A stretch of DNA of 64,000 bases from positions 25,455 through 89,454 of the forward strand of contig JAYZQJ010000125.1 in NCBI GenBank assembly GCA_036149055.1. Direction: 5' to 3'. The position numbers and the translations under genes were made by a program. This DNA comes from Myxococcota bacterium. GTDB lineage: Bacteria > Myxococcota_A > Polyangia > Polyangiales > Sandaracinaceae. This document shows positions 1 to 64,000 of this stretch, in pieces (the first letter of the stretch is position 1; every line of letters begins with the position of its first letter). The notes beneath the pieces are model-generated. The model was not told the DNA's origin. It saw only the letters and a program-made list of their open reading frames with translations, and made no database searches.

Positions 1-742
1 TGGTCTGCCGGATCTCCCGCTCCTCCTCGGGGGTGAGGAAGCCGGTCTCCATCGTGTAGCGGTCGTGGAGCGGGGCGTTCAGGTCGTACTTCACGTAGCG
101 GACCTGCGGGCCGATCCCGATGCAGCGCACGAACATGTCGTGGGGGTGCACCGCCTTCTGCACGTGCATCACCAGGCTGCCGCTCGCCTCGTAGGCCCGC
201 CTTAGCGCCGCCTCGTCCTCGGCCCGGGTGACGGCGCGCCAGCCGCCGCCGTCGTAGGGCTTCATGATCACGGGGAAGCCGAGCTCGTGGCCCACCCGGC
301 CCACGTCGAAGAGCTTCGCGTAGCGGTGCAGGGTGTCGCGCAGATCGGGCACCGGGGCGTACGACTTCGGCGGGATCATCCACGTCTCGGGGATGGCCAT
401 GCCGAGCTTCATCATCGCGCAGTAGGTGGTCTGCTTCTCCATGGACTGGAGCGACCACGGGTTGTTGAGGACGTAGAGATCGTCCATCAACACGGCTTTC
501 TTAATCCACTCCCGGCTGGTGTGGTACCAGTGGGTCAGCCGATCGATCACGAGGTCGTAGCGGCACTCCTGCCGCAGATCGAAGGGCTCGATGGAGACGC
601 GCTCGACCTCGAGCGACACGGTGTCCCCGCCCACCGGGATCGCGAGGTCCAGCCGCTTCAGCAGGTCCTCGTAGCAGAGCGGCCAGCACAGGTCGGCTCC
701 CAGGGAGAGCCCGATCGTCTTCGTCACGTTCGCCATCGTCAT
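1..742 (-). CDS. RimK/glutathione-synthetase-like ATP-grasp protein (3' end runs off the window)
   Basis: Not in the ORF track. My translation: MTMANVTKTIGLSLGADLCWP...DRLTHWY...VLNNPWS...GFPVIMKPYDGGGWRAV. The ATG at 742 overlaps the upstream TGA; alternative ATG at 736. Confidence 0.8.
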   Translation of the reverse strand, partial: MTMANVTKTIGLSLGADLCWPLCYEDLLKRLDLAIPVGGDTVSLEVERVSIEPFDLRQECRYDLVIDRLTHWYHTSREWIKKAVLMDDLYVLNNPWSLQSMEKQTTYCAMMKLGMAIPETWMIPPKSYAPVPDLRDTLHRYAKLFDVGRVGHELGFPVIMKPYDGGGWRAVTRAEDEAALRRAYEASGSLVMHVQKAVHPHDMFVRCIGIGPQVRYVKYDLNAPLHDRYTMETGFLTPEEEREIRQT

Positions 743-1884
743 CACTCGTAGATCATCGAGATCGGGCCGGGGAAGAGCCAGGAGAGCCCGCCCTGCAGTC
801 GATCGCGCCAGTTTTCCCAGTTGTGACCGTCGCGCGCCTCCTCGAAGCGCACCTCCATGCCGCTCTCGGCGAGCAGCGGCACGAGCGAGCGGTTCTCGTA
901 GATCAGCGACTCGTACACACCGCAGCTGAGGTACACGCGCTCGGCCATCGGGCGCAGGTCGCGGCGCAGCTCGTTCATGAACGCGACCACCGGCGCCCAG
1001 AGCGGGCCGGTGCGGTTGCCCTGGCCGATGTCGGTGAAGGCGAACGAGCCGGACTGGAGCAGCAGCCGGCCGAAGAAGCCGGGGTAGCGCCAGGCGGTCG
1101 ACAGCGCGGCCACGCCCCCGAAGCTCGCGCCCATCAGGCAGCGCGCGCCCGGCCGGGCGGAGAGCGGCAGCTCGCGCTCGAGGTGCGGCACCAGCTCCTC
1201 GCGGATGAAGCGGGCGTGGGGCTCGTGGTTCGCGTACTCGTTCAGGCGGTCCGGCGAGTCGGTGAAGCAGACCACGGTGTCCGGGATCGCGAGGCGGTGG
1301 ATCAGGTTGTCGAGCACCGTCTTCATCGCCGCGAAGCGGAGGTAGTCGCTCCCGTCGTGCACCACGAGCAGCGGGTAGCGGCGCGAGGTGCGGTAGCGGG
1401 CGGGGTAGTAGAGGTGCCCGCCGCGCACGCCGCCGAGCGCCGCGCTGTGCATGCGGAAGGGCTCGAGCACCCCGGCGCGCGCCTCCGGGTCCGGCTGGGT
1501 CCAGGCCGGCACCTCGTAGCCCTCGCCGTGCGCGACCGAGTTGGCGCCGAACGGGTCGTGGGCGCGCTTGTCGTTGAGGGGATCCTCGACCCACCGGGCG
1601 TTGCCGTCCTTGTGCAGCTCGAGCTTGTACTCGACCCGCGAGCGCGGCGGCAGCTCCACGATGGCGTAGAAGAGGTCGGTGTCGCCGACGCGCTCGAGCG
1701 GCTGCGACGACTCCAGGCCGAAGATCCAGTGGCGGAGGTTCACCCCGTCCACCGCGCCGCGGTAGGCGAAGGTCACGCTCGGCCCCTCGACGATGGGGAA
1801 CTCGTGCGCGCCGAGGAAGGCGTCGATCTTCTCGCCGGTGACCGGGCCGTCGGCGAGCAGCTGGTGAATCGCGAGCGTCCTCAC
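742..1884 (-). CDS. Fes-like alpha/beta esterase with an N-terminal CBM48/Ig-like domain
   Basis: GASFGG nucleophile elbow, GHNWENW catalytic His, EYKL...DPLN N-terminal domain. GTG start overlaps the upstream TGA (GTGA). Confidence 0.85.
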   Translation of the reverse strand: MRTLAIHQLLADGPVTGEKIDAFLGAHEFPIVEGPSVTFAYRGAVDGVNLRHWIFGLESSQPLERVGDTDLFYAIVELPPRSRVEYKLELHKDGNARWVEDPLNDKRAHDPFGANSVAHGEGYEVPAWTQPDPEARAGVLEPFRMHSAALGGVRGGHLYYPARYRTSRRYPLLVVHDGSDYLRFAAMKTVLDNLIHRLAIPDTVVCFTDSPDRLNEYANHEPHARFIREELVPHLERELPLSARPGARCLMGASFGGVAALSTAWRYPGFFGRLLLQSGSFAFTDIGQGNRTGPLWAPVVAFMNELRRDLRPMAERVYLSCGVYESLIYENRSLVPLLAESGMEVRFEEARDGHNWENWRDRLQGGLSWLFPGPISMIYE

Positions 1885-2807
1885 GCCGCCGCCTCCAGGT
1901 CCGTCACCCGGCCGTCCGGGTGCAGGGTGAGCGCGCGCGCGCTCCGGGTCGGCGCGCCCTCGAAGATCGTCCAGCTGCGCCGCGGCAGCACCAGGCACGA
2001 GGCGGGGGCGAAGCGGCGCGCGTACATGCCGACCCGCTCGGCGTCGTCGAGCTTCAGGCGCGACTCCGGGTTGGGCAGCGCGACCACGTCGGCCACCAGC
2101 CCGAGGCCCGGCTCGAGCACCTGAGGCGCGTCGCCGCCGTAGGGCGGATCGTCGTGGAAGAGCACGATGCGCTCGGTGACCGCCATCGCGCCCGCCGACC
2201 AGGCGAACACCGGGCGGTCGCCGATCAGGTCCGTCATCCCGAAGAGCAGCAGCCGGTTGAGCAGCGAGGCGACGTGCCCGCCCGCGATCGCCACCGCGTC
2301 GCAGCCCGCGAGCAGGCGGGTCAGCTCCGAGCGGTGCCACGCCACCCGCCCGCGCGCGTGCGGATCCCACGACTCGACGAACTCGCGCCGCACCCCCTCG
2401 CAGCGCCGCAGGTGATGGGCGTCGAGCATGCGGATCGCGTTGACGGACTGCTCGAGCTCCTCCTCGAGCAGCGCCAGCGGGGCCGCCCGGTGCGCGATCA
2501 CCCGCGCCGACTCGATGAGGTGCTCCAGCCGGATCCGGTAGAAGTCCTGGAGCTGCCGGAGCCGGAGCTGCCGCTCGCGGTAGGCCGCGGCCAGCTCGCG
2601 ATCGCTCCGGAACACGTCGTCGGCGCGCTGGTGGAGGGCGAGGTTCACCGTCTCCCCGCCGAGGTGGGTGGACAGCTCCTCGTCCTCCGGCTCGCGCTCC
2701 TGCCAGCCGGCGGTGATCAGCGCGAAGCGCCCGGAGACGCCCGCCGCCTTCGCCGCCTCCGCCACGCTGGGATCGAAGCGCTGCGGCCCGAGGAGCACGA
2801 CCTTCAT
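1881..2807 (-). CDS. Peptidase S51 (PepE/cyanophycinase-like, class I GAT fold) protein
   Basis: MKVVLLGPQR start with ATGA overlap; ITAGWQERE, IAGGHV and WSAGAM motifs. Confidence 0.7.
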   Translation of the reverse strand: MKVVLLGPQRFDPSVAEAAKAAGVSGRFALITAGWQEREPEDEELSTHLGGETVNLALHQRADDVFRSDRELAAAYRERQLRLRQLQDFYRIRLEHLIESARVIAHRAAPLALLEEELEQSVNAIRMLDAHHLRRCEGVRREFVESWDPHARGRVAWHRSELTRLLAGCDAVAIAGGHVASLLNRLLLFGMTDLIGDRPVFAWSAGAMAVTERIVLFHDDPPYGGDAPQVLEPGLGLVADVVALPNPESRLKLDDAERVGMYARRFAPASCLVLPRRSWTIFEGAPTRSARALTLHPDGRVTDLEAAA

Positions 2808-4027
2808 CGCGCGCGAACCTGCACCGTCTGGCCGACGGCGTCCAGGATGCGGCGCAGGGTGTCGTAGTCGGGGTGGCGGAAGCGCATCCACGCGTTGGCC
2901 ATGTAGCCCGCCGCCACCGGCTGGGTGGGGGTGCCGGGCGGGGGGAGGTGCGCGTCGATGAGGTGCTCGCCGAAGGCGCGCTCGACCTCGGCCACGCCGT
3001 CGTAGTGGTCGATGATCCCGTCGCGGTCGGGGCGGAGCGCGATGATGCCGGCGGCGTAGCGCCGCGAGGGCCGCTGGCTCGGCCGGCCGTGCACCACCGC
3101 CATCGCCCACTCGCGGTAGAGGTCCATCTCGTTGCCCGCGCTGTAGAGGTCCCAGGCGCCCACGCCGGGCGGGCGGCAGCCGATCTCGCTGAAGCGCAGG
3201 CCCTTCGGCCCGAAGAACCACTCCATGTGGGTGGCGCTGGTGCCGATGTCGAGCGCCTCGATGACCCGGCGGCCCATCGCGCGGACCTCCTCGTAGCCGG
3301 GCGCGCTCTCCAGGCGGTTGGTGGCGATGAACTGCGGCGAGATCCAGCGGGTGCGCATCGCCTCGAGCACGTTCGGGTAGTAGTGGCAGGCGAACTCGTG
3401 CACGACCCGGCCGCCGACGGTGATGGTGTCGTAGAAGCCCTCGTGCCCCTCGACGAACTCCTCGAGGGCCACCGACGCCCCGCGGCCGAGGCCGCTCTCC
3501 CGGATGGCCGCCTCGAGCTCCGCGTCGTGGTCCACCCGGAAGGTGCCGGCCGCGCCCGCGCCGTCGCGCGGCTTGAGGATCAGCGGGTAGCCGATGCGGG
3601 CGGCGAACGCGCGCGCCTCGTCGGGCGAGCTGGTCCCGGTCGACGCGGCGCAGGGCACGCCGGCCTCCCGGAGGGCCGCCTTCATCGACGGCTTGTCGCG
3701 GCAGAGGAACGCGGTCTTGGCGCGGGTGCCGGGGATGCCGCAGCGCTCGCGCACGTTGGCCGCGGTCTGGATGTGCGCCTCCACGGTGGCCTCGAGCCGC
3801 TCGGGCCGCGCGACGGTCATCACGAAGCGCACCGCCTCCTCGAGCGCGGCCTCGTCGCACACGTTCGAGACCTGCTCGTAGTGCGTCAGCCAGTGCCGGA
3901 GCGCGTCGTCGAGCGCCTCCTTCGGCCGCTCGCCGATGCCGATGACGCGCGCCCCGACCGCGTGCAGCGCCCGGGCGAACTCGCGCTGGTTGTGCGGAAA
4001 GCACGGCTCCACGAGGATGACGTCCAT
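2804..4027 (-). CDS. ATP-grasp domain protein
   Basis: MDVILVEP start; RDKPSMK, YPLILKPRDGAGA, EEFVEG, HMEWF, SEIGCRPPG. Confidence 0.9.
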   Translation of the reverse strand: MDVILVEPCFPHNQREFARALHAVGARVIGIGERPKEALDDALRHWLTHYEQVSNVCDEAALEEAVRFVMTVARPERLEATVEAHIQTAANVRERCGIPGTRAKTAFLCRDKPSMKAALREAGVPCAASTGTSSPDEARAFAARIGYPLILKPRDGAGAAGTFRVDHDAELEAAIRESGLGRGASVALEEFVEGHEGFYDTITVGGRVVHEFACHYYPNVLEAMRTRWISPQFIATNRLESAPGYEEVRAMGRRVIEALDIGTSATHMEWFFGPKGLRFSEIGCRPPGVGAWDLYSAGNEMDLYREWAMAVVHGRPSQRPSRRYAAGIIALRPDRDGIIDHYDGVAEVERAFGEHLIDAHLPPPGTPTQPVAAGYMANAWMRFRHPDYDTLRRILDAVGQTVQVRAR

Positions 4028-5472
4028 CAGAGCTCCCCCACGCGCCGGTACAGCGCCTCGTAGGTCTCCACCCGCCGCTCCCAGGAGAAGTCCTGGGCCA
4101 TCGCGTTGTCCTGCAGCCGGCGCCAGAGCGGCGGCCGCCGGTACACCGAGAGCGCCTCGCCGAGAGCCCAGCGGAGGCCCTGACCGTCGAAGTGCTCGAA
4201 GACGAAGCCGGTGCCCTCGCCGGTGCGCGGGTCGAAGGGCCGCACGCTGTCCTTCAGCCCGCCGGTGGCGCGCACGATCGGCGGCGTCCCGTAGGCGAGC
4301 GAGTACATCTGGTTCAGCCCGCACGGCTCGAAGCGCGAGGGCATCAGGAACATGTCCGCGCCGGCCTCGATCAGGTGCGCCAGCTCGTTCGAGAAGCCCC
4401 GGTAGAAGCAGACCTGCTTCGGGAAGCGGTGCTGGAGCTGCGCGAAGGCGTTCTCGTAGTGGGTCGCGCCCGAGCCGAGGACCACCAGCTGCATCTCGCC
4501 GCGCGAGAGGAAGTGGGGCGCCGCCTCGAGGATGAGCTCGAGGCCCTTCTGCGCGGTGAGCCGGGTGACCACGCCCGCGACCGGCAGGCCGTGGTGGTAC
4601 GGCAGCCCCATGCTCTGGAGCAGCGCCTTCTTGTTGCGCTCCTTGCCGTCGAGCGCGCCGCGCCGGTAGCGGTGCGGGATGAGCCGATCGGTGGCGGGGT
4701 CCCACTCGGTGGGATCGATGCCGTTGAGCACGCCGACCACGGTGCTGGAGCGCTCGCGCAGGAGCCCGTCGAGGCCCATGCCCAGCTCCGGCGTCTGGAT
4801 CTCCTTGGCGTAGGTCGGGCTCACCGTCGTGATCGCGTCGGCGTAGAGCAGCCCGGTGGTCAGCAGGCTGATCGCGCCCGCGCTCAGCTGATCCTGGTGG
4901 AAGAGGTGCGCGCTGTCGGCGAGCCCGGTGTCCGGCAGCACGTGGGCCCCGAACGCGCCCTGGTGCGCCAGGTTGTGAATGGTCAGCACCGTCTTGGTGC
5001 GCCCGAAGCGCGCCGCGTCCCAGTCGTAGCGGCACTTCAGCGCGAGCGGCAGCAGCGCGGTCTGCCAGTCGTGCACGTGGGCGACGTCCGGCGAGAAGCC
5101 GAGGCGCTGGCAGGCCTCGAGCGCGGCGTAGGTCAGCACGATGAAGCGCAGGTGCTCGTCGGCGTCCTGGGTGTAGATGCCGTCCCGCCCGTAGAGGTCG
5201 TCGCAGCGGACGAAGGTCACCTCCACCTCGCTGTCCGGCAGCGGCGCGCGATGGAGGGACACCCGGACCTGATGCGGCCCGAGCCGGAGGCGGATGTCCT
5301 GCGCCTCCGGCACCGGCGTCAGCTCGGCCTGGACCCGCCGGTAGAGCGGCGCGACGAGCAGCACCTCGTGCCCGCGGCGGGCGAGGTGGCGGGGGAGGGC
5401 GGCGGACACGTCCGCGAGCCCCCCGGTCTTGGCGAAGGGGGCGACCTCCGATGCGGCGTAGAGGATCTTCAC
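4027..5472 (-). CDS. glgA: Glycogen synthase (GT5)
   Basis: KTGGLADV, HVHDWQ, TIHNLAHQG, TVSPTYA, MPSRFEPCGLNQ; GTG start at 5472. Confidence 0.95.
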   Translation of the reverse strand: MKILYAASEVAPFAKTGGLADVSAALPRHLARRGHEVLLVAPLYRRVQAELTPVPEAQDIRLRLGPHQVRVSLHRAPLPDSEVEVTFVRCDDLYGRDGIYTQDADEHLRFIVLTYAALEACQRLGFSPDVAHVHDWQTALLPLALKCRYDWDAARFGRTKTVLTIHNLAHQGAFGAHVLPDTGLADSAHLFHQDQLSAGAISLLTTGLLYADAITTVSPTYAKEIQTPELGMGLDGLLRERSSTVVGVLNGIDPTEWDPATDRLIPHRYRRGALDGKERNKKALLQSMGLPYHHGLPVAGVVTRLTAQKGLELILEAAPHFLSRGEMQLVVLGSGATHYENAFAQLQHRFPKQVCFYRGFSNELAHLIEAGADMFLMPSRFEPCGLNQMYSLAYGTPPIVRATGGLKDSVRPFDPRTGEGTGFVFEHFDGQGLRWALGEALSVYRRPPLWRRLQDNAMAQDFSWERRVETYEALYRRVGEL

Positions 5473-5480
5473 TTCGGCTC

Positions 5481-6707
5481 TCAGGCGTAGCGTACGCGAA
5501 CGGCGTCGATCACGGCGCGCAGCGCGTCCTTCACGACGCGGGTCTCCGGGCTCCGCACGATCACGTAGCCGTCGCCCTCGTAGCTGTCGGACTTCGGCGC
5601 CCCGACGGTCGGCACCTTGGCCTCCACCACCAGGTCGCCGATCTCGCGGTGCACCCGGTCGAGGCCCTCGGTGCCGAGCACCCGGCCGCGCCCGAGGCCG
5701 CGCAGGAAGGCCGAGCCGCTCGCGTGACTCCGGACGAAGGGCCCGTCGAACGCCTCGTCGATCACCGCTCGGGCCCAGGCGCGGTACATGCTCGTGTCGT
5801 GGGCCAGCCCGGTGAGCCGGACGATGTTGGCGCCGGGCGGCCGGGCGGCGATCTCGCCGATGGCCAGCGACCCGTCGGCGCGGCGGAACCACTCCATGTG
5901 GGTCATGCCGCTGCCGAGGCCGAGCGCCTTCACCGCGCGCTCGGCGAGCGCCGCCGCCTCCTTCACGCCCGGGCCGTCCTGCTCGCGCGGGGCGACGACC
6001 GCCCACTGGATCCAGTCGTTCTCGACGACCTCGAGCGGCGTCGGGTGGTACTCGGTGCTCGAGGTCATGCGGACCTCGCCCTTCACCGTGATCGTCTCGA
6101 GGCTGTGCTCGCGGCCGACGAGGAACTCCTCGGCGAGCACCGGATCCTCGCTGCGCGGCTGCAGCGCCTCGAGGGCCGAGCGCGCGTGCTCGACGGAAGC
6201 GATCCGCCAGGTCGCCTTGCAGGCCATGCCGGCCGGGGGCTTGAGCACGATGGGGAAGCCGACCTCGTCGAGGAAGTCGGACGCGTCCTCCCAGGACCGC
6301 AGCAGCCGGTGGCGCGCCGTCGGCAGCCCCGCCGCCCGCAGCGCGTCCTTCATCATCGCCTTGTCGCGGAAGAGCCCGGCCGTGCGCACGTCGGTGCCGG
6401 GCACCCCGAAGTGCTCGCGCAGCTTGGCGAGCTCGACCTGCATCGGCTCGAGGATGCCGAGGATCCGCGCCGGGCGGCCGTTGCGCTTCGCCAGCCGCTC
6501 GAGGGCCCCGGCGAGCTGGCCGAGGTCCATCGGGTTCTCCACCCGCTCGACGTCGTCGAAGAGCGCCGCGTCCTCGCCTCCGGGCGGCGTGTGCACGACG
6601 CCGAGGAGGCGGCCGCGTCCGCCGTCTTCGGAGAGGAGCCGCTTGCTCGCGCGCACGAAGCGCAGGGTGGTCTCGGCCGGGAAGGGGGCGATGAAGGCGA
6701 CGTTCAT
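5481..6707 (-). CDS. ATP-grasp domain protein
   Basis: RDKAMMK, FPIVLKPPAG, EEFLVG, THMEWF, GEIAARPPG; paralogue of 2804-4027. Confidence 0.9.
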   Translation of the reverse strand: MNVAFIAPFPAETTLRFVRASKRLLSEDGGRGRLLGVVHTPPGGEDAALFDDVERVENPMDLGQLAGALERLAKRNGRPARILGILEPMQVELAKLREHFGVPGTDVRTAGLFRDKAMMKDALRAAGLPTARHRLLRSWEDASDFLDEVGFPIVLKPPAGMACKATWRIASVEHARSALEALQPRSEDPVLAEEFLVGREHSLETITVKGEVRMTSSTEYHPTPLEVVENDWIQWAVVAPREQDGPGVKEAAALAERAVKALGLGSGMTHMEWFRRADGSLAIGEIAARPPGANIVRLTGLAHDTSMYRAWARAVIDEAFDGPFVRSHASGSAFLRGLGRGRVLGTEGLDRVHREIGDLVVEAKVPTVGAPKSDSYEGDGYVIVRSPETRVVKDALRAVIDAVRVRYA

Positions 6708-6762
6708 GATCGGGGGCCCCGTCTACTCCAGCCGCGAGGGCGGTCAAAGGCCAGACCGTGAC

Positions 6763-8658
6763 CTAGCGCGCAGCCTCGGCCCCCGCGCTCGCCACCGCGC
6801 TCGCGACGGCGTCGGTCAGCTGCCGGATCCCGTAGGGCTTGCCGAGGAAGCTGGTGAAGTCGTCCTCGGTCGCGAGCTGGGGATCGGCCGCGTAGCCGCT
6901 GGTCCGGATCACCGGCAGGCGAGGAAAGGTCTCCCGGATGGCGACCAGCGCCCGGTCGCCGCCCATGCCCGGCATGGTCTGGTCGAGCAGCACCACGGAG
7001 ACCGCGTCGCCCCGCTCCTCGAGGACCTCCAGCGCCGCCTCGCCCGAGCCCGCCTCGACGACCTCGAAGCCGAGCGGCTCGAGCGCGCGCCGGGCCAGCC
7101 GCCGCAGCAGCCGCTCGTCGTCGACCACGAGCACGCACGCCTCCTGCGCCATGCTCCGGGTCACCGGCGCGGCGGCGGCCCGGGCGATCGGCGCGTCCGA
7201 GAGCGGCAGCCACACCTCCATCGACGTGCCCACCCCGGGCCGGCTCCGCACCCCGACGCAGCCCCCGTGGCGCTCGAGGATGCCGAGCACCGCGGCGAGC
7301 CCGAGGCCGCGCCCCTTGCCCTTGGTGGAGAAGAACGGGTCGAAGATGCGCGCGAGCACCTCGTCGGACATGCCGCCGCCCTCGTCCCGCACCCGGACGA
7401 AGGCCACCTTCGGTCCCTCGGGCAGCGTCCCGAAGACCTGGGCCCCCGGCGACGCCCCGGCGGGCTCGAAGGTCCCCGCCGACACCTCCACCAGGCCCCC
7501 GTGGTCCGAGGTCGCGTCGCCGGCGTTGACGATCAGGTTCATCACGACCTGGCGGAGCTGCACCTGGTCGGCGGCGACCGGGATCGGGGCCGAGGGCACG
7601 TCGACGGTGAGCTCGACCCCCTTCGGCAGCGCGGTGCCGATCAGCGGCTTCATCTCGCCGACGAGCTCGGCGAAGTCCACCGTGACCCGCTCGGCGTTGC
7701 CTTCGCCCGCGTAGGCCAGCATCGAGGTGCTCAGCTCGCCGGCGCGCTGGGCCGCGAGCCGGATGTCGGACAGGGCCTCGGCGGGGGCGCTGCCGGCCGC
7801 GACCTCCCGCTCGGCGAGCGTCGCCGACCCGAGGATCCCGGTGAGGATGTTGTTGAGGTCGTGGGCGATGCCGCCCGCCATCTCCCCCAGCGTCTCCCGC
7901 TTCTGGGCGCGCTGGATCCGCGCGTCGAGCCGGCGCCGCTCGGTCGTGTCGTGCAGGATGGCTTGCAGGTGTCCGGTGTCCTCGCCGCGGGCGATGCGCA
8001 CGAAGGTCCCCTCGAGCCAGGCGGTCTCCCCGTCGGCGCGGCGCACCGGGGCGGCGACGGAGACCCGGGGCGCGTCGCCCGCGAGCGCCTCGCGCACGGT
8101 CTGCCGCGCCTCCTTCGCCACGAGCTCGGGGAAGGACATCGCGTTGAGCTGCACCGGGGTCCGCCCGACGAGCTCCTGGAAACATCGGTTGGTGAAGTGG
8201 AAGGTCAGGTCGGGCCGGAGCCGGACGATGGAGTCGGTCGCCGCCTCCACCAGCGAGCGGTAGCGCTCCTCCGCGTCCGAGACCGCCTCCTCGCGCGACT
8301 CGAGCTGCGTCGAGTAGAGCAGCGCGGGCGCGCCGTCCCACTCGACCTTGGCGACCCGGGTCCGCACGTGCAGGGTGCCGCCCCAGCGATCGACGAAGCG
8401 GTTGCGCACGAAGCCCTGGCTCACCACCTCGTCGCTGCCGAGGAAGGCGGTGAGGAACTCGGTCACCCGGACGACGTCCTCGGCGGGGATGAACGGGTTC
8501 TCGAAGCGCTGGAAGCGATAGTCGTCCAGCGTGTAGCCGGTGAGCTTCACCAGGGCGTCGTTCACCCAGAGCGAGTTCGCCTCGAGGTCGGTGATGAACA
8601 CCATGGTGTCCGTCATCGCCGCGAGGCGCTCGAAGAGCGCGGTCTCTCCCCTCGACAC
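6763..8658 (-). CDS. Hybrid sensor histidine kinase (PAS-PAS-HisKA-HATPase-REC)
   Basis: IAHDLNNIL H-box, NLIVNA, DEGGGM, FDPFFSTK, GRGLGL; receiver VVDDE...LLDQTMP...KP. GTG start sits 6 nt after TACGAT. Confidence 0.92.
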   Translation of the reverse strand: MSRGETALFERLAAMTDTMVFITDLEANSLWVNDALVKLTGYTLDDYRFQRFENPFIPAEDVVRVTEFLTAFLGSDEVVSQGFVRNRFVDRWGGTLHVRTRVAKVEWDGAPALLYSTQLESREEAVSDAEERYRSLVEAATDSIVRLRPDLTFHFTNRCFQELVGRTPVQLNAMSFPELVAKEARQTVREALAGDAPRVSVAAPVRRADGETAWLEGTFVRIARGEDTGHLQAILHDTTERRRLDARIQRAQKRETLGEMAGGIAHDLNNILTGILGSATLAEREVAAGSAPAEALSDIRLAAQRAGELSTSMLAYAGEGNAERVTVDFAELVGEMKPLIGTALPKGVELTVDVPSAPIPVAADQVQLRQVVMNLIVNAGDATSDHGGLVEVSAGTFEPAGASPGAQVFGTLPEGPKVAFVRVRDEGGGMSDEVLARIFDPFFSTKGKGRGLGLAAVLGILERHGGCVGVRSRPGVGTSMEVWLPLSDAPIARAAAAPVTRSMAQEACVLVVDDERLLRRLARRALEPLGFEVVEAGSGEAALEVLEERGDAVSVVLLDQTMPGMGGDRALVAIRETFPRLPVIRTSGYAADPQLATEDDFTSFLGKPYGIRQLTDAVASAVASAGAEAAR

Positions 8659-8763
8659 GCCCGCATCGTACCGCCTCTCACGGCCGAGCGGTGGATGGCA
8701 TCGGAGGTCGCGCGGTGACTTTCTCGGTGGCGGTCCACGTCGGCCTCCCGGTAAGCTGGCGCC

Positions 8764-9981
8764 ATCGACGTCCTCTTCCTCGCGCCGACCTATCCCCCCG
8801 AGATGCGGCAGTACGTGCGCGGGCTCGCCGAGGTGGGGGCGCGCGTGCACGGGGTGGGAGACACGCCGCCGGGCGCCCTGCCGGCCGACAGCCGCCGCTA
8901 CCTCTCGAGCTACCTGCAGGTGCCCCGGCTGCTCGACGAGGACGACGTGCTCGATCGGGCGAGCGCCTGGCTGCGCGGGCGGAGCCTGGACCGGGTGCTC
9001 TGCAACTGGGAGCCCCTCATCGTGCTCGCGGCGCGCATGCGGGAGCGCTGGGGCGTGCCGGGCATGTCGGTCGACGGGGCCATCGGCTTCCGCGACAAGG
9101 ACGTCATGAAGCGCCGGGTCGAGGCGGCGGGGCTCCGGGTCCCGCGGGCCGCCCGCGCGCGGAGCGTGCGACAGGTCTGGGCGGCGGCCGAGGAGGTCGG
9201 CTACCCGCTGATCATCAAGCCGATCGCGGGCGCCGGCAGCGCCGACACCTACCGGGTGGACGATCCGGTCGAGCTCGAGCGGGTGCTCGAGGCGGTGCGT
9301 CACGTGCCCGAGGTGAGCGTCGAGGAGTTCGTCGACGGCGAGGAGCGCACCTACGACACGGTCTGCGTGGACGGCCGGCCGGTCTTCGAGAACGTGGCCC
9401 AGTACCTCCCGAAGCCCCTCGAGGCGCGCTCGAACGAGTGGATCAGCCCGGTGATCATCACCGTGCGCGACCACGAGCAGCCGGCGATCCAGCCCGGCCT
9501 CGCCCTCGGCCGCGCGGTGCTCGACGCGCTCGGCATGCACGACGGCTTCACCCACATGGAGTGGTTCCTGACCGACTCCGGCGAGGCGGTCTTCGGCGAG
9601 ATCGGCGCGCGCCCGGGCGGGGCCCACCTCGTCGACCAGATGAACTACACCTGCGACGTCGACCTCTTCGTCGAGTGGGCGCGCGCGGTGTGCTGGGGCC
9701 GCTTCGACGGGCCCACCGAGCGCAAGTACAACTGCGCCATCACCTTCAAGCGCGCCAAGGGCCAGGGCCGCATCGCCGCCGTCCGCGGCGTCGAGGCGCT
9801 GCGCCGCCGCTGCGGCCGCTGGCTGGTCGAGGAGCGCCTCCTCCCGGTCGGCGCGACCCGCCGCAACTGGCGCCACACCCTGGTCAGCGACGGCTACCTG
9901 ATGTTCCGCCACCCCGACTGGGACGAGGCCAAGGCGATGGCCTTCGCGGCGGCGACCGACGTCGAGCTGATCGCCTCCTGA
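8764..9981 (+). CDS. ATP-grasp domain protein (apparent ATC start; first ATG at 8803)
   Basis: RDKDVMK, YPLIIKPIAGAGS, THMEWF, GEIGARPGG. N-terminus IDVLFLAP aligns with MDVILVEP and MNVAFIAP of the paralogues. Confidence 0.88.
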   Translation: MDVLFLAPTYPPEMRQYVRGLAEVGARVHGVGDTPPGALPADSRRYLSSYLQVPRLLDEDDVLDRASAWLRGRSLDRVLCNWEPLIVLAARMRERWGVPGMSVDGAIGFRDKDVMKRRVEAAGLRVPRAARARSVRQVWAAAEEVGYPLIIKPIAGAGSADTYRVDDPVELERVLEAVRHVPEVSVEEFVDGEERTYDTVCVDGRPVFENVAQYLPKPLEARSNEWISPVIITVRDHEQPAIQPGLALGRAVLDALGMHDGFTHMEWFLTDSGEAVFGEIGARPGGAHLVDQMNYTCDVDLFVEWARAVCWGRFDGPTERKYNCAITFKRAKGQGRIAAVRGVEALRRRCGRWLVEERLLPVGATRRNWRHTLVSDGYLMFRHPDWDEAKAMAFAAATDVELIAS

Positions 9982-10020
9982 CGCTGGCCTTCCCGGCCTC
10001 GCCGCTCTAGACGACAGGGC

Positions 10021-10596
10021 ATGGATCCCATCGCGCTCTTCCTCGAACGCCGCGCGGCCGCGGTGGCGGCGGGGGCTCTCTTCGACGGCACCAAGGCGGT
10101 GCTCTCCACCGCGACGAAGGACGGGATGCCGTCGTCTCGCTACGTGCTGGTGAAGGAGGTCGGCGAGGACGGCTTCTTCGTCTACACGAACTACGAGAGC
10201 CGCAAGGCGCGGGAGCTCGACGAGAACCCGCGGGCCGCGATCTGCGTGCACTGGGCGGAGCTCGACGAGCAGTGGCGGATCGAGGGCACGGTGGAGCGCG
10301 CCGCCGCCGCCCGGAGCGACGCCTACTTCGCGTCCCGCCCGCGCGGCAGCCAGCTCGGCGCCTGGGCGAGCGACCAGAGCCGCGAGATCGACGGCCGGGA
10401 GACCCTGATGCGGCGGCTGGAGGAGGTCACCGCGCGCTACGAAGGCGAGGCGGTGCCGCGCCCGGCGCACTGGGGCGGCTACCGCGTGATCCCGACCGCC
10501 ATCGAGCGCTGGATCAACGGCGAGGCCCGCCTCCACGACCGCTTTCGGTACACGAGGACCGACTCCGGCTGGACCATGGTCCGCCTCGCTCCCTGA
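10021..10596 (+). CDS. pdxH: Pyridoxamine 5'-phosphate oxidase
   Basis: RYVLVK, FYTNYESRK-like motif, YFASRPRGSQLGAWASDQS, PAHWGGY, RLHDRFRY, RLAP terminus. Confidence 0.95.
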   Translation: MDPIALFLERRAAAVAAGALFDGTKAVLSTATKDGMPSSRYVLVKEVGEDGFFVYTNYESRKARELDENPRAAICVHWAELDEQWRIEGTVERAAAARSDAYFASRPRGSQLGAWASDQSREIDGRETLMRRLEEVTARYEGEAVPRPAHWGGYRVIPTAIERWINGEARLHDRFRYTRTDSGWTMVRLAP

Positions 10597-10602
10597 CCGA
10601 TC

Positions 10603-11175
10603 TCAGCGGCTCAGGTTGATCAGCGCGCGACGGTGGGCCTCGATCGCCGCGACGTAGAGGGCGAAGCCCGCGAAGAGGATCGCGACGCCGACCACGCCGA
10701 CCTGGAAGACGACGAGCGAGGCGGCGAGGCTGCCGAAGACGAGCATCGCCGGCACCGGCAGGCGCTCCTCCCAGGGCGTCTCGAGGGTGGTGGGGCGCGC
10801 GTCGAGCTCGAGCTCGAGGGCCCGGACCCGCGGATCCTCGGTGACGACCGGTCGGCCGGCGGTGCGGTCGCAGAGGGCGACGCCGCAGCGCGGGCACTCC
10901 TCGGGGAACGGGAACGAGTCGCCGCAGCGGCCGCAGCCGTAGCGATCGGGGCGCGGGCCCGGGGGCGGCGTGCTCGGCGCGCCCTTCTTCCGGAAGGCGC
11001 CGCTCGCGATCGCCCGGTAGGCGCGCAGCACCGCCTTGAAGCGCTCGGCGGCGGTCGGGTCCCCCGGGTTGAGGTCCGGGTGGTGCTTCAGGGCGAGGCG
11101 GCGATAGGCCTGACGGGCCTCCACCAGGGTCGCGTCGCGAGAGAGGCCGAGGGTGGAGAAGGGGTCGTGGCGCAT
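10603..11175 (-). CDS. DnaJ-domain membrane protein with a zinc ribbon
   Basis: AYRRLALKHHPDLN (HPD), CxxC...CxxC, two C-terminal hydrophobic helices. Confidence 0.85.
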   Translation of the reverse strand: MRHDPFSTLGLSRDATLVEARQAYRRLALKHHPDLNPGDPTAAERFKAVLRAYRAIASGAFRKKGAPSTPPPGPRPDRYGCGRCGDSFPFPEECPRCGVALCDRTAGRPVVTEDPRVRALELELDARPTTLETPWEERLPVPAMLVFGSLAASLVVFQVGVVGVAILFAGFALYVAAIEAHRRALINLSR

Positions 11176-11228
11176 GTCGTGGTCCCTGGGACACCGAGCC
11201 GCGGCGACGGTTCCCGGAAAAGGATACG

Positions 11229-12380
11229 TCACGGGGCGGGGGCGGCTTCCTCGAATCGAGAGCCCTCGAACACGATGCGCCCTCCGGGGTGGAAGGTGAG
11301 GACGAGCTGGCCGAGCAGCCCCCACCCGACGCTGCCCGAGACCGGCGCCGCCACCGCGCGCGCGTGGCCCTCGTCGAGCACGCCCCGGAGCGCGGGGATG
11401 TCCTCCACCTGGAGCGCGCCGAGCCGGAGCGCCCCCACGGTCACCGCGTCGCTCCGCCAGCCCTCGAGCCCCTCGGCCGCGGCCGGGGTGAGCGCCAGCG
11501 GGTAGGCGCCCGCGGTGTCGAGGGTCAGCCAGGCCGCTCGCCCGTCCAGGGTCGCCGGCGCGGCGAGGAAGCTCCCGCCGAGGGCCATGCACGGAGCGCT
11601 CGTCTCGCCCGACGACGGAGGCGAGGCCCGGAAGGTCACGCGACCGCCCGGCCCGTCGAGGGTGGCCGCGAGCCGGAGGAGCAGCTCCGCGCCGATGACC
11701 ATGCCGATCTCGGCGCCGAGCGCGGCGCTGATCGCCTCGAGCGAGCGGACCACGTGGGGCACGCCGCGGACCCGGAGCGCGCCGAGGCCGAGCTCGTCGA
11801 TCGCGCCGGGCGCGTTCCGGATCGAGGGGTCGAGCACCGCCACGTGGGCGCCGGAGCCGAGGATCGCGAGCGTCTCGACGGTGTCCACCCGGACCGAGAC
11901 GACGGGCAGGGGGAAGGGCGCGAGGGGCAGGGTCGCCTCGGCGCCCTCCACCGCGTAGGGCTCGGGCGCGGCGCGGAGCGCGGGGATCATCGCGCCCGCC
12001 CAGGGATCCGGCGCCCGGGCCCGACGCTCGGCCGCCTCGAGGGTGGCGAGCGCGCCCCGCCGATCCCCGGCCGCGATCTGGGCCGCGCCCCGCAGGCGGA
12101 GCAGCGCCTCGTCCTCGATCCCGGCGAGCGCCCGCACCGCGCGCTCCGGGCGACCGAGGGCCAGGGCCGCCCGCGCGGCGATCTCCCTCGCGTCCGGGCC
12201 GCCCCCCGCCTCGAGCGCCCGCTCCGCCTCCCGGAGCGCCGCCTCCGGGTCCAGCCCGGCCCAGGCCTCGGCGGCGCGCCTCGTGGCCACGTCCGGATCG
12301 ACGGCGGGCGCGCGCGCGACCTGCGCTCCGCCGCAAGCGATGAGGAGCGCCGCCCAGGCGGCCCTCAGGCCGAGGGGCAC
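11229..12380 (-). CDS. Lipoprotein with a TPR-like region and tandem retropepsin-like aspartyl protease domains
   Basis: LIAC lipobox; ILGSGA...GMVIGAELL and LDTAG...GSVGWGLL repeats. Confidence 0.55.
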   Translation of the reverse strand: MPLGLRAAWAALLIACGGAQVARAPAVDPDVATRRAAEAWAGLDPEAALREAERALEAGGGPDAREIAARAALALGRPERAVRALAGIEDEALLRLRGAAQIAAGDRRGALATLEAAERRARAPDPWAGAMIPALRAAPEPYAVEGAEATLPLAPFPLPVVSVRVDTVETLAILGSGAHVAVLDPSIRNAPGAIDELGLGALRVRGVPHVVRSLEAISAALGAEIGMVIGAELLLRLAATLDGPGGRVTFRASPPSSGETSAPCMALGGSFLAAPATLDGRAAWLTLDTAGAYPLALTPAAAEGLEGWRSDAVTVGALRLGALQVEDIPALRGVLDEGHARAVAAPVSGSVGWGLLGQLVLTFHPGGRIVFEGSRFEEAAPAP

Positions 12381-13222
12381 GAGGTCTCGAACCCTTCCGG
12401 GATGGAGAAGGCGTGCTCGGTGGGCTCGGCCCAGAGCAGGCGGTCGCCGCGGAGGATCTTGCGCACGTCGCGCGCGTGGAGCCTGCCCTCGACCCGCGGG
12501 CCCTCGATCGCCCAGGGCTCGAGCACGTCGACGAAGGGATCGCGGCCGGGGACCCGATAGGCGACGCGCACGGCTCGCCGCTCCTCGCGCGCCCGGCGGA
12601 GCACCGCCTCGACGTCCTCGCGGAAGCGGATCGGGTCGCCGCGCCGCTGGGCCTGCCAGAGCTGCCGCGGGGTCTTCGCCTTGAGCTCGGCGGCGACGAC
12701 CTCGAGCAGCTTGCCGGCCGCCACCGCGTCGGGCTCGGCGCGGTGGGTGGGCTGCGGGAGCGACAGCTCGCTGGTGAGGGCGCGGAGCCCGTAGCTCGGG
12801 CGGTGCCAGGCGCGGCGGGCGAGCAGCCGGGTGTCGAGCGCGTGGGCCGGGGGCGGGTCGATCCAGTCTCGGGCGGCGGCGGCGGCGAGGAACTTCAGAT
12901 CGAAGCCGATGGTGTGCCCCACCACGATGGCGCCCGCGAAGAGCGCGGCGAGCGGCTCGCGCACCGCGGAGAGCGGGGGCGCGCCTTCGAGCGCCTCGTC
13001 GGAGATCTGGTGGATCCGCTCGGAGTCCCCGACCGGGCAGGGCGGCTTCACCAGGCCGACCCAGCGCGCGGTCTCCACGCCCCCCTCGACGCGCAGGCCC
13101 GCGACCTCGCAGATGTGATCGGTGTCGGGGTCGGTCCCCGTCATCTCGAGGTCGAGCCAGAGGAGCGGGACCTCGCCGAGCGGCGCGTCCCAGAGCTCCC
13201 CGCGCGGCTCCTCGTCGGTCAC
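12365..13222 (-). CDS. DEDDh 3'-5' exonuclease with a C-terminal WYL-like domain
   Basis: ExoI DLEMTG, ExoII GHTIGFD, ExoIII HRAEPDA. C-terminus AREERRAVRVAY...LEPWAI...RKILRGDRL. GTGA overlap with the upstream gene. Confidence 0.85.
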   Translation of the reverse strand: MTDEEPRGELWDAPLGEVPLLWLDLEMTGTDPDTDHICEVAGLRVEGGVETARWVGLVKPPCPVGDSERIHQISDEALEGAPPLSAVREPLAALFAGAIVVGHTIGFDLKFLAAAAARDWIDPPPAHALDTRLLARRAWHRPSYGLRALTSELSLPQPTHRAEPDAVAAGKLLEVVAAELKAKTPRQLWQAQRRGDPIRFREDVEAVLRRAREERRAVRVAYRVPGRDPFVDVLEPWAIEGPRVEGRLHARDVRKILRGDRLLWAEPTEHAFSIPEGFETSCPSA

Positions 13223-13758
13223 GCGGCGGCGGCCACCGGCGCGGGGGGCGGCGCGTCCACCGGGCCCTTCGCCTTGCCGAGCAGCTTGTCCTTGATGCGG
13301 ACGAAGTCCCAGACCGGGCCGGCCACGAAGCTGAGCGGGTCGTCGGCGAACGCGGGCGCGCCCTTCTCGAAGACGCCGTGCCCGACGAAGTTGAGCGCCC
13401 AGCCGACCGTCCAGCTCCCGTTGGCGAGCCACCACGGCGGCGTCCAGCGGGGCGCGGCGAGCATGCCGAGGGCGCCCCCGAGGATCATCGGGATGCCGAC
13501 CGTGTGCAGCACCCGGTTGGTCGGGTCCTGGTGGGTCTCGTCGTAGAACGCGATGGCGCGGTCCCAGCGATCCTTCAGGTCGCCGTCCCAGTCCGGGTGC
13601 GCCTTGCGCCACTCCTCCTCGAGCCCGACGAGGCCGCGGGCCGCGATCGAGAGCGCGCCCAGCTTGGCGCCGCCCATGAACCCCGCGGTGCCGACCGCGA
13701 GCATGGCCAGGTCGCGGTTCTTCTTCTCGGAGAGGGCCTCGGTGAGCTTCTCGAACAT
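13219..13758 (-). CDS. Mpo1/DUF962-like membrane protein
   Basis: YDETHQDPTNRVLHTVGIP and NFVGHGVFEK motifs. Confidence 0.8.
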   Translation of the reverse strand: MFEKLTEALSEKKNRDLAMLAVGTAGFMGGAKLGALSIAARGLVGLEEEWRKAHPDWDGDLKDRWDRAIAFYDETHQDPTNRVLHTVGIPMILGGALGMLAAPRWTPPWWLANGSWTVGWALNFVGHGVFEKGAPAFADDPLSFVAGPVWDFVRIKDKLLGKAKGPVDAPPPAPVAAAA

Positions 13759-13858
13759 GGCGGATCCTCCAGCGGATCGATGTAGGAGAGCCGGGAGACG
13801 GCTGCAAGGGCTGCCCGTTCGAGTTGCGCCGCGCGCCCGGCTCGATCAAGCCGCGACC

Positions 13859-15787
13859 ATGCGGCTCGCGGACGTGCTGGCGTCGATGGATCCGAAGCGC
13901 TTCGAGCGGCTCTGCCGCCGGCGCGGCGTGGTCGTCGACGAGCGCAAGCGGCTGGCCCCGGCCGAGCAGGCCGCGCGCCAGCTCGCCGACTGGATCCGGG
14001 TCGTGCGCCTCGACGAGCTGCCCGGGCCCGCCCGCAAGGCCTGCCGCTACCTGATGGAGCACCCGGGCGGGGCCGACCGGCGCGAGCTCGGCGGCGGTCT
14101 GCTGCCGCTCCTCGAGCAGGACGTGGTCTTCGAGGATCCGGCGGACTCCACCCGGGTGGCGATGCCGAGCGCGTACCGGGTGCAGCTCGCGCCGGCGAGC
14201 GGGGAGGACCGCACCTCGGCCCGGGCGCTGCTCGCGGTGCAGACCGACGAGGTCGCGCACGCGCTCGGGGCCCAGCTGCTCGGCCGCCAGCCGGTCGGGC
14301 CGGCCCCGCTCTGGATGGGCGACCTGCTCGATCGGCTCGAGACGCCCGGAGAGCGGAGCGCGCTCCTGTCCGAGGTCTCGCCGAAGCAACGTCGCTTGCT
14401 CGAGGCCATCGAGGCGCGCGGCGGGCAGCTGGAGACCGACGAGCTGCTCGCGCTCGAGCGCTCGCCCACGCGGGTGCAGCTCGCGGGGGGCGCGGCGCTG
14501 CCCACCCGGTCGGCGTCGCACTTCCTCTTCGTCCGGGGGCTGCTGCTGCCGCGGGCGCGCGGGCTCTGGGCGGTGCCGCGCGAGGTGGCCGAGTCGGTGG
14601 GCGCGCCGCGCCGCACCACCGAGCGGGCCCGGCGCAAGGAGCTGCTGGCCCAGGTCGCCGAAGACGAAGACCTCAGCCCCGCGCGGGCGAAGCTCAGCGA
14701 GGACCCGGCGCCCCACGCCGTCGCGCTCCTCGCGACCCTGGAGGCCGGGGGGCAGCTCCCCGGCGGCTCGCGCGCGGTGCGGCGCTCGGCGCTGCGGGCG
14801 GCGGCGGCGGAGCACGGGGTGGCCGAGGACGCGGCGTCGTTGCTCGTGGCCCTGGCGCGGGACGCGGGGGCGCGGCTGGAGCGGGCGCCGATGCGGGAGG
14901 TGGGCGCGGTGCTCTTCCGCGTCTGGCGCGAGGGCGCGGCCTGGGACGAGGCGCGCGAGGAGCCCGACGCCCACCGCGCCCAGCCCGACGTGGCCAGCGC
15001 GCCGACCCCGACCCGCGGGCTGCGCGAGGTGCTGGTGGAGCTGCTCGAGGCGATGCCCGAGGAGCGCTTCGCGCCGGTGGAGGAGGTGTGCCGGACGGCG
15101 GCGCGCGATCTGCGCAACCTGGGCGCGCCGCGCCTCCTCGAGCGAGCCGATGGGCGGCACCGGGGCGCGTTCCGTCAGAGCCCGGTGGAGATCGCGACCC
15201 GCATCGCGACCGTGTCGTTGCCCGCGCTGGGCGCCGCCGATCGCGGCGAGGTCGACGGCCGCGACGTGGTGCGCCTGTCTCGCCGGGCGCGGGCGTGGAT
15301 CGCGGGCGGCGCCGATCCGGGTCCCGAGCCCTCGCGCTGGGAGGGCGGCGGGCGGCTCCAGGTCGGCCGGGCCGCGCGGGTGGGGACGGTGCTCGAGGCG
15401 GCGGCGGCCGCGCACGCGCTGCCGGTCGCCGGCGGCTTGGTGCTCAAGGTCGACGAGGCGTCGGTGACCCGGGCGCTGGCGGCGGGGCTGACCAGGGGCG
15501 ACATCCGGGCGCGGCTCGAGGCGGCCGCGCCCGAGCTCGACCCGGGCGCGGAGCGCGCGATCGAGGCGGCGGCCCGCGCCCGCACGGTCATCGGTCGGGT
15601 CCCCGCGAGCGCCTGGCTGCCGATCGCGGACGAGGCGATCCGGCAGCGGCTCGTCGACGACCCCGAGCTCCGCGCGCTCATCGCGGCCGGCGGTCCCGAG
15701 GGCGGTGTCCTCATCCGGGAGGGCGTCTCCGAGGCCCGGCTGAGCCGCGCCCTCACCCGGCTCGGGATCGTCATCGAGAGCGACTGA
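13859..15787 (+). CDS. XPB/Ssl2-associated (Helicase_C_3-like) protein
   Basis: C-terminal LKVDEASVTRALAAGLTRGDIRARLE resembles Helicase_C_3. No helicase ATPase motifs. Start moved to MRLADVL. Confidence 0.6.
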   Translation: MRLADVLASMDPKRFERLCRRRGVVVDERKRLAPAEQAARQLADWIRVVRLDELPGPARKACRYLMEHPGGADRRELGGGLLPLLEQDVVFEDPADSTRVAMPSAYRVQLAPASGEDRTSARALLAVQTDEVAHALGAQLLGRQPVGPAPLWMGDLLDRLETPGERSALLSEVSPKQRRLLEAIEARGGQLETDELLALERSPTRVQLAGGAALPTRSASHFLFVRGLLLPRARGLWAVPREVAESVGAPRRTTERARRKELLAQVAEDEDLSPARAKLSEDPAPHAVALLATLEAGGQLPGGSRAVRRSALRAAAAEHGVAEDAASLLVALARDAGARLERAPMREVGAVLFRVWREGAAWDEAREEPDAHRAQPDVASAPTPTRGLREVLVELLEAMPEERFAPVEEVCRTAARDLRNLGAPRLLERADGRHRGAFRQSPVEIATRIATVSLPALGAADRGEVDGRDVVRLSRRARAWIAGGADPGPEPSRWEGGGRLQVGRAARVGTVLEAAAAAHALPVAGGLVLKVDEASVTRALAAGLTRGDIRARLEAAAPELDPGAERAIEAAARARTVIGRVPASAWLPIADEAIRQRLVDDPELRALIAAGGPEGGVLIREGVSEARLSRALTRLGIVIESD

Positions 15788-16067
15788 TATCCGCCGATGC
15801 GGACAGTGAGGACTCTCTCAGCAGATTGGTCCACCCCTGTTGGATCCAACGCCGTTCGGGTGTGCAGCACCAGCCTCAGAACCCCGTTTTTCTGGGCCAA
15901 ATGACCTTGACTCGGTCTCTCCGAGTTCTACTCTTTCGCTGCCCTCGGGGGGGATCATTCGGGGCACTTCCAGCGTCGATTGCATTCCTCTCGAGCGAGC
16001 TGTCAAAGCTCGTTGCGCTCGATTTGGCCGGGCGTGAGGCCGCGGGTAGCGGACATTGGAGGGGTTG

Positions 16068-16283
16068 ATGGCAGTCGGTACCGTCAAGTGGTTCAACAAC
16101 GCCAAGGGCTGGGGTTTCATCCGGCAGGACAGCGGACCGGACGTGTTCGTGCACTACTCCCAGATCTCTGGGGATGGGTTTCGCACGTTGCGTGAAGGTC
16201 AGGAAGTGCAGTTCGAGCTGCGCGATGGCCCGAAGGGTCCGCTGGCCGAGCAGGTCATGAAGGTCCCCCAGGCCGAAGCCTGA
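16068..16283 (+). CDS. csp: Cold-shock protein (CspA family)
   Basis: GTVKWFN, KGWGFI (RNP1), VFVHYS (RNP2); GGAGGGG RBS. Confidence 0.97.
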
Positions 16284-16307
16284 CGATCAGTTTCGGGGGG
16301 TAGGAAA

Positions 16308-16344
16308 GAAGGGGCTGCGACGCTGTCGCGGCCCCTTCGTTTTT
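16308..16344 (+). terminator. Intrinsic terminator after csp
   Basis: GAAGGGGCTGCGAC-gct-GTCGCGGCCCCTTC hairpin followed by GTTTTT. Confidence 0.85.
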
Positions 16345-16364
16345 CCGTCGCTTCGTCCCTTCTT

Positions 16365-16400
16365 CGGGCACGGGCACGGGCGCGGGCAGGGGCACGGGCT
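16365..16400 (+). repeat. Six imperfect CGGGCA hexamers
   Basis: cgggca cgggca cgggcg cgggca ggggca cgggct. Confidence 0.85.
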
Positions 16401-16418
16401 GACAGCGCTTTCGCGCTG

Positions 16419-16850
16419 TCAGGGGGCGACGTATTTGTCGATCTCGAGCGCCCAGCGGACCTCTTCGACGACCGTGGACAGATCGTCGGCGGGCTTCGCG
16501 TAGGTGATCTCGTGCCAGGTGTCGAGCACCTTGGCGTCGTCCATCGGGTCCTTCACGTCGACGGTCTGGGCGCCCTCCTCGGCGTAGCCGCGCGCGAGCG
16601 CCTGCTGGCCGACGGTCTCCCGCACCCGCTCGAAGAGCGCGTCCGCGCCCACGCTCGGGTAGTCGGAGCGCTGGGACCGCGCGGTGAAGACCACGCGTAG
16701 GCCCTCCGCCATCCGGACCCGGATCCCGGAGTCCATGATGTGGAGCCTCACCCGCTCGGCGACCTGAATTTCGGCCTCACGGGTGCGGTACACCTCCAGG
16801 CCTGCGTCGAGGAGGTGCTTCTTGACCTGCTGAAGGTCCGTACTGCTCAC
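16419..16850 (-). CDS. Hypothetical protein
   Basis: Protein-like composition from GTG 16850 (VSSTDLQQVKKHL...); GGAGAGG RBS upstream. Confidence 0.7.
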   Translation of the reverse strand: MSSTDLQQVKKHLLDAGLEVYRTREAEIQVAERVRLHIMDSGIRVRMAEGLRVVFTARSQRSDYPSVGADALFERVRETVGQQALARGYAEEGAQTVDVKDPMDDAKVLDTWHEITYAKPADDLSTVVEEVRWALEIDKYVAP

Positions 16851-17086
16851 TCGGGGTCCTCTCCTGACCCGGGACCGCTGCCCCGGGGCTCCGCTGAAAC
16901 GGCTCCGCACCTTATCACCAGCGCACCCGAACCGGCAACGCGCGGGATCATCGATGACGCGGTGCGGCGCGGACCGCCTTGCCGCTCCGGATCCGGCTTC
17001 GTATGGTCCCTCGTCGGTCCCCCGTCGGTCTTCGGACGGCGACTCCTCGCCTTTGGACGTGCGGCGGACCTCCACGGAGACTCGCC

Positions 17087-18586
17087 TTGGACACGATCGT
17101 CTACTTCGGATCCGCCTTCGACGCGCTCGCGCTCGACCGGCTCGAGGGCGCTCGCGCGGCCGAGGACGGCTCGATCCACTACCTCGGTCGAGACGACGCC
17201 GGGGTGGCCGCGCGGCGGCGGGTCGTCGGGATCGCCGATCTCCCGCGCGCGGTCAGCTACGTGCGGCACCGCCCGGTCGACGCCCTCGTGGTCGACGCCC
17301 GCGGCCCGGAGCTCGAGCGCGCCGAGCGCCTGCTCGAGGTGCTCTTCCCGCACGGCCGCATGGGCGGCCCGCTGCTGCGCCGCCGGGTGCTCGCGATCGT
17401 CGACGGCATCGAGCCCGCGCACCGCCTCGGTCGGCACGGGGTGGGCGGTGTGCTCGCCGATCCCGCGACCCTGCCCGAGCGCCTCGAGGGCCTGCTCGCC
17501 GGGCGCGGCCACGGCAAGATCGCGATCTGCCTCGCCGGCGGCGGCATCGAGGGGCTCCTCTACGAGCTCGGCGTGCTGCGCGCGATCGATCACTTCCTCG
17601 AGGACCGCGCGGTGGTCGACGTCGATCTCTTCTGCGGCATCAGCGCCGGCGCGATCGTCGCGGCCCTGCTCGCCAACGGCGTCGGCCCCGAGGAGATCTT
17701 CGCCTCGCTCGACGGCGAGGGGCACCGCCTCGACCCGATCGACCGCTACACCCTCTTCGAGCCCAACCTCGCCGAGGTGGGGAGCCGGCTCTGGACGCTG
17801 CTCGGCGAGCTCGCCCGCGGAGGCCAGGGGCCGCGAGGCGTCATCAGCTCCTTGACCCGCGCGGTGCCGAGCGCGGCGTTCAGCGGGCGGCGGCTCGGGG
17901 ACTGGCTCGAGACCCAGCTGAACCGCCCCGGGCTGAGCGACGACTTCCGCACCCTGCGCCGCCCGCTGTACGTGGGCGCGACCGACCAGGACACCGCGCG
18001 CGCGGTGCTCTTCGGCGACGAGCGTCACGACCACGTGCCGGTGCACCAGGCGCTCCACGCGTCCTGCGCGCTGGTGCCCTTCTACCCGCCGGTCGAGGTG
18101 GACGGCCGCCGCTACATCGACGGCGCCTTCTCGCGCACGACCAACATGCGCGAGGCGGCCAAGCGCGGGGCGACGCTCTGCCTCCTGATCGACCCGCTCG
18201 TCCCGGTGCGGAGCAGCGAGCCCGGCTACGTGCACGCGCGCGGGGGCATCTTCTCGGTGGCCCAGGGCCTCAAGGCGCTGATCAACGGTCGCTTCGACAA
18301 GGCCAACCACGCCATCGCGGAGATGCACCCGAACGTGGCCTTCCACCTCTTCCGCCCCGAGGCGGACGAGATGCGCATCCTCGGCGGCTCGCCGATGAAG
18401 TACTTCTATCGCCGCGAGATCGAGGAGATCGCGTTCGAGACGACCTGCGAGAAGATCCGGGCCGCGCTGCCGCAGCTCGAGCGCGACTTCGCCCTCCACG
18501 GCGTGACCTTCCGCGATCCGGACGCGCGCCAGAGTCACCTCCCGCCGCCGATCCCGTCGCTCCGCCCGGGCGCGCTGGGCCTCTGA
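17087..18586 (+). CDS. Patatin-like phospholipase with a degenerate receiver-like N-terminus
   Basis: LAGGGIEG, GISAG, YIDGA motifs; TTG start after GGAGA. Confidence 0.85.
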   Translation: MDTIVYFGSAFDALALDRLEGARAAEDGSIHYLGRDDAGVAARRRVVGIADLPRAVSYVRHRPVDALVVDARGPELERAERLLEVLFPHGRMGGPLLRRRVLAIVDGIEPAHRLGRHGVGGVLADPATLPERLEGLLAGRGHGKIAICLAGGGIEGLLYELGVLRAIDHFLEDRAVVDVDLFCGISAGAIVAALLANGVGPEEIFASLDGEGHRLDPIDRYTLFEPNLAEVGSRLWTLLGELARGGQGPRGVISSLTRAVPSAAFSGRRLGDWLETQLNRPGLSDDFRTLRRPLYVGATDQDTARAVLFGDERHDHVPVHQALHASCALVPFYPPVEVDGRRYIDGAFSRTTNMREAAKRGATLCLLIDPLVPVRSSEPGYVHARGGIFSVAQGLKALINGRFDKANHAIAEMHPNVAFHLFRPEADEMRILGGSPMKYFYRREIEEIAFETTCEKIRAALPQLERDFALHGVTFRDPDARQSHLPPPIPSLRPGALGL

Positions 18587-19395
18587 TGCGCGACGCGCTC
18601 GGCCGCGAGGTCACGACACCCGCGCCGCCGCGGCGGATCGTGAGCCTGGTGCCGAGCGAGACCGAGAGCGTGGCCGCGCTCGCCGGGGTGGAGCGCTTGC
18701 TCGGCCGCACCGAGTGGTGCGAGGAGCCGGCCGGCGCGATCGAGCGCGTCCCGACCTTCGGCGGCACCAAGAACGCCGACGTCGCGGCCATCGTCGCCGC
18801 GGCGCCGGACCTGGTGCTCGCCAACAAGGAGGAGAATTCCAGACGCGACGTGGAGCGGCTCATCGACGCGGGGCTCACCGTCTTCGTGAGCTTCCCGTGC
18901 ACCGTCGAGGAGAGCCTGGATCACGTCGAGGCGCTCGCCGCGCTCCTCCACGTCCAGCCGCCGCCGCGGCCCTCGCCCGCCCGGCGGGCCGGGGCGCTGC
19001 CGGTGTGCGTGCCGATCTGGCGGGACCCGTGGATGACGATGGACGGGCGCACCTACGGGAGCGACCTGCTGGCCTGGCTGGGGTGCGACAACGTCTTCTC
19101 CGATCGCGCGCGGCGCTACCCGCTCGCGGCCGACGTCGGAGACGCGGCGCCCGCGGATCCCGGCGCGCGGGACACGCGCTATCCGCGGGTCAGCGAGGCG
19201 GAGCTGAGGGAGCGCGCGCCCCGGCTCGTGCTCCTGCCGGACGAGCCCTACCGCTTCGACGAGACCCACGTGGCGGAGCTGCGCGGGTGGGGGCTCGAGG
19301 GGCTGCTCGTGTCGGGGAAAGACCTGTTCTGGTACGGCGTCCGCACGGCGGGGGCGCTCGCGCGCCTCGACGCGGCCCTCGCGCCGCATCGGTGA
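18586..19395 (+). CDS. Helical-backbone metal/cobalamin-binding protein (BtuF-like)
   Basis: RIVSLVPSETE, GGTKN, PDLVLANKEEN, LPDEPYRF, WYG; TGATG coupling. Confidence 0.85.
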   Translation: MRDALGREVTTPAPPRRIVSLVPSETESVAALAGVERLLGRTEWCEEPAGAIERVPTFGGTKNADVAAIVAAAPDLVLANKEENSRRDVERLIDAGLTVFVSFPCTVEESLDHVEALAALLHVQPPPRPSPARRAGALPVCVPIWRDPWMTMDGRTYGSDLLAWLGCDNVFSDRARRYPLAADVGDAAPADPGARDTRYPRVSEAELRERAPRLVLLPDEPYRFDETHVAELRGWGLEGLLVSGKDLFWYGVRTAGALARLDAALAPHR

Positions 19396-19501
19396 CGTTC
19401 GCCGCAGATCGTGCGCGTTCGCCCCGGTCCGTCTGAACGATTTCAGCGTGGACGCCCGCGTGGCGTGGCCCTTGCGTTGCCTCACAGCGAAGAGGAGACC
19501 C

Positions 19502-19822
19502 ATGCAGCGCCTCGCCGAGCTCTTGCCCACCGGACCCGCCGACGACTGGACGCACCGCGGCGCCCGTCGACGGGACACCCGCTACCCGGTGCACGCCAGC
19601 GTGCGCGTCCCCGACGTCGGCCTCGCCGGGGTCGTGCTCAACGCCAGCGCCGGCGGCCTACGCGTGGCCCTCGACGGCATGGTGCGCGAGGGCGACGCGC
19701 TGGCGCTCGAGCTCGAGTTCCCGAGCCGCGGCGCGGAGGCGAAGACCGGCCGCGAGCGGGCCGAGGTCGTCTGGGCGCGCACCCTCCCGGACGGTTGCCT
19801 GGCCGGCCTGCGCTTCGTCTGA
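19502..19822 (+). CDS. PilZ domain protein
   Basis: RRRDTR (RxxxR), NASAGG, VVWAR, GLRF; GAGGAG RBS. Confidence 0.85.
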   Translation: MQRLAELLPTGPADDWTHRGARRRDTRYPVHASVRVPDVGLAGVVLNASAGGLRVALDGMVREGDALALELEFPSRGAEAKTGRERAEVVWARTLPDGCLAGLRFV

Positions 19823-19829
19823 ACGCGAA

Positions 19830-19859
19830 ACGCCCCGGAGCCTGTCGGCGCCGGGGCGT
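19830..19859. terminator. Hairpin between convergent genes
   Basis: ACGCCCCGG...CCGGGGCGT inverted repeat. Confidence 0.6.
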
Positions 19860-19882
19860 CTCCGCGGGTCAGCGACGCGCCG

Positions 19883-22800
19883 CTACGGGCACTCGTCGCG
19901 GTTGCCGAGACCTCGGAAGCCGGTGCTGACGTCCCAGACCTCGCCGTCCCACTCCACCGACGGGTCGAACGCGTCGCCGCTGTTCGGGTCGCCGGTGGTG
20001 AGCGAGCAGTCGCGGGTGAGGCGGTAGTCCATCGTGCCGAGGCCGCCGCCCTCCCAGGCCATGCCCGGGTCCTCGCCGACGCGGCCGAAGCTGTCCACCA
20101 CCATGCCGGCGCAGATCAGCTCGTAGGCGTCGTCGCCGTTGTGGTTGATGGTGCCGCTGGTCATGTCGCAGAGGCCGGGCATCGCGATGCTGCCGTTGCA
20201 GATCACGAAGACGTCGCCGGCCGCGAGCGTGCCCATGAGGGACACGCTGCTCGAGGACGTGCTGCCGTTGGTGTAGCGGTGGATCTCGCAGGCCGCGAGG
20301 TCCGCCGGCGCGCCGCCGACGTTCACGATCTCCAGCGCCTTGTTGTTCGAGTTGCCCTCGACGTACTCGCTGAAGAAGACCGCCGCGGGGGTCGCCACGG
20401 TCACGCTCGCGGTCGCCATGTCACCCATGTACGAGGCGGTGACCATGCCGGTCGCCTCGAGCGCGCTCGCGGCGTAGTCGGCGCTCGCGCTGCGCATCCC
20501 CTCGGGCACGACGATGGTCGGCGCGCCGGTGAGGATGGTGGCCGGCGAGGGCGTGATGGTGACCGCCGCGCCCCCGACCGGCGCCGCCATCGGCAGCACC
20601 ACGGTGAGGGTGACCATCGAGCCCGGGGGCGTGATGATCGCGGCCGGCGAGAGGCGGAGCGCGTCGAAGCCGACGTCGATGGTGTCGCGCGGCAGCATGC
20701 GGTTGTCGCCGAAGGCGAAGGTGAGCGGCCCCTGGATGAACGAGAACATCTCGTCCATCGCCGGCGGCGGGTCGATGCTGAACAGCTCCTGCGCGATGCG
20801 GAGCGAGCCGTTCACCTCGAACTGGCCGAAGCCGAGGTCGGGGTTGGTCACCGTCACCGAGTCGACGCGCAGGAGCACGCTCTCGAGCGCCTCGGAGCGC
20901 GGGCCGCCGGTGGCCACGTCGCTGGGGCTGACGACGAGCGGCGCCGGCTCCATGTCGCTGGCGGTGACGGTCACGCCGGTGCTCTCCACCTGGGCGAGGC
21001 CGAAGAAGTCGGCCGGCGCGCCGGTGACCTCGACCACGTCGCCGCGGCTGACGGTCGGCGCGGCGCCGGTGAAGATGAAGAGGCCGCTGTAGTCCACGCC
21101 CGCGTAGTCGGTGGATCCCTCGAGCTGCTGCGCGAAGAAGCCGTTGTCGTCGAGGGCGGTGACCACGAGGTCGCTCAGCGTGACCGCGCCGGAGGTGGCG
21201 CCGCAGCGGACGGCGTAGACCGTCTGCGCGCCGGCCATCACCGCGATGTCGGGGCAGCCGTCGCAGACGTCGCCGATGCCGTCGCCGTCCCGGTCCGCCT
21301 GGTCTTCGTTGGGCGTGGTCGGGCAGTTGTCGGTGTCGTTGTCGGTGCCGTCGCCGTCGATGTCGCTCGCGTCGACCGGGTCGGCGTCACAGGCGTCGCC
21401 CATTCCGTCGCCGTCGGAGTCGGCCTGCGCGCCGTTGTCCAGCGGGCGGATCGGGTTGAACACCATCGGGCAGTTGTCCGACGCGTTCATGATGCCGTCG
21501 CCGTCCATGTCGTCGGCCGAGCTCATGCCCGTGTAGTAGTTGCTGCCGTTGACCATCGCGTCGGGGCTGGTCATGCGCGTGCGCTCGGGGAGGCAGCTCG
21601 GCTCGCCCTCGGGCTCGCCACAGAAGAAGAGCGGGTACTGCATCTCGCGGCGGTTGGCCTCGCTCATGAGGTCGCCGAAGGAGGTCGACAGCTCCTGCAG
21701 ACAGACGCTCTTGGCGCTGCCGCAGACGTCGCCGACCGTGTCGCAGCCGGAGCGCAGCCCGTCGATCACGCCGCTGTCGCCGAAGAGCGCGTCGCCGCCG
21801 CGCATCACGAGCACGACGTCGTCGGGGCCGGCGCCGAGGACCGCGCGGTGGTCGCGCGCGCTCGAGGCGTCGTAGATGGCGATGTCGGCCTGGGCGCCCA
21901 CCGCGAGCACGCCGATCTGGCTCTCCATGCGGAAGGCGGTGGCGGTGTTGCGGGTGGCCATGAGCCACATCTGCTCGTCGGGGAAGAAGCCGGAGAGGTG
22001 GTTCGCGTTGAACTGGTCCACGCAGACGAGCTCGCGGAGCATGTTCATCGAGCCGGAGCGCACCCAGTCGGTGCCGAGGCCGATCGGCACGCCGAGGTGG
22101 GCGTACTCGGTCACGCGCGCGGTGTCGCCGTAGAGCGTGATGTTGGTGCGGGGCGACCAGATGAGCTCGACGTCCTCGATCGCCATCTCGGCGATGTCGG
22201 CGGCGAGCAGGCCGACGCCGTGGATGAAGGCGCTGACCGGCATCACGAAGTCGCGGTCGCCGTCGCGCATGCAGCGGAACTCGTTGCGCGCCTCCTCGTT
22301 GATGCCCTCGGCCACGTGGGGCACGAAGGCGTGGAGGCCCATGACGCTGCTGGCGGTGCAGCTGCTGCAGTAGGAGTAGCCGCAGCTGTCGGTGAACTGG
22401 GTCTCACCCGAGTCGCCGAGGGGGAAGGTCTCGTACTCCGCCTCGACGCCGAGGCCGTTGCGGCCGTCGTTGTCGAGGTTGCGGAGCAGACCGTCGGGGC
22501 CGCCGCTGCCGAACACGCTGGTGGTGCCGCTCATCAGCTGCCGGAGCTCGTTCCAGAGCATCTCCTCGGTGGTGGCGCGACCGCCGCCCGCCGACACGCT
22601 GGTGTGCGGGGGGCTCGGCTCGTTGGTGCGCCAGTCGTGGCGGTGCTCGTAGCGCTCGTCGGTGAGCAGCCCCTCGGCCGGGTAGGGCACGGTGTTGTTG
22701 AACGTGATGTGGTCGTGGCCGTTGATGAGGCCGGGGCTGACCACGCTGTCGGGGCAGACGAGCTGGGTCGCGCCGCCCGCGCCCGCCTCGCCGGAGCAGT

Positions 22801-23167
22801 CGCAGCCGACGCAGGCGATCCGCCCGTCGGCGCCCACGAGGACCTGACCGCCGCGGAAGACCTCGCCGGGGGTGAGCACGTCGCCCGTGATGAGCACGTT
22901 GTCGTCACCCGAGGTCACGTCGCACCGGCCGGAGCTCGGCGGCGGCAGCGCGTCGCCGGGGCAGGTGGTGATGATGGGCGGGGGGAAGAGGTCGCTCGGC
23001 GGCATGCCGCCGTCGCCGCCATCGGTGGGCGGGACCTCGCCGTCGGTGGTGCCACCGTCGGTGGGCACCATGCCGTCGACCGGCGCCGGCCCGTCGTCAC
23101 ACGCGACGAGGCAGAGAGAGAGGAGGAGCGCCGTCGGCAGCGCGTGAAGGAAGGATCGGTGAAGCAT
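19883..23167 (-). CDS. Surface lipoprotein: amidohydrolase (deaminase-like) + TSP3 repeats + OB-fold + lamin-tail domain
   Basis: LVAC lipobox; NGHDH, HVAEG, IHGVG, GTDW metal ligands; DxDGDG..DNCP repeats; GFFAQ...[26 protein letters not shown]. Confidence 0.85.
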
Positions 23168-23329
23168 CGCCCCCTTTGTCACGGGCGATCCCCCTTCGGT
23201 CAAGCGCACATTGGGTGACACCGTGCGTCCCCTCGCATCCGTGGGGAGAAGAGAAGGAAGGGAAGGGTGGGGCGGGATGCTTCGGGGCGCCCGTCCGGCG
23301 GGCACGGGGCTGGGGGCGGGGCGTTCGGG

Positions 23330-23587
23330 TCAGATCCGCTCGATCGAGTGCACGAGCTCGGGGACGAAGTGGACGCGGGGGCGCACCAGGCTCCTGCGTC
23401 GGTGGCGGTCGCGGACGTCGATGCGAGAGCCCTCCGGGCCGATGGTGCCGCCTTCGACGAGGTCGTCCTCGAAGGTGAACTCGGCGTCCGGCGGGGTCGA
23501 GGGGGCGGGGCGGCTCTGGGCGGAGGCGACGCCTCCGAAGGCGAGGGCCAAGGTCAGGGCGGCGAGCGTGGTCAGGATGATGCGCAT
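23330..23587 (-). CDS. cglF: CglF/GltF-like small secreted gliding protein
   Basis: Signal peptide, then FTFEDDLVEG..GPEG...SLVRPRVHFVPELVHSIERI; GGAGGA RBS. Confidence 0.75.
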   Translation of the reverse strand: MRIILTTLAALTLALAFGGVASAQSRPAPSTPPDAEFTFEDDLVEGGTIGPEGSRIDVRDRHRRRSLVRPRVHFVPELVHSIERI

Positions 23588-23706
23588 GGGTTCCTCCTGC
23601 TCGCGCCTGACGGGCGGGGGCGGGATTGGATCCAATTTTCTTCGCTGCTACGTTCCCGCCGCGGCTGTACCGCCTCGCGGACGGCACGCGGAACGGAGTC
23701 AGAGCG

Positions 23707-24114
23707 ATGAAGCGCAGGATGTTCCTGGGGAAGATCCACCGGGCTCGGATCACCCACGCCGACCTCCACTACGAGGGCAGCGTGACGATCGACGGCACCC
23801 TGATGGACGCGGCCGGCATGCTCGAGCACGAGGAGGTGCACGTCTGGAACGTGACCCGCGGCACCCGCCTCGTGACCTACACGCTGCGGGGCCCCGAGGG
23901 CTCGGGCGTCATCTGCATCAACGGCGCGGCGGCCCACGGCAACGCCCCCGGCGACACCGTCATCCTCGCCACCTTCGGCGAGATGGAGGACGCCGAGGCC
24001 CGCGCCTGGCAGCCCAAGGTCGTCTTCGTCGACGACGACAACGCCGTCCGCGAGATCGAGGCCGAGCGGCCGGGCCCGGCGATGCCCCGCCACCTCGCCG
24101 AGATGCCCAGCTGA
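23707..24114 (+). CDS. panD: Aspartate 1-decarboxylase
   Basis: [21 protein letters not shown] (G-S cleavage site), [10 protein letters not shown]. Confidence 0.97.
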
Positions 24115-24196
24115 CGGCTCCTGCCGCGGCGTCGCGGTCGACGAGCGTCTTGTCGAGATCGAACGCGACGGCTCGAACCCGGTCGGGGGCGCTCAC
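24115..24196 (-). pseudogene. Truncated HAD-hydrolase remnant
   Basis: GTG coupled to the upstream stop gives VSAPDRVRAVAFDLDKTLVDRD (HAD motif I); the frame then runs into antisense panD. Confidence 0.6.
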
Positions 24197-25080
24197 GCCG
24201 GCTCCTCGAGCGCGGCGAGCACGGCGCGCGGATCGGGCGAGGGCCGCCTCGTCACCGGGGCGCCGCGCGCGAGCTCGCCGATCCGAGGCTCGTAGCCGAG
24301 CGCGGATGCGAGCCGACTCGTCTCCCGCTCGTGCTCCTCGATCTCGAGCGAGGTCCACGTCTCCGGTCTGCGCGGCGGGTTGGGCCCGGTGTGGACTCTC
24401 TTGTGCACCAGCTCTTCGAACGCCGGCGCCTCCAGCGTGGGCTCCCAGCCGAGGAAGCGCGCGAGCCGTCCATACGCGGCGTGGTCGAGATCTTCGATGC
24501 GCTGGATGCGCCCGCGGTCCTCGGGCAGGCGCGTGAGCTGCTCGACGATGGCGCGGTAGCGCGCGTTCCAGAACCAGGCGAGCTTGCCGATCTGCGAGAG
24601 CCCCCTCCACCGATCCAGCTCGGGCTGGGTGCGGGGCAGGTTTCGACCGAAGAAGTGTCGGGGCTCCATCGCGTCGGGCAGGGTGGGCGGCCGCGTCGCG
24701 TCGGCCCACGGGATGGGCTCGAGGAACCAACCGCGAGCGGCGAACGACGCGACCGTGTGGTCGGGGCGGCGCACGAGCATCACGAACCTGGCGTCGTATC
24801 GCTCGTACAGCTCGGCGATCGAGTGCGAGAGCAGCGCGCTCACCTCGAAGGAGACGCGACGCGCGGCGAGGTCCTCCTGGACGACGGCGTCCCGGTCCCG
24901 GAGGAAGCCCTCGGGATCGATCGGGATGCGGTGCCACTTGCAGAACATGTGGAAGGTGGCGGCGCGGCGCAGGCGCTCGTGCGACGCCGCGACCGCAGGC
25001 TCGCGATCGGCGAGCCGCGACAGCAGCGTCGTCCCGCAACGTCCGCTGCCCACCCCGAACGCGACCGTTCCCTCGGGCAT
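24193..25080 (-). CDS. Sulfotransferase-like P-loop protein
   Basis: GVGSGRCGTT 5'-PSB-like motif, HE, and LVRRPDHTVAS 3'-PB-like motif. Confidence 0.7.
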   Translation of the reverse strand: MPEGTVAFGVGSGRCGTTLLSRLADREPAVAASHERLRRAATFHMFCKWHRIPIDPEGFLRDRDAVVQEDLAARRVSFEVSALLSHSIAELYERYDARFVMLVRRPDHTVASFAARGWFLEPIPWADATRPPTLPDAMEPRHFFGRNLPRTQPELDRWRGLSQIGKLAWFWNARYRAIVEQLTRLPEDRGRIQRIEDLDHAAYGRLARFLGWEPTLEAPAFEELVHKRVHTGPNPPRRPETWTSLEIEEHERETSRLASALGYEPRIGELARGAPVTRRPSPDPRAVLAALEEPA

Positions 25081-25115
25081 CCTCACCGGCAGAGGCGCGG
25101 CTCGGCCCCGCAAAG

Positions 25116-26108
25116 ATGATGGTGGAGAGCGCACATGAACGGATACTACACCCGCGCTTGGCAGCATCCGCCGCCGAGATTACGCTCGCGACCGTGCTCG
25201 AGCCCGCCACGCCTCGGACCGTCGGCACCGAGCTCGTCCGGAGAGAGAGCCGGTTGGACGCGTCGGTCAACTGGGTGCGCGAGGTCGACCGCGGGCTGAT
25301 CGAGGCGCGCTACGTCCGCCGGAGCGATGACTACTTCGTCGTCTATCTCTCCTCGCAGACCGGCTGCCGGCAGGCGTGCCGCATGTGTCACCTGACGGCC
25401 ACGAAGCAGACGCGCATGCGCGACGTGACCCTCGAGGAGCTCCACGCGCAGGCCGACGTGGTGCTGCAGCACTACCGGCGAATTCGCGACGCCCGACCCG
25501 CTCGCGAGGTGCACTACAACTTCATGGCGCGGGGAGAGCCGCTGGTGAGTCCGGTCGTGTTGCACGACTCCGCGACCCTCTTCGACGGCCTCTGGCGACG
25601 GGCGCGCGAAGCCGCGGTCCGGCCGCGGTTCCTCGTCTCGACGATCCTGCCGCGCGCCCTCGGTGACCGCGCCCTCGAGGAGGTCTTCGACCGCTATCAC
25701 CCGGAGCTCTATTACTCGCTCTACTCCACCGACGAGGACTTCCGGCGGCGCTGGCTGCCGAACGCGCTCCCGACCGGCGAAGCGCTCGACCGTCTGGCCG
25801 CCTGGCAGCGCGCCACCTACAAGATCATCAAGATCCACCACGCGCTGATCGACGGCGAGAACGACCGCGACGCCGACGTTCACGCCATCTGCGACGCGCT
25901 CGAGGCGCGCGGCCTCTATGTGCACGTGAACATCGTGCGCTACAACCCCGCGTCGGAGCGGCTCGGCCGCGAGGCGCCGGAGCCCGTCATCGCCCGCCAC
26001 GTCGACATCTTTCGGCGCCGACTTCCGAGTGCCCGCGTCAAAGTGATCCCGCGCGTGGGCTTCGACGTCGCCGCGTCGTGCGGCATGTTCGTCGCGCCGG
26101 AGCGTTGA
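25116..26108 (+). CDS. RlmN/Cfr-like radical SAM protein lacking the N-terminal domain (start uncertain)
   Basis: IEARYV, SSQTGCRQACRMC, NFMARGEP, VNIVRYNP, ASCGMF. Confidence 0.85.
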   Translation: MMVESAHERILHPRLAASAAEITLATVLEPATPRTVGTELVRRESRLDASVNWVREVDRGLIEARYVRRSDDYFVVYLSSQTGCRQACRMCHLTATKQTRMRDVTLEELHAQADVVLQHYRRIRDARPAREVHYNFMARGEPLVSPVVLHDSATLFDGLWRRAREAAVRPRFLVSTILPRALGDRALEEVFDRYHPELYYSLYSTDEDFRRRWLPNALPTGEALDRLAAWQRATYKIIKIHHALIDGENDRDADVHAICDALEARGLYVHVNIVRYNPASERLGREAPEPVIARHVDIFRRRLPSARVKVIPRVGFDVAASCGMFVAPER

Positions 26109-26109
26109 A

Positions 26110-26895
26110 ATGCGGCGGTCGCCAGGGGCGGAACACGACGCGGCCGCGCGGCGACACCGCGCGCAAGAGGGCTTGTTGCTGCGGGTTGCACGTCGTGAGC
26201 CCGAGGCCTTCGCGCTCCGCGGCGGGATGCGCATGCGGCAGCTGACCGTCGCGCGAGAGCGACCGGCTCTCGACGTCGATCTCGTGTGGCGCGGGGGCGC
26301 GGACTCGCGGGGGATCGCGGAGCTGCTGCGCGGCGCGCTGGCCGACGACCAGGTGGGCGACGGGGTCGAGCTCGACCCGGCGCGGCTGCGTGTCGACGCC
26401 ATGCAGGGGCCGCGCGGGCTGATGGGCTACCGCGCGATCACCCCCGCTCGCGTCGATGGTGTAGGCGTGGATCTGCGCGTCGATCTGCGCACCGATCTCC
26501 AGATCTGGCCGCCTCCCCGCGTCGAGCGGTTCCGCGCGACGACGGGGGAGGCGTGGCTGGCGCAGTGCGCGCCCGAGACGCTGCTGGGCCGCAAGGTGCA
26601 GGTCATCGTGGAGGCGGGGACCGATCGCTGGCGCGCGAAGGACCTGCTCGACGTGTCCCGGTTGCTCTCCGGGCAGCCCCTCGACGACGCGATCATCGAA
26701 CGAGCCTGCGCCGACGCCTTCGCCACGGTGGGTTCGAGCCTGGAGGCGGCGCGTGACGTATGGGCGAGCCCCGACCTGCTGGGAGGTCGGCGAGCGCGGC
26801 TGCGGTGGCGGCGCGCGGGCGGCGCGCGAACGCTGGACGAAGTGGTCGCAGGGGTGCGACGAAGGTTGGCGCCGATCCTGGGAGGGGGCTCGTGA
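26110..26895 (+). CDS. AbiEii/AbiGii-like nucleotidyltransferase
   Basis: ALRGG, DVDL, ETLLGRK, RAKDLLDV. Confidence 0.75.
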   Translation: MRRSPGAEHDAAARRHRAQEGLLLRVARREPEAFALRGGMRMRQLTVARERPALDVDLVWRGGADSRGIAELLRGALADDQVGDGVELDPARLRVDAMQGPRGLMGYRAITPARVDGVGVDLRVDLRTDLQIWPPPRVERFRATTGEAWLAQCAPETLLGRKVQVIVEAGTDRWRAKDLLDVSRLLSGQPLDDAIIERACADAFATVGSSLEAARDVWASPDLLGGRRARLRWRRAGGARTLDEVVAGVRRRLAPILGGGS

Positions 26896-28358
26896 ACCGT
26901 TCGCTGATGGAGGAAGTGATCGCGCGTCCCGACGACGACGACGTGCGCGAGGTCTACGCGGACTGGTGTGAAGAGCAGGGCGACCTGCCGCGCGCCAGCT
27001 TCATCCGGGTTCAGCTCGAGCGGGCGCGGCGCGATCCGTGGGACGCCCGCCAGGTTGCGCTGGAGGTCGCCGAGAGGGCGCTGCTCGAAGCGCACGGAGC
27101 GACCTGGCTCGGCGAGGTGGCGGACGTCCCCGGCGTCACCTGGACCGGGTTCGAGCGGGGCTTCGTGGCCCGAGCGGAGGCCGAATCCTTCGGCGCGCTC
27201 GTGAAGGGTCACGACGCGCTCGCCCGCGCGGCTCCCCTCCATCACGTGACGGCGCCCTGGCCGACGTCCGAGCGGGAAGCGGCCGGCGCGCGCGCCATGG
27301 GGACGTTGCGCGGGCTTCGGATCGAGCGCGCCATCATCGACCCGCGCGAGCCGCTCTGGCTCGCCGCGTCGCCGCTCCTCTCCACCCTCACGGAGCTCGC
27401 GCTGGTCGACGGCTACGCGGACGCGCCCGGGACCCACGCGCTGCTCACCTCGCCGCACCTGCGGGGGCTGCGCGAGCTCAGCCTGGCGCGTCACCTCGTG
27501 GGCCGCGAGGGGGTCGTCGCTCTCGTCGAGGTGGATCTGCCCGAGCTGGTCGCCCTCCAGCTCGAGGAGCGCGGAACCACCGACGACAGCTGGAGCCACT
27601 GGGACGGCGGTCTCGACGTGCCGGCGATGGAGAGGCTCGCCCGGTGGCCGGGGCTCGCGCGCATCCGGCGGCTCGACCTCGGCGGCAACCGCATCGAGCC
27701 CGAGGGGTTCGAGGCCCTCTTCGAGTCCGAGCACTTCACCGCCGTGGAGAGCCTGAAGCTCCAGTTCGTCTACGCGATGCTCGCGGAGATTCCCTGGGGC
27801 AGCGCGCCGGGCGCGCTGAGGCTGAAGGCGCTCGATCTCGGGGACAGCTCCGTCTCGACCGAGGCGGCCCAAGTCCTCGCCGCAGCGCCGTGCCTCGCGG
27901 AGCTCCGCCAGCTGGATCTGCCGCGCGCACAGGCCGAGGAGGCGACCGCTCTGCCCACGCTGCTGGACGGCGGCCTCGCCGAGACGCTCCAGGTGCTGGA
28001 CCTCGGCGATTTCGACTCCGTCGAGGCGCCGGTCGTGAGCGCGCTCGTCGGCGCCGATCTGCCGCAGCTTCATACGCTGCGACTGGGATCGGCCTACGAC
28101 ATCGGCGATGGCGACGTCGAGCGTCTCGTGGGCTGGCGTCACCTCGAGCACCTCCGGTCGCTGGCGATCGCGGGAAAGAGCATCGGCTCGGAGACCGCTC
28201 GCGCGCTCGCCGCGGCGCCCCTCGACCAGCTCGAGCGACTCCGGGTTCGCGGGCTGCCCGAGGACGACCGAGCGCTGCTGCGCGAGACGCCGATCGGCCA
28301 GCGTCTGCTCCGGACGGGCGGGCTCGAGCTCTTGGCGCATCCGCAGCGCGGGTGGTGA
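26892..28358 (+). CDS. TIGR02996-domain leucine-rich-repeat protein
   Basis: PDDDDVREVYADWCEEQGD..RASFIRVQ, FERGF, multiple LxxLDLG repeats; GTGA overlap. Confidence 0.88.
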   Translation: MNRSLMEEVIARPDDDDVREVYADWCEEQGDLPRASFIRVQLERARRDPWDARQVALEVAERALLEAHGATWLGEVADVPGVTWTGFERGFVARAEAESFGALVKGHDALARAAPLHHVTAPWPTSEREAAGARAMGTLRGLRIERAIIDPREPLWLAASPLLSTLTELALVDGYADAPGTHALLTSPHLRGLRELSLARHLVGREGVVALVEVDLPELVALQLEERGTTDDSWSHWDGGLDVPAMERLARWPGLARIRRLDLGGNRIEPEGFEALFESEHFTAVESLKLQFVYAMLAEIPWGSAPGALRLKALDLGDSSVSTEAAQVLAAAPCLAELRQLDLPRAQAEEATALPTLLDGGLAETLQVLDLGDFDSVEAPVVSALVGADLPQLHTLRLGSAYDIGDGDVERLVGWRHLEHLRSLAIAGKSIGSETARALAAAPLDQLERLRVRGLPEDDRALLRETPIGQRLLRTGGLELLAHPQRGW

Positions 28359-28371
28359 TCCCGGGCCCCGC

Positions 28372-28400
28372 TTGATGCCCTTCCGGGCGTGGCGTACATG
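28372..28400 (+). promoter_or_regulatory. Possible sigma70-type promoter of the tRNA
   Basis: TTGATG-N17-TACATG, about 30 nt upstream of the tRNA. Confidence 0.4.
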
Positions 28401-28429
28401 CACGAAACCCATCACGACCACTCAGCAGA

Positions 28430-28513
28430 GCCGGGCTGGCGGAATTGGCATACGCAGGCGACTTAAAATCGCTCGGGGGTGACCTCATGAGGGTTCGAGT
28501 CCCTCGCCCGGCA
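28430..28513 (+). tRNA. tRNA-Leu, anticodon TAA; CCA not encoded
   Basis: Acceptor stem GCCGGGC/GCCCGGC+A, D-loop GGAATTGGCATAC, anticodon arm GGCGA-CTTAAAA-TCGCT, long variable arm, T arm GAGGG-TTCGAGT-CCCTC. Confidence 0.96.
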
Positions 28514-28515
28514 GA

Positions 28516-29472
28516 TCACAGCCAGCCGCGCCGACGGTAGTCGGTGTAGGCCTCGCGCGCGCCGCGCTCGAAGTCGTGGGCGGGCGCCCAGTCGAAGGTC
28601 TGCATCGCGCGCCGCGGATCACAGCTCTGGTGTGGCTGGGTCGCGTCGGCCGCCTTGTCGCGGGAGAGCATCACCGGCCGATCGCGGAGCCGCCCGGTCA
28701 GCTCGGCCGCGGCGCCCAGCGCCTTCATCGCGAGCGAGGGCACCGGGAGCACTCGCACCCGCCGGCCCACCGCGGCGCCGATGAGGTGCGCGACCTCGGC
28801 GCGCGGGTAGGGCGCGGGCTCGGCGACGAAGTAGGCGCCGCGCGGGTGCTCGGTCTCGAGCGCCCGGGCGATGACCTCGGCGCAGTCGGCGCCGTGCAGC
28901 ATCGACATCGTGCCGCTCGGGTGCACCATCGGCACGACGCCGCGCTCGGCGGCCCGGAAGAGGCCCACCATGCGGTGCTCGCCGGGGCCGTAGAGCGCGG
29001 GGGGGCGCAGGCAGGTGACGGGGAGGGGGCTGGCGAGCGCGAGCGCCTCGGCGGCGTGCTTGCTCCGGCCGTAGTGGCTCACCGGGGCGTCGGGCGCGCC
29101 GTCCGCGTGCGGTGTGGGCCCGGGCGACGGGCCGTGGGCGGCGAGGCTGGAGACGAGCACGAAGCGACGGAGGGTCGAGGGCGCGGCTTCGATCAGAGCG
29201 CGGGTGGTGTCGGTGTTGCCGCGGTAGAAGTCGGCGACCTCGCGCACGATGCCGCCGCCCGCCGCGTGCACCACCGCGTCGGTCTCCATCGCCGGGCGCA
29301 GCGCCTCGGGGTCGCTCAGCGCGCCGCGCACGACCTCGACGCCGAGCGCCTCGATCTCGCCGGTCCGGCTGGTCGGCCGCGCGAAGGCGCGGACGGCGTG
29401 GCCGCGCGCGGTCAAGGCCCGGCAGAGGTGGAGGCCGAGGAAGCCGGTGGCGCCGGTGACGAGGACGCGCAC
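28516..29472 (-). CDS. NAD-dependent epimerase/dehydratase (extended SDR)
   Basis: TGATGFLG, VSSLAA, YGRSK, LRPPALYGPG. Confidence 0.92.
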   Translation of the reverse strand: MRVLVTGATGFLGLHLCRALTARGHAVRAFARPTSRTGEIEALGVEVVRGALSDPEALRPAMETDAVVHAAGGGIVREVADFYRGNTDTTRALIEAAPSTLRRFVLVSSLAAHGPSPGPTPHADGAPDAPVSHYGRSKHAAEALALASPLPVTCLRPPALYGPGEHRMVGLFRAAERGVVPMVHPSGTMSMLHGADCAEVIARALETEHPRGAYFVAEPAPYPRAEVAHLIGAAVGRRVRVLPVPSLAMKALGAAAELTGRLRDRPVMLSRDKAADATQPHQSCDPRRAMQTFDWAPAHDFERGAREAYTDYRRRGWL

Positions 29473-29473
29473 G

Positions 29474-30547
29474 TCACTCGCCGAAGGGCGAGGTCCGCCC
29501 GAGCGCGATCGCGCGCGCCACCGGGAAGGACCGCCGGACGTGGGGCGCCTCCTCGAGCGCGTGGCGCGCCATGGCCACCGACACCCGGTAGATGGGCGCG
29601 ACCTGCGCCCGGGAGGCGGGGCTGAGGTTGCGGGCCTCGCGCGCGCGCTCCTCCTCCATGATCGTCAGCACGGTGTTCCAGCCGAGCGCGGCGAAGATGA
29701 GGCGGTGCTCGGGGCGAGCGTCCCGCGCGCGCTCGCCGTGCTCGACCAGGGCGCGCACCTCGGCGCGGCGCTGGCTCAGCTCCTCGTCGCTCAGCGCGGC
29801 GAGGAGGGAGATGGCGCGGGAGAGCTCGCGCTCGTAGGGCGCGAAGGTCGGCGTCTCGCTCGGGACCCGCCCGCGGGCCTCGCGCACGAGGTCGACCGGC
29901 ACCGCGATGGTCAGGCCGGAGACGCCCTGGTCGGGGCGGCCGCGCATGGACACGATGCCGATCAGCTCCCCCGCCTCGTCGATGACCGGGCCGCCCGAGT
30001 TGCCCGGGTTGACCGACATGCTCAGGTGCAGGAGCCCGTCGCGGGTGATGCGGCTGACCTCGCCGCTCGAGGCGGCCGGGTTGGGCTCGCGCACGTCCAG
30101 CGGGTAGCCGCTGACGCTGACCCGCTCGCTCATCGTCAGCCGCCGCGCCGCGTCCGGGAGCGCGACGTGGTGCGGCAGATCGCGGTCGACCGCGACGAAG
30201 GCGATGTCGTGCGCGATGTCGACGTAGACCGGACGCGCCGGGATCGGGGTGGACTCCCCGGGCGGGATCACCGTCCACGCGTGCATGCCCCACACCACGT
30301 GGCGGGCGGTCAGGACGAGGCGCGGGCCGATGGCGACGCCCGAGCCGTGCCCCATCGAGGGATCGGCGCCGACGCGGCGCACGCCGGTGGTGCGTCCGGT
30401 GCCCTGGGTCGGCGCGATGCCGGACACCCCGATGACGCGCACGGTGGCGCGGTCGATGGGGCGCAGCTCGACCCCCTGCGCGCGCGCGGCGCCGGCGGTG
30501 AGCGAGAGGCCGACGAAGAGGAGGGGCGCGAGGGTCGAGCGCGTCAT
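29474..30547 (-). CDS. Secreted trypsin-like serine protease
   Basis: Signal peptide; LTARHVV, HDIAFV, NPGNSGGP. Confidence 0.9.
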   Translation of the reverse strand: MTRSTLAPLLFVGLSLTAGAARAQGVELRPIDRATVRVIGVSGIAPTQGTGRTTGVRRVGADPSMGHGSGVAIGPRLVLTARHVVWGMHAWTVIPPGESTPIPARPVYVDIAHDIAFVAVDRDLPHHVALPDAARRLTMSERVSVSGYPLDVREPNPAASSGEVSRITRDGLLHLSMSVNPGNSGGPVIDEAGELIGIVSMRGRPDQGVSGLTIAVPVDLVREARGRVPSETPTFAPYERELSRAISLLAALSDEELSQRRAEVRALVEHGERARDARPEHRLIFAALGWNTVLTIMEEERAREARNLSPASRAQVAPIYRVSVAMARHALEEAPHVRRSFPVARAIALGRTSPFGE

Positions 30548-31581
30548 CAGAGGATCCGGAAGGAGTCGAAGTAGGCCATCAGGATGCGGGCTCGGTCGCG
30601 GCTCCGCAGCGAGGCGCGCGAGCCGATCGCCTCGACCACGTAGAGGCGGGTCTCGGTCTGGTACACGCGGGTGAAGGCGCGGGTGCCGCTCTGGTCGGTG
30701 GTGAAGACGCGGCCGGGGTAGCCGTTGGTCTGCACCGGCCGCACCTCCCGCTGCAGGCGCAGCTGCTCGGTGAGCTGGCCGAACGCGTCCTCTGGGACCA
30801 ACCGGCCGAAGGAGACGACGCGGACCCGGTAGCGCCCCCAGTCGTCCCGCGTCTCGTAGGTCCAGACGGGGGTGCGCTGCCCGCCGAGCACCAGCTCGCT
30901 CTCCTCGAGCGCCGGCGCGCGGGGCATGGAGATCGCGAAGTCGGCCTCGGGGAGATACAGCGGCGTCCACGTTCCGTCCGCATGTCGGGCGCCCTGGGCG
31001 GGCATGAGCGCGTGCTCCGGGTCGAGCTGGATCGAGCCCATGAACCGGCTCGCGATCCGGAGCGCGTCGCGGCTGCGGCGTGGCACGACGGCCAGCGCCA
31101 CCACGACCCGGTCGGCGCCGACGAACTGCCGGATGGCGACGAAGGTGTCGTTCTCGCCGCGCCCGGTGTCCTCGCGGGCGTAGAAGCCCTGCACCGTCAG
31201 CCGCTGGCTGCGGTCGCGCTGCAGGTCCGCGTGCTCGAAGATGGACTCGGCCAGCGCGGCGGCGGCGATGAGCGGGTCGCCCACGAAGCCGCCCTCGAAC
31301 TGGTTCACGTGCACGGCGAAGAGGCCGTAGGGGGCCTCGACCGCGACGCTGGTCTGCCGCACGCGCGCGCCATCGTCGGTGACGTCCTCGTCGGTCTCAC
31401 CGGTCGGCGTCGCCGGCATGCTCACGCGGATACCGGTGCCGCGCGGGGACACGTCCTGCCAGCCCACCGTCTGCGCCGTGACCGGGCGGGCCCAGCCGTA
31501 GCGCTGGCGGGAGCGGCAGCTGGGGAGGAACAGCAGGCAGGCGAGCGCGACGAGCGCCCAGCCGAGGGACGAGCGAGCCAT
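30547..31581 (-). CDS. Lipoprotein with two tandem homologous domains
   Basis: LPSC lipobox; repeats W..V...GIRVSMPATP / W..L...DFAISMPRAP ending RFMGSIQL / YFDSFRIL. Confidence 0.7.
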   Translation of the reverse strand: MARSSLGWALVALACLLFLPSCRSRQRYGWARPVTAQTVGWQDVSPRGTGIRVSMPATPTGETDEDVTDDGARVRQTSVAVEAPYGLFAVHVNQFEGGFVGDPLIAAAALAESIFEHADLQRDRSQRLTVQGFYAREDTGRGENDTFVAIRQFVGADRVVVALAVVPRRSRDALRIASRFMGSIQLDPEHALMPAQGARHADGTWTPLYLPEADFAISMPRAPALEESELVLGGQRTPVWTYETRDDWGRYRVRVVSFGRLVPEDAFGQLTEQLRLQREVRPVQTNGYPGRVFTTDQSGTRAFTRVYQTETRLYVVEAIGSRASLRSRDRARILMAYFDSFRIL

Positions 31582-31662
31582 GGGTCTCCGGGTACGGCGA
31601 GGAGCGAGATTTGCACCCTCTCGCGCCTCGCCCCGCGGGTCAATCCATTTTGGCCCGGCCGG

Positions 31663-33318
31663 TCACTCCTCCAGCAGGCGCTCCAGCAGGGCGGCGACGC
31701 GGATCTGCGATCGCTGCGGCGCCAGCACGGCTTCCACCGTGGAGCGGATGTCGCCTCCGCTCCGCCCGACCCGCGCGACGAAGAGCGAGATCTCGGAGTC
31801 CCGGCGGGAGGGGCTGCCGTGCCACGAGTGGTAGGGCCCGCTGAAGTAGGTGCGGTCCTTCTCCGGGATGTCGTGGCCGAGGTTCGAGATGAGGATCACG
31901 TCGCCGGCCAGGTGCCCCTGCGGGCCCACCGCGAGCTGCTCCAGGCGCCGGGCGACGTCGACCCAGTCGTCCCGCGGGTGGGATTCGAGCCAGGCGCTGA
32001 CGTCGTGGGCGCGCTCTCCGTCGAACACCCGGAAAGGTCGCTGACGCTCGCCGGGGGCGGCCGGCTCCCGCACGAGCACCATCGCCAGGCTGCCCTGCAG
32101 CGACGGGAAGGGATCTCCGTCCTGCGAGGCGCGCCAGAACGCGCGAGCGGCGGCCAGGACGTCGTCTTCGTAGCGCGGCGGCGCCGACCAGTCGCAGCGC
32201 TCGCCCTCCGCCGCGCACCGGCTGCGGTCGGCGAGGTAGAGGTAGGCGAGCCCGCCCTGGTAGGCGAGCACGGCGTCGAAGTCGGCGTCCTCGGGGAGCG
32301 TCAGCTCGGGGGGGCGCGGGCGGAAGCCGGCGCGGCGCAGGACGGCGGGCGGGTCGTCCCGGGTGTCGTCGACGCTGAGCGCGTGCTGCTCGTCGTGCTG
32401 GACCGGGGTGTGCCCGTGGTCGCTGACGACGACGATCCACGTGTCCTCGAGCGCGTCGTCGGCGCGGTAGCGGTCGAACACCCGCCGGAGGCCGGGATCG
32501 ATCACGTTCATCAGGTGCTCGTGCTGCTCGCCGAGCGGGTCCTCGCGGGAGTGCGCGACGAGGTCGACGCCCGGGAAGTACATCGTCTGCACGTCGGGCA
32601 GGCCGAAGGCCTCGATCGCCTCGAGGACCTCCTCCACCGAGCCCTCGTCGAGCTGGGCGTAGGCCTCCTCGCTCACGCTGTGCTCGCCTCGCAGGGACTC
32701 GGGCAGGATCGAGAACATCTGCACCGCGTCGAGCGCGTGCGGGGTCGTGTAGACGTCGGCGCCGCGGTGCACCGGGCCGAGGCTCGAGTGGCTGCGGAGG
32801 TCGAGCCGCTCGAAGATCGTCTCGACCTGGATCCGCTCGCCCATGAACCCGTCGGTGTGCATCTGCATCGCGTGGTCCATGCCGCGCACCGAGACCGGGG
32901 CCGGGGCGAAGAACGCGGGCACGGTGCGGTCGAACCACTCGTTGCCGGGGACGCCGCTCTCGCCGGCGGGGGCCCCGGTGTAGATGGTCGTCCAGGCGGC
33001 CATGGTGGTGCTCGGCAGGATGCTGAGCACGCCGCGGGCCCGATAGCCGTGGGCGAAGAGGCCGGGCTCGTCCTGGCCTTCGCCCGCGATCGCCTCGAGG
33101 CTCCGGAGCTCACCTCCGTCGATCGCCGCGCCCAGCTCGTCGCCGCCGACGCCGTCGAGCCCGATCAGGATGAGGCGAGTGCCGCCGCGAGCCGCCCGCA
33201 TCGGCCGGCGGAGCTGCTGCACGCCCGAGTGCTTGATGAGGGACACCGCCTCGGACACGGAGACGCCGCTGCCGCAGGCGAGCGTGAGCGAGAGGGCCAG
33301 TGGGAGCATCCTGCGCAC
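31663..33318 (-). CDS. Alkaline phosphatase superfamily (nucleotide pyrophosphatase/phosphodiesterase-like) lipoprotein
   Basis: IGLDG, PSTT nucleophile, DLVAH, VSDHG, WHG. Confidence 0.85.
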   Translation of the reverse strand: MRRMLPLALSLTLACGSGVSVSEAVSLIKHSGVQQLRRPMRAARGGTRLILIGLDGVGGDELGAAIDGGELRSLEAIAGEGQDEPGLFAHGYRARGVLSILPSTTMAAWTTIYTGAPAGESGVPGNEWFDRTVPAFFAPAPVSVRGMDHAMQMHTDGFMGERIQVETIFERLDLRSHSSLGPVHRGADVYTTPHALDAVQMFSILPESLRGEHSVSEEAYAQLDEGSVEEVLEAIEAFGLPDVQTMYFPGVDLVAHSREDPLGEQHEHLMNVIDPGLRRVFDRYRADDALEDTWIVVVSDHGHTPVQHDEQHALSVDDTRDDPPAVLRRAGFRPRPPELTLPEDADFDAVLAYQGGLAYLYLADRSRCAAEGERCDWSAPPRYEDDVLAAARAFWRASQDGDPFPSLQGSLAMVLVREPAAPGERQRPFRVFDGERAHDVSAWLESHPRDDWVDVARRLEQLAVGPQGHLAGDVILISNLGHDIPEKDRTYFSGPYHSWHGSPSRRDSEISLFVARVGRSGGDIRSTVEAVLAPQRSQIRVAALLERLLEE

Positions 33319-33339
33319 GAGAGCGCAGTTAGGCCCCGA

Positions 33340-33951
33340 TCAACGAGGCTGCACCGTCAACCAGTTCGAGCCGGTCTCGCTGTCCCGATAGAGGTGCAGC
33401 CGGACGTTGGTCGGCCGCATCCGGTAGGTGAAGGTGTAGTCGATGAAGGCGTCGAGCTCGTCGCTCTCGACGCCCTTCTTGAAGCGTCCGTAGACGAGGC
33501 GGTTGTTGCAGCAGGGCGCGAGCTCCCCGAAGAAGTGCTTCCCCTCGGCGTCCTCGCGGGGGATGCCGCTGAACCGGGTCTCGGTGGCGTTGTAGAGGAG
33601 CACGTGGCCCTCGTCGCTGAGCTGGATGACGCCCACCGGGAGCACGTCGATCTTCGAGCGGGGCAGGTCCGGCAGGACGCGCGCGATCTCGTCGGCGTGG
33701 AGCCGGGCGTGACCGTTGATGTGGTCGCGCTCGTCTTCGAAGTCGCCGGGCGCGTCGATGCCCTCTTCGAGCAAGCTCTGGACGTCGCGGCGCCGGTACC
33801 GACGGTGGCCTCCCGCCGTCTTGCGCGCTGGCAATCGTCCCGCGTCGGCCCAACGCTTGATGCTCGTGGGGCTCACGCCGAGTCGTTCGGCGGCCTCACT
33901 GGTGGTGAGAAGCTCACCCTGCTCTTCGGTCGCGAGTTTGGAATCAGTCAT
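33340..33951 (-). CDS. MerR/excisionase-type HTH fused to a photoactive yellow protein domain
   Basis: LTTSEAAERLGVSPTSIKRWADAGRL...TAGGHRRY, then PVGVIQL..EG.VLLYNATE...GKHFFGELAPC...FKKGV...DYTF.YRMRPT.V; AGAGGA RBS. Confidence 0.9.
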   Translation of the reverse strand: MTDSKLATEEQGELLTTSEAAERLGVSPTSIKRWADAGRLPARKTAGGHRRYRRRDVQSLLEEGIDAPGDFEDERDHINGHARLHADEIARVLPDLPRSKIDVLPVGVIQLSDEGHVLLYNATETRFSGIPREDAEGKHFFGELAPCCNNRLVYGRFKKGVESDELDAFIDYTFTYRMRPTNVRLHLYRDSETGSNWLTVQPR

Positions 33952-34174
33952 GGCGTCCTCTGATGAAATCGAGAAGCTCCTTCCGAAAGCGGAGGGGGAC
34001 CTGGAGTCGCAGCTCGTCAGCCTCTACGCGGACCGGGCCAAGCTCTACCGGGAGCTCGGGACGGCCGATCCCGACGACATCATCGCGATGGTGCGGCGGC
34101 TCGAGGCCCAGCTCGTCTCGCTCTACGAGGAGCGGGAGCGGGCCTTCGCCGGGCGCGACATCGAGGGGGACTGA
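33950..34174 (+). CDS. Small coiled-coil protein with a duplicated LE(S/A)QLVSLY motif
   Basis: LESQLVSLYADR and LEAQLVSLYEER lie 33 codons apart with synonymous differences, implying protein-level selection. Confidence 0.7.
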   Translation: MASSDEIEKLLPKAEGDLESQLVSLYADRAKLYRELGTADPDDIIAMVRRLEAQLVSLYEERERAFAGRDIEGD

Positions 34175-34383
34175 GCGCTTCACGTCGAGAACGCTTGGGC
34201 CAGTCCCCAGGGCTGGCCAACCCGACGCGAACAATCGCCCCGCCCCCCGGTGTGGCCATCCGGCGGGTGGCGCAAGATGCCTCGGAGCCCCGGTTTTCTT
34301 GACCGCGAGGCGTTCCGTCCGGCACTCCCCGAGGAGCCAGTGGCCTCGCGTCGGGCGAATGACGCGGGCCCAGGGAGGTCGAC

Positions 34384-34617
34384 ATGATGAAGGAAGAGCT
34401 TCTCGAGCGGGTGAGCGAGCTGGTCCGGCAGGTGACGGAGGCGCGCTTCGAAGGCGCCCTCTACGCCAAGCTGGCCCGAGCCCACGGCTACGCCGACGGG
34501 TACATGCGGGCGCTGATCGACGCGGGCCTCGTGGACCGGGACGAGCTGCTCCGCGCCGTCTCGGACGCGCGCAAGGACGCGCTCGACGCCGACGACGCCC
34601 GCCGCCACGCGGCCTGA
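34384..34617 (+). CDS. Small hypothetical protein
   Basis: GGGAGG RBS, typical codon usage, AHGYADGYMRAL motif, terminator after the stop. Confidence 0.75.
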   Translation: MMKEELLERVSELVRQVTEARFEGALYAKLARAHGYADGYMRALIDAGLVDRDELLRAVSDARKDALDADDARRHAA

Positions 34618-34628
34618 CGGAAACGAAG

Positions 34629-34660
34629 AGGGCGCGACCGGAGTCCCGGCCGCGCCCTTT
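34629..34660. terminator. Probable bidirectional terminator
   Basis: AGGGCGCGaCCGG-agtc-CCGGcCGCGCCCT+TT between convergent genes. Confidence 0.65.
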
Positions 34661-34677
34661 CGGCGTCTGCGGGGCGC

Positions 34678-37600
34678 CTACTCGAGCGGGATCACGCGCA
34701 CGCCGTTGAGGGTGTTGCGCATCTCGCGCTGCCGCCACCACATCACCGCGTAGCTGACCGAGCCGAGCAGCTCCTGCTCGAGCCAGTATCCGGTCGAGCC
34801 CTCGGTGTCGAAGTGGAGGATGGCCCAGTCACCGCCGCCGGCCGGTCGGACCGCGACCACCGCGTCCTGCGCCGTGGCGTCCTGATAGACGACCCGCACG
34901 CCGCCGGCCTCGTCGACCACGAGCGACGCGTCGTCGCCGACGATGTGGCGGCCGTCGGTGAAGCGCTCGGTGCCGTCGGTCGAGCCGTCGTCGACGACCT
35001 CGCGGGTGACCACGGTGCCGTCGGCCTGGACCTGCGCGTAGCGGAGTGTCTCCTCGGTGCCGTCGACGTAGGCCACGTGCCAGAGGCCGGCCGCGTCGAT
35101 GAAGAGATCGGCGCTCATGCCCGAGTCCCCGACGTCCGGGTCCATGCGGGCGTAGCCGTCGATGAGGAAGGGCGCGCCCCAGGCGGCCCCGTCGAAGTGC
35201 ACGCCATGCACGTTGCCGGCCGAGCGGTCGTAGTACACGAGCGCCAGCTGCCCGCCGCCCATGTCGGCCAGCGAGGTGTAGAGCCCGAGCGCGGGCGGCA
35301 TGTCCTCGACGTAGTTCATCGGGAGCGACGCGCGGCAGCTGCCGTTGAAGCAGACGTCACCGCCGGTGCACTCGGCGCTGCAGTCGGAGGTGGGCGTGAC
35401 GCACTGGCCGTCCTCGATGCAGGTGGTGCCGAGCCCGCAGAACTGCGGGCGGCAGGCCATCGGCCCCGCGGCGACCTCGGTGATCGTCCAGTCGGTCTCG
35501 GACGCCGGGCTGCCGATGTTGGCCGTGGCCACCATGACCGCGCTCCGGATGTTGCCCGGCGTCTCGGTGTCCTCCGAGATGCGGAGGTAGGAGACGACCG
35601 GCACGCCCGCGTCGGTGAGGACGAGCGAGGCGTAGCGGCCGCTGTCGCCGGTCGCGTCGACGGTGTGGGTGGCCCACGCGCCGCCGGGGCCGCCGATCGC
35701 GAGCTTGAGGGCGCCGTTGCCGACGTCGTAGTAGGCGATCAGGAAGCTGCCGTCCTGGCGGACCATGCTGGTCCACTGGCCGACGTCGTCGCCGGGCGCG
35801 ACCACGCCGCCGCGCCAGCCGCTCGGGCCGCGCGCCACCGGGCCCTCGGGCGCTCCGTCCACGATCTCCCACTCCACCTCGGTGCCGTTCCACGGGCCGA
35901 AGACCAGGTCGCCGTAGGGGAGGCCGGGGGTGCCCGGGCTGTAGCCGCTCACGAAGACGTTGCCGGCGTCGTCGATCACCGCGTCGAGGTGGGTCGCGAG
36001 CTGCCCGGGCGGCAGCGGCGGCTTCTCCTCGCACGCGGAGCAGGACACGCCGCACGAGCCGTCGAGGGTGACGTTGTCGACCGGGCAGGTGAAGCCCGGG
36101 TCGCACAGGTCGTCGACGTCGTAGGCGACGCACATGTCCATCGCCTCGCAGCAGATCTCACCGCTGGTGTCGGCCGGCGGGGAGGCCGGCGGGCACCCGC
36201 CGGAGCAGGGGCCCGGCGGGTCCATCGGGTCGCCGCACTCGCAGCCGCTGGCCAGGAGCGCGGAGAGCGCGATCACCGAGAAGAGCGACAGAAAGGGAAG
36301 GCGCCGGCGGCGACGCGGGACCTCCCGCGCCCGCCGTCGAGTCAGCGCGAGGCCGAAGAGCCCGAGCAGCGCGAGCGCGCCGAGGGGCAGCTTCGAGCCG
36401 GCGCCCGGAGCGGCGCAGCCGCAGCCGTCGCCCGAGGCGGCGTTGGGCAGCCCGCGGATGAGCGCCTGCTGCGAGCGGCCGACGTTGCCGGCCTCGTCGC
36501 GCGCCTCGACGAGCTCGACCTGCGCGTCGCCCTCGAGCGGCATCGCCCGCTCGGCGGTCCACGCGGTCCAGCTCCCGTTCACCAGGAAGCGGTACTCGAG
36601 GGCGTCCTGGGGCGAGACCACGTCGGTCGCGTCCACCTCGATGCCCTCGTAGGTGCGCTCCGCCACCACGGTCGGCGGCAGGATGTCGACCACGAGCTCG
36701 GCCCGCGCGGGCGACGCGTCGACGCTGAGCGGCTCGCCGGCCACCCGCGCCCGGGCCTCGATCTCGTGGCGGGCCTGGAGCAGCAGGATCTCGTCGGCGA
36801 TCTGGATCCGCTCGTCGGTGGTCCAGGCCGACCAGGGCCCGCCGTCGATGCGGTAGCTGTACTCGTACTCGACGCCCAGGGGGCCCTCGGCCGCGAAGTG
36901 GAGCCACGCGCGGTTGCCGTCGCCCTCGGCCCAGGTCTCCGGGTTCATCGAGGTCCGGTCGAGCTCGAGGTCGCTGACCTCGACCGTGGTCTCGACCGGC
37001 GCGGAGTAGGGCATCGGGCCGGCGAGCGCGAGGTTGGCGAAGATGGCGAGGAAGCGATCCTCACCCTCGGTCGCCTGGGTGATGCCGCCCTCGGGAACCT
37101 CGAGGTTGAAGCCCATGATCTCCGGGAGGTCGATCGGGCTGATGCCGCTGGTCAGCATGCCGGCGAACGAGCTGATGACCGTCTCCAGCGTGCCGGCGAG
37201 GGCCTCGGGGCGCTCCGCGAGCAGCTCGCTGTTGGTGACCATCGAGTTCTCGGCCTCGACGCCGAGGATCATCGGCACGATCTGTCCGTCCTCGACGACC
37301 AGGTTCATGGAGATCACCAGGTCGGTCTGGAAGGTCATGAAGCGCACGTAGCGCTCGGTGCTCCAGACGTAGAAGTCCATCTGCGCCTGCGGCAGCGTGA
37401 TCGTCAGGAGCGGATCGTCGCCGGTCCCCGTGCCGACCGTGAAGTCCGGCGGCAGCTGCGGCCGCACCGCGATGGTCAGCGCCGCGTTCTCCTCGGGGAA
37501 GGTCAGCTCCGGCAGCGACATGATCGCCGCCGAGACGAGCCCGGTGCTCAGCTGCTGGCTGAGCCGCGTCCCGGCCCCGATGCACAGCGCGCCGGAGTCG

Positions 37601-38808
37601 AAGAACCCGTACCCGGCGTAGTCCATGTAGTCCTCGGCGATGCCGATGCCGAGGTGGGTCTCCGTGGTGGAGCCCGGGATGGTGTTCGCGCGGAACGCCG
37701 CGGCCCGTGGGATCTCGGGGAGCGGTGGCGGCTCCACGATGGGCACGCACGGGTTGTGCGCCGGCGTCTCGGTGAACGTCCGGTCCATGCCCATGAAGCC
37801 TCCGTAGAAGAAGAGGCTCATACCCTCGTTCACCGCCTCGCCGTCGCCGCCCGACGCCAGCAGGAACTGGATGTAGGCGTGCGTGCCCGGCGAGAACCCA
37901 CCGATGAGGTTGCCGCCGAGGTCGCCGCGGCCGTCGCTCCCCAAGAGGATGGGCACGCACTGCGCGTCCTCGTTGTTCTCGAAGCGGCAGGTGGAGTCGG
38001 GGTTCTCGTCCGGCACCGAGAACGTGCCGGTCGGGCAGCCGTACTCGCCGCGGGTCTGACACAGCGCGTCGTTCACCGCGTCGTCGACGAGCCCGTCGAC
38101 CTGATCCTCGACCATGTCGATGATGAAGTTCTTGATGAAGCCCAGGTTGAGGGCTCCGCAGGAGCCGAGGAATCCGCCCGAGATGCGGATGTCCTCGTCC
38201 TCGATGCCCTGGCCCGGCGCCAGGGTGGCGTTCTCGACGATCACCTCGGTGTAGCCCTGCCGTGCGGCGCGCACCGGGTCGTCGACGGGGATGCCGGCGA
38301 AGCGGATGTCTGCGTCGAAGCCGACGATGGGGCGACTGCCGCGACGGCTGTCGAGGTCCAGATCGCACGTGCCGTTCCAGCGATCCCGCTCGCCGGCGCG
38401 ATTGCGGCTGTCGAGGATGAGCTCGATGTGCGCTCGCAGGACGTTCGGGTCCGTGGGGGAGATCTCGAGAGAGTCGATCTCGAGGTGGGCCGTACAGTCG
38501 TTGTCCTCGCAGATCGTGATCGTGATGCCGGCGTCCACCTCCTGGCGGTCGACGTCGAAGTCGAGGCCGTCGGGCATGAACGTCATCACGATGGCCGCGA
38601 TGTTGTCCTCGATGAACTGGATGCCGCTCGAGGTGAGCCTCACCTGCGCGGAATCGTCGATGCGATGCTCGAGCGGGTAGGCGCCCGGGATCGGCGTGAT
38701 CCCGCACTCCTCGCAGCCCGAGCAGCCGCCGTCGCAGGCCGTGGCCGCGAGCGCGAAAGCCACGATGAGCGTGGAACGATAAAAGCTAGATACGTCGAAG
38801 CGGTCCAT
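34678..38808 (-). CDS. 1376-aa surface protein: BPI/LBP-like N-half, internal MYXO-CTERM, second lipobox, propeller-like C-half
   Basis: ATAC lipobox, QVRLTSSGIQFI, GCGCAAPG..LALLGLFGLALTRRR, LASGC, repeated YYD/GRYASL motifs. Confidence 0.8.
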   Translation of the reverse strand: MDRFDVSSFYRSTLIVAFALAATACDGGCSGCEECGITPIPGAYPLEHRIDDSAQVRLTSSGIQFIEDNIAAIVMTFMPDGLDFDVDRQEVDAGITITICEDNDCTAHLEIDSLEISPTDPNVLRAHIELILDSRNRAGERDRWNGTCDLDLDSRRGSRPIVGFDADIRFAGIPVDDPVRAARQGYTEVIVENATLAPGQGIEDEDIRISGGFLGSCGALNLGFIKNFIIDMVEDQVDGLVDDAVNDALCQTRGEYGCPTGTFSVPDENPDSTCRFENNEDAQCVPILLGSDGRGDLGGNLIGGFSPGTHAYIQFLLASGGDGEAVNEGMSLFFYGGFMGMDRTFTETPAHNPCVPIVEPPPLPEIPRAAAFRANTIPGSTTETHLGIGIAEDYMDYAGYGFFDSGALCIGAGTRLSQQLSTGLVSAAIMSLPELTFPEENAALTIAVRPQLPPDFTVGTGTGDDPLLTITLPQAQMDFYVWSTERYVRFMTFQTDLVISMNLVVEDGQIVPMILGVEAENSMVTNSELLAERPEALAGTLETVISSFAGMLTSGISPIDLPEIMGFNLEVPEGGITQATEGEDRFLAIFANLALAGPMPYSAPVETTVEVSDLELDRTSMNPETWAEGDGNRAWLHFAAEGPLGVEYEYSYRIDGGPWSAWTTDERIQIADEILLLQARHEIEARARVAGEPLSVDASPARAELVVDILPPTVVAERTYEGIEVDATDVVSPQDALEYRFLVNGSWTAWTAERAMPLEGDAQVELVEARDEAGNVGRSQQALIRGLPNAASGDGCGCAAPGAGSKLPLGALALLGLFGLALTRRRAREVPRRRRRLPFLSLFSVIALSALLASGCECGDPMDPPGPCSGGCPPASPPADTSGEICCEAMDMCVAYDVDDLCDPGFTCPVDNVTLDGSCGVSCSACEEKPPLPPGQLATHLDAVIDDAGNVFVSGYSPGTPGLPYGDLVFGPWNGTEVEWEIVDGAPEGPVARGPSGWRGGVVAPGDDVGQWTSMVRQDGSFLIAYYDVGNGALKLAIGGPGGAWATHTVDATGDSGRYASLVLTDAGVPVVSYLRISEDTETPGNIRSAVMVATANIGSPASETDWTITEVAAGPMACRPQFCGLGTTCIEDGQCVTPTSDCSAECTGGDVCFNGSCRASLPMNYVEDMPPALGLYTSLADMGGGQLALVYYDRSAGNVHGVHFDGAAWGAPFLIDGYARMDPDVGDSGMSADLFIDAAGLWHVAYVDGTEETLRYAQVQADGTVVTREVVDDGSTDGTERFTDGRHIVGDDASLVVDEAGGVRVVYQDATAQDAVVAVRPAGGGDWAILHFDTEGSTGYWLEQELLGSVSYAVMWWRQREMRNTLNGVRVIPLE

Positions 38809-38931
38809 CCCCTGACCTCCAGAAGGCCCGCCGCGCGCATGACTGCGCAGCGGTCGAACACGACTGGACGAGCATACAGCGGTGGTTGAACCTGTTTCAA
38901 TGGCGCCGACGCCTTGCAGCCGGCTTTCGCG

Positions 38932-40920
38932 TCAGCTCCCGAGGCGCCGAACGAAGCCATCGTCCTCTCCTTCGCTTCGCCGCGTGCCGTCGCCCAGGTC
39001 GACGGAGAAGCCGAAGTAGCCGGTGATGGCGGTGCTGTCCGCGGGTCCGATCGCGATGTCGAAGACGTTGACGGCGCAGCTCGTCCCGTCGGAGGCGGGG
39101 CACGGGAGGCCGGCGTCGGCGCCGACGTAGGCGTACATGGTGTCCGAGCGGTAGTTCAGCCGGGGATCGAAGACGACGTGGAAGCCGGCGCCGACGGCAG
39201 GCGCGACGCGCGCTCCGCCGCCGAAGTTCACCGCGCCGGAGAAGGTCCCGACCACGTGGAGGTTGCCGGCGGAGTCGACGGCGAGCCCGCGAGCGGCGTT
39301 GTCGTCCCCCATGCCTCCCCATGTCTGTACTCCGGAGGTCGAGCCATCCGGCGTGAGCTGAACGGCGAACGCGCTGCTCCGGGCCGGCGCGGTCACGGGC
39401 CCCGACCCGAAGTCCACGGTCCCTTCGAACCCGCCGACGATGTAGCTGGTGCCATCGGGGGCGGACCGGAGCCCGGCCGCGAAGTCGTAGCCGGTGCCCC
39501 CTGCCGTGTAGTCCCACACGTAGGCGCCGGCGGCGTCGAGACGCAGCGCGAAGATGTCTCGCGAGCCCCGGTTGACGCGCGCGCCGCCGCCGAAGTCGAC
39601 GGATCCACCGGAGTAGAGCCCTGCGACGGAGACGAGCCCTGCGTCGTCCAGCGAGATCCGGGCGGGCATCACCGCGCCTCCGGCAGGCGCGCGAACGTGC
39701 ACGTCCCACCGATACTCGCCCCCGGTCCCCAGCCGCAGCACGACGGTGTCGTCGCCGCGCGGAGTGCGCGTGCCGCCTCCGAAGTCGTGCGGCGACGTGA
39801 AGACGGTGTTGATCGCCACGCCGTCGTGAGCATCCAGCGCCATGAGCGGGAACACGGGCAGGACGTGGTCCCACCGATAGCTCCCCGCGCGATCCAGGGC
39901 GAACACATACGAGATTCCGTCGGTCCCGGCGGCACGCACGCCGCCGCCCAGATCGATGTCCGCGTAGCTGGTCCCGGCGACGTAGAGCTGCGCGGAGACG
40001 GGATCGTACGCGATGTCGATCGCGACGTCGGCGCCGCTCCCCCCGAAGCGACGCGACCAGGCGAAGGCGCCGTCGGGCTCGTACGCGACGACGAAGATGT
40101 CCGGCTGGTCCGGGCTGGCCGAGGTGACGGCCGGCCCGCCGAACCTCGCGGTGCCCTGGAACCACCCGGCGACGTACACCCGCCCCACGTCGTCCATGGT
40201 CACCGACGAGGTCAGATCGCCGTCGGGCCCGCCGAAGGTGCGATCCCAACCGTCGAGATCACAGCGGCCGGCGCGGCAGGTGCCTCCCGGGCAGAGCGGG
40301 TCGGCCCCGGCCGGCTCCTCGTCGGAGGCGCCGTCGCAGTCGTCGTCGCGGCCGTTGCAGAGCTCACGGGCGCCGGGGAAGACGGCGCGGTCGCCGTCGT
40401 CGCAGTCGTCGCCGCAGTCCACGCCGTTGCAGCAGAGGGCGCTGACGAAGCCGTCGCCGTCGACGTCGCCGTCCGCGTCGCCGGCGTAGGTCTCCGGGTC
40501 GCAGTCCTCGTCGTGGCCCATCGGGTCACAGACCTCGGCGGCGCCGGGGTGGCGGAGCCGATCGTCGTCGTCGCAGTCGCCGCCGCCGCAGGCGATCGAG
40601 TCGAAGCCGTCGTCGTCCGCGTCGGGTACGGCGCCGCAGGCCTCCATGGTGCAGACCCGCGCGCCCTCGTCGCACACCTCTCCGGCCTGGCACGGGCCGT
40701 CGTCCAGCACGCAGCCGCGCGGGTCGGCGCTCGGGTTGCCGGGCAGGCAGCGGTGCGTGCTGCAGAAGAGCGCGTCCTCGCACTCGCGGTCGGACGTGCA
40801 GGCCGTCGCCGGGCCCGTGTCCATCGAGGGCTCCGCGTCGCGAGGCCCCGCGTCGTCGGGCGGGACCTCGCCATCACAGGCCGCGAGGAGGAGGAGAGAA
40901 GCCAGGATCGCCGGTCGCAT
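38932..40920 (-). CDS. Lipoprotein with MopE-type putative metal-binding repeats and an SBBP-like beta-propeller
   Basis: LAAC lipobox; DCDD.D...PGA.E.C..DDDCD repeats; G.F.G.VDFGGG repeats. Confidence 0.85.
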   Translation of the reverse strand: MRPAILASLLLLAACDGEVPPDDAGPRDAEPSMDTGPATACTSDRECEDALFCSTHRCLPGNPSADPRGCVLDDGPCQAGEVCDEGARVCTMEACGAVPDADDDGFDSIACGGGDCDDDDRLRHPGAAEVCDPMGHDEDCDPETYAGDADGDVDGDGFVSALCCNGVDCGDDCDDGDRAVFPGARELCNGRDDDCDGASDEEPAGADPLCPGGTCRAGRCDLDGWDRTFGGPDGDLTSSVTMDDVGRVYVAGWFQGTARFGGPAVTSASPDQPDIFVVAYEPDGAFAWSRRFGGSGADVAIDIAYDPVSAQLYVAGTSYADIDLGGGVRAAGTDGISYVFALDRAGSYRWDHVLPVFPLMALDAHDGVAINTVFTSPHDFGGGTRTPRGDDTVVLRLGTGGEYRWDVHVRAPAGGAVMPARISLDDAGLVSVAGLYSGGSVDFGGGARVNRGSRDIFALRLDAAGAYVWDYTAGGTGYDFAAGLRSAPDGTSYIVGGFEGTVDFGSGPVTAPARSSAFAVQLTPDGSTSGVQTWGGMGDDNAARGLAVDSAGNLHVVGTFSGAVNFGGGARVAPAVGAGFHVVFDPRLNYRSDTMYAYVGADAGLPCPASDGTSCAVNVFDIAIGPADSTAITGYFGFSVDLGDGTRRSEGEDDGFVRRLGS

Positions 40921-40991
40921 GGTGCACGTCCCCTTTCGGTGCGCTCGCGTGAGCGTACCAGGTCATCGGGGAACGCAGCGACCGGTTGCCT

Positions 40992-42002
40992 CTACGGGCA
41001 GGCGTCGTTCGTGATGTCCACGCCGTTGGCGGCGAAGTGCGCGACGAAGCGCCAGGCGTTGCACTCGGTCGCGGGGTCGCAGACGTCGTCGCCGCAGGGC
41101 TCGTTCGCGCGGCAGCCGCTCGCGTCGCAGAGGGCGTCGGGCTTGATCGACCAGTCGGCCTGATCGGTGTCGTCGCAGTAGGTGAGGCTCAGGCTGCCGG
41201 CGAGCGCGGAGCAGACGGTGGTCATCACGCCGGGCGTGCTGATGATGCCGGTGCGCGCCGGCTCGACCTCGACGTAGCCCGTGATGATGCCCTGGGGCAC
41301 GTAGGTGAAGGGGCGCGAGGACTGCCAGCCGACGCAGCTCCGGTCTTCGCCGAAGGTCGCCTCCTCGATGGCCACGTTGCGCAGGGTCAGCTCGACCTGC
41401 ACCTCGGTGCCCTCCTCGTTGAAGATCGGCACCGTGATCGAGCCGTCGATCGCGTTCGAGGTCACCGTCTCGCCGGCGAGCGACGCCGGGATGGTCACCG
41501 GGCACCAGAGATCGGGGTCGCCGCCCGCGCTGCCCTGCGAGAACTCGTACGTCCCGTCGGCGGTGCGGCGGCCGAAGCCGGTGGTGATGGTCACGTCGCC
41601 GTCCGCCTCCGCGCCCTCGGTGCGGATGAGCCAGTTGAAGGTCTCCTCCTGCACCGCTTCGTTCAGCACCCGGCGGACGGTCTGGCTGGCGAGCGGCGAG
41701 CCCGCCGGGCCGACGATGTCGATGTAGCTCAGGCGAAGCTCGGGGGTGCCCGTCTGGTCGGCGTTGCTGTGACGCCAGCAGCAGGTGCCCATCTGCTCCC
41801 CGGGCGCGGGCGTGCCCTCGTCGGGGCAGGTCACGCTGCCCGGATCGGGCGGGGTGCCCTCCGGCAGATCCGGCGGCGTCTGGCAGAACATGCCCGCGTC
41901 GGTCGTGCCGGTGCCGGAGTCCGCCGGGTCGGTGGAGCCGTCGTCGCAGCCGCTCGCGGCGAGCAGGGCGAAGACACAGAAAAGGCGAAGAAAGCGCGTC
42001 AT
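40992..42002 (-). CDS. Cys-rich lipoprotein of unknown function
   Basis: MTRFLRL...ASGC lipobox; AAGGGG RBS. Confidence 0.8.
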   Translation of the reverse strand: MTRFLRLFCVFALLAASGCDDGSTDPADSGTGTTDAGMFCQTPPDLPEGTPPDPGSVTCPDEGTPAPGEQMGTCCWRHSNADQTGTPELRLSYIDIVGPAGSPLASQTVRRVLNEAVQEETFNWLIRTEGAEADGDVTITTGFGRRTADGTYEFSQGSAGGDPDLWCPVTIPASLAGETVTSNAIDGSITVPIFNEEGTEVQVELTLRNVAIEEATFGEDRSCVGWQSSRPFTYVPQGIITGYVEVEPARTGIISTPGVMTTVCSALAGSLSLTYCDDTDQADWSIKPDALCDASGCRANEPCGDDVCDPATECNAWRFVAHFAANGVDITNDACP

Positions 42003-42058
42003 CCCGATCCCCTTCTCGGCGACACGTCCGTCGCCGAGCGGGGAATGTAACAGAAGGG

Positions 42059-42988
42059 CTACGCGCGCTTCAGCTCTTCGTCGGTCGCGAAGTGCGCGAG
42101 CCGGGCGAAGGCCAGGTAGCGCTCCTCGACGTCGTCGCGGCTGACGTCGGCGAGGCGCTTCACCGAGACGCCCTCGACGCAGTAGGAGGCGAGCGCCGAG
42201 CCGTAGACGATCGCGCGGCGCAGGGTGCTCTGGTCGACGGCGTCCTTCTGGGCGATGAAGCCGAGCATGCCGCCGGCGAAGGTGTCCCCGGCGCCGGTCG
42301 GGTCGAGGACCTTGTCGACCGGGAAGGCGGGGGCGCTGAAGACCGAGTCGCCCTCGAAGAGGAGCGCGCCGTACTCGCCGCGCTTGATGACCGCGATCCG
42401 CGGGCCCATCGTCAGCAGCTCCTTGGCCACCTTCACGATGTTGTGCATGCCGGTGAGCTGACGCGCCTCCTCCTCGTTGATCACGAGGACGTCGATGCGC
42501 TTCAGCATCTTCTGGAGCTCGTTGGGCGTGCCCTCGATCCAGAAGTTCATCGTGTCGGCGATGACCAGCTTCGGCTGGCGCATCTGCTCGAGCACCTCGA
42601 TCTGCAGATCGGGGTGGATGTTCCCGAGCATGACGTAGGGGGTGTCCCGCATGCTCTCGGGGATCTTCGGGTGGAAGTCGCCGAAGACGTTGAGCTCGGT
42701 CTTGAGCGACTCGCGGCTCGTCAGGTCGTCCGAGTAGCGCCCCTCCCAGTGGAAGGTCTTGCCGTCGACGATCTCGAGGCCGCTGACGTCGATGCCCTTC
42801 GACTTGAGGAGCGAGACCTCCTCGTCGGGGAAGTCGGTGCCCACCACGCCGACGACGCGCGGCTGCACGAAGTGGGCGCCGGCGAGCGCGGCGAAGACGG
42901 CCGAGCCGCCGAGCACGTACGGGTGCGTGCCCTGGTTGTTGTGAATGGTGTCGCGGGCGACCGAGCCCACCACGAGCATGGACGACAT
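42059..42988 (-). CDS. PfkB-family carbohydrate/nucleoside kinase
   Basis: LGGSA, VGVVGTDF, INEEEA, DPTGAGDTFAGG. Confidence 0.93.
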   Translation of the reverse strand: MSSMLVVGSVARDTIHNNQGTHPYVLGGSAVFAALAGAHFVQPRVVGVVGTDFPDEEVSLLKSKGIDVSGLEIVDGKTFHWEGRYSDDLTSRESLKTELNVFGDFHPKIPESMRDTPYVMLGNIHPDLQIEVLEQMRQPKLVIADTMNFWIEGTPNELQKMLKRIDVLVINEEEARQLTGMHNIVKVAKELLTMGPRIAVIKRGEYGALLFEGDSVFSAPAFPVDKVLDPTGAGDTFAGGMLGFIAQKDAVDQSTLRRAIVYGSALASYCVEGVSVKRLADVSRDDVEERYLAFARLAHFATDEELKRA

Positions 42989-43003
42989 CTCGATTTGCTC
43001 CTC

Positions 43004-43870
43004 TTACTTCCAGAGACGCCCGCAGACCGGGGCGAGCTTCTTCTTCGCTTCTTCGGTGACGCGCTCGGGCGCGGTGATGATCGCGTGCTCCATGGCGCGA
43101 TGCGCGGGGCTCTCGCTCGGATCGGGCACGTTCGACGCGAGCGCGCGCAGGATCGCCTGCGCCATCTTCACGTTCTTCTGGAGGACGGCGATGACCGCGT
43201 TCACGCTGACGCTCTCCTCCGACTGATGCCAGCAGTCGTAGTCGGTCGCCATCGCGACGGTGGCGTAGGGCAGCTCCGCCTCGCGGGCGAGGCGCGCCTC
43301 CGGCAGGTTGGTCATGCCGATCACGTCGACGCCCCAGCTGCGGAAGAGGTTCGACTCCGCCCGGGTCGAGAACTGCGGCCCCTCGATGCACACGTAGGTG
43401 CCGCCGCGGTGGGTCTTGGCGCCGGCGGTGATCGCCGCCTTGTAGAGCGCCTGCTGGAGCGCCGCGTCGACCGGGTCGGCCAGCTCCACGTGGGCGACCA
43501 CGCCGATCCCCTCGAAGAAGGTGTTCGGGCGGTGGCGGGTGCGGTCGACGAACTGGTCGGGCAGCACCACGTCCCCGGGGGCGATCTGCTCCTTCATGGA
43601 GCCGACCGCCGAGACGCTCACGATCTGCTCCGCGCCCAGCTGCTTGAGCGCGAGCACGTTGGCGCGGTAGTTGATCTCGTGGGGCGCGAAGCGATGACCC
43701 CGACCGTGCCGAGGCAGGAACAGGAAGCGCGTGGGCCCGAGGCGACCCGAGACGATCGCGTCGGACGGGGCGCCGTACGTGGTCTCGACCGCGTGCTCCT
43801 CGACCTCTTCGAGCTCCGCCATCGCGTAGAGCCCGCTCCCGCCGATGACTCCCAGGACCCTCTCGCCCAT
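43004..43870 (-). CDS. mtnP: S-methyl-5'-thioadenosine phosphorylase
   Basis: GVIGGSGLY, PRHGRGH, INYRAN, EGPQFSTRAES, GMTNLPEA, TDYDCW. Confidence 0.95.
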   Translation of the reverse strand: MGERVLGVIGGSGLYAMAELEEVEEHAVETTYGAPSDAIVSGRLGPTRFLFLPRHGRGHRFAPHEINYRANVLALKQLGAEQIVSVSAVGSMKEQIAPGDVVLPDQFVDRTRHRPNTFFEGIGVVAHVELADPVDAALQQALYKAAITAGAKTHRGGTYVCIEGPQFSTRAESNLFRSWGVDVIGMTNLPEARLAREAELPYATVAMATDYDCWHQSEESVSVNAVIAVLQKNVKMAQAILRALASNVPDPSESPAHRAMEHAIITAPERVTEEAKKKLAPVCGRLWK

Positions 43871-44154
43871 CCGCTCCGTCTCCCTCGGTTCGCGCCTGCG
43901 CAGCTCCGCGTCGGACACCCATGGACCGGTGTCGACCCCACTCGCCGACGCTCGCCCGTCCCTCTCGGGGGACCTCGGAGCGCACGGGGAGCACGCCACG
44001 CGCGGCGCGGGACGCTAGCAGCCACGGGCGCCGCCGTCGACCGCCGCCGGACCCCGGGGGGTACAGGGCGGCCGCGGGCCGACGTTGTGTCCAGAGTGAG
44101 TCCTCGCGGTAGGACGCGAGGAGGAATGGACACCCCGTGGAGCTCGCACCGGCC

Positions 44155-44541
44155 ATGAGCCCGACCCCCACGCTGCCGACCGAGCTGGTCGTGGTGGTCG
44201 ACGACGACCCGCTGGTCGGCGCGCACATCGCCGAGGAGCTCGAGGGGCACGGCGTCGAGTGCGTCCACGTGCAGGACTTCGACGTGGCCTACGACATCGC
44301 CGTGCACCACCGGCCGGCGCTCATGGTGATCGACCAGATCCTCGAGTCCGAGGAGGGCGCCCGGCTGCTCCGGAGGCTCGACGCGCTCGGCGACGACGCC
44401 CCCTGGGTGGTGCTGCTGCGCTACGCCCCGGGCCCCACCGGCCCCTTCCGCGACCTCCACGTGACCCTGGTGAGCGGCGAGCGCTGGTTCGAGGACCTGC
44501 CCGACGTGGTCTCCCGCCAGGTCTACGCCCGCGCCTACTGA
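44155..44541 (+). CDS. Single-domain receiver-like protein (degenerate)
   Basis: VVVVDDD, PALMVID; lacks the KP motif. Start at 44155 or GTG 44137. Confidence 0.65.
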   Translation: MSPTPTLPTELVVVVDDDPLVGAHIAEELEGHGVECVHVQDFDVAYDIAVHHRPALMVIDQILESEEGARLLRRLDALGDDAPWVVLLRYAPGPTGPFRDLHVTLVSGERWFEDLPDVVSRQVYARAY

Positions 44542-45452
44542 AGCGGCAGCTCCACGATCACCGGGAGGTGGTCGGAGAGGGTGTCGCGGTAGTCGTCGTC
44601 GGTGCGCTCGAGGTGCCGCACGATCGTGGTGGGCGGACCGAAGCTCGCCAGCGCGTCCGCGGTCATGGCCACGTGATCGAGGAAGACGGGGAAGGGCAGG
44701 AAGGTGACCTCCCCGGAGCGCTCGAGCTCGCGGGTGAGGAAGCGGTAGACGTCCGGGGCGTCGAGCATCGGGCCGAAGACGTTCTCGTCCGGGGGATCGC
44801 CCAGCTCGTCGTTCCAGTCGCCCGCGATGACGATGTCGTGCTCGAGCGCCGGGTCGCTCAGCTGGCCGCGGACCAGGTTGTCGAGGCGGCGGATCGCGGC
44901 CTCGCGGCGCATCCGGCTCTCCTCGTCGATCTCCGCCTTGAGGTGGAGCACGAGGATCCGGAAGTCGACCGGCGACGCGTCGACGGGACGCCGCACCGTC
45001 AGCTGGGCCGAGAGCACCGAGCGCGGGAAGACGTAGCCCTCGCTGCCGAAGAGCACGTCGGTCCGCTCGACCTCGAAGCGCGCCTCCCGCACCAGCAGGC
45101 CGACCTGCAGCCACCGATCGTCGTCGGTCGCGATCGCGCGCCAGCCGGGCAGCCGCGCCTCGAGGGCGGCGAACGCGGCCGGGTCGGTGATCTCCTGCAC
45201 GGCCACCAGATCGAGCCGCTCGGCCTCCACGACCCGCGCCACCTCGGCCTGGGTCTGGGGCGCGCGGGGGAAGGTCTCGAGGTTCCAGGTGGCCAGGCGG
45301 ATCGGCCCGGTCGGGGGCGGCGGCCCCGCGTCCACCGGCTCGAGACCCGCGTCGCCCGGGCCGGCGTCGAGGGCGGCCGCGTCGGGCGGGGAGGGGGCTC
45401 CGTCGCAGGCGACGAGCAGGAGCGCGAGGGGGAAGGAGAGGAGCCGCCTCAT
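44535..45452 (-). CDS. Endonuclease/exonuclease/phosphatase-family lipoprotein
   Basis: LVAC lipobox; TWNL, VQEI, HLKA, GDWN, LDH, SDHLPV. Confidence 0.92.
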   Translation of the reverse strand: MRRLLSFPLALLLVACDGAPSPPDAAALDAGPGDAGLEPVDAGPPPPTGPIRLATWNLETFPRAPQTQAEVARVVEAERLDLVAVQEITDPAAFAALEARLPGWRAIATDDDRWLQVGLLVREARFEVERTDVLFGSEGYVFPRSVLSAQLTVRRPVDASPVDFRILVLHLKAEIDEESRMRREAAIRRLDNLVRGQLSDPALEHDIVIAGDWNDELGDPPDENVFGPMLDAPDVYRFLTRELERSGEVTFLPFPVFLDHVAMTADALASFGPPTTIVRHLERTDDDYRDTLSDHLPVIVELPLQ

Positions 45453-47134
45453 CCGGCGATCCGCGCGGCGTCCTTGGCGCGGACCACGAGGGCGATCGCC
45501 ACCACCGCCGCGAGCGCGCCCGCGACGACCGATCCGATCGCCCCGAGCCCGGGGATCACCCCGGTGGCGGCGAGCGCGAGGCCCACCGCGGGGATGAGCG
45601 CCGTCCAGCGCGCGGTGGCCGCCGGCAGGCGCGACGAGAGGGTGCGAGCCACGGCCAGGCCCCAGGCCGCGAGCCCGAGCGCCGCGAGGAGCAGCAGCGC
45701 GGCGAGCGCCACCCGAGAGGTGATGGAGCCGCCACCCGCGGTCATCGACGCGGCGAGGAGGTTGCCGCCCTCCGGCAGCATCCGCCCGTGCAGGGTGATC
45801 GCGCGCAGCTCCTCGAGGGGCCGCCGCTCCAGCGCGCCGAGGTGGCCGGGCTTCTGGAGATCGTCGGCGCGCCCGTTCGACACGTGGAGCGCGAAGTCCG
45901 CCGACTCGTCGCCCTCGAGGTAGCGGGGCGTGCGGATCAGGCCGCGGTCGGTGCTCACGTCGTACTCGACGACGCCGGTCTCGCCGTCGATGACCCGGAT
46001 GAAGCCGGTGTAGGTGCGGTCGAGCTCGCCCCGCTGGCTGGCCGTCTCCGGGCCCATGCCGTTGCGGTAGAAGCGCACCTCGTCGAGGGTGCGGGAGGTC
46101 TCGACCGGGCGGCTGAACGCGCCGGTCGCCACGAGGCTGAGGCCGACCACCGTGACCACGACGCCATAGAAGAGCGGGCCGAGGAGGCCGACCGAGGCCT
46201 GCTTCTTGGTGGTCTCGGCCTGCGCTTCGGCGTGCAGCGCGCCGTCCACGCCGCCGAGGGCCGCGACCGGCGGGAGGATGTGCAGCATCGCCGCCACCGC
46301 GATCTCTCCCGCGACCGCGCCGCTCCAGGCGGACATGCGCGGCGCGCCGTCGAAGGCGTCGACCACCGCGCGGCTGAAGCTGCCGAACCCGCGGCCCGGG
46401 TCGCTGAGGAAGGCGATGAGGCCGGCGCCGAACATGGCGATCAGGGCCACCGCCGCGATCCAGCCGAGGATGGAGCCGCTCTGCCTGAGGGGCAGCACGG
46501 CGAACACGCCGCCGACGCCGGCCACCACCAGGCCGAGGGTCAGGGCGCTGCCCGGGAGGAGCTGCTCCGCGGCGTCGGTCACCGCCTCGCCGTGGGTGCC
46601 GCCGTAGAAGGCGAAGGCCGCCAGCGGCACGAGCACGAAGATCGCCCAGCCGATCGCGCGCAGGCCGCCGAGCTCGTCGTCCATGAGGCGCGCCGCGAGC
46701 GAGCCGGTCTTCTGGCCAGCCCGGCCGACCGGGGCGGTCCGAGCGAGCGCGGCCTCGCCCATGCGCAGCGGCATCAGCAGGAGGGTGAAGAGCCAGACCC
46801 AGGCGACGGCGCCGGGGCCGCCGAGCGAGACGGCGGTGGCCGCGCCGACCGCGCCGGCCGCGCCGTACGCCGCCGCCGCCGAGAGCGCGGCCGAGGTGGC
46901 GGGGTGCACGCTGCCCGAGGAGCCCTCGTCGTGCGTGCGGATGGCGCGGAAGGCCTCGCCCAGCCGCGTCACCTGGGGCGCCTTGAGGCGCACCATGTAG
47001 GCGATCGCGGCCACCGCGGTGAGCGGCGCGGCGATCCAGATCCAGAGCACTTCGAGGATCGGGAGGAGGTCGTCGGCGGGCATGAGGCCGGCAGTCATAG
47101 CGGACGCGAGCCACCCGGTCGAAGAGACGGGCAC
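45449..47134 (-). CDS. Alanine/glycine:cation symporter-family protein, divergent (start 47134, 47098 or 47083)
   Basis: Many TM helices; AVSLGGPGAVAWVW family motif. Confidence 0.7.
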   Translation of the reverse strand: MPVSSTGWLASAMTAGLMPADDLLPILEVLWIWIAAPLTAVAAIAYMVRLKAPQVTRLGEAFRAIRTHDEGSSGSVHPATSAALSAAAAYGAAGAVGAATAVSLGGPGAVAWVWLFTLLLMPLRMGEAALARTAPVGRAGQKTGSLAARLMDDELGGLRAIGWAIFVLVPLAAFAFYGGTHGEAVTDAAEQLLPGSALTLGLVVAGVGGVFAVLPLRQSGSILGWIAAVALIAMFGAGLIAFLSDPGRGFGSFSRAVVDAFDGAPRMSAWSGAVAGEIAVAAMLHILPPVAALGGVDGALHAEAQAETTKKQASVGLLGPLFYGVVVTVVGLSLVATGAFSRPVETSRTLDEVRFYRNGMGPETASQRGELDRTYTGFIRVIDGETGVVEYDVSTDRGLIRTPRYLEGDESADFALHVSNGRADDLQKPGHLGALERRPLEELRAITLHGRMLPEGGNLLAASMTAGGGSITSRVALAALLLLAALGLAAWGLAVARTLSSRLPAATARWTALIPAVGLALAATGVIPGLGAIGSVVAGALAAVVAIALVVRAKDAARIAG

Positions 47135-47135
47135 T

Positions 47136-48560
47136 TCAGCCGCCGTCGGGCGCGCTCGCGTCGGGCCCCGCGTCCATCGCCGCGCCCGCGTCCATCTCCT
47201 GACCCGCGTCGCGGACGAGCCTGCCCCGCGGGACCGTGACCCGGACGGTGCGGGTGAGCAGCGTCACGCCGTCGCCGACCACCCGCAGGGTCAGGTTGAA
47301 GTACTGGTCGTAGTCGGCCGGCGGGATCCGCTCGTTCCGCAGCACCGCGCGGAAGCGCAGCCGGGTGCCTGGCCGGACCCCGAGGAAGGTGTCGTCGATC
47401 CCGTCCATCGGGCGCGCGTCGGCGAGCGAGATCCCCTCCATCGGCTCGGCGCTCGCCGCCTCGATGTGACGGACGAAGCCGAGCGCGTCGTCGGTCTCGC
47501 CCCAGACCTCTTCGTATTGAACGGTGGCGAGCAGATCGGTGATCGCGTCGACCACCACCCCGGCGAGCCCGGAGCCGTCCGCGTTCACGTCGAACACCAG
47601 CGGGCAGCGGCCGGAGACCGGCGGGCGCGCGGTGCCGCCGACCCCCGTCCGGCAGACGCCGCCCTCCGGCTCGGCGTCGGCGCCGGTGCCGAACGCGAGG
47701 CGCTCGAGGTGGGGCCGCGCCGCCTCGCCGCTCGCGATCCCGAGGCCGCGGATGCCGAGCGCGTTCATCGCCTCGATCGCCTCGTCGAGCGAGTGGGCGT
47801 CGGGGAAGGCGGAGCCATAGTCGGCCGGTGAGTGGGCCGGCGCGTCGGTCACGTGCACCACCACCCGGAGCGCGTCACCCCGGAAGCCGACCCCGCCGAG
47901 CTCGCCTCCGCCGGGCGCCGGATCGTCGAAGGGCGGCACGATCGAGCCGAAGCCCTCGCCGGTGGCGATCTGGTAGAGCGCCTCCGCGCCGGACTCCGGG
48001 ACGTCGGCCCCGTTGCCGAGCGGCTGGTCGAGCGACGCCACCGCGTTGGCCACCCGCGCCTCCTCGTTGGTGATCGCGGTGAGCAGGCGGAACGGCAGGT
48101 CCGACGCGGCGCCGAACGGATCGCGGGGGAAGTCCTCGAAGCGGCCCACCCCGAAGGCCACGTCGTCGACCCGCGATCGCAGCTCGGGGAGCACGGTGGC
48201 GCGCAGCTCGGCCTGGAGGTTGTCGATCTCGCCGCCGAAGCTCCCCGTCGTGTCGATGTCGAAGAAGACGTCGAGCGTGCCGACCTCGCCTTCGACCTCC
48301 AGCGTCTCCTCCACGGGGTCGCCCAGATAGGGCAGCACCACCTCCAGATCGACGGGCGGCAGCCGGGGGCCGGCGTCGCTCCGACCGGGCGGCGCGATCT
48401 GCGCGTCGGGCGGCGGCGCGGCGGCGTCCACCCTGCGGACCCCGGCGTCGGGGCGCGGCGGGGGAGGGGGCGCGGGGCCGTCGCAGGCGGCCGAGAAAAT
48501 CAGGGTCGCGGCGAAGAACGACCAGCCCACTCCGGATGTGACTGGTAATTTCGACCGCAC
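47136..48560 (-). CDS. vWA (integrin-beta-like) lipoprotein
   Basis: SAAC lipobox; MIDAS-like DTTGS, D.PES..EALYQ, GFR, VTDA. Confidence 0.8.
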   Translation of the reverse strand: MRSKLPVTSGVGWSFFAATLIFSAACDGPAPPPPPRPDAGVRRVDAAAPPPDAQIAPPGRSDAGPRLPPVDLEVVLPYLGDPVEETLEVEGEVGTLDVFFDIDTTGSFGGEIDNLQAELRATVLPELRSRVDDVAFGVGRFEDFPRDPFGAASDLPFRLLTAITNEEARVANAVASLDQPLGNGADVPESGAEALYQIATGEGFGSIVPPFDDPAPGGGELGGVGFRGDALRVVVHVTDAPAHSPADYGSAFPDAHSLDEAIEAMNALGIRGLGIASGEAARPHLERLAFGTGADAEPEGGVCRTGVGGTARPPVSGRCPLVFDVNADGSGLAGVVVDAITDLLATVQYEEVWGETDDALGFVRHIEAASAEPMEGISLADARPMDGIDDTFLGVRPGTRLRFRAVLRNERIPPADYDQYFNLTLRVVGDGVTLLTRTVRVTVPRGRLVRDAGQEMDAGAAMDAGPDASAPDGG

Positions 48561-48644
48561 CGCTGCAAGGTGTCACCCGGAGAGCCCACCGTCCACGGCG
48601 GGCTCGACAAACCCAAGGATTCCCGAGCCTCCGAGTCGATACGA

Positions 48645-48672
48645 TTGACACTCGGGGGGTGAGGGGTACCAT
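48645..48672 (+). promoter_or_regulatory. sigma70-type promoter of the FHA gene
   Basis: TTGACA-N16-TACCAT. Confidence 0.65.
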
Positions 48673-48756
48673 CCTTGCTTGCCGCGAAGCAGTAGCCGTA
48701 GAACCTGATCCTCCTGAGCTTCGGCGCCGTTCGGAGCTCGCCAGAGCCGAGGTGGG

Positions 48757-50541
48757 ATGTTCAAGCTCGTCATATCGGACGATGAGGGGAAACAGACGGT
48801 AGTCCCCCTCGTTCGAGACGAAATCACGATTGGCCGCAAGGAAGGCAACACGATCCGACTGACCGAGCGGAACGTGTCGCGGCGGCACGCGCGTCTGCGT
48901 AAGGCGAACGGCAGCTTCATCCTCGAAGACCTGCACTCGTACAACGGCGTCAAGATCAACGGTCAGAAGATCGGGGCCGAGACGAAGCTCGAGCCCGGCG
49001 ATCAGATCGGCATCGGCGACTACCAGCTCGCCCTCCAGGTCGAGGCCGCCGACGCGACCGTGCCGGAGCAGATGTCGCCGGCGGTGGCCAACGCCGACAC
49101 GGCGATGATCGCCTCGCCCGGCCCGCCCGCCCGGCTGGTGATGATCACCCCGCCGGCGCCCGGGGCCGAGTTCGCGCTGACCGCGGAGCGGGTGCGCATC
49201 GGCCGCGCCGAGGACCTCGACATCTGGGTCAACCACCGCTCCATCTCCCGCGAGCACGCGGAGATCCAGAAGGAGCCGGACGGGGGCCTGCGGCTCATCG
49301 ACCTCGGCAGCGCCAACGGCGTGCGGGTCAACGGACAGGACGTCCAGAACGCGCTCCTCGGCGCCGGCGACGTGGTCGAGCTCGGCCAGGTCCGCTTCCG
49401 CTTCGTCGCCGCGGGCGAGCACTACGCCTTCGACGCCGACCGCACCGTCCAGATGGACGCGGTGTCGGTCGAGCCGGCCAGCGGCGGCAACAAGATCCCC
49501 CTGCTGGTCGCGGTCGCGATCGTGATCCTCGCCGTGATCGGCGCGGTGGTGGTGGCCTTCTGGGGCGGCGACGACGACCCGACGGTGACCGACCTCGAGG
49601 GGGTCTCGCCCGAGGACACGCTCGCCGACACCCCGGTCGACCGCTACCAGGAGGCGCTCGACGCCTGCAACGCGGCCCTCGAGGCGAACGAGATCTCCCG
49701 GGCCCTCGACCAGGCGCGGATCGCGCTCGAGGAGCGACCCGGCGACGAGGCCGCCCGCGGCTGTCAGACCCGCGCCCAGTCGGTGCAGTCTCAGGAGGAG
49801 ACGTTCAACCGCGGCGTGCGGCACCTCGAGCAGGGCGAGCTCGCCGAGGCGTACTTCCAGTTCGACAGCCTGCCCGAGGACAGCGCGCTCCGGGGTCGCC
49901 CCCAGGTGCGCCAGGCGGTCCGCAGCTACGCGGGCGTGCAGCTCCGCGAGGGCCAGGAGGCGCTCGCCGAGAACCCGTCCGAGGCCCTCCGCCTCGCCGA
50001 GTTCGTGCTCAACATGCACGGCATCACCAACGATCAGCGCAGCCTCGCGACCCAGCTCCAGCGGGACGCGCGAGATCGCGGCGGTGACGCCCAGGCGACC
50101 GACCCGCCCGAGGTGGCGACGGCGCCTCCGACCCGTGGCGGCACGCGCGGCGGTCGCGGGCGCGGCGGTCGCGGCGGCACCTCGCGGGGCGGCGGCGGCA
50201 CCCAGCGCGGCGGCGGGGGCTCGACCGAGTCCGGCGGCGGTGGCGCGACGGCCAGCGCCGGCGGCGGCCAGGACTCCACCCCGACCCGGGGCGGCGGCGG
50301 GGCTGGCGGCGCGAGCGTCGAGGACCAGGCGCGTCAGTGCACGATGAGCGGCGACAACGGCTGCGTCATCCGGCTCCTCGAGGGCCGCGCCCGCACCCCG
50401 AACTCGATGGCGATGCTCATCGAGGCCTACCGGGCCCGGGGCCAGACGAACGCGGCGCTCAACCACATGCGCACGTTCGTCCAGCGCTTCCCGAGCCACT
50501 CTCGCGCGGCCGCCTACCGGCAGATCCTCGCGCGGCACTGA
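48757..50541 (+). CDS. Tandem-FHA membrane protein with TPR-like and Gly/Arg-rich regions
   Basis: IGRK..VSRRHA..SYNG and IGRA..ISREHA..SANG; one TM helix; GAGGTG RBS. Confidence 0.9.
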   Translation: MFKLVISDDEGKQTVVPLVRDEITIGRKEGNTIRLTERNVSRRHARLRKANGSFILEDLHSYNGVKINGQKIGAETKLEPGDQIGIGDYQLALQVEAADATVPEQMSPAVANADTAMIASPGPPARLVMITPPAPGAEFALTAERVRIGRAEDLDIWVNHRSISREHAEIQKEPDGGLRLIDLGSANGVRVNGQDVQNALLGAGDVVELGQVRFRFVAAGEHYAFDADRTVQMDAVSVEPASGGNKIPLLVAVAIVILAVIGAVVVAFWGGDDDPTVTDLEGVSPEDTLADTPVDRYQEALDACNAALEANEISRALDQARIALEERPGDEAARGCQTRAQSVQSQEETFNRGVRHLEQGELAEAYFQFDSLPEDSALRGRPQVRQAVRSYAGVQLREGQEALAENPSEALRLAEFVLNMHGITNDQRSLATQLQRDARDRGGDAQATDPPEVATAPPTRGGTRGGRGRGGRGGTSRGGGGTQRGGGGSTESGGGGATASAGGGQDSTPTRGGGGAGGASVEDQARQCTMSGDNGCVIRLLEGRARTPNSMAMLIEAYRARGQTNAALNHMRTFVQRFPSHSRAAAYRQILARH

Positions 50542-50596
50542 TTCCTCGCGGGCAGGGGCACGGGGCGGGCGGCGCGTTCGTTTGCGCTCCATTCCG

Positions 50597-50624
50597 TTGA
50601 CAGGGCACCCCCCTGCGCGATAAT
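50597..50624 (+). promoter_or_regulatory. sigma70-type promoter of the OmpA gene
   Basis: TTGACA-N16-GATAAT. Confidence 0.65.
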
Positions 50625-50675
50625 CGGCGCCACGCGAGATCCGTGGTGATTTCGCCGCCTTTTTTGGGGAGAACG

Positions 50676-52742
<2,067 letters not shown>

Positions 52743-52765
52743 CCTGAACGAGCGCAACCGAGATC

Positions 52766-52798
52766 GCCCCTGGCTCCCCGGCGGATCCAGGGGCTTTC
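52766..52798 (+). terminator. Terminator after the OmpA gene
   Basis: GCCCCTGG...CCAGGGGC+TTTC. Confidence 0.6.
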
Positions 52799-52894
52799 TC
52801 GTATGCGGGCTTGGCTATTGATCCCCGCGTTTCCTTTTTGCCATCCTCCGGGGACGGGGATGCGCGGGGGGACGGCGCGACCCGACGATTCAAC

Positions 52895-53464
52895 ATGGCA
52901 AAGGACGAATTCGAAGCGGTTCTGCAGGAAGGGATCATGTCCCTCCCGCAGGACATGAAGGCCATCCTCCGCATCGTGGAGGATCCCGATCTGGCGGATG
53001 AGCATCGGACGCTCGCCGCGGGTGCGCTGTTGCACGTCTTGTCCGGGCAGAACGCCATCCCCGGGATGCGCGGCATCCTGGCGTACGTGGACGACGTGAT
53101 CGTCCTGCGCCTGGTGCTGGAGCGTCTCGAGGAGAAGGCACCGGAGGTGATGGCGCAGCACCGCGAGGACTCGCCGGAGCTGATGGAGCCGCTCGAGCGT
53201 CAGATGACGTCGATCCGCGCGTACCTGGGCGAGCTGCTCAAGGTGCTCGACGACGCGGTCGACGGCATGCCGAAGCTCAACCATCAGGGCCACACGGCGT
53301 CGCAGTGCGCGCGCGACGAGGAGTCGAGCACCTGGCTCTACGACGCCGTGCACGAGGCGCTGATCGACGAGCTCGACTTCGACGAGGACGAGGTCGCGCG
53401 CGAGCTCAAGAACGTCGAGACCATCAAGCGGCCGCTCGAGCTGCGCCTGGCCACGCCTTCATGA
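52895..53464 (+). CDS. DUF1232/YkvA-like protein
   Basis: AAGALLHVLS...IPG..GILAYVDDVIVL. Confidence 0.65.
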   Translation: MAKDEFEAVLQEGIMSLPQDMKAILRIVEDPDLADEHRTLAAGALLHVLSGQNAIPGMRGILAYVDDVIVLRLVLERLEEKAPEVMAQHREDSPELMEPLERQMTSIRAYLGELLKVLDDAVDGMPKLNHQGHTASQCARDEESSTWLYDAVHEALIDELDFDEDEVARELKNVETIKRPLELRLATPS

Positions 53465-53892
53465 GGGCGCTGCGGCTGCTGCCGGCGGTCGCGCTGCTCC
53501 TCACCGGCTGCGTGGACACCGAGCTCGGGCTCGACGCCGACATCGACGCGGCCCGGGTCTCGGTGGTGGGCACGACGATCGACGTCGAGCTCGACGTGAC
53601 CTACCGCGTCGGGCCCTACGCCGAGGGCGAGCGCACCTTCCAGCCGCAGGGCATCGAGCTCTACGCCGGCGACACCCTCGTCGCGACCCTCTCTCCCATG
53701 GCGCCGCCCGGCTTCCAGGCCCGGGTCGCCCCGGGGGAGTCGTTCACCGCCACCTTCCCGGCCACCGCCGACGTCGCGACCGCCGCCGACGCCTGCGCCG
53801 GAGACCTCCGGGTGCTCTTCCGCTGGCTCGACACCACGACCAACGAGATCGGCATGACCGATCGCGCGGTCCCGGACCCGACCTGCGAATAA
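53461..53892 (+). CDS. Lipoprotein of unknown function
   Basis: LLTGC lipobox; ATGA coupling. Confidence 0.75.
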   Translation: MRALRLLPAVALLLTGCVDTELGLDADIDAARVSVVGTTIDVELDVTYRVGPYAEGERTFQPQGIELYAGDTLVATLSPMAPPGFQARVAPGESFTATFPATADVATAADACAGDLRVLFRWLDTTTNEIGMTDRAVPDPTCE

Positions 53893-53971
53893 AGCGAGCC
53901 TCCGCACGCGTCGAGGTGCGCGGGCCCTGGGATGTTCTACCCTCGGCGTGGCCTTGGATTGATCCAGCGTC

Positions 53972-55555
53972 ATGACATCGAGCCAGCGCAGCGAGACGGG
54001 GGGCGTCCGCGAGGGAGAGGTGCGCGAGCTCTCTCCCGGCGACGTGCTGGTCGAGCGCTACCGGATCGAGGCCAAGATCGGCACCGGCGGGATCGGCGTG
54101 GTGTACCGCGCGGCCCAGCTCCCGCTCGAGCGGCCGGTCGCGATCAAGGTCCTGCACGACGATCTCCTGTCGCTGACCGAGCTGCGGGCCCGCTTCGAGC
54201 GCGAGGCGCGGGTGCTCAGCGCGCTGACCCACCCGAACGTCGTGTCGATCTCCGACTACGGCATCGACGGCCAGCGCCCGTTCCTGGTGATGGAGCTGCT
54301 CGAGGGGCGCCTGCTCGACGACCTGGTCCGGGGCGATCCCATCGACCCCGAGCGCGCGCTGGCGCTCTTCCGCCAGATGCTCGGCGGGCTCGCCTTCGCG
54401 CACGCCAAGGGCATCGCGCACCGCGACCTCAAGCCGGCCAACGTCTTCCTCACCCGGATGAGCGACGGCACCGAGCACGTGAAGCTCCTCGACTTCGGCC
54501 TCGCCCGCATGGTGCAGGACGAGGACGGCGACGACCCCGAGGTGGCCCTGACCAAGCGCGGGGTCGTCTTCGGCACGCCGGCCTACATGAGCCCGGAGCA
54601 GGCGGCGGGCTCGCCCGCGGACGAGCGCTCCGACGTCTACTCGGCCGGGGCGCTGCTCTTCGAGCTGCTCGCGGGTCGCCGGCCGTACCTCGGCGAGACG
54701 CGCGCGGAGCTGCTGCGCTGCCACCTCTCCGCGCCGGTGCCGCGCATCGCGAGCGCGCGCCCCGAGCTGCGGCTGCGCGACGACCTCGTCGATCTCATCG
54801 ACGTGGCCATGGCCAAGGATCCCGCGGACCGGTACGTGAACGGCAAGGACATGCTCGCCGCCTTCGACGCGATCGAGCAGCCCGCCGCGTGGCTCGTGCC
54901 CGAGCACGAGGTGAGCATCGCCGACACCCAGGTCGCGGGGGAGCCCGAGCGCGCGGTGCGGCGACACAAGTCGCGTGGGGTCCTCGGTTGGCTCGCGGCG
55001 GCGCTGCTGCTCGGCGCGGTCGGCGTCGGCACCTGGTGGGCGACGCGCGAGCCGCCGGTGGACGCGCTGTCCTCGGAGCCCGACGAACGGGCGCAGCCCA
55101 CCGAGGCCGCCGAGCCGGTGGCCGACCCGTGGGCGACGCCGCCGCCGGAGCCGCTGCGGCCCTTCCTCGCGATGGTCGAGGAGGGGCGGGCGTTCGAGGA
55201 CCGCGCCGAGATCCGACCCCTCTACGCGCTCGCCCAGGCGATGCCCGAGGACCCGCGCCCGCTGCTGCTCCTCGGCCACCTCTTCGTTTCGCGCGGCTGG
55301 TACACCGAGGGGATCCGTCGCTACGAGCGCGCGTTCCAGATCGACGCCGACGCCCGCGGGGACCGGCGCGTGCTCGCCAACCTGGTGGACCTCGCGGCGC
55401 GCGACAGCGTGGGCGACGCGGCCTCCGACGCGCTGATCACGATCTACGGCGCCGAGGCGCTCCCCGCGGTGGAGCAGGCGGTCTCGGACCTCGAAGGTCA
55501 GCACCTCTCGCAGCTCCGCATGGTGCAGCTGCGCGATCTGCTCGCCGCGTTGTAA
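53972..55555 (+). CDS. Membrane Ser/Thr protein kinase with a C-terminal TPR-like region
   Basis: GTGGIG, VAIK, HRDLKPAN, DFG, GTPAYMSPE, DVYS; TM helix. Confidence 0.95.
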   Translation: MTSSQRSETGGVREGEVRELSPGDVLVERYRIEAKIGTGGIGVVYRAAQLPLERPVAIKVLHDDLLSLTELRARFEREARVLSALTHPNVVSISDYGIDGQRPFLVMELLEGRLLDDLVRGDPIDPERALALFRQMLGGLAFAHAKGIAHRDLKPANVFLTRMSDGTEHVKLLDFGLARMVQDEDGDDPEVALTKRGVVFGTPAYMSPEQAAGSPADERSDVYSAGALLFELLAGRRPYLGETRAELLRCHLSAPVPRIASARPELRLRDDLVDLIDVAMAKDPADRYVNGKDMLAAFDAIEQPAAWLVPEHEVSIADTQVAGEPERAVRRHKSRGVLGWLAAALLLGAVGVGTWWATREPPVDALSSEPDERAQPTEAAEPVADPWATPPPEPLRPFLAMVEEGRAFEDRAEIRPLYALAQAMPEDPRPLLLLGHLFVSRGWYTEGIRRYERAFQIDADARGDRRVLANLVDLAARDSVGDAASDALITIYGAEALPAVEQAVSDLEGQHLSQLRMVQLRDLLAAL

Positions 55556-55586
55556 TCACGGGCGCGGCGGGGTACCCCCGTGCTCG

Positions 55587-56702
55587 ATGATCACCACGCG
55601 TTGCCCGGAGTGCGGCAAGCCGGCCGAGCTGTCGCTCGCGAGCCCCGACCACATGTCGTGCGCCGCGTGTGGGTACGCCGGCCCGCCTCCGGGGGACACG
55701 CCAGGGCGCCTGCGGGAAGCCGCGGGGGCGCTCGAGGGTCTCGACCGCGCCCAGCGTCAGCTCTCGGGGTTCTCGCGCCGGATCCTCGGCGCCGCGTCGA
55801 CGCGCACGATCGTGTTCCTGCTGACCGCGGCCGGCGTCAGCCTCCCGTTCGCGCTCTGCCTGGCGTCCGCGACGTCTGCGCAGCTCTCCCGCGCGGGCAC
55901 CGTGCACCTCGGCCACGCGGTCACCTGGCTGGTCTGCGCCTCGCCGCTGCTCTTCATGGCCGGGTTCGCGCTGGTGGGGAACGCGTGGATCGGTCGGAAG
56001 ATCGGCGCGCTGCGGCTGCGCCTCGCGGCCACGCCGCCGCCTCGGCCGGGCGAGCCCGCCGCCTGCCACGTCTGCGGCGGCCCGGTGACCTCGTCGGGCG
56101 CCGAGGCCTTCTCGCGCTGCGGGTACTGCGGCGCCGACAACCTCGTCCTCCCCGAGGTGCTCCATCGCCGGGTGGACGCGGCGGTGGCCGACGTCGCCGA
56201 CTTCGCGGCCTCGGTCCGCGGCCAGAGCGAGGGCGTGGCCGCGGTCGCGAAGCAGGCCCAGCGGCTCGTGCTCGTCGGCGCGGTGGTCGCGGCGGCCGCG
56301 GGCTGGGGCCTCGGCGGCTGCATCGGCTGCGGCCTCTCGATGCTGGTCCTCGACCGCGAGGTGACCGCGACCGACGCCGAGATGGAGTACGCCTGGATGG
56401 AGACCGACCAGGGCGAGTGTCTGGCCGAGGTGCGCCGGCGCGACGACGGGTCGATCGAGCTCGACGCGTCGAACCGCGGGCACCGGACCGTCTCCGCGGC
56501 GGAGGCGGCCGAGCTGCAGACCTCGCGCGCGCCCGACCTCGTCGGCCAGCGGCTCGTGTTCCGCCGCCCCGGCTTCTCCGACGCCGAAGGCACGGTGACC
56601 CGCGTCGTCGGCACGCTGGGCGGCGACGTCGACTGGGAGCTCCGGCGCGACGACGGCTCGCTCGTGCGGGTGCACTCGGCGCACACCCTCTGCCGGCCCT
56701 GA
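55587..56702 (+). CDS. Membrane protein with two zinc ribbons
   Basis: CPEC..CAAC and CHVC..CGYC pairs; TM helices. Confidence 0.7.
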   Translation: MITTRCPECGKPAELSLASPDHMSCAACGYAGPPPGDTPGRLREAAGALEGLDRAQRQLSGFSRRILGAASTRTIVFLLTAAGVSLPFALCLASATSAQLSRAGTVHLGHAVTWLVCASPLLFMAGFALVGNAWIGRKIGALRLRLAATPPPRPGEPAACHVCGGPVTSSGAEAFSRCGYCGADNLVLPEVLHRRVDAAVADVADFAASVRGQSEGVAAVAKQAQRLVLVGAVVAAAAGWGLGGCIGCGLSMLVLDREVTATDAEMEYAWMETDQGECLAEVRRRDDGSIELDASNRGHRTVSAAEAAELQTSRAPDLVGQRLVFRRPGFSDAEGTVTRVVGTLGGDVDWELRRDDGSLVRVHSAHTLCRP

Positions 56703-56759
56703 TCCTCCGTTTCGCCGCAAATTGGGAGGCTCGCGGGCGGGTCCCGTAGGGTCCGGGGG

Positions 56760-58481
56760 ATGCCGCGGAAGCTCACCGGGGCGCTCCTCTTGTGGGCCCT
56801 CATGGTCCCGGCGACGGCGACCGCCTGGACGGACGCGGCGGTGCGCACGGTGCACGCGCACGTCGAGGTCGCCCCCGACGCCTCGGCCCGGGTGGCGCTC
56901 CAGGCCAGCGTGCGCATCCACGGCGGGTGGCTCGAGGGTCTGGAGCTCGCGGGGCTGGACGAAGACCTCGTGCTCGAGGAGGAGACCGAGCCCTGGGCGG
57001 TGGACGAGGAGGGCGCCCGCTACCGGCCGCGCCTCACCCTGCTGAGCGGAGGGCGGGTCCAGATCGCGTTCCCGGGGCGCTCACCGCGCCGCGGCACGGT
57101 CACGATCGGCTTCGCGTATCGAACGTCGCTCGCCCAGCGCGGCACCGAGCCGCTCGAAGGCGAGGATCGCGTGCGGGTCTCGTGGACGCTGCCCGGCTGG
57201 AGCGCGGGCCTCGACGGCGTACAGATCGAGATGCTGGTCCCCGACGGCTCCACGCTCGGGCCGCGCGCCGAGTCCGACTCGGGCGCCGAGCTCGAGGAGA
57301 GCGCCGAGCCCCTCGACGGCCAGACCCTGCTCCGCTGGCGGCGGGCGCACCTCCCCCGCACGCTGGCGTGGACGGTGGCCGCGGACGTGCCGGCCGAGGC
57401 GATGCACGAGACGTTGCGCGGGCCGCCGAGCCTGCCGGCGCCGCCGCCGCCCCGTGGAGGGGTGGGCGAGTCGATCGCGCGCGACCCGACGCCGGTGTGG
57501 GTGGGCCTGGCCGCGCTCCTCGGCCTCCTCGCGCTGCTGAAGCTGGTCGCGGTCGCGCGGCTCGGTCAGCGGAGCCGCGCGGTCCCGCCCCCGCTCGTCC
57601 CGATGCCGACGTGGATCCGCGTCCCCACCATCCTCATCGGCTGCGCCACCGGCGGCTGGCTGGGCGTCTGGGTGTCCAGCTGGGCCGCCTTCGGCGCGCT
57701 CGGCGGCGTGGCGCTGCTCGCCGCGTTCCGACCGGGGGGACCGCCGCCTTCGTCTCGGCTGGGCGCCTGGAGGCCGGCCGACGCGCGCTGGGTCGCCGCC
57801 GCGCGCCGGGCCGCCTGGCGTAGGGCGATCGCGCCGAGCGGGCTGCTCGACGTGACGACCGGGCTCGGCGCCCTGCACGCGGCGCTGTGGCTCGCGGCGC
57901 CGCTCTCGAGCGCGTGGATCACCTGGCCGGTGGGGCTCGACGTCTTGATCCTGGCCGCCGCGCTCCCGTTCCCGATCCTCGCGACCGGCACCGCGCTCTC
58001 GCTGCCGCGCGGCCCGGCCGAGACCCTGCGCCGGCTCCTCGCGTTCACCGCGCGCGCCCGCACCCTGCCGGAGGGCGTCGCGCTCCGGCCGGTGATGCAC
58101 GTCGACGTGCGCGGCGAGGTCCAGGACGCGCGGGTCCGGACGGTGCTCGCGGTGCGACCGCGCGGGCTGCTCCGGCTCGACTTCGCGGTCGCCCAGGTCG
58201 CGCACGCGGGCGGCTGGGACAGCGAGCTCCAGCTGCTGGTGGTCACCCGGGCCGACAGCGCGGCGGAGCGCGCCCTCGCCGAGGCGCTGCCCGCGCTCGA
58301 GCGCGTCGAGTCGCGGGGCGGGCGGCGTGTCCTGCGGCGGGCGCCGGCGACCCTCCTGGAGCTCGAGCGGGTGGTCACCGCGCTCGCCGACTGCCCCGAG
58401 GCGCCCGCGCAGCCGCGCGGGGTGGCCGCCCAGGCCGAGACCGTCCGCGACCTGCCCGCGCCCCGCGCCGTCGGCGTGTGA
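56760..58481 (+). CDS. Membrane protein with an N-terminal exported domain (DUF2207-like)
   Basis: Signal peptide, beta-rich domain, several TM helices. Confidence 0.6.
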   Translation: MPRKLTGALLLWALMVPATATAWTDAAVRTVHAHVEVAPDASARVALQASVRIHGGWLEGLELAGLDEDLVLEEETEPWAVDEEGARYRPRLTLLSGGRVQIAFPGRSPRRGTVTIGFAYRTSLAQRGTEPLEGEDRVRVSWTLPGWSAGLDGVQIEMLVPDGSTLGPRAESDSGAELEESAEPLDGQTLLRWRRAHLPRTLAWTVAADVPAEAMHETLRGPPSLPAPPPPRGGVGESIARDPTPVWVGLAALLGLLALLKLVAVARLGQRSRAVPPPLVPMPTWIRVPTILIGCATGGWLGVWVSSWAAFGALGGVALLAAFRPGGPPPSSRLGAWRPADARWVAAARRAAWRRAIAPSGLLDVTTGLGALHAALWLAAPLSSAWITWPVGLDVLILAAALPFPILATGTALSLPRGPAETLRRLLAFTARARTLPEGVALRPVMHVDVRGEVQDARVRTVLAVRPRGLLRLDFAVAQVAHAGGWDSELQLLVVTRADSAAERALAEALPALERVESRGGRRVLRRAPATLLELERVVTALADCPEAPAQPRGVAAQAETVRDLPAPRAVGV

Positions 58482-58484
58482 GCC

Positions 58485-59513
58485 TCACCAGAGCTGCATG
58501 CTCGGGACGTACATCCAGCTGGGCATGAAGAGCAGGACGAAGAGGAGCAGCGTTCCGGCGGCGATGACCCGGCGGAGCGGGGTGAGCTTCTCGTCGTCGG
58601 TCGGGGGGTGGTCGGCGCCGGAGACGCGCACGAGCACGCCGAGCACGAGGGCCCAGAAGATCCACTGCGCGCCCGCCATCGCCTCCCCGTGCAGCTCCGC
58701 GCCGCGCTCGCCGGCGGCCCAGGCCTGCCAGACGTACCAGGCGCTCACGCCGATCCCGATGAGCGGGAGCAGGGCGTGGGCGACGCGGGAGTAGCGGTTC
58801 TGGCGCTCGCCGAAGAGCGCGTAGGCGACGTGCCCGCCGTCGAGCTGCGCGACCGGGATGAGGTTGATCTGCGTCACCAGGAGCCCCGCCCAGCCGGCGA
58901 AGGCGGTGGGGCTGAGCATGATGTCTTGCCCCTCCGGGATGCCGCCGCGGAGCACGAGGAGCATGAAGTCGTAGAGCAGGTTGTGCCCCTCGAAGAACAT
59001 CCCTTCGGGCATCGTCGCCGGCAGGGGCTCGATCGCGGACTGCAGGATTCCGATCGCGAGCACGGGGACGGCGATCACCATGCCCGCGAGCGGACCGGCG
59101 GCGCCGATGTCGAGCAGGGCGTTGCGGCTCCCGATCTCGCCGCGCATCCGGATCACCGCGCCCAGCGTGCCGAGGAGGAAGATGGGCGCCGGGATGAAGT
59201 AGGGCGGTGAGATCTCGACCCGATGGATGCGGCCGGCGACGTAGTGGCCCATCTCGTGGGCGAGCAAGATCGCCATCAGCGGAACCGAGAAGACCCAGCC
59301 CTCCCAGAGCGCCGGGTTCGGGTTGGCGTCGCTGGTCACCATCTGCTGGCCGATCCAGGTGGTCGACCAGAGGGTCAGCCCGAACAGGATCAGCGGCACG
59401 CGCCACTCGAGCAGCGCGCTCTCGGGCGGCGCTTCGACTTCGGACAGCTCTGCTTCGCTCATGACGCGGGCTCGGGCAGGAGGGGGCGCACGCCCCCTCG
59501 GGACATCGGACAT
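58485..59513 (-). CDS. Site-2 protease (M50); start may be 59462
   Basis: HEMGH, AAGPLAG, NLIPVAQLDGGH. Confidence 0.93.
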   Translation of the reverse strand: MSDVPRGRAPPPARARVMSEAELSEVEAPPESALLEWRVPLILFGLTLWSTTWIGQQMVTSDANPNPALWEGWVFSVPLMAILLAHEMGHYVAGRIHRVEISPPYFIPAPIFLLGTLGAVIRMRGEIGSRNALLDIGAAGPLAGMVIAVPVLAIGILQSAIEPLPATMPEGMFFEGHNLLYDFMLLVLRGGIPEGQDIMLSPTAFAGWAGLLVTQINLIPVAQLDGGHVAYALFGERQNRYSRVAHALLPLIGIGVSAWYVWQAWAAGERGAELHGEAMAGAQWIFWALVLGVLVRVSGADHPPTDDEKLTPLRRVIAAGTLLLFVLLFMPSWMYVPSMQLW

Positions 59514-59529
59514 TGAGTATGGGGCGCGT

Positions 59530-60057
59530 TCAGCCGAGCGCCCGCTTCAGGGCGGCGAGGCGCACGGAGAGGCGCGCGTCGACCTCGCCGAGCTCGCTCG
59601 TCACCACGCAGTCGCCGCGGGAGAGGGTGGCGTCGGGGACCAGCTCGGCCTCGAGACCGGAGAGCGCGCCGACGTCGTCCGGGTGCACGCGCACCTTCAC
59701 CGCGGTGGCGCGGCGCACCCGGGAGAGGGCGTCCTCGACCAGCCCGCGCACCCGGGCCGGGTCCGCCTCGATCGCGTCCCGCACGAGGTGGCCGGCCACC
59801 GCCAGGGCGAGCTCCAGCGTCGCGCTCCGCGCCTCCTCCAGCGTGGCCTGGCGGGCGCGCTCCAGCGCCGCCCATCCGGCGGCGAGCTCCGCCTCGAGCT
59901 CCTCGCGCACCCGCGCCTCGAGCCGCTCCCGGGCCTCGCGCTCGAGGGCGTCCGCCCGGGCCCGAGCCTCGGCCACGATGCGCTCGGCCTCCGCGTGGGC
60001 GTCCACGACCTCGGCCGGGATCACCTTCGCGCCGTCCCCGCGGATCACCCGCGCCAC
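59530..60057 (-). CDS. FliH/SctL-family stator protein
   Basis: AERIVAEAR coiled coil, KVRVHPDD, DATLSRGDCVVTSELGEVDARL. Confidence 0.85.
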   Translation of the reverse strand: MARVIRGDGAKVIPAEVVDAHAEAERIVAEARARADALEREARERLEARVREELEAELAAGWAALERARQATLEEARSATLELALAVAGHLVRDAIEADPARVRGLVEDALSRVRRATAVKVRVHPDDVGALSGLEAELVPDATLSRGDCVVTSELGEVDARLSVRLAALKRALG

Positions 60058-60632
60058 GGCGCCTCCCACGCGACGCGCAGCTCGTGGCCGATCCGGCGCC
60101 ACGCCCGGCTGGTCGCGTCTCCGCCCAGGCGTCGCTCCGCGCCGAGCAGCAGCGCGCCGAGGACGCGGCGCTCGCCGCCCAGCTTCTGGGCGAAGCGGCG
60201 GAGGGCGGCGGCGTGCACGTGCGCCTCGGCCCGGGCGGCGGCCGCCTCCTCGTCGGCCGCGGCATCGGGCTCGGCCGGCGCGGCGAGCCGGCGCAGGGTC
60301 GCCTTCAGCCCCGGCGTGACCCGGAACCCCGGCCGCACCGGGCTCGCGGCGAGCCACGCGCGGCCGACCTCCTTGGGCACGTCGGCGGCGAGGAGGGCCC
60401 GGGCCCGCGGCGGCAGGTCGGCGTCCTCGGCCACCGCCCGGCGCTGCTCGGCGAGCCGCTTCACCTCGCGCCGCCGCTGGGTGCGGTCGAGCGCGGCGAG
60501 CGAGCGCATCCGGGCCTCGAACGGCTCGGCCAGCGAGGGCGCGAGCCCGCCGCGCGCGCCGGCTCCGTCGCGGTCGCCCTGGGCGGTCGCGGCCAGCGCC
60601 ATGCCGTCGAAGAAGGCGGTGCTCACGGGCAT
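60045..60632 (-). CDS. Hypothetical protein (SctK-like position)
   Basis: Helical Ala/Arg-rich ORF overlapping the sctL-like start; identity suggested by position only. Confidence 0.5.
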   Translation of the reverse strand: MPVSTAFFDGMALAATAQGDRDGAGARGGLAPSLAEPFEARMRSLAALDRTQRRREVKRLAEQRRAVAEDADLPPRARALLAADVPKEVGRAWLAASPVRPGFRVTPGLKATLRRLAAPAEPDAAADEEAAAARAEAHVHAAALRRFAQKLGGERRVLGALLLGAERRLGGDATSRAWRRIGHELRVAWEAPWRG

Positions 60633-60683
60633 CACCTGTAGCACGCCGCTCGCGGTCCCCTCCACCGCGGGTATACTGGGCGC

Positions 60684-61625
60684 GTGACCCGGCTCTCCAT
60701 CGCCACGACTCTGCTGGCGCTCCTCGCGAGCGCGCCGGTCGCGGCGCAGGACGGCGGCACGATCGTGTGCGACGACGAGCCGGTGGCGCGGCAGGCCCTC
60801 GAGGTCTTCCCGGCCGACAACGCCACCGCCGTGTCGCTCGACGCCCCGGTGCGCGCCCGCTACTCGCCGGGGTACTTCGAGCCGGGCGGCCCGGGCGGCG
60901 ACCCGACCACGATGATCACGCTCCTCCGCTGCCCGAGCAGCGGCTCGACCTGCTTCACCGCCGACTGCGCCGACGGGGAGGGCGAGTTCGTGCCCGGCCG
61001 GGTGCAGGTCCTCGGCGAGGAGCTCGTCTTCATGCCCAGCGCCGGGTGGGAGCCCGAGACCGCCTACCGCGGCATCGCGCGCGGGGTCGACGCCACCCTC
61101 GAGTTCAGCTTCTGCACCGGCACCGGAGACGACGCCGGCCCGCCGCGGCTCGGGGTCATCAACTCGGTCACCTCGACGGTGGTCGACGAGGAGCGCTGCG
61201 ACGCGCCGCGAGGCAGCTACCGCATCAGCGTCTTCTTCGAGCCGGCGACCGAGCTCGGCCCGCCCGGCTCGGTCGAGTACCTGCTCTATCAGACGCGCGG
61301 GACCGACATCGACGGCCCGGTGCTGCGCGACCGGGTCCGGAACTTCGCGACCGACGAGATCCCGATGGCGTTCGCGCTCCCGCCCGACCAGGCCACGAGC
61401 CCGATCTGCGTGACCGTCGCCGCCGTCGACGGGGTCGGCAACGTCGACTACGCCGACAACGAGGGCGGCGAGGTCTGCGTCGATCCGGTGCAGGGCAATT
61501 TCTTCGAGTCGCTCTGCAGCGTCTCCGCCCCCGGCGGCCGGGCCCGATGGACCCTGATCCTCGCCGCGGCCGGCTTCATCGTGCTGCTCCTCGTGGTCCG
61601 GCTGCGCAGTCGCTGCCGACCCTGA
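60684..61625 (+). CDS. Secreted Ig-like (Big_5-type) protein with a MYXO-CTERM-like tail
   Basis: Signal peptide; FPADNATAVSLDAPV; CSVSAPG..TM..RLR tail. Confidence 0.75.
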   Translation: MTRLSIATTLLALLASAPVAAQDGGTIVCDDEPVARQALEVFPADNATAVSLDAPVRARYSPGYFEPGGPGGDPTTMITLLRCPSSGSTCFTADCADGEGEFVPGRVQVLGEELVFMPSAGWEPETAYRGIARGVDATLEFSFCTGTGDDAGPPRLGVINSVTSTVVDEERCDAPRGSYRISVFFEPATELGPPGSVEYLLYQTRGTDIDGPVLRDRVRNFATDEIPMAFALPPDQATSPICVTVAAVDGVGNVDYADNEGGEVCVDPVQGNFFESLCSVSAPGGRARWTLILAAAGFIVLLLVVRLRSRCRP

Positions 61626-61693
61626 TCGCCGCCGACCCTGACGGCGAGGGAACTCCCCGCCCCCGCGCGTGTCGGACGGCGCGGAGGTGAGAG

Positions 61694-62209
61694 ATGGCAA
61701 TTCGTACTCCAGGGGCGCGGCTGCTGCGCGACGTCCCGCTGCGGTTCGTGGAGGGGAGGAAAGGCGGGCGGAAGTCGGTCGACGCGCCGATCGCGCTCAT
61801 CCCGTTCATCGACCTGCTGCTGACGGTGCTGGTCTTCCTGCTGATGTCGTTCTCGGCCGATGGGCTGAGCGCGCAGGCGGACCTGCCGCGGGCGTCGCAC
61901 GGCGAGGCCCTCGAGATCGCGCCGGTGGTCACCGTCGATCCGCACGGCGTGCTGGTGGACGGGCGGCGGGTGGCCGATGTCCCGGGCCTCGCGGCCGACG
62001 CGCGCCTCACCCGGATCGAGCCGCTGGTCCGCGACCTCGAGATCGCGCGGGACAACCACGAGATCCTGCACCCCGGTGAGCCGTTCCCCGGCCGGGTGAT
62101 CGTGCAGGCGGACCGGGGCACCGACTTCCGGGTGCTCCGGAAGGTGCTCTTCTCGGTGGGCCAGGCCGGCTACCCCGGCATCCAGCTGGCCGTGCTCGAG
62201 CCGGGCTGA
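61694..62209 (+). CDS. ExbD/TolR-family protein (AglS-like)
   Basis: LIPFIDLLLTVLVFLL with the conserved Asp; QADR; GGAGGT RBS. Confidence 0.88.
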   Translation: MAIRTPGARLLRDVPLRFVEGRKGGRKSVDAPIALIPFIDLLLTVLVFLLMSFSADGLSAQADLPRASHGEALEIAPVVTVDPHGVLVDGRRVADVPGLAADARLTRIEPLVRDLEIARDNHEILHPGEPFPGRVIVQADRGTDFRVLRKVLFSVGQAGYPGIQLAVLEPG

Positions 62210-62222
62210 GCCGAGAACATGA

Positions 62223-62254
62223 ACGACGCGGCGGCCCGAGAGCCGCCGCGTCGT
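62223..62254. terminator. Perfect 13-bp hairpin between convergent genes
   Basis: ACGACGCGGCGGC-ccgaga-GCCGCCGCGTCGT. Confidence 0.75.
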
Positions 62255-62274
62255 CATTCGGACCGAGAGTGGGT

Positions 62275-63786
62275 CTATTCGCAGCGGCCGGTGGTGGCGC
62301 TGCAGGTGGTGCCGGGGCCGCAATCCCCGTCGGCGCACGCCGGGAGGCAGGCGGTGGGGCCGGTGGGCGCGCTCGGGAGGCAGGCGTAGCCGGGGCGGCA
62401 GTCCGAGCCGCCCACGGTGCAGCCGTCGACGCAGACGCCGAGCTCGGGATCGCCGGCGCCGTCGTCGACGCAGACGCCGCCGCTCGGGCAGGTCGCGCCC
62501 GGGCCGGTGCCGGTCAGGCGGCAGCCCGGGTAGCTGCAGGTGCCAGCCGGCCAGCCGTCCGAGGCCTCCGCGAGGCAGCGGCCGCCGGGGCAGTCCTCGC
62601 CGCTCGCGCAGGGCTCGCCGAGGCGGGCCTCCGCGAAGGGCTCCGTGCACAGCCCGGTGCCCGGGTTGCACTCGAAGCCGTCGTTCCCGCAGACGCTCGA
62701 GTCGTCGCAGCCGGGGACGCAGGCGAGCGCGCTGCTGGCGTCGGCCGGGTCACTCGGAGCGCAGTCGTAGCCCTCGCGACAGTCCGTCGCGGACGCGCAG
62801 CTCTCGAGGCAACGTCCGACACCGTCGGGGGTGGCCACGCAGACACCATCACCCTCGCAGCCCGTATCGGCGGCCTCCGGGTCGCACCCGGACTGCACGC
62901 AGTAGGAGTCGGGGTAACCGGTCTCGAACTCGCTCAAGCACTCGCCGCCGGTGCAGGGACCGCGCGGCGGATCCCCCGAGCAGACCTGGCCGAGGTTCGC
63001 CGGATCGAACGCCGGGAGGCAGACCGCCCGATCGGGGGCGCCCTCCGGGGTGGTGCAGGCGTAGCCGGCCCGGCAGTCGTCGTCGGTCTCGCAGCCGTCG
63101 ATGCAGATGTCCGGACCCCGCTGCGGGAAGCAGTGAGCGTCGTCCGGACACCCGGTGTCGCCGTCCGCGTCGCACCCGAACGTCACGCAGGCGCCGCCAG
63201 GGAAGCCGGAGTCGTCTTCAGAGGCGCAGAAGGCGCCCTCGGCGCAGTCGCCCGAGCTCGTGCACGCGCCGCCGAGCGGCGCCGTCAGATCGATGCACTG
63301 TCCGGCGCCGGTGAACCCGCTGCCCACGACGCACGTGGCGCCGTCACCGCAGTCCGTGTCGTCTTCGCAGCCCGGGAGGCACACCGCCGGGAGGCGCATG
63401 CTGTCCGCGCAGCCGTGGCCCGGTCGACACTGGTCGGGGGCGCCCGGCTCGCAGGCGCGGAGGCACTGGCCGCCCCCGCCGCCGGCGCTCACGCAGACGG
63501 AGCCGTCGGGGCAGTCGGCCTCGGTGTCACAGAAGAGGCTGCAGTAGCCGTCCGGGAAGGGGAGGAACCCGAACAGGTCTTCGAGACACTCCTCGGCCGG
63601 GACGTCGCAGTCCATCGAGCCCCGGCACGCGTCTCCGACGTTGGAAGGGGGAGGGCCGGAATCGGGGGGAGGCAGCTCGGCGTCGAAGACGATGGCCGCG
63701 TCGGGCATCTCGTCGTGGGACTCCGAGCAGCCGGCCGCCAGCAGCAACGCGCCCGCCAGCGCGAGGGTGACGATGTTCAGCTTCAT
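62275..63786 (-). CDS. Cys-rich repeat lipoprotein (four modules)
   Basis: AAGC lipobox; four G..C....C....C..E...G(F/Y/W)P...C modules. Confidence 0.85.
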   Translation of the reverse strand: MKLNIVTLALAGALLLAAGCSESHDEMPDAAIVFDAELPPPDSGPPPSNVGDACRGSMDCDVPAEECLEDLFGFLPFPDGYCSLFCDTEADCPDGSVCVSAGGGGGQCLRACEPGAPDQCRPGHGCADSMRLPAVCLPGCEDDTDCGDGATCVVGSGFTGAGQCIDLTAPLGGACTSSGDCAEGAFCASEDDSGFPGGACVTFGCDADGDTGCPDDAHCFPQRGPDICIDGCETDDDCRAGYACTTPEGAPDRAVCLPAFDPANLGQVCSGDPPRGPCTGGECLSEFETGYPDSYCVQSGCDPEAADTGCEGDGVCVATPDGVGRCLESCASATDCREGYDCAPSDPADASSALACVPGCDDSSVCGNDGFECNPGTGLCTEPFAEARLGEPCASGEDCPGGRCLAEASDGWPAGTCSYPGCRLTGTGPGATCPSGGVCVDDGAGDPELGVCVDGCTVGGSDCRPGYACLPSAPTGPTACLPACADGDCGPGTTCSATTGRCE

Positions 63787-64000
63787 TCGATCGATCTCCG
63801 AAGGTCCGCGGTGGCGCCGAGAGTCAGCGCCGCCCCCCGAAGCCTGTGTCGGCGCCTCGCGGACGGCGGGGGGCAGGGCGGCGGCATCTTAGCAGCGTGC
63901 GGCGAATATGCGCGTGATGGATCGGCGAGCGCGACGTCGCGTCCAGCGCGGCGGGCCGACGACGAAATGCTTCAGCATTTCGGAGGAGCGACTGGCGCGC

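Follow-up and report, generated by a model that had tools for sequence, protein, structure and literature searches.

The window analysed here, a stretch of 64,000 nt, carries a pair of divergent genes whose start codons overlap by 2 nt (Table 1). The larger, HTH-PYP, encodes a two-part protein with an N-terminal HTH_17/MerR-type domain (residues 14–63) and a C-terminal PYP domain (aligned over residues 81–200); the smaller, s74, lies directly beside it. The first-pass annotation had read the larger frame as an HTH joined to a PYP-type domain, and the ORF together with the Pfam, NCBIfam and structure matches agree on this. Codon composition is GC3 0.89 and GC2 0.45 for HTH-PYP and GC3 0.91 and GC2 0.39 for s74. 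The gene call for HTH-PYP in the protein collection (P0001) is 178 residues long and begins at Val26, so that the first HTH helix is lost; the 203-residue ATG form matches the 203-residue homologue P0002 at 81% identity with 100% of the length matched. The gene is of marine myxobacterial origin. RNA-library contigs from two studies contain it at an identity of at least 99%, a weak hint of expression, as DNA carry-over is possible and the contigs give neither start nor strand.

Table 1. Features of the HTH-PYP/s74 locus, in positions of the 64,000-nt window.
Feature	Position	Strand	Remarks
HTH-PYP CDS	33340..33951	-	ORF with ATG start, 203 aa plus stop codon
Winged HTH, HTH_17/MerR/excisionase type	33763..33915	-	residues 13-63; Pfam, TIGR01764 and 6ama matches
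Flexible linker	33697..33762	-	residues 64-85; low AF2 pLDDT and variable length in homologues
PYP domain	33343..33696	-	residues 86-203; TIGR02373 and H. halophila PYP alignment
Cys147 codon (= PYP Cys69), predicted chromophore attachment site	33511..33513	-	Cys kept in 56/56 homologues
s74, 74-aa helical-hairpin protein	33950..34174	+	divergent from HTH-PYP; identical 74-aa gene call P0138 in the collection

The N-terminal half exceeds the cut-offs of four HTH families, namely HTH_17 (PF12728, E 7.1e-16, 58.7 bits, cut-off 27, residues 14–63), MerR (PF00376, E 3.8e-11, 43.1 bits, cut-off 28.2), MerR_1 (PF13411, E 9.7e-10, 38.9 bits, cut-off 21.6) and excise (TIGR01764, 45.7 bits, cut-off 28.8), in line with the MerR/excisionase-type HTH assigned at first pass. 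Its best solved-structure match is BldC (6ama, E 5.7e-10, residues 8–62), and a nine-residue core (K32, R33, W34, T45, G47, G48, H49, R50 and R51) is invariant in all 56 homologues. MerR family regulators possess a long C-terminal coiled-coil dimerisation helix after the wing. Here, no such helix was found: the PF13411 match ends at model position 46 of 69, and in the AF2 model helix 54–62 is followed by a disordered linker. The B12-binding domains PF02607 and PF02310 gave no Pfam match in HTH-PYP. Among the relatives that share the HTH only, nine carry B12-binding domains, seven carry receiver domains and one consists of the HTH alone. Furthermore, the same genome encodes, on contig C71, a 288-residue paralogue composed of HTH_17, B12-binding_2 and B12-binding domains, with an HTH 55% identical to that of HTH-PYP and a crtI-like gene 1.2 kb away, which strengthens the analogy to CarH drawn earlier. 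The sharing of one HTH among PYP, B12-binding and receiver proteins suggests that sensors have been swapped on a common DNA-binding module.

For the C-terminal half, the NCBIfam model photo_yellow (TIGR02373) aligns with residues 86–201 over model positions 7–122 of 124 (E 5.8e-29, 100.7 bits; 101.9 bits in the genome search), below the equivalog cut-off of 143.05 bits, and HTH-PYP is its sole match in the 9.9-Mb genome. The Pfam PAS model gives E 1.2e-6 over residues 101–186, while solved chains of H. halophila PYP match at E 7.6e-23 to 1e-20. Scores of this order lie well outside what chance would give. Residues 81–200 align with PYP 3–122 in a single gapless stretch, PYP numbering being converted to that of HTH-PYP by an offset of +78. 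At this offset every pocket residue named at first pass is correct: Y42, E46 and C69 correspond to Y120, E124 and C147, and T50 and R52 are replaced by S128 and I130. The additional cysteine in place of T70 is likewise present (C148), but is a subgroup trait found in 9 of 56 homologues. F62, F96, Y98 and M100 are also retained, the last three as F174, Y176 and M178. Throughout the 56 homologues, C69, E46, F96 and Y94 are invariant (56/56), followed by Y42 (55/56), M100 (54/56) and Y98 (49/56), whereas R52 is retained in only eight, with Ile in the protein studied here.

In the AF2 model, the PYP-type N-terminal cap (helices 86–95 and 98–101) precedes the PAS core; cap and core are collinear with solved PYP, and Cys69 is accompanied by the Tyr42/Glu46 hydrogen-bond pair. 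Both domains are predicted with high confidence (block pLDDT 92–95 for the HTH and 92–98 for the PYP domain), the linker is not (pLDDT <50 at residues 68–79), and with a whole-protein pTM of 0.62 the HTH is left undocked on the PYP domain. The homologues differ in the spacing between HTH end and PYP core, which is most commonly 14 residues but can be as short as 9 or as long as 79. Compared with H. halophila PYP (1kou), HTH-PYP is alike over 120 gapless residues (E about 1e-22), in Cys69, Tyr42, Glu46, Phe96, Tyr98 and Met100, and in a predicted PAS fold with N-terminal cap helices (pLDDT >90); it differs in having Ser and Ile for T50 and R52, and in forming the C-terminal half of a DNA-binding-type protein with neither pcl nor tal nearby, whereas H. 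halophila PYP is a stand-alone protein of 125 residues whose gene adjoins both. The check proposed in the first-pass annotation, PYP versus generic PAS, thus comes out on the side of PYP: by TIGR02373, the PYP structure matches and a chromophore triad conserved across the family, the C-terminal domain is, at the level of sequence, a genuine PYP family member.

The census suggested along with it shows that the architecture recurs. HTH-PYPs form 56 clusters at 90% identity and about two at 50%, most of them 163–203 residues long; both domains are retained in the 56 clusters down to 40% identity, and the homologues cover 88–100% of HTH-PYP. The architecture occurs in 19 species genomes; every one was assembled from metagenomes, and most bear the label Myxococcota. 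In a tree of 194 PYP domains, 58 of them with an HTH (105 columns, quick IQ-TREE), seven changes of the HTH label are needed, a number as low being reached in none of 500 shuffles. At least one change is forced by the starred branches, and the tree is compatible with a single origin of the fusion as well as with several. HTH-PYPs are a real, if narrow, family, probably maintained by selection.

As to the chromophore, the first pass had noted that no tyrosine ammonia-lyase (TAL) or coumaroyl-CoA ligase (pCL) gene lies in the window. Indeed, none of its 42 ORFs matched the Pfam families Lyase_aromatic or AMP-binding, a TAL or AMP-ligase gene was found within 6 kb of HTH-PYP at none of 19 loci (136 ORFs scanned), and the genome-wide matches to the two families lie on contigs other than that of HTH-PYP. 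On contig C22, a second MIO lyase, which matches best the family tyrosine ammonia-lyase BagA/FevW and, among structures, a tyrosine aminomutase and the R. sphaeroides TAL, shares a cluster with a coumarate-ligase-like AMP-ligase (best family TIGR02372). This pair fits the earlier proposal of a chromophore that is made elsewhere or scavenged, and a supply from within the genome is possible. However, the cluster is of the aryl-polyene/flexirubin-like pigment type, and both genes may serve the pigment pathway only. Among ten other HTH-PYP genomes, which are incomplete MAGs, a second, non-hutH-type MIO lyase occurs in one and a TIGR02372-like ligase (E≤1e-25) in none.

These results bear on a different reading, by which the PYP-like pocket would sense chemicals and not light. 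Hydroxycinnamates, hydroxycinnamoyl-CoA or another aromatic thioester would bind to it or acylate it, and the protein would signal to the transcription machinery how well aromatic acids are supplied, for example those for the aryl-polyene pathway or phenolics derived from plants or algae. The lack of dedicated supply genes beside HTH-PYP and of the ligase in the other carriers fits such a sensor, as does the placement of the genome's sole TAL-like and ligase genes in a pigment cluster expected to yield p-coumaroyl thioesters; so does the poor conservation of R52, which forms the lid of the pocket in model PYP. Yet nearby supply genes are commonly missing for accepted PYPs too, 32% of pyp operons containing pCL and 5% containing TAL (PMC12826048), and only one of five control genomes with a stand-alone PYP had a TIGR02372-like ligase, which was missing in the other four, so that its absence discriminates poorly. 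Moreover, invariant Cys69 and Glu46, near-invariant Tyr42 and conserved Met100 and Tyr98 make up the set of residues used in PYP photochemistry, a non-covalent ligand sensor does not need a cysteine that is kept in every homologue, and a p-coumarate-acylated protein would absorb blue light regardless. We therefore regard a purely chemical sensor as unlikely.

The small neighbour s74, which is absent from the first-pass annotation and new here, matched no Pfam or NCBIfam family and gave no usable match in a protein atlas search. It is nonetheless tightly linked to PYP: at E≤1e-10, HTH-PYP has an s74 homologue no more than 700 nt away at 18 of 19 loci, at 13 of them divergently, and a stand-alone PYP has one equally near at 31 of 60 loci, which span many phyla. 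Beside stand-alone PYPs it always lies upstream on the same strand, and at E≤1e-3 their count rises to 50 of 60. Natural s74-PYP fusions exist as well (P0244, and P0269 with P0358/P0359). The core of s74 is a helical hairpin of about 45 residues, modelled by AF2 in the P0269 fusion as helices 12–30 and 35–55 with a pTM of 0.75, against 0.62 for HTH-PYP. The long N-terminal extensions of the Salinibacter-type PYPs (P0061–P0070) are acidic low-complexity tails, with no s74 match. A complex prediction for the PYP domain (residues 78–203) with s74 gave a score of 0.01 and a mark of 0.32, and the tool returned no verdict. A precedent for a small partner encoded next to PYP is found in Rhodobacter capsulatus, where, according to a preprint, the product of the gene beside pyp, PBP, binds Rc-PYP in a light-dependent manner (bioRxiv 10.1101/2021.06.01.446672); as described there, PBP differs from s74 in its 142 residues and predicted mixture of helices and beta-sheets. 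On the basis of its linkage to PYP, we propose that PYP domains in general signal with s74 as a partner. More tentatively, and with the odds against it, s74 could be the long-missing general downstream partner of PYP that docks in one photostate, and would then form with HTH-PYP a self-contained light switch in which, depending on light, it serves as a co-repressor or an anti-repressor at its own divergent promoter.

The same tight linkage, taken with the absence of a linked chromophore-loading gene, could also mean that the PYP domain is chromophore-free in vivo and works as a PAS-type dimerisation or s74-docking module, its input being the level of s74 or something else, but not light. That the fold is usable without the cysteine is shown by an s74-repeat protein at another locus (L057), which carries a Cys-less PYP-like domain. 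In the HTH-PYPs themselves, by contrast, Cys69 has persisted without exception while linker and termini vary freely, which argues for purifying selection on the attachment site; hence we consider a chromophore-free domain very improbable.

Beyond s74, conserved neighbours are few. The type-I phosphodiesterase gene at 31663–33318, 22 nt downstream of HTH-PYP, was considered as a conserved partner and dismissed, as it is unlinked to the fusion elsewhere; the same applies to the trypsin-like protease, the 344-residue protein and the epimerase of the window, and the 77-residue ORF and 1376-residue protein are common only to the closest relative (L013). Photoprotection genes neighbour HTH-PYP at 3 of 19 loci, two of which (L030 and L031) have phytoene desaturase/synthase-like genes directly beside it; at the third (L029) it lies amid genes for photolyase, DUF1722, GTP cyclohydrolase II and others. 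At the remaining 16, as in the window, no obvious light-related neighbour was found. Searches of the control region were likewise negative. No sigma-70-like promoter was found in 33200–34700 (0.1 in shuffles) and no inverted repeat in 33860–34060, and the single direct repeat detected lies inside the s74 coding sequence. Across the s74/HTH-PYP control regions of 14 loci, the commonest 8-mer, with one mismatch allowed, occurred at 9; 20 shuffles gave peaks of 8–10, and no shared operator motif emerged. Since the start codons of s74 and HTH-PYP overlap, the window offers no intergenic DNA for a classical operator.

The missing operator motif is what one would expect if the PYP sensor, for light or ligand, were mounted on an architectural or recombination HTH, that is, a BldC-like nucleoid-associated protein or an excisionase-like recombination directionality factor, which is not promoter-specific. 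HTH_17 and the excisionase model indeed give the best scores, and the domain is nearer to BldC (57.9 bits) than to CarH (5c8d, E 0.28). However, the score remains under the 77-bit cut-off of the BldC family (NF033787), Streptomyces BldC is a stand-alone domain of about 70 residues whereas HTH-PYP has 203 with a sensor domain attached, and BldC is itself a transcription regulator. Furthermore, neighbours scanned in the window and at the 19 loci include no integrase, transposase or prophage genes, and an HTH of this type coupled to B12-binding and receiver domains is a regulator architecture. Altogether, an architectural or recombination role seems quite unlikely, and a transcription factor remains the preferred reading.

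As such, HTH-PYP resembles CarH/LitR (5c8d; NF052513) in combining an N-terminal MerR-superfamily winged HTH with a C-terminal light-sensor module, in the two relatives that adjoin carotenoid genes and in the B12-binding domains of its HTH-only relatives, while the sensor of CarH/LitR is cobalamin instead of PYP, and sequence similarity to T. thermophilus CarH is negligible (NF052513 14.2 bits, cut-off 400). In CarH, light dissolves an oligomer, a behaviour that HTH-PYP may or may not share. Small PAS-family photosensors fused to DNA-binding domains are also known from EL222 (LOV-HTH) and the aureochromes (bZIP-LOV), the latter with the DNA-binding part N-terminal to the sensor as in HTH-PYP; their chromophore is flavin and their DNA-binding folds differ, whereas a p-coumarate thioester is predicted for HTH-PYP. 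Known multidomain PYPs comprise Ppr and Ppd (PYP-phytochrome-kinase or -GGDEF/EAL), MCP-PYP, PYP-V4R and Rec-PYP (PMC12826048; PMC9664959), in all of which PYP is likewise the input module, MCP-PYP also having it C-terminally. An HTH, MerR or DNA-binding output is absent from the PYP architectures in the main texts of these two censuses, and one HTH_17+PAS protein is listed without comment in supplementary file 1 of one of them. The same census classes as multidomain only proteins above 200 residues, whereas most HTH-PYPs have 163–203. As far as the two censuses go, the earlier statement that the architecture was not known to be characterised holds, and HTH-PYP is probably a light-controlled gene switch of unstudied design.

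We thus propose, with a probability of roughly 60%, that HTH-PYP acts together with s74 as a one-component transcription factor for blue light; its chromophore, its DNA target and the direction in which it responds to light we infer as follows. A chromophore of the p-coumaric acid type would be thioester-linked to C147, the acid coming either from the organism's own MIO lyase and coumarate-ligase-like enzyme or from scavenged p-coumarate. Blue light would isomerise the chromophore and loosen the PYP N-terminal cap, which is directly attached to the HTH. The change in the cap would alter self-association, s74 binding or both, and with them the cooperative binding of the HTH to DNA. Its first target would probably be the control region common to the HTH-PYP and s74 genes, and targets in relatives would probably include the adjoining carotenoid and photolyase genes. 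Since the HTH has its closest relatives in fusions to B12 light-sensor domains, we lean, if only slightly, towards a dark-state repressor that is released by light, as are CarH and LitR.

For about forty years, PYP has served as a model photoreceptor. How it transmits its signal is still an open problem (PMC9664959, PMC12826048). Here, PYP is wired to a DNA-binding domain, so that its output could be measured by gel shift or reporter, and s74 is a concrete candidate partner that extends across many phyla. Should s74 prove to be a general partner, HTH-PYP/s74 would be the first PYP system in nature whose molecular output is defined, and would offer a compact, two-part, flavin-free optogenetic transcription module. 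For optogenetics, HTH-PYP would offer DNA binding under blue-light control in one very small chain of 203 residues, independent of flavin and cobalamin. For the myxobacteria, it would bring the number of light-sensing routes to three, one of which, the B12-based CarH type, is encoded in this genome too.

The protein that the first-pass annotation had read as a helix-turn-helix (HTH) joined to a photoactive yellow protein (PYP) domain does combine these two parts. Pfam places an HTH_17/MerR-type HTH at residues 14–63 (E = 7.1e-16; MerR 3.8e-11; MerR_1 9.7e-10) and a PAS fold at residues 101–186, while residues 86–201 match positions 7–122 of 124 of the NCBIfam photoactive-yellow-protein model (E = 5.8e-29), favoring PYP over a generic PAS domain, with a score of 100.7 bits that lies below the equivalog cut-off of 143.05. 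Among solved structures, the ~30 top matches are entries for Halorhodospira halophila PYP or mutants of it (starting at E = 7.6e-23), residues 81–200 aligning to PYP 3–122 in a single gapless alignment; the Ppr PYP domain follows at 1e-18, and the HTH half matches BldC (6ama, 5.7e-10). The AlphaFold2 model (pLDDT 89) consists of two confident domains and a disordered linker (residues 68–79 below 50), and its pTM of 0.62 means that no fixed packing is predicted. Codon-position GC is coding-like for 73% GC DNA (GC3 0.89, GC2 0.45). The stored gene call (P0001, 178 aa) begins at GTG/Val26 and thus lacks the first HTH helix; since the ATG 75 nt upstream restores this helix and yields the 203-aa form also found in the 81%-identical homologue P0002, we place the start codon at the 33951 ATG.

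Coordinates of the features discussed
Feature	Sequence	Position	Strand	Remarks
HTH-PYP ORF	window	33340–33951	−	ATG start, 203 codons
Start region (ATG versus stored GTG start)	window	33876–33951	−
s74 (helical-hairpin gene)	window	33950–34174	+	74 codons; opposite HTH-PYP; ATG overlaps fusion start codon by two bases
~9-kb insert relative to L013	window	24193–33318
Small ORF	window	34384–34617	+	77 aa
Large protein gene	window	34678–38808	−	1376 aa
Pigment-type gene set	L012 (contig C22)	1654–13548
B12-type regulator	L105 (contig C71)	1439–2302	−	288 aa
Phytoene-desaturase-like gene	L105 (contig C71)	3535–5079	+	divergent, 1.2 kb from the B12-type regulator
PAS histidine kinase	L105 (contig C71)	10953–12533
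s74-PYP protein	L057 (Rhodothermales MAG)	4823–5845	+	340 aa
Tandem HTH-PYP paralogues	L028	5318–5902; 6001–6525	+	43% and 47% identical to query

The chromophore pocket, too, is as had been read from the sequence: with an offset of 78 to H. halophila numbering, the protein retains Y42, E46 and C69, carries Ser for T50 and Ile for R52, and has a second Cys at position 70. Of 5.8 billion clustered proteins searched, 87 matched at E ≤ 1e-5. In 56 of these (P0001–P0056; 163–247 aa, 40–99% identity, query coverage 88–100%) the HTH precedes PYP; another 14 have PYP alone, and 17 share the HTH alone, the last group with B12-binding domains (9), receiver domains (7) or neither (1). Across the 56 fusion homologues the HTH core K32-R33-W34 and T45/G47-G48-H49-R50-R51 is invariant, and the pocket is kept at C69, E46, F96 and Y94 (56/56 each), Y42 (55/56), M100 (54/56) and Y98 (49/56). 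Position 50 is S, A or T, R52 is kept in just 8 and the second Cys occurs in 9; the spacer between the domains is 9 to 79 residues long. When 1.84 billion representatives clustered at 50% identity were searched with the profile, 24,224 matched at E ≤ 1e-3, and the best 150 of these include only two that cover the whole profile (P0210, P0211), besides a 108-aa fragment matching both halves (P0236). Judged by sequence, the family is thus real but narrow. P0209 (4799 aa) and P0208 (1174 aa), with 31 and 4 profile-matching stretches that score best in the PYP part, are predicted to be giant multi-PYP proteins.

When one genome per species was searched, the full fusion was found in 19 loci (L013–L031), all from metagenome-assembled genomes labeled mostly Myxococcota, Myxococcales or Sandaracinaceae, the last being the closest named relatives. 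The same stretch occurs in seawater metagenomes of several studies, and RNA-library contigs from two studies contain the locus at ≥99% identity, some bridging both start codons, with DNA carry-over possible. One locus, L028, holds a tandem pair of HTH-PYP paralogues, with s74 downstream on the strand they share.

Of the window neighbors compared by tblastn with the 19 fusion loci, s74 alone is broadly conserved. It has a coding-like codon pattern (GC3 0.91, GC2 0.39) and an identical gene call in the protein collection. An HMM of its ~45-residue core (E ≤ 1e-10) places it no more than 700 nt from the fusion at 18 of the 19 loci: 13 have it upstream and divergent, 2 upstream on the fusion's strand, 2 downstream on that strand, and 1 has it convergent. 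The sole locus lacking it has just 228 nt of upstream sequence. The same linkage extends to stand-alone PYP genes, with s74 within 700 nt at 31 of 60 loci at E ≤ 1e-10 (40 at 1e-5, 50 at 1e-3), all 31 strong matches lying upstream on the same strand, often as two or more tandem copies, in Planctomycetota, Armatimonadota, Ignavibacteria, Spirochaetota, Gemmatimonadota, Janthinobacterium and others. The family comprises at least 178 clusters, has no match in Pfam or NCBIfam, and among 120 clusters listed every source name is "hypothetical protein" save that of P0167 ('predicted aldo/ke...'). Two Q-L-x-x-L-Y motifs, located on two helices, account for its invariant positions. Natural fusions place three s74 units ahead of a Cys-bearing PYP (P0244) or join one unit to PYP (P0269, P0358, P0359), with P0239 as a weaker case; in the AlphaFold2 model of P0269 (pTM 0.75), s74 folds as a hairpin of two helices (12–30 and 35–55). 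Gene linkage in many phyla combined with domain fusion classically marks a functional partnership, and s74 and PYP are accordingly predicted to be functional, probably physical, partners. In L057, several s74 repeats precede a PYP-like domain (TIGR02373, E = 2.8e-16) in which Ser replaces Cys69, with a canonical PYP gene directly downstream; this Cys-less protein may be a decoy or regulatory pseudo-photoreceptor. Length variants of s74 comprise Spirochaetota forms of 83–88 aa with a short basic, beta-like C-terminal tail (L071, L073, L080, L081, L086, L091), mostly planctomycete forms of 111–137 aa with a ~50-residue C-terminal extension (L038, L039, L046, L059, L066, L068, L078, L082), and two-unit forms of 164–166 aa (L033, L042, L045, L052, L058, L070).

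As had been noted, the window lacks genes for chromophore supply: none of the 42 ORFs scanned encodes an aromatic ammonia-lyase or AMP-ligase. The 9.9-Mb genome, in which HTH-PYP is the sole PYP match, has two MIO lyases. At the aligned positions that we take to be the selectivity switch, the hutH-like enzyme has Ser-His and the enzyme on C22 Tyr-His. Of the NCBIfam families, tyrosine ammonia-lyase BagA/FevW fits the C22 enzyme best, outscoring hutH although its 455 bits fall below the cut-off; among solved structures, tyrosine aminomutase and an R. sphaeroides tyrosine ammonia-lyase entry are closest to it. The gene that scores highest in this genome against the model of PYP-type 4-coumarate-CoA ligases (124 bits, cut-off 334.7) lies some 1.7 kb upstream of this lyase. 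Both candidates share their locus with three ketosynthase-type genes and with genes for a ketoreductase, an FAD halogenase, a lipid-A-type acyltransferase and a LolA2-like protein; the locus is predicted to be an aryl-polyene/flexirubin-like pigment cluster. This cluster is the only plausible in-genome source, and its content suggests that p-coumarate and its activated form are plausibly made in the source cell, but for another pathway. No lyase or coumarate-ligase gene lies within 6 kb of the fusion at any of the 19 loci; of ten other carrier genomes, nine have a hutH-type lyase, one has a second, Tyr-His-type lyase and none has a coumarate-ligase-like match at E ≤ 1e-25. Such absence is usual for the PYP family and discriminates poorly, since only one of five control genomes with stand-alone PYP has a ligase-like gene (adjoining pyp) and pyp operons include the ligase in 32% and the lyase in 5% of cases in the sections of the 2025 census consulted (PMC12826048).

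Genomic context at some loci speaks for light regulation. The HTH belongs to a type that also occurs combined with other sensors: on contig C71 of the same genome, an HTH_17/MerR domain 55% identical to that of the fusion precedes B12-binding_2 and B12-binding domains, the same architecture as CarH/LitR. Farther along this contig is a PAS histidine kinase gene. Phytoene desaturase/synthase-like genes abut the fusion in L030 and L031, and L029 clusters it with photolyase, a DUF1722 protein, GTP cyclohydrolase II and ferrochelatase; neighbors at the remaining 16 of 19 loci are housekeeping or unrelated (Tol-Pal genes at three), and no light-related gene was found among the window ORFs scanned. 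Upstream of s74 or the fusion, four loci (L018, L019, L022, L026) encode TonB-dependent-receptor-barrel proteins of 730–986 aa, the first three with a TonB C-terminal domain; large proteins without matches occupy the same position in L017, L020, L024 and L025. The type-I phosphodiesterase 22 nt downstream of the fusion is no conserved operon partner, because it belongs to an insertion relative to the closest relative, L013, placed between the fusion and aspartate decarboxylase plus amidohydrolase/TSP3/LTD genes, which also carries sulfotransferase-like, radical SAM, LRR, epimerase, trypsin-like protease and 344-aa protein genes. Shared only with L013 are the small ORF (GC3 0.94, coding-like; 82% identity) and the 1376-aa protein (no Pfam match; 65% identity).

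The sequence shows a full set of PYP photochemistry residues, a complete domain for DNA binding, a tether of variable length and a small helical protein encoded by a linked gene; chromophore, DNA target and polarity are inferred. p-Coumarate would be bound at Cys147, and blue light would cause its isomerization and proton transfer from Glu124, loosening the cap helices (86–101). These helices, which unfold in the signaling state of the H. halophila protein, are the PYP segment joined to the HTH here. The likely consequence would be altered self-association and/or s74 binding and, thereby, altered cooperative DNA binding. The shift of s74 from co-directional in 31 of 31 strong stand-alone cases to divergent in 13 of 18 fusion cases suggests the shared control region as a target, which would imply autoregulation; the control regions searched yielded neither a promoter nor an inverted repeat nor a shared motif. 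By analogy with the B12-type siblings we slightly favor repression in the dark that light relieves, although the polarity may be opposite, as in EL222.

The main texts of the 2022 and 2025 censuses (PMC9664959, PMC12826048) describe no DNA-binding PYP fusion, and among titles and abstract openings on PYP with MerR, helix-turn-helix, excisionase or Myxococc we found no natural PYP-HTH fusion, in keeping with the first-pass view of an architecture not known to be characterised. The portion of the 2025 census consulted counts proteins as multidomain only above 200 aa (PMC12826048), a threshold that excludes most HTH-PYP proteins from that class; in its supplementary file 1 one HTH_17+PAS protein and in its sequence file two "helix-turn-helix domain-containing" entries appear without comment, while HTH is absent from the architecture column of the 2022 table in rows matching HTH-type terms (PMC9664959). 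The PYP photosensor and the HTH fold are each known already, as are one-component transcription factors that respond to light through LOV or B12 sensors; in the parts of the literature covered, neither a natural output from PYP to DNA nor the s74 companion family is described. With the HTH-PYP and s74 pair, PYP signal transduction becomes directly testable, and the pair would offer a very compact optogenetic part.
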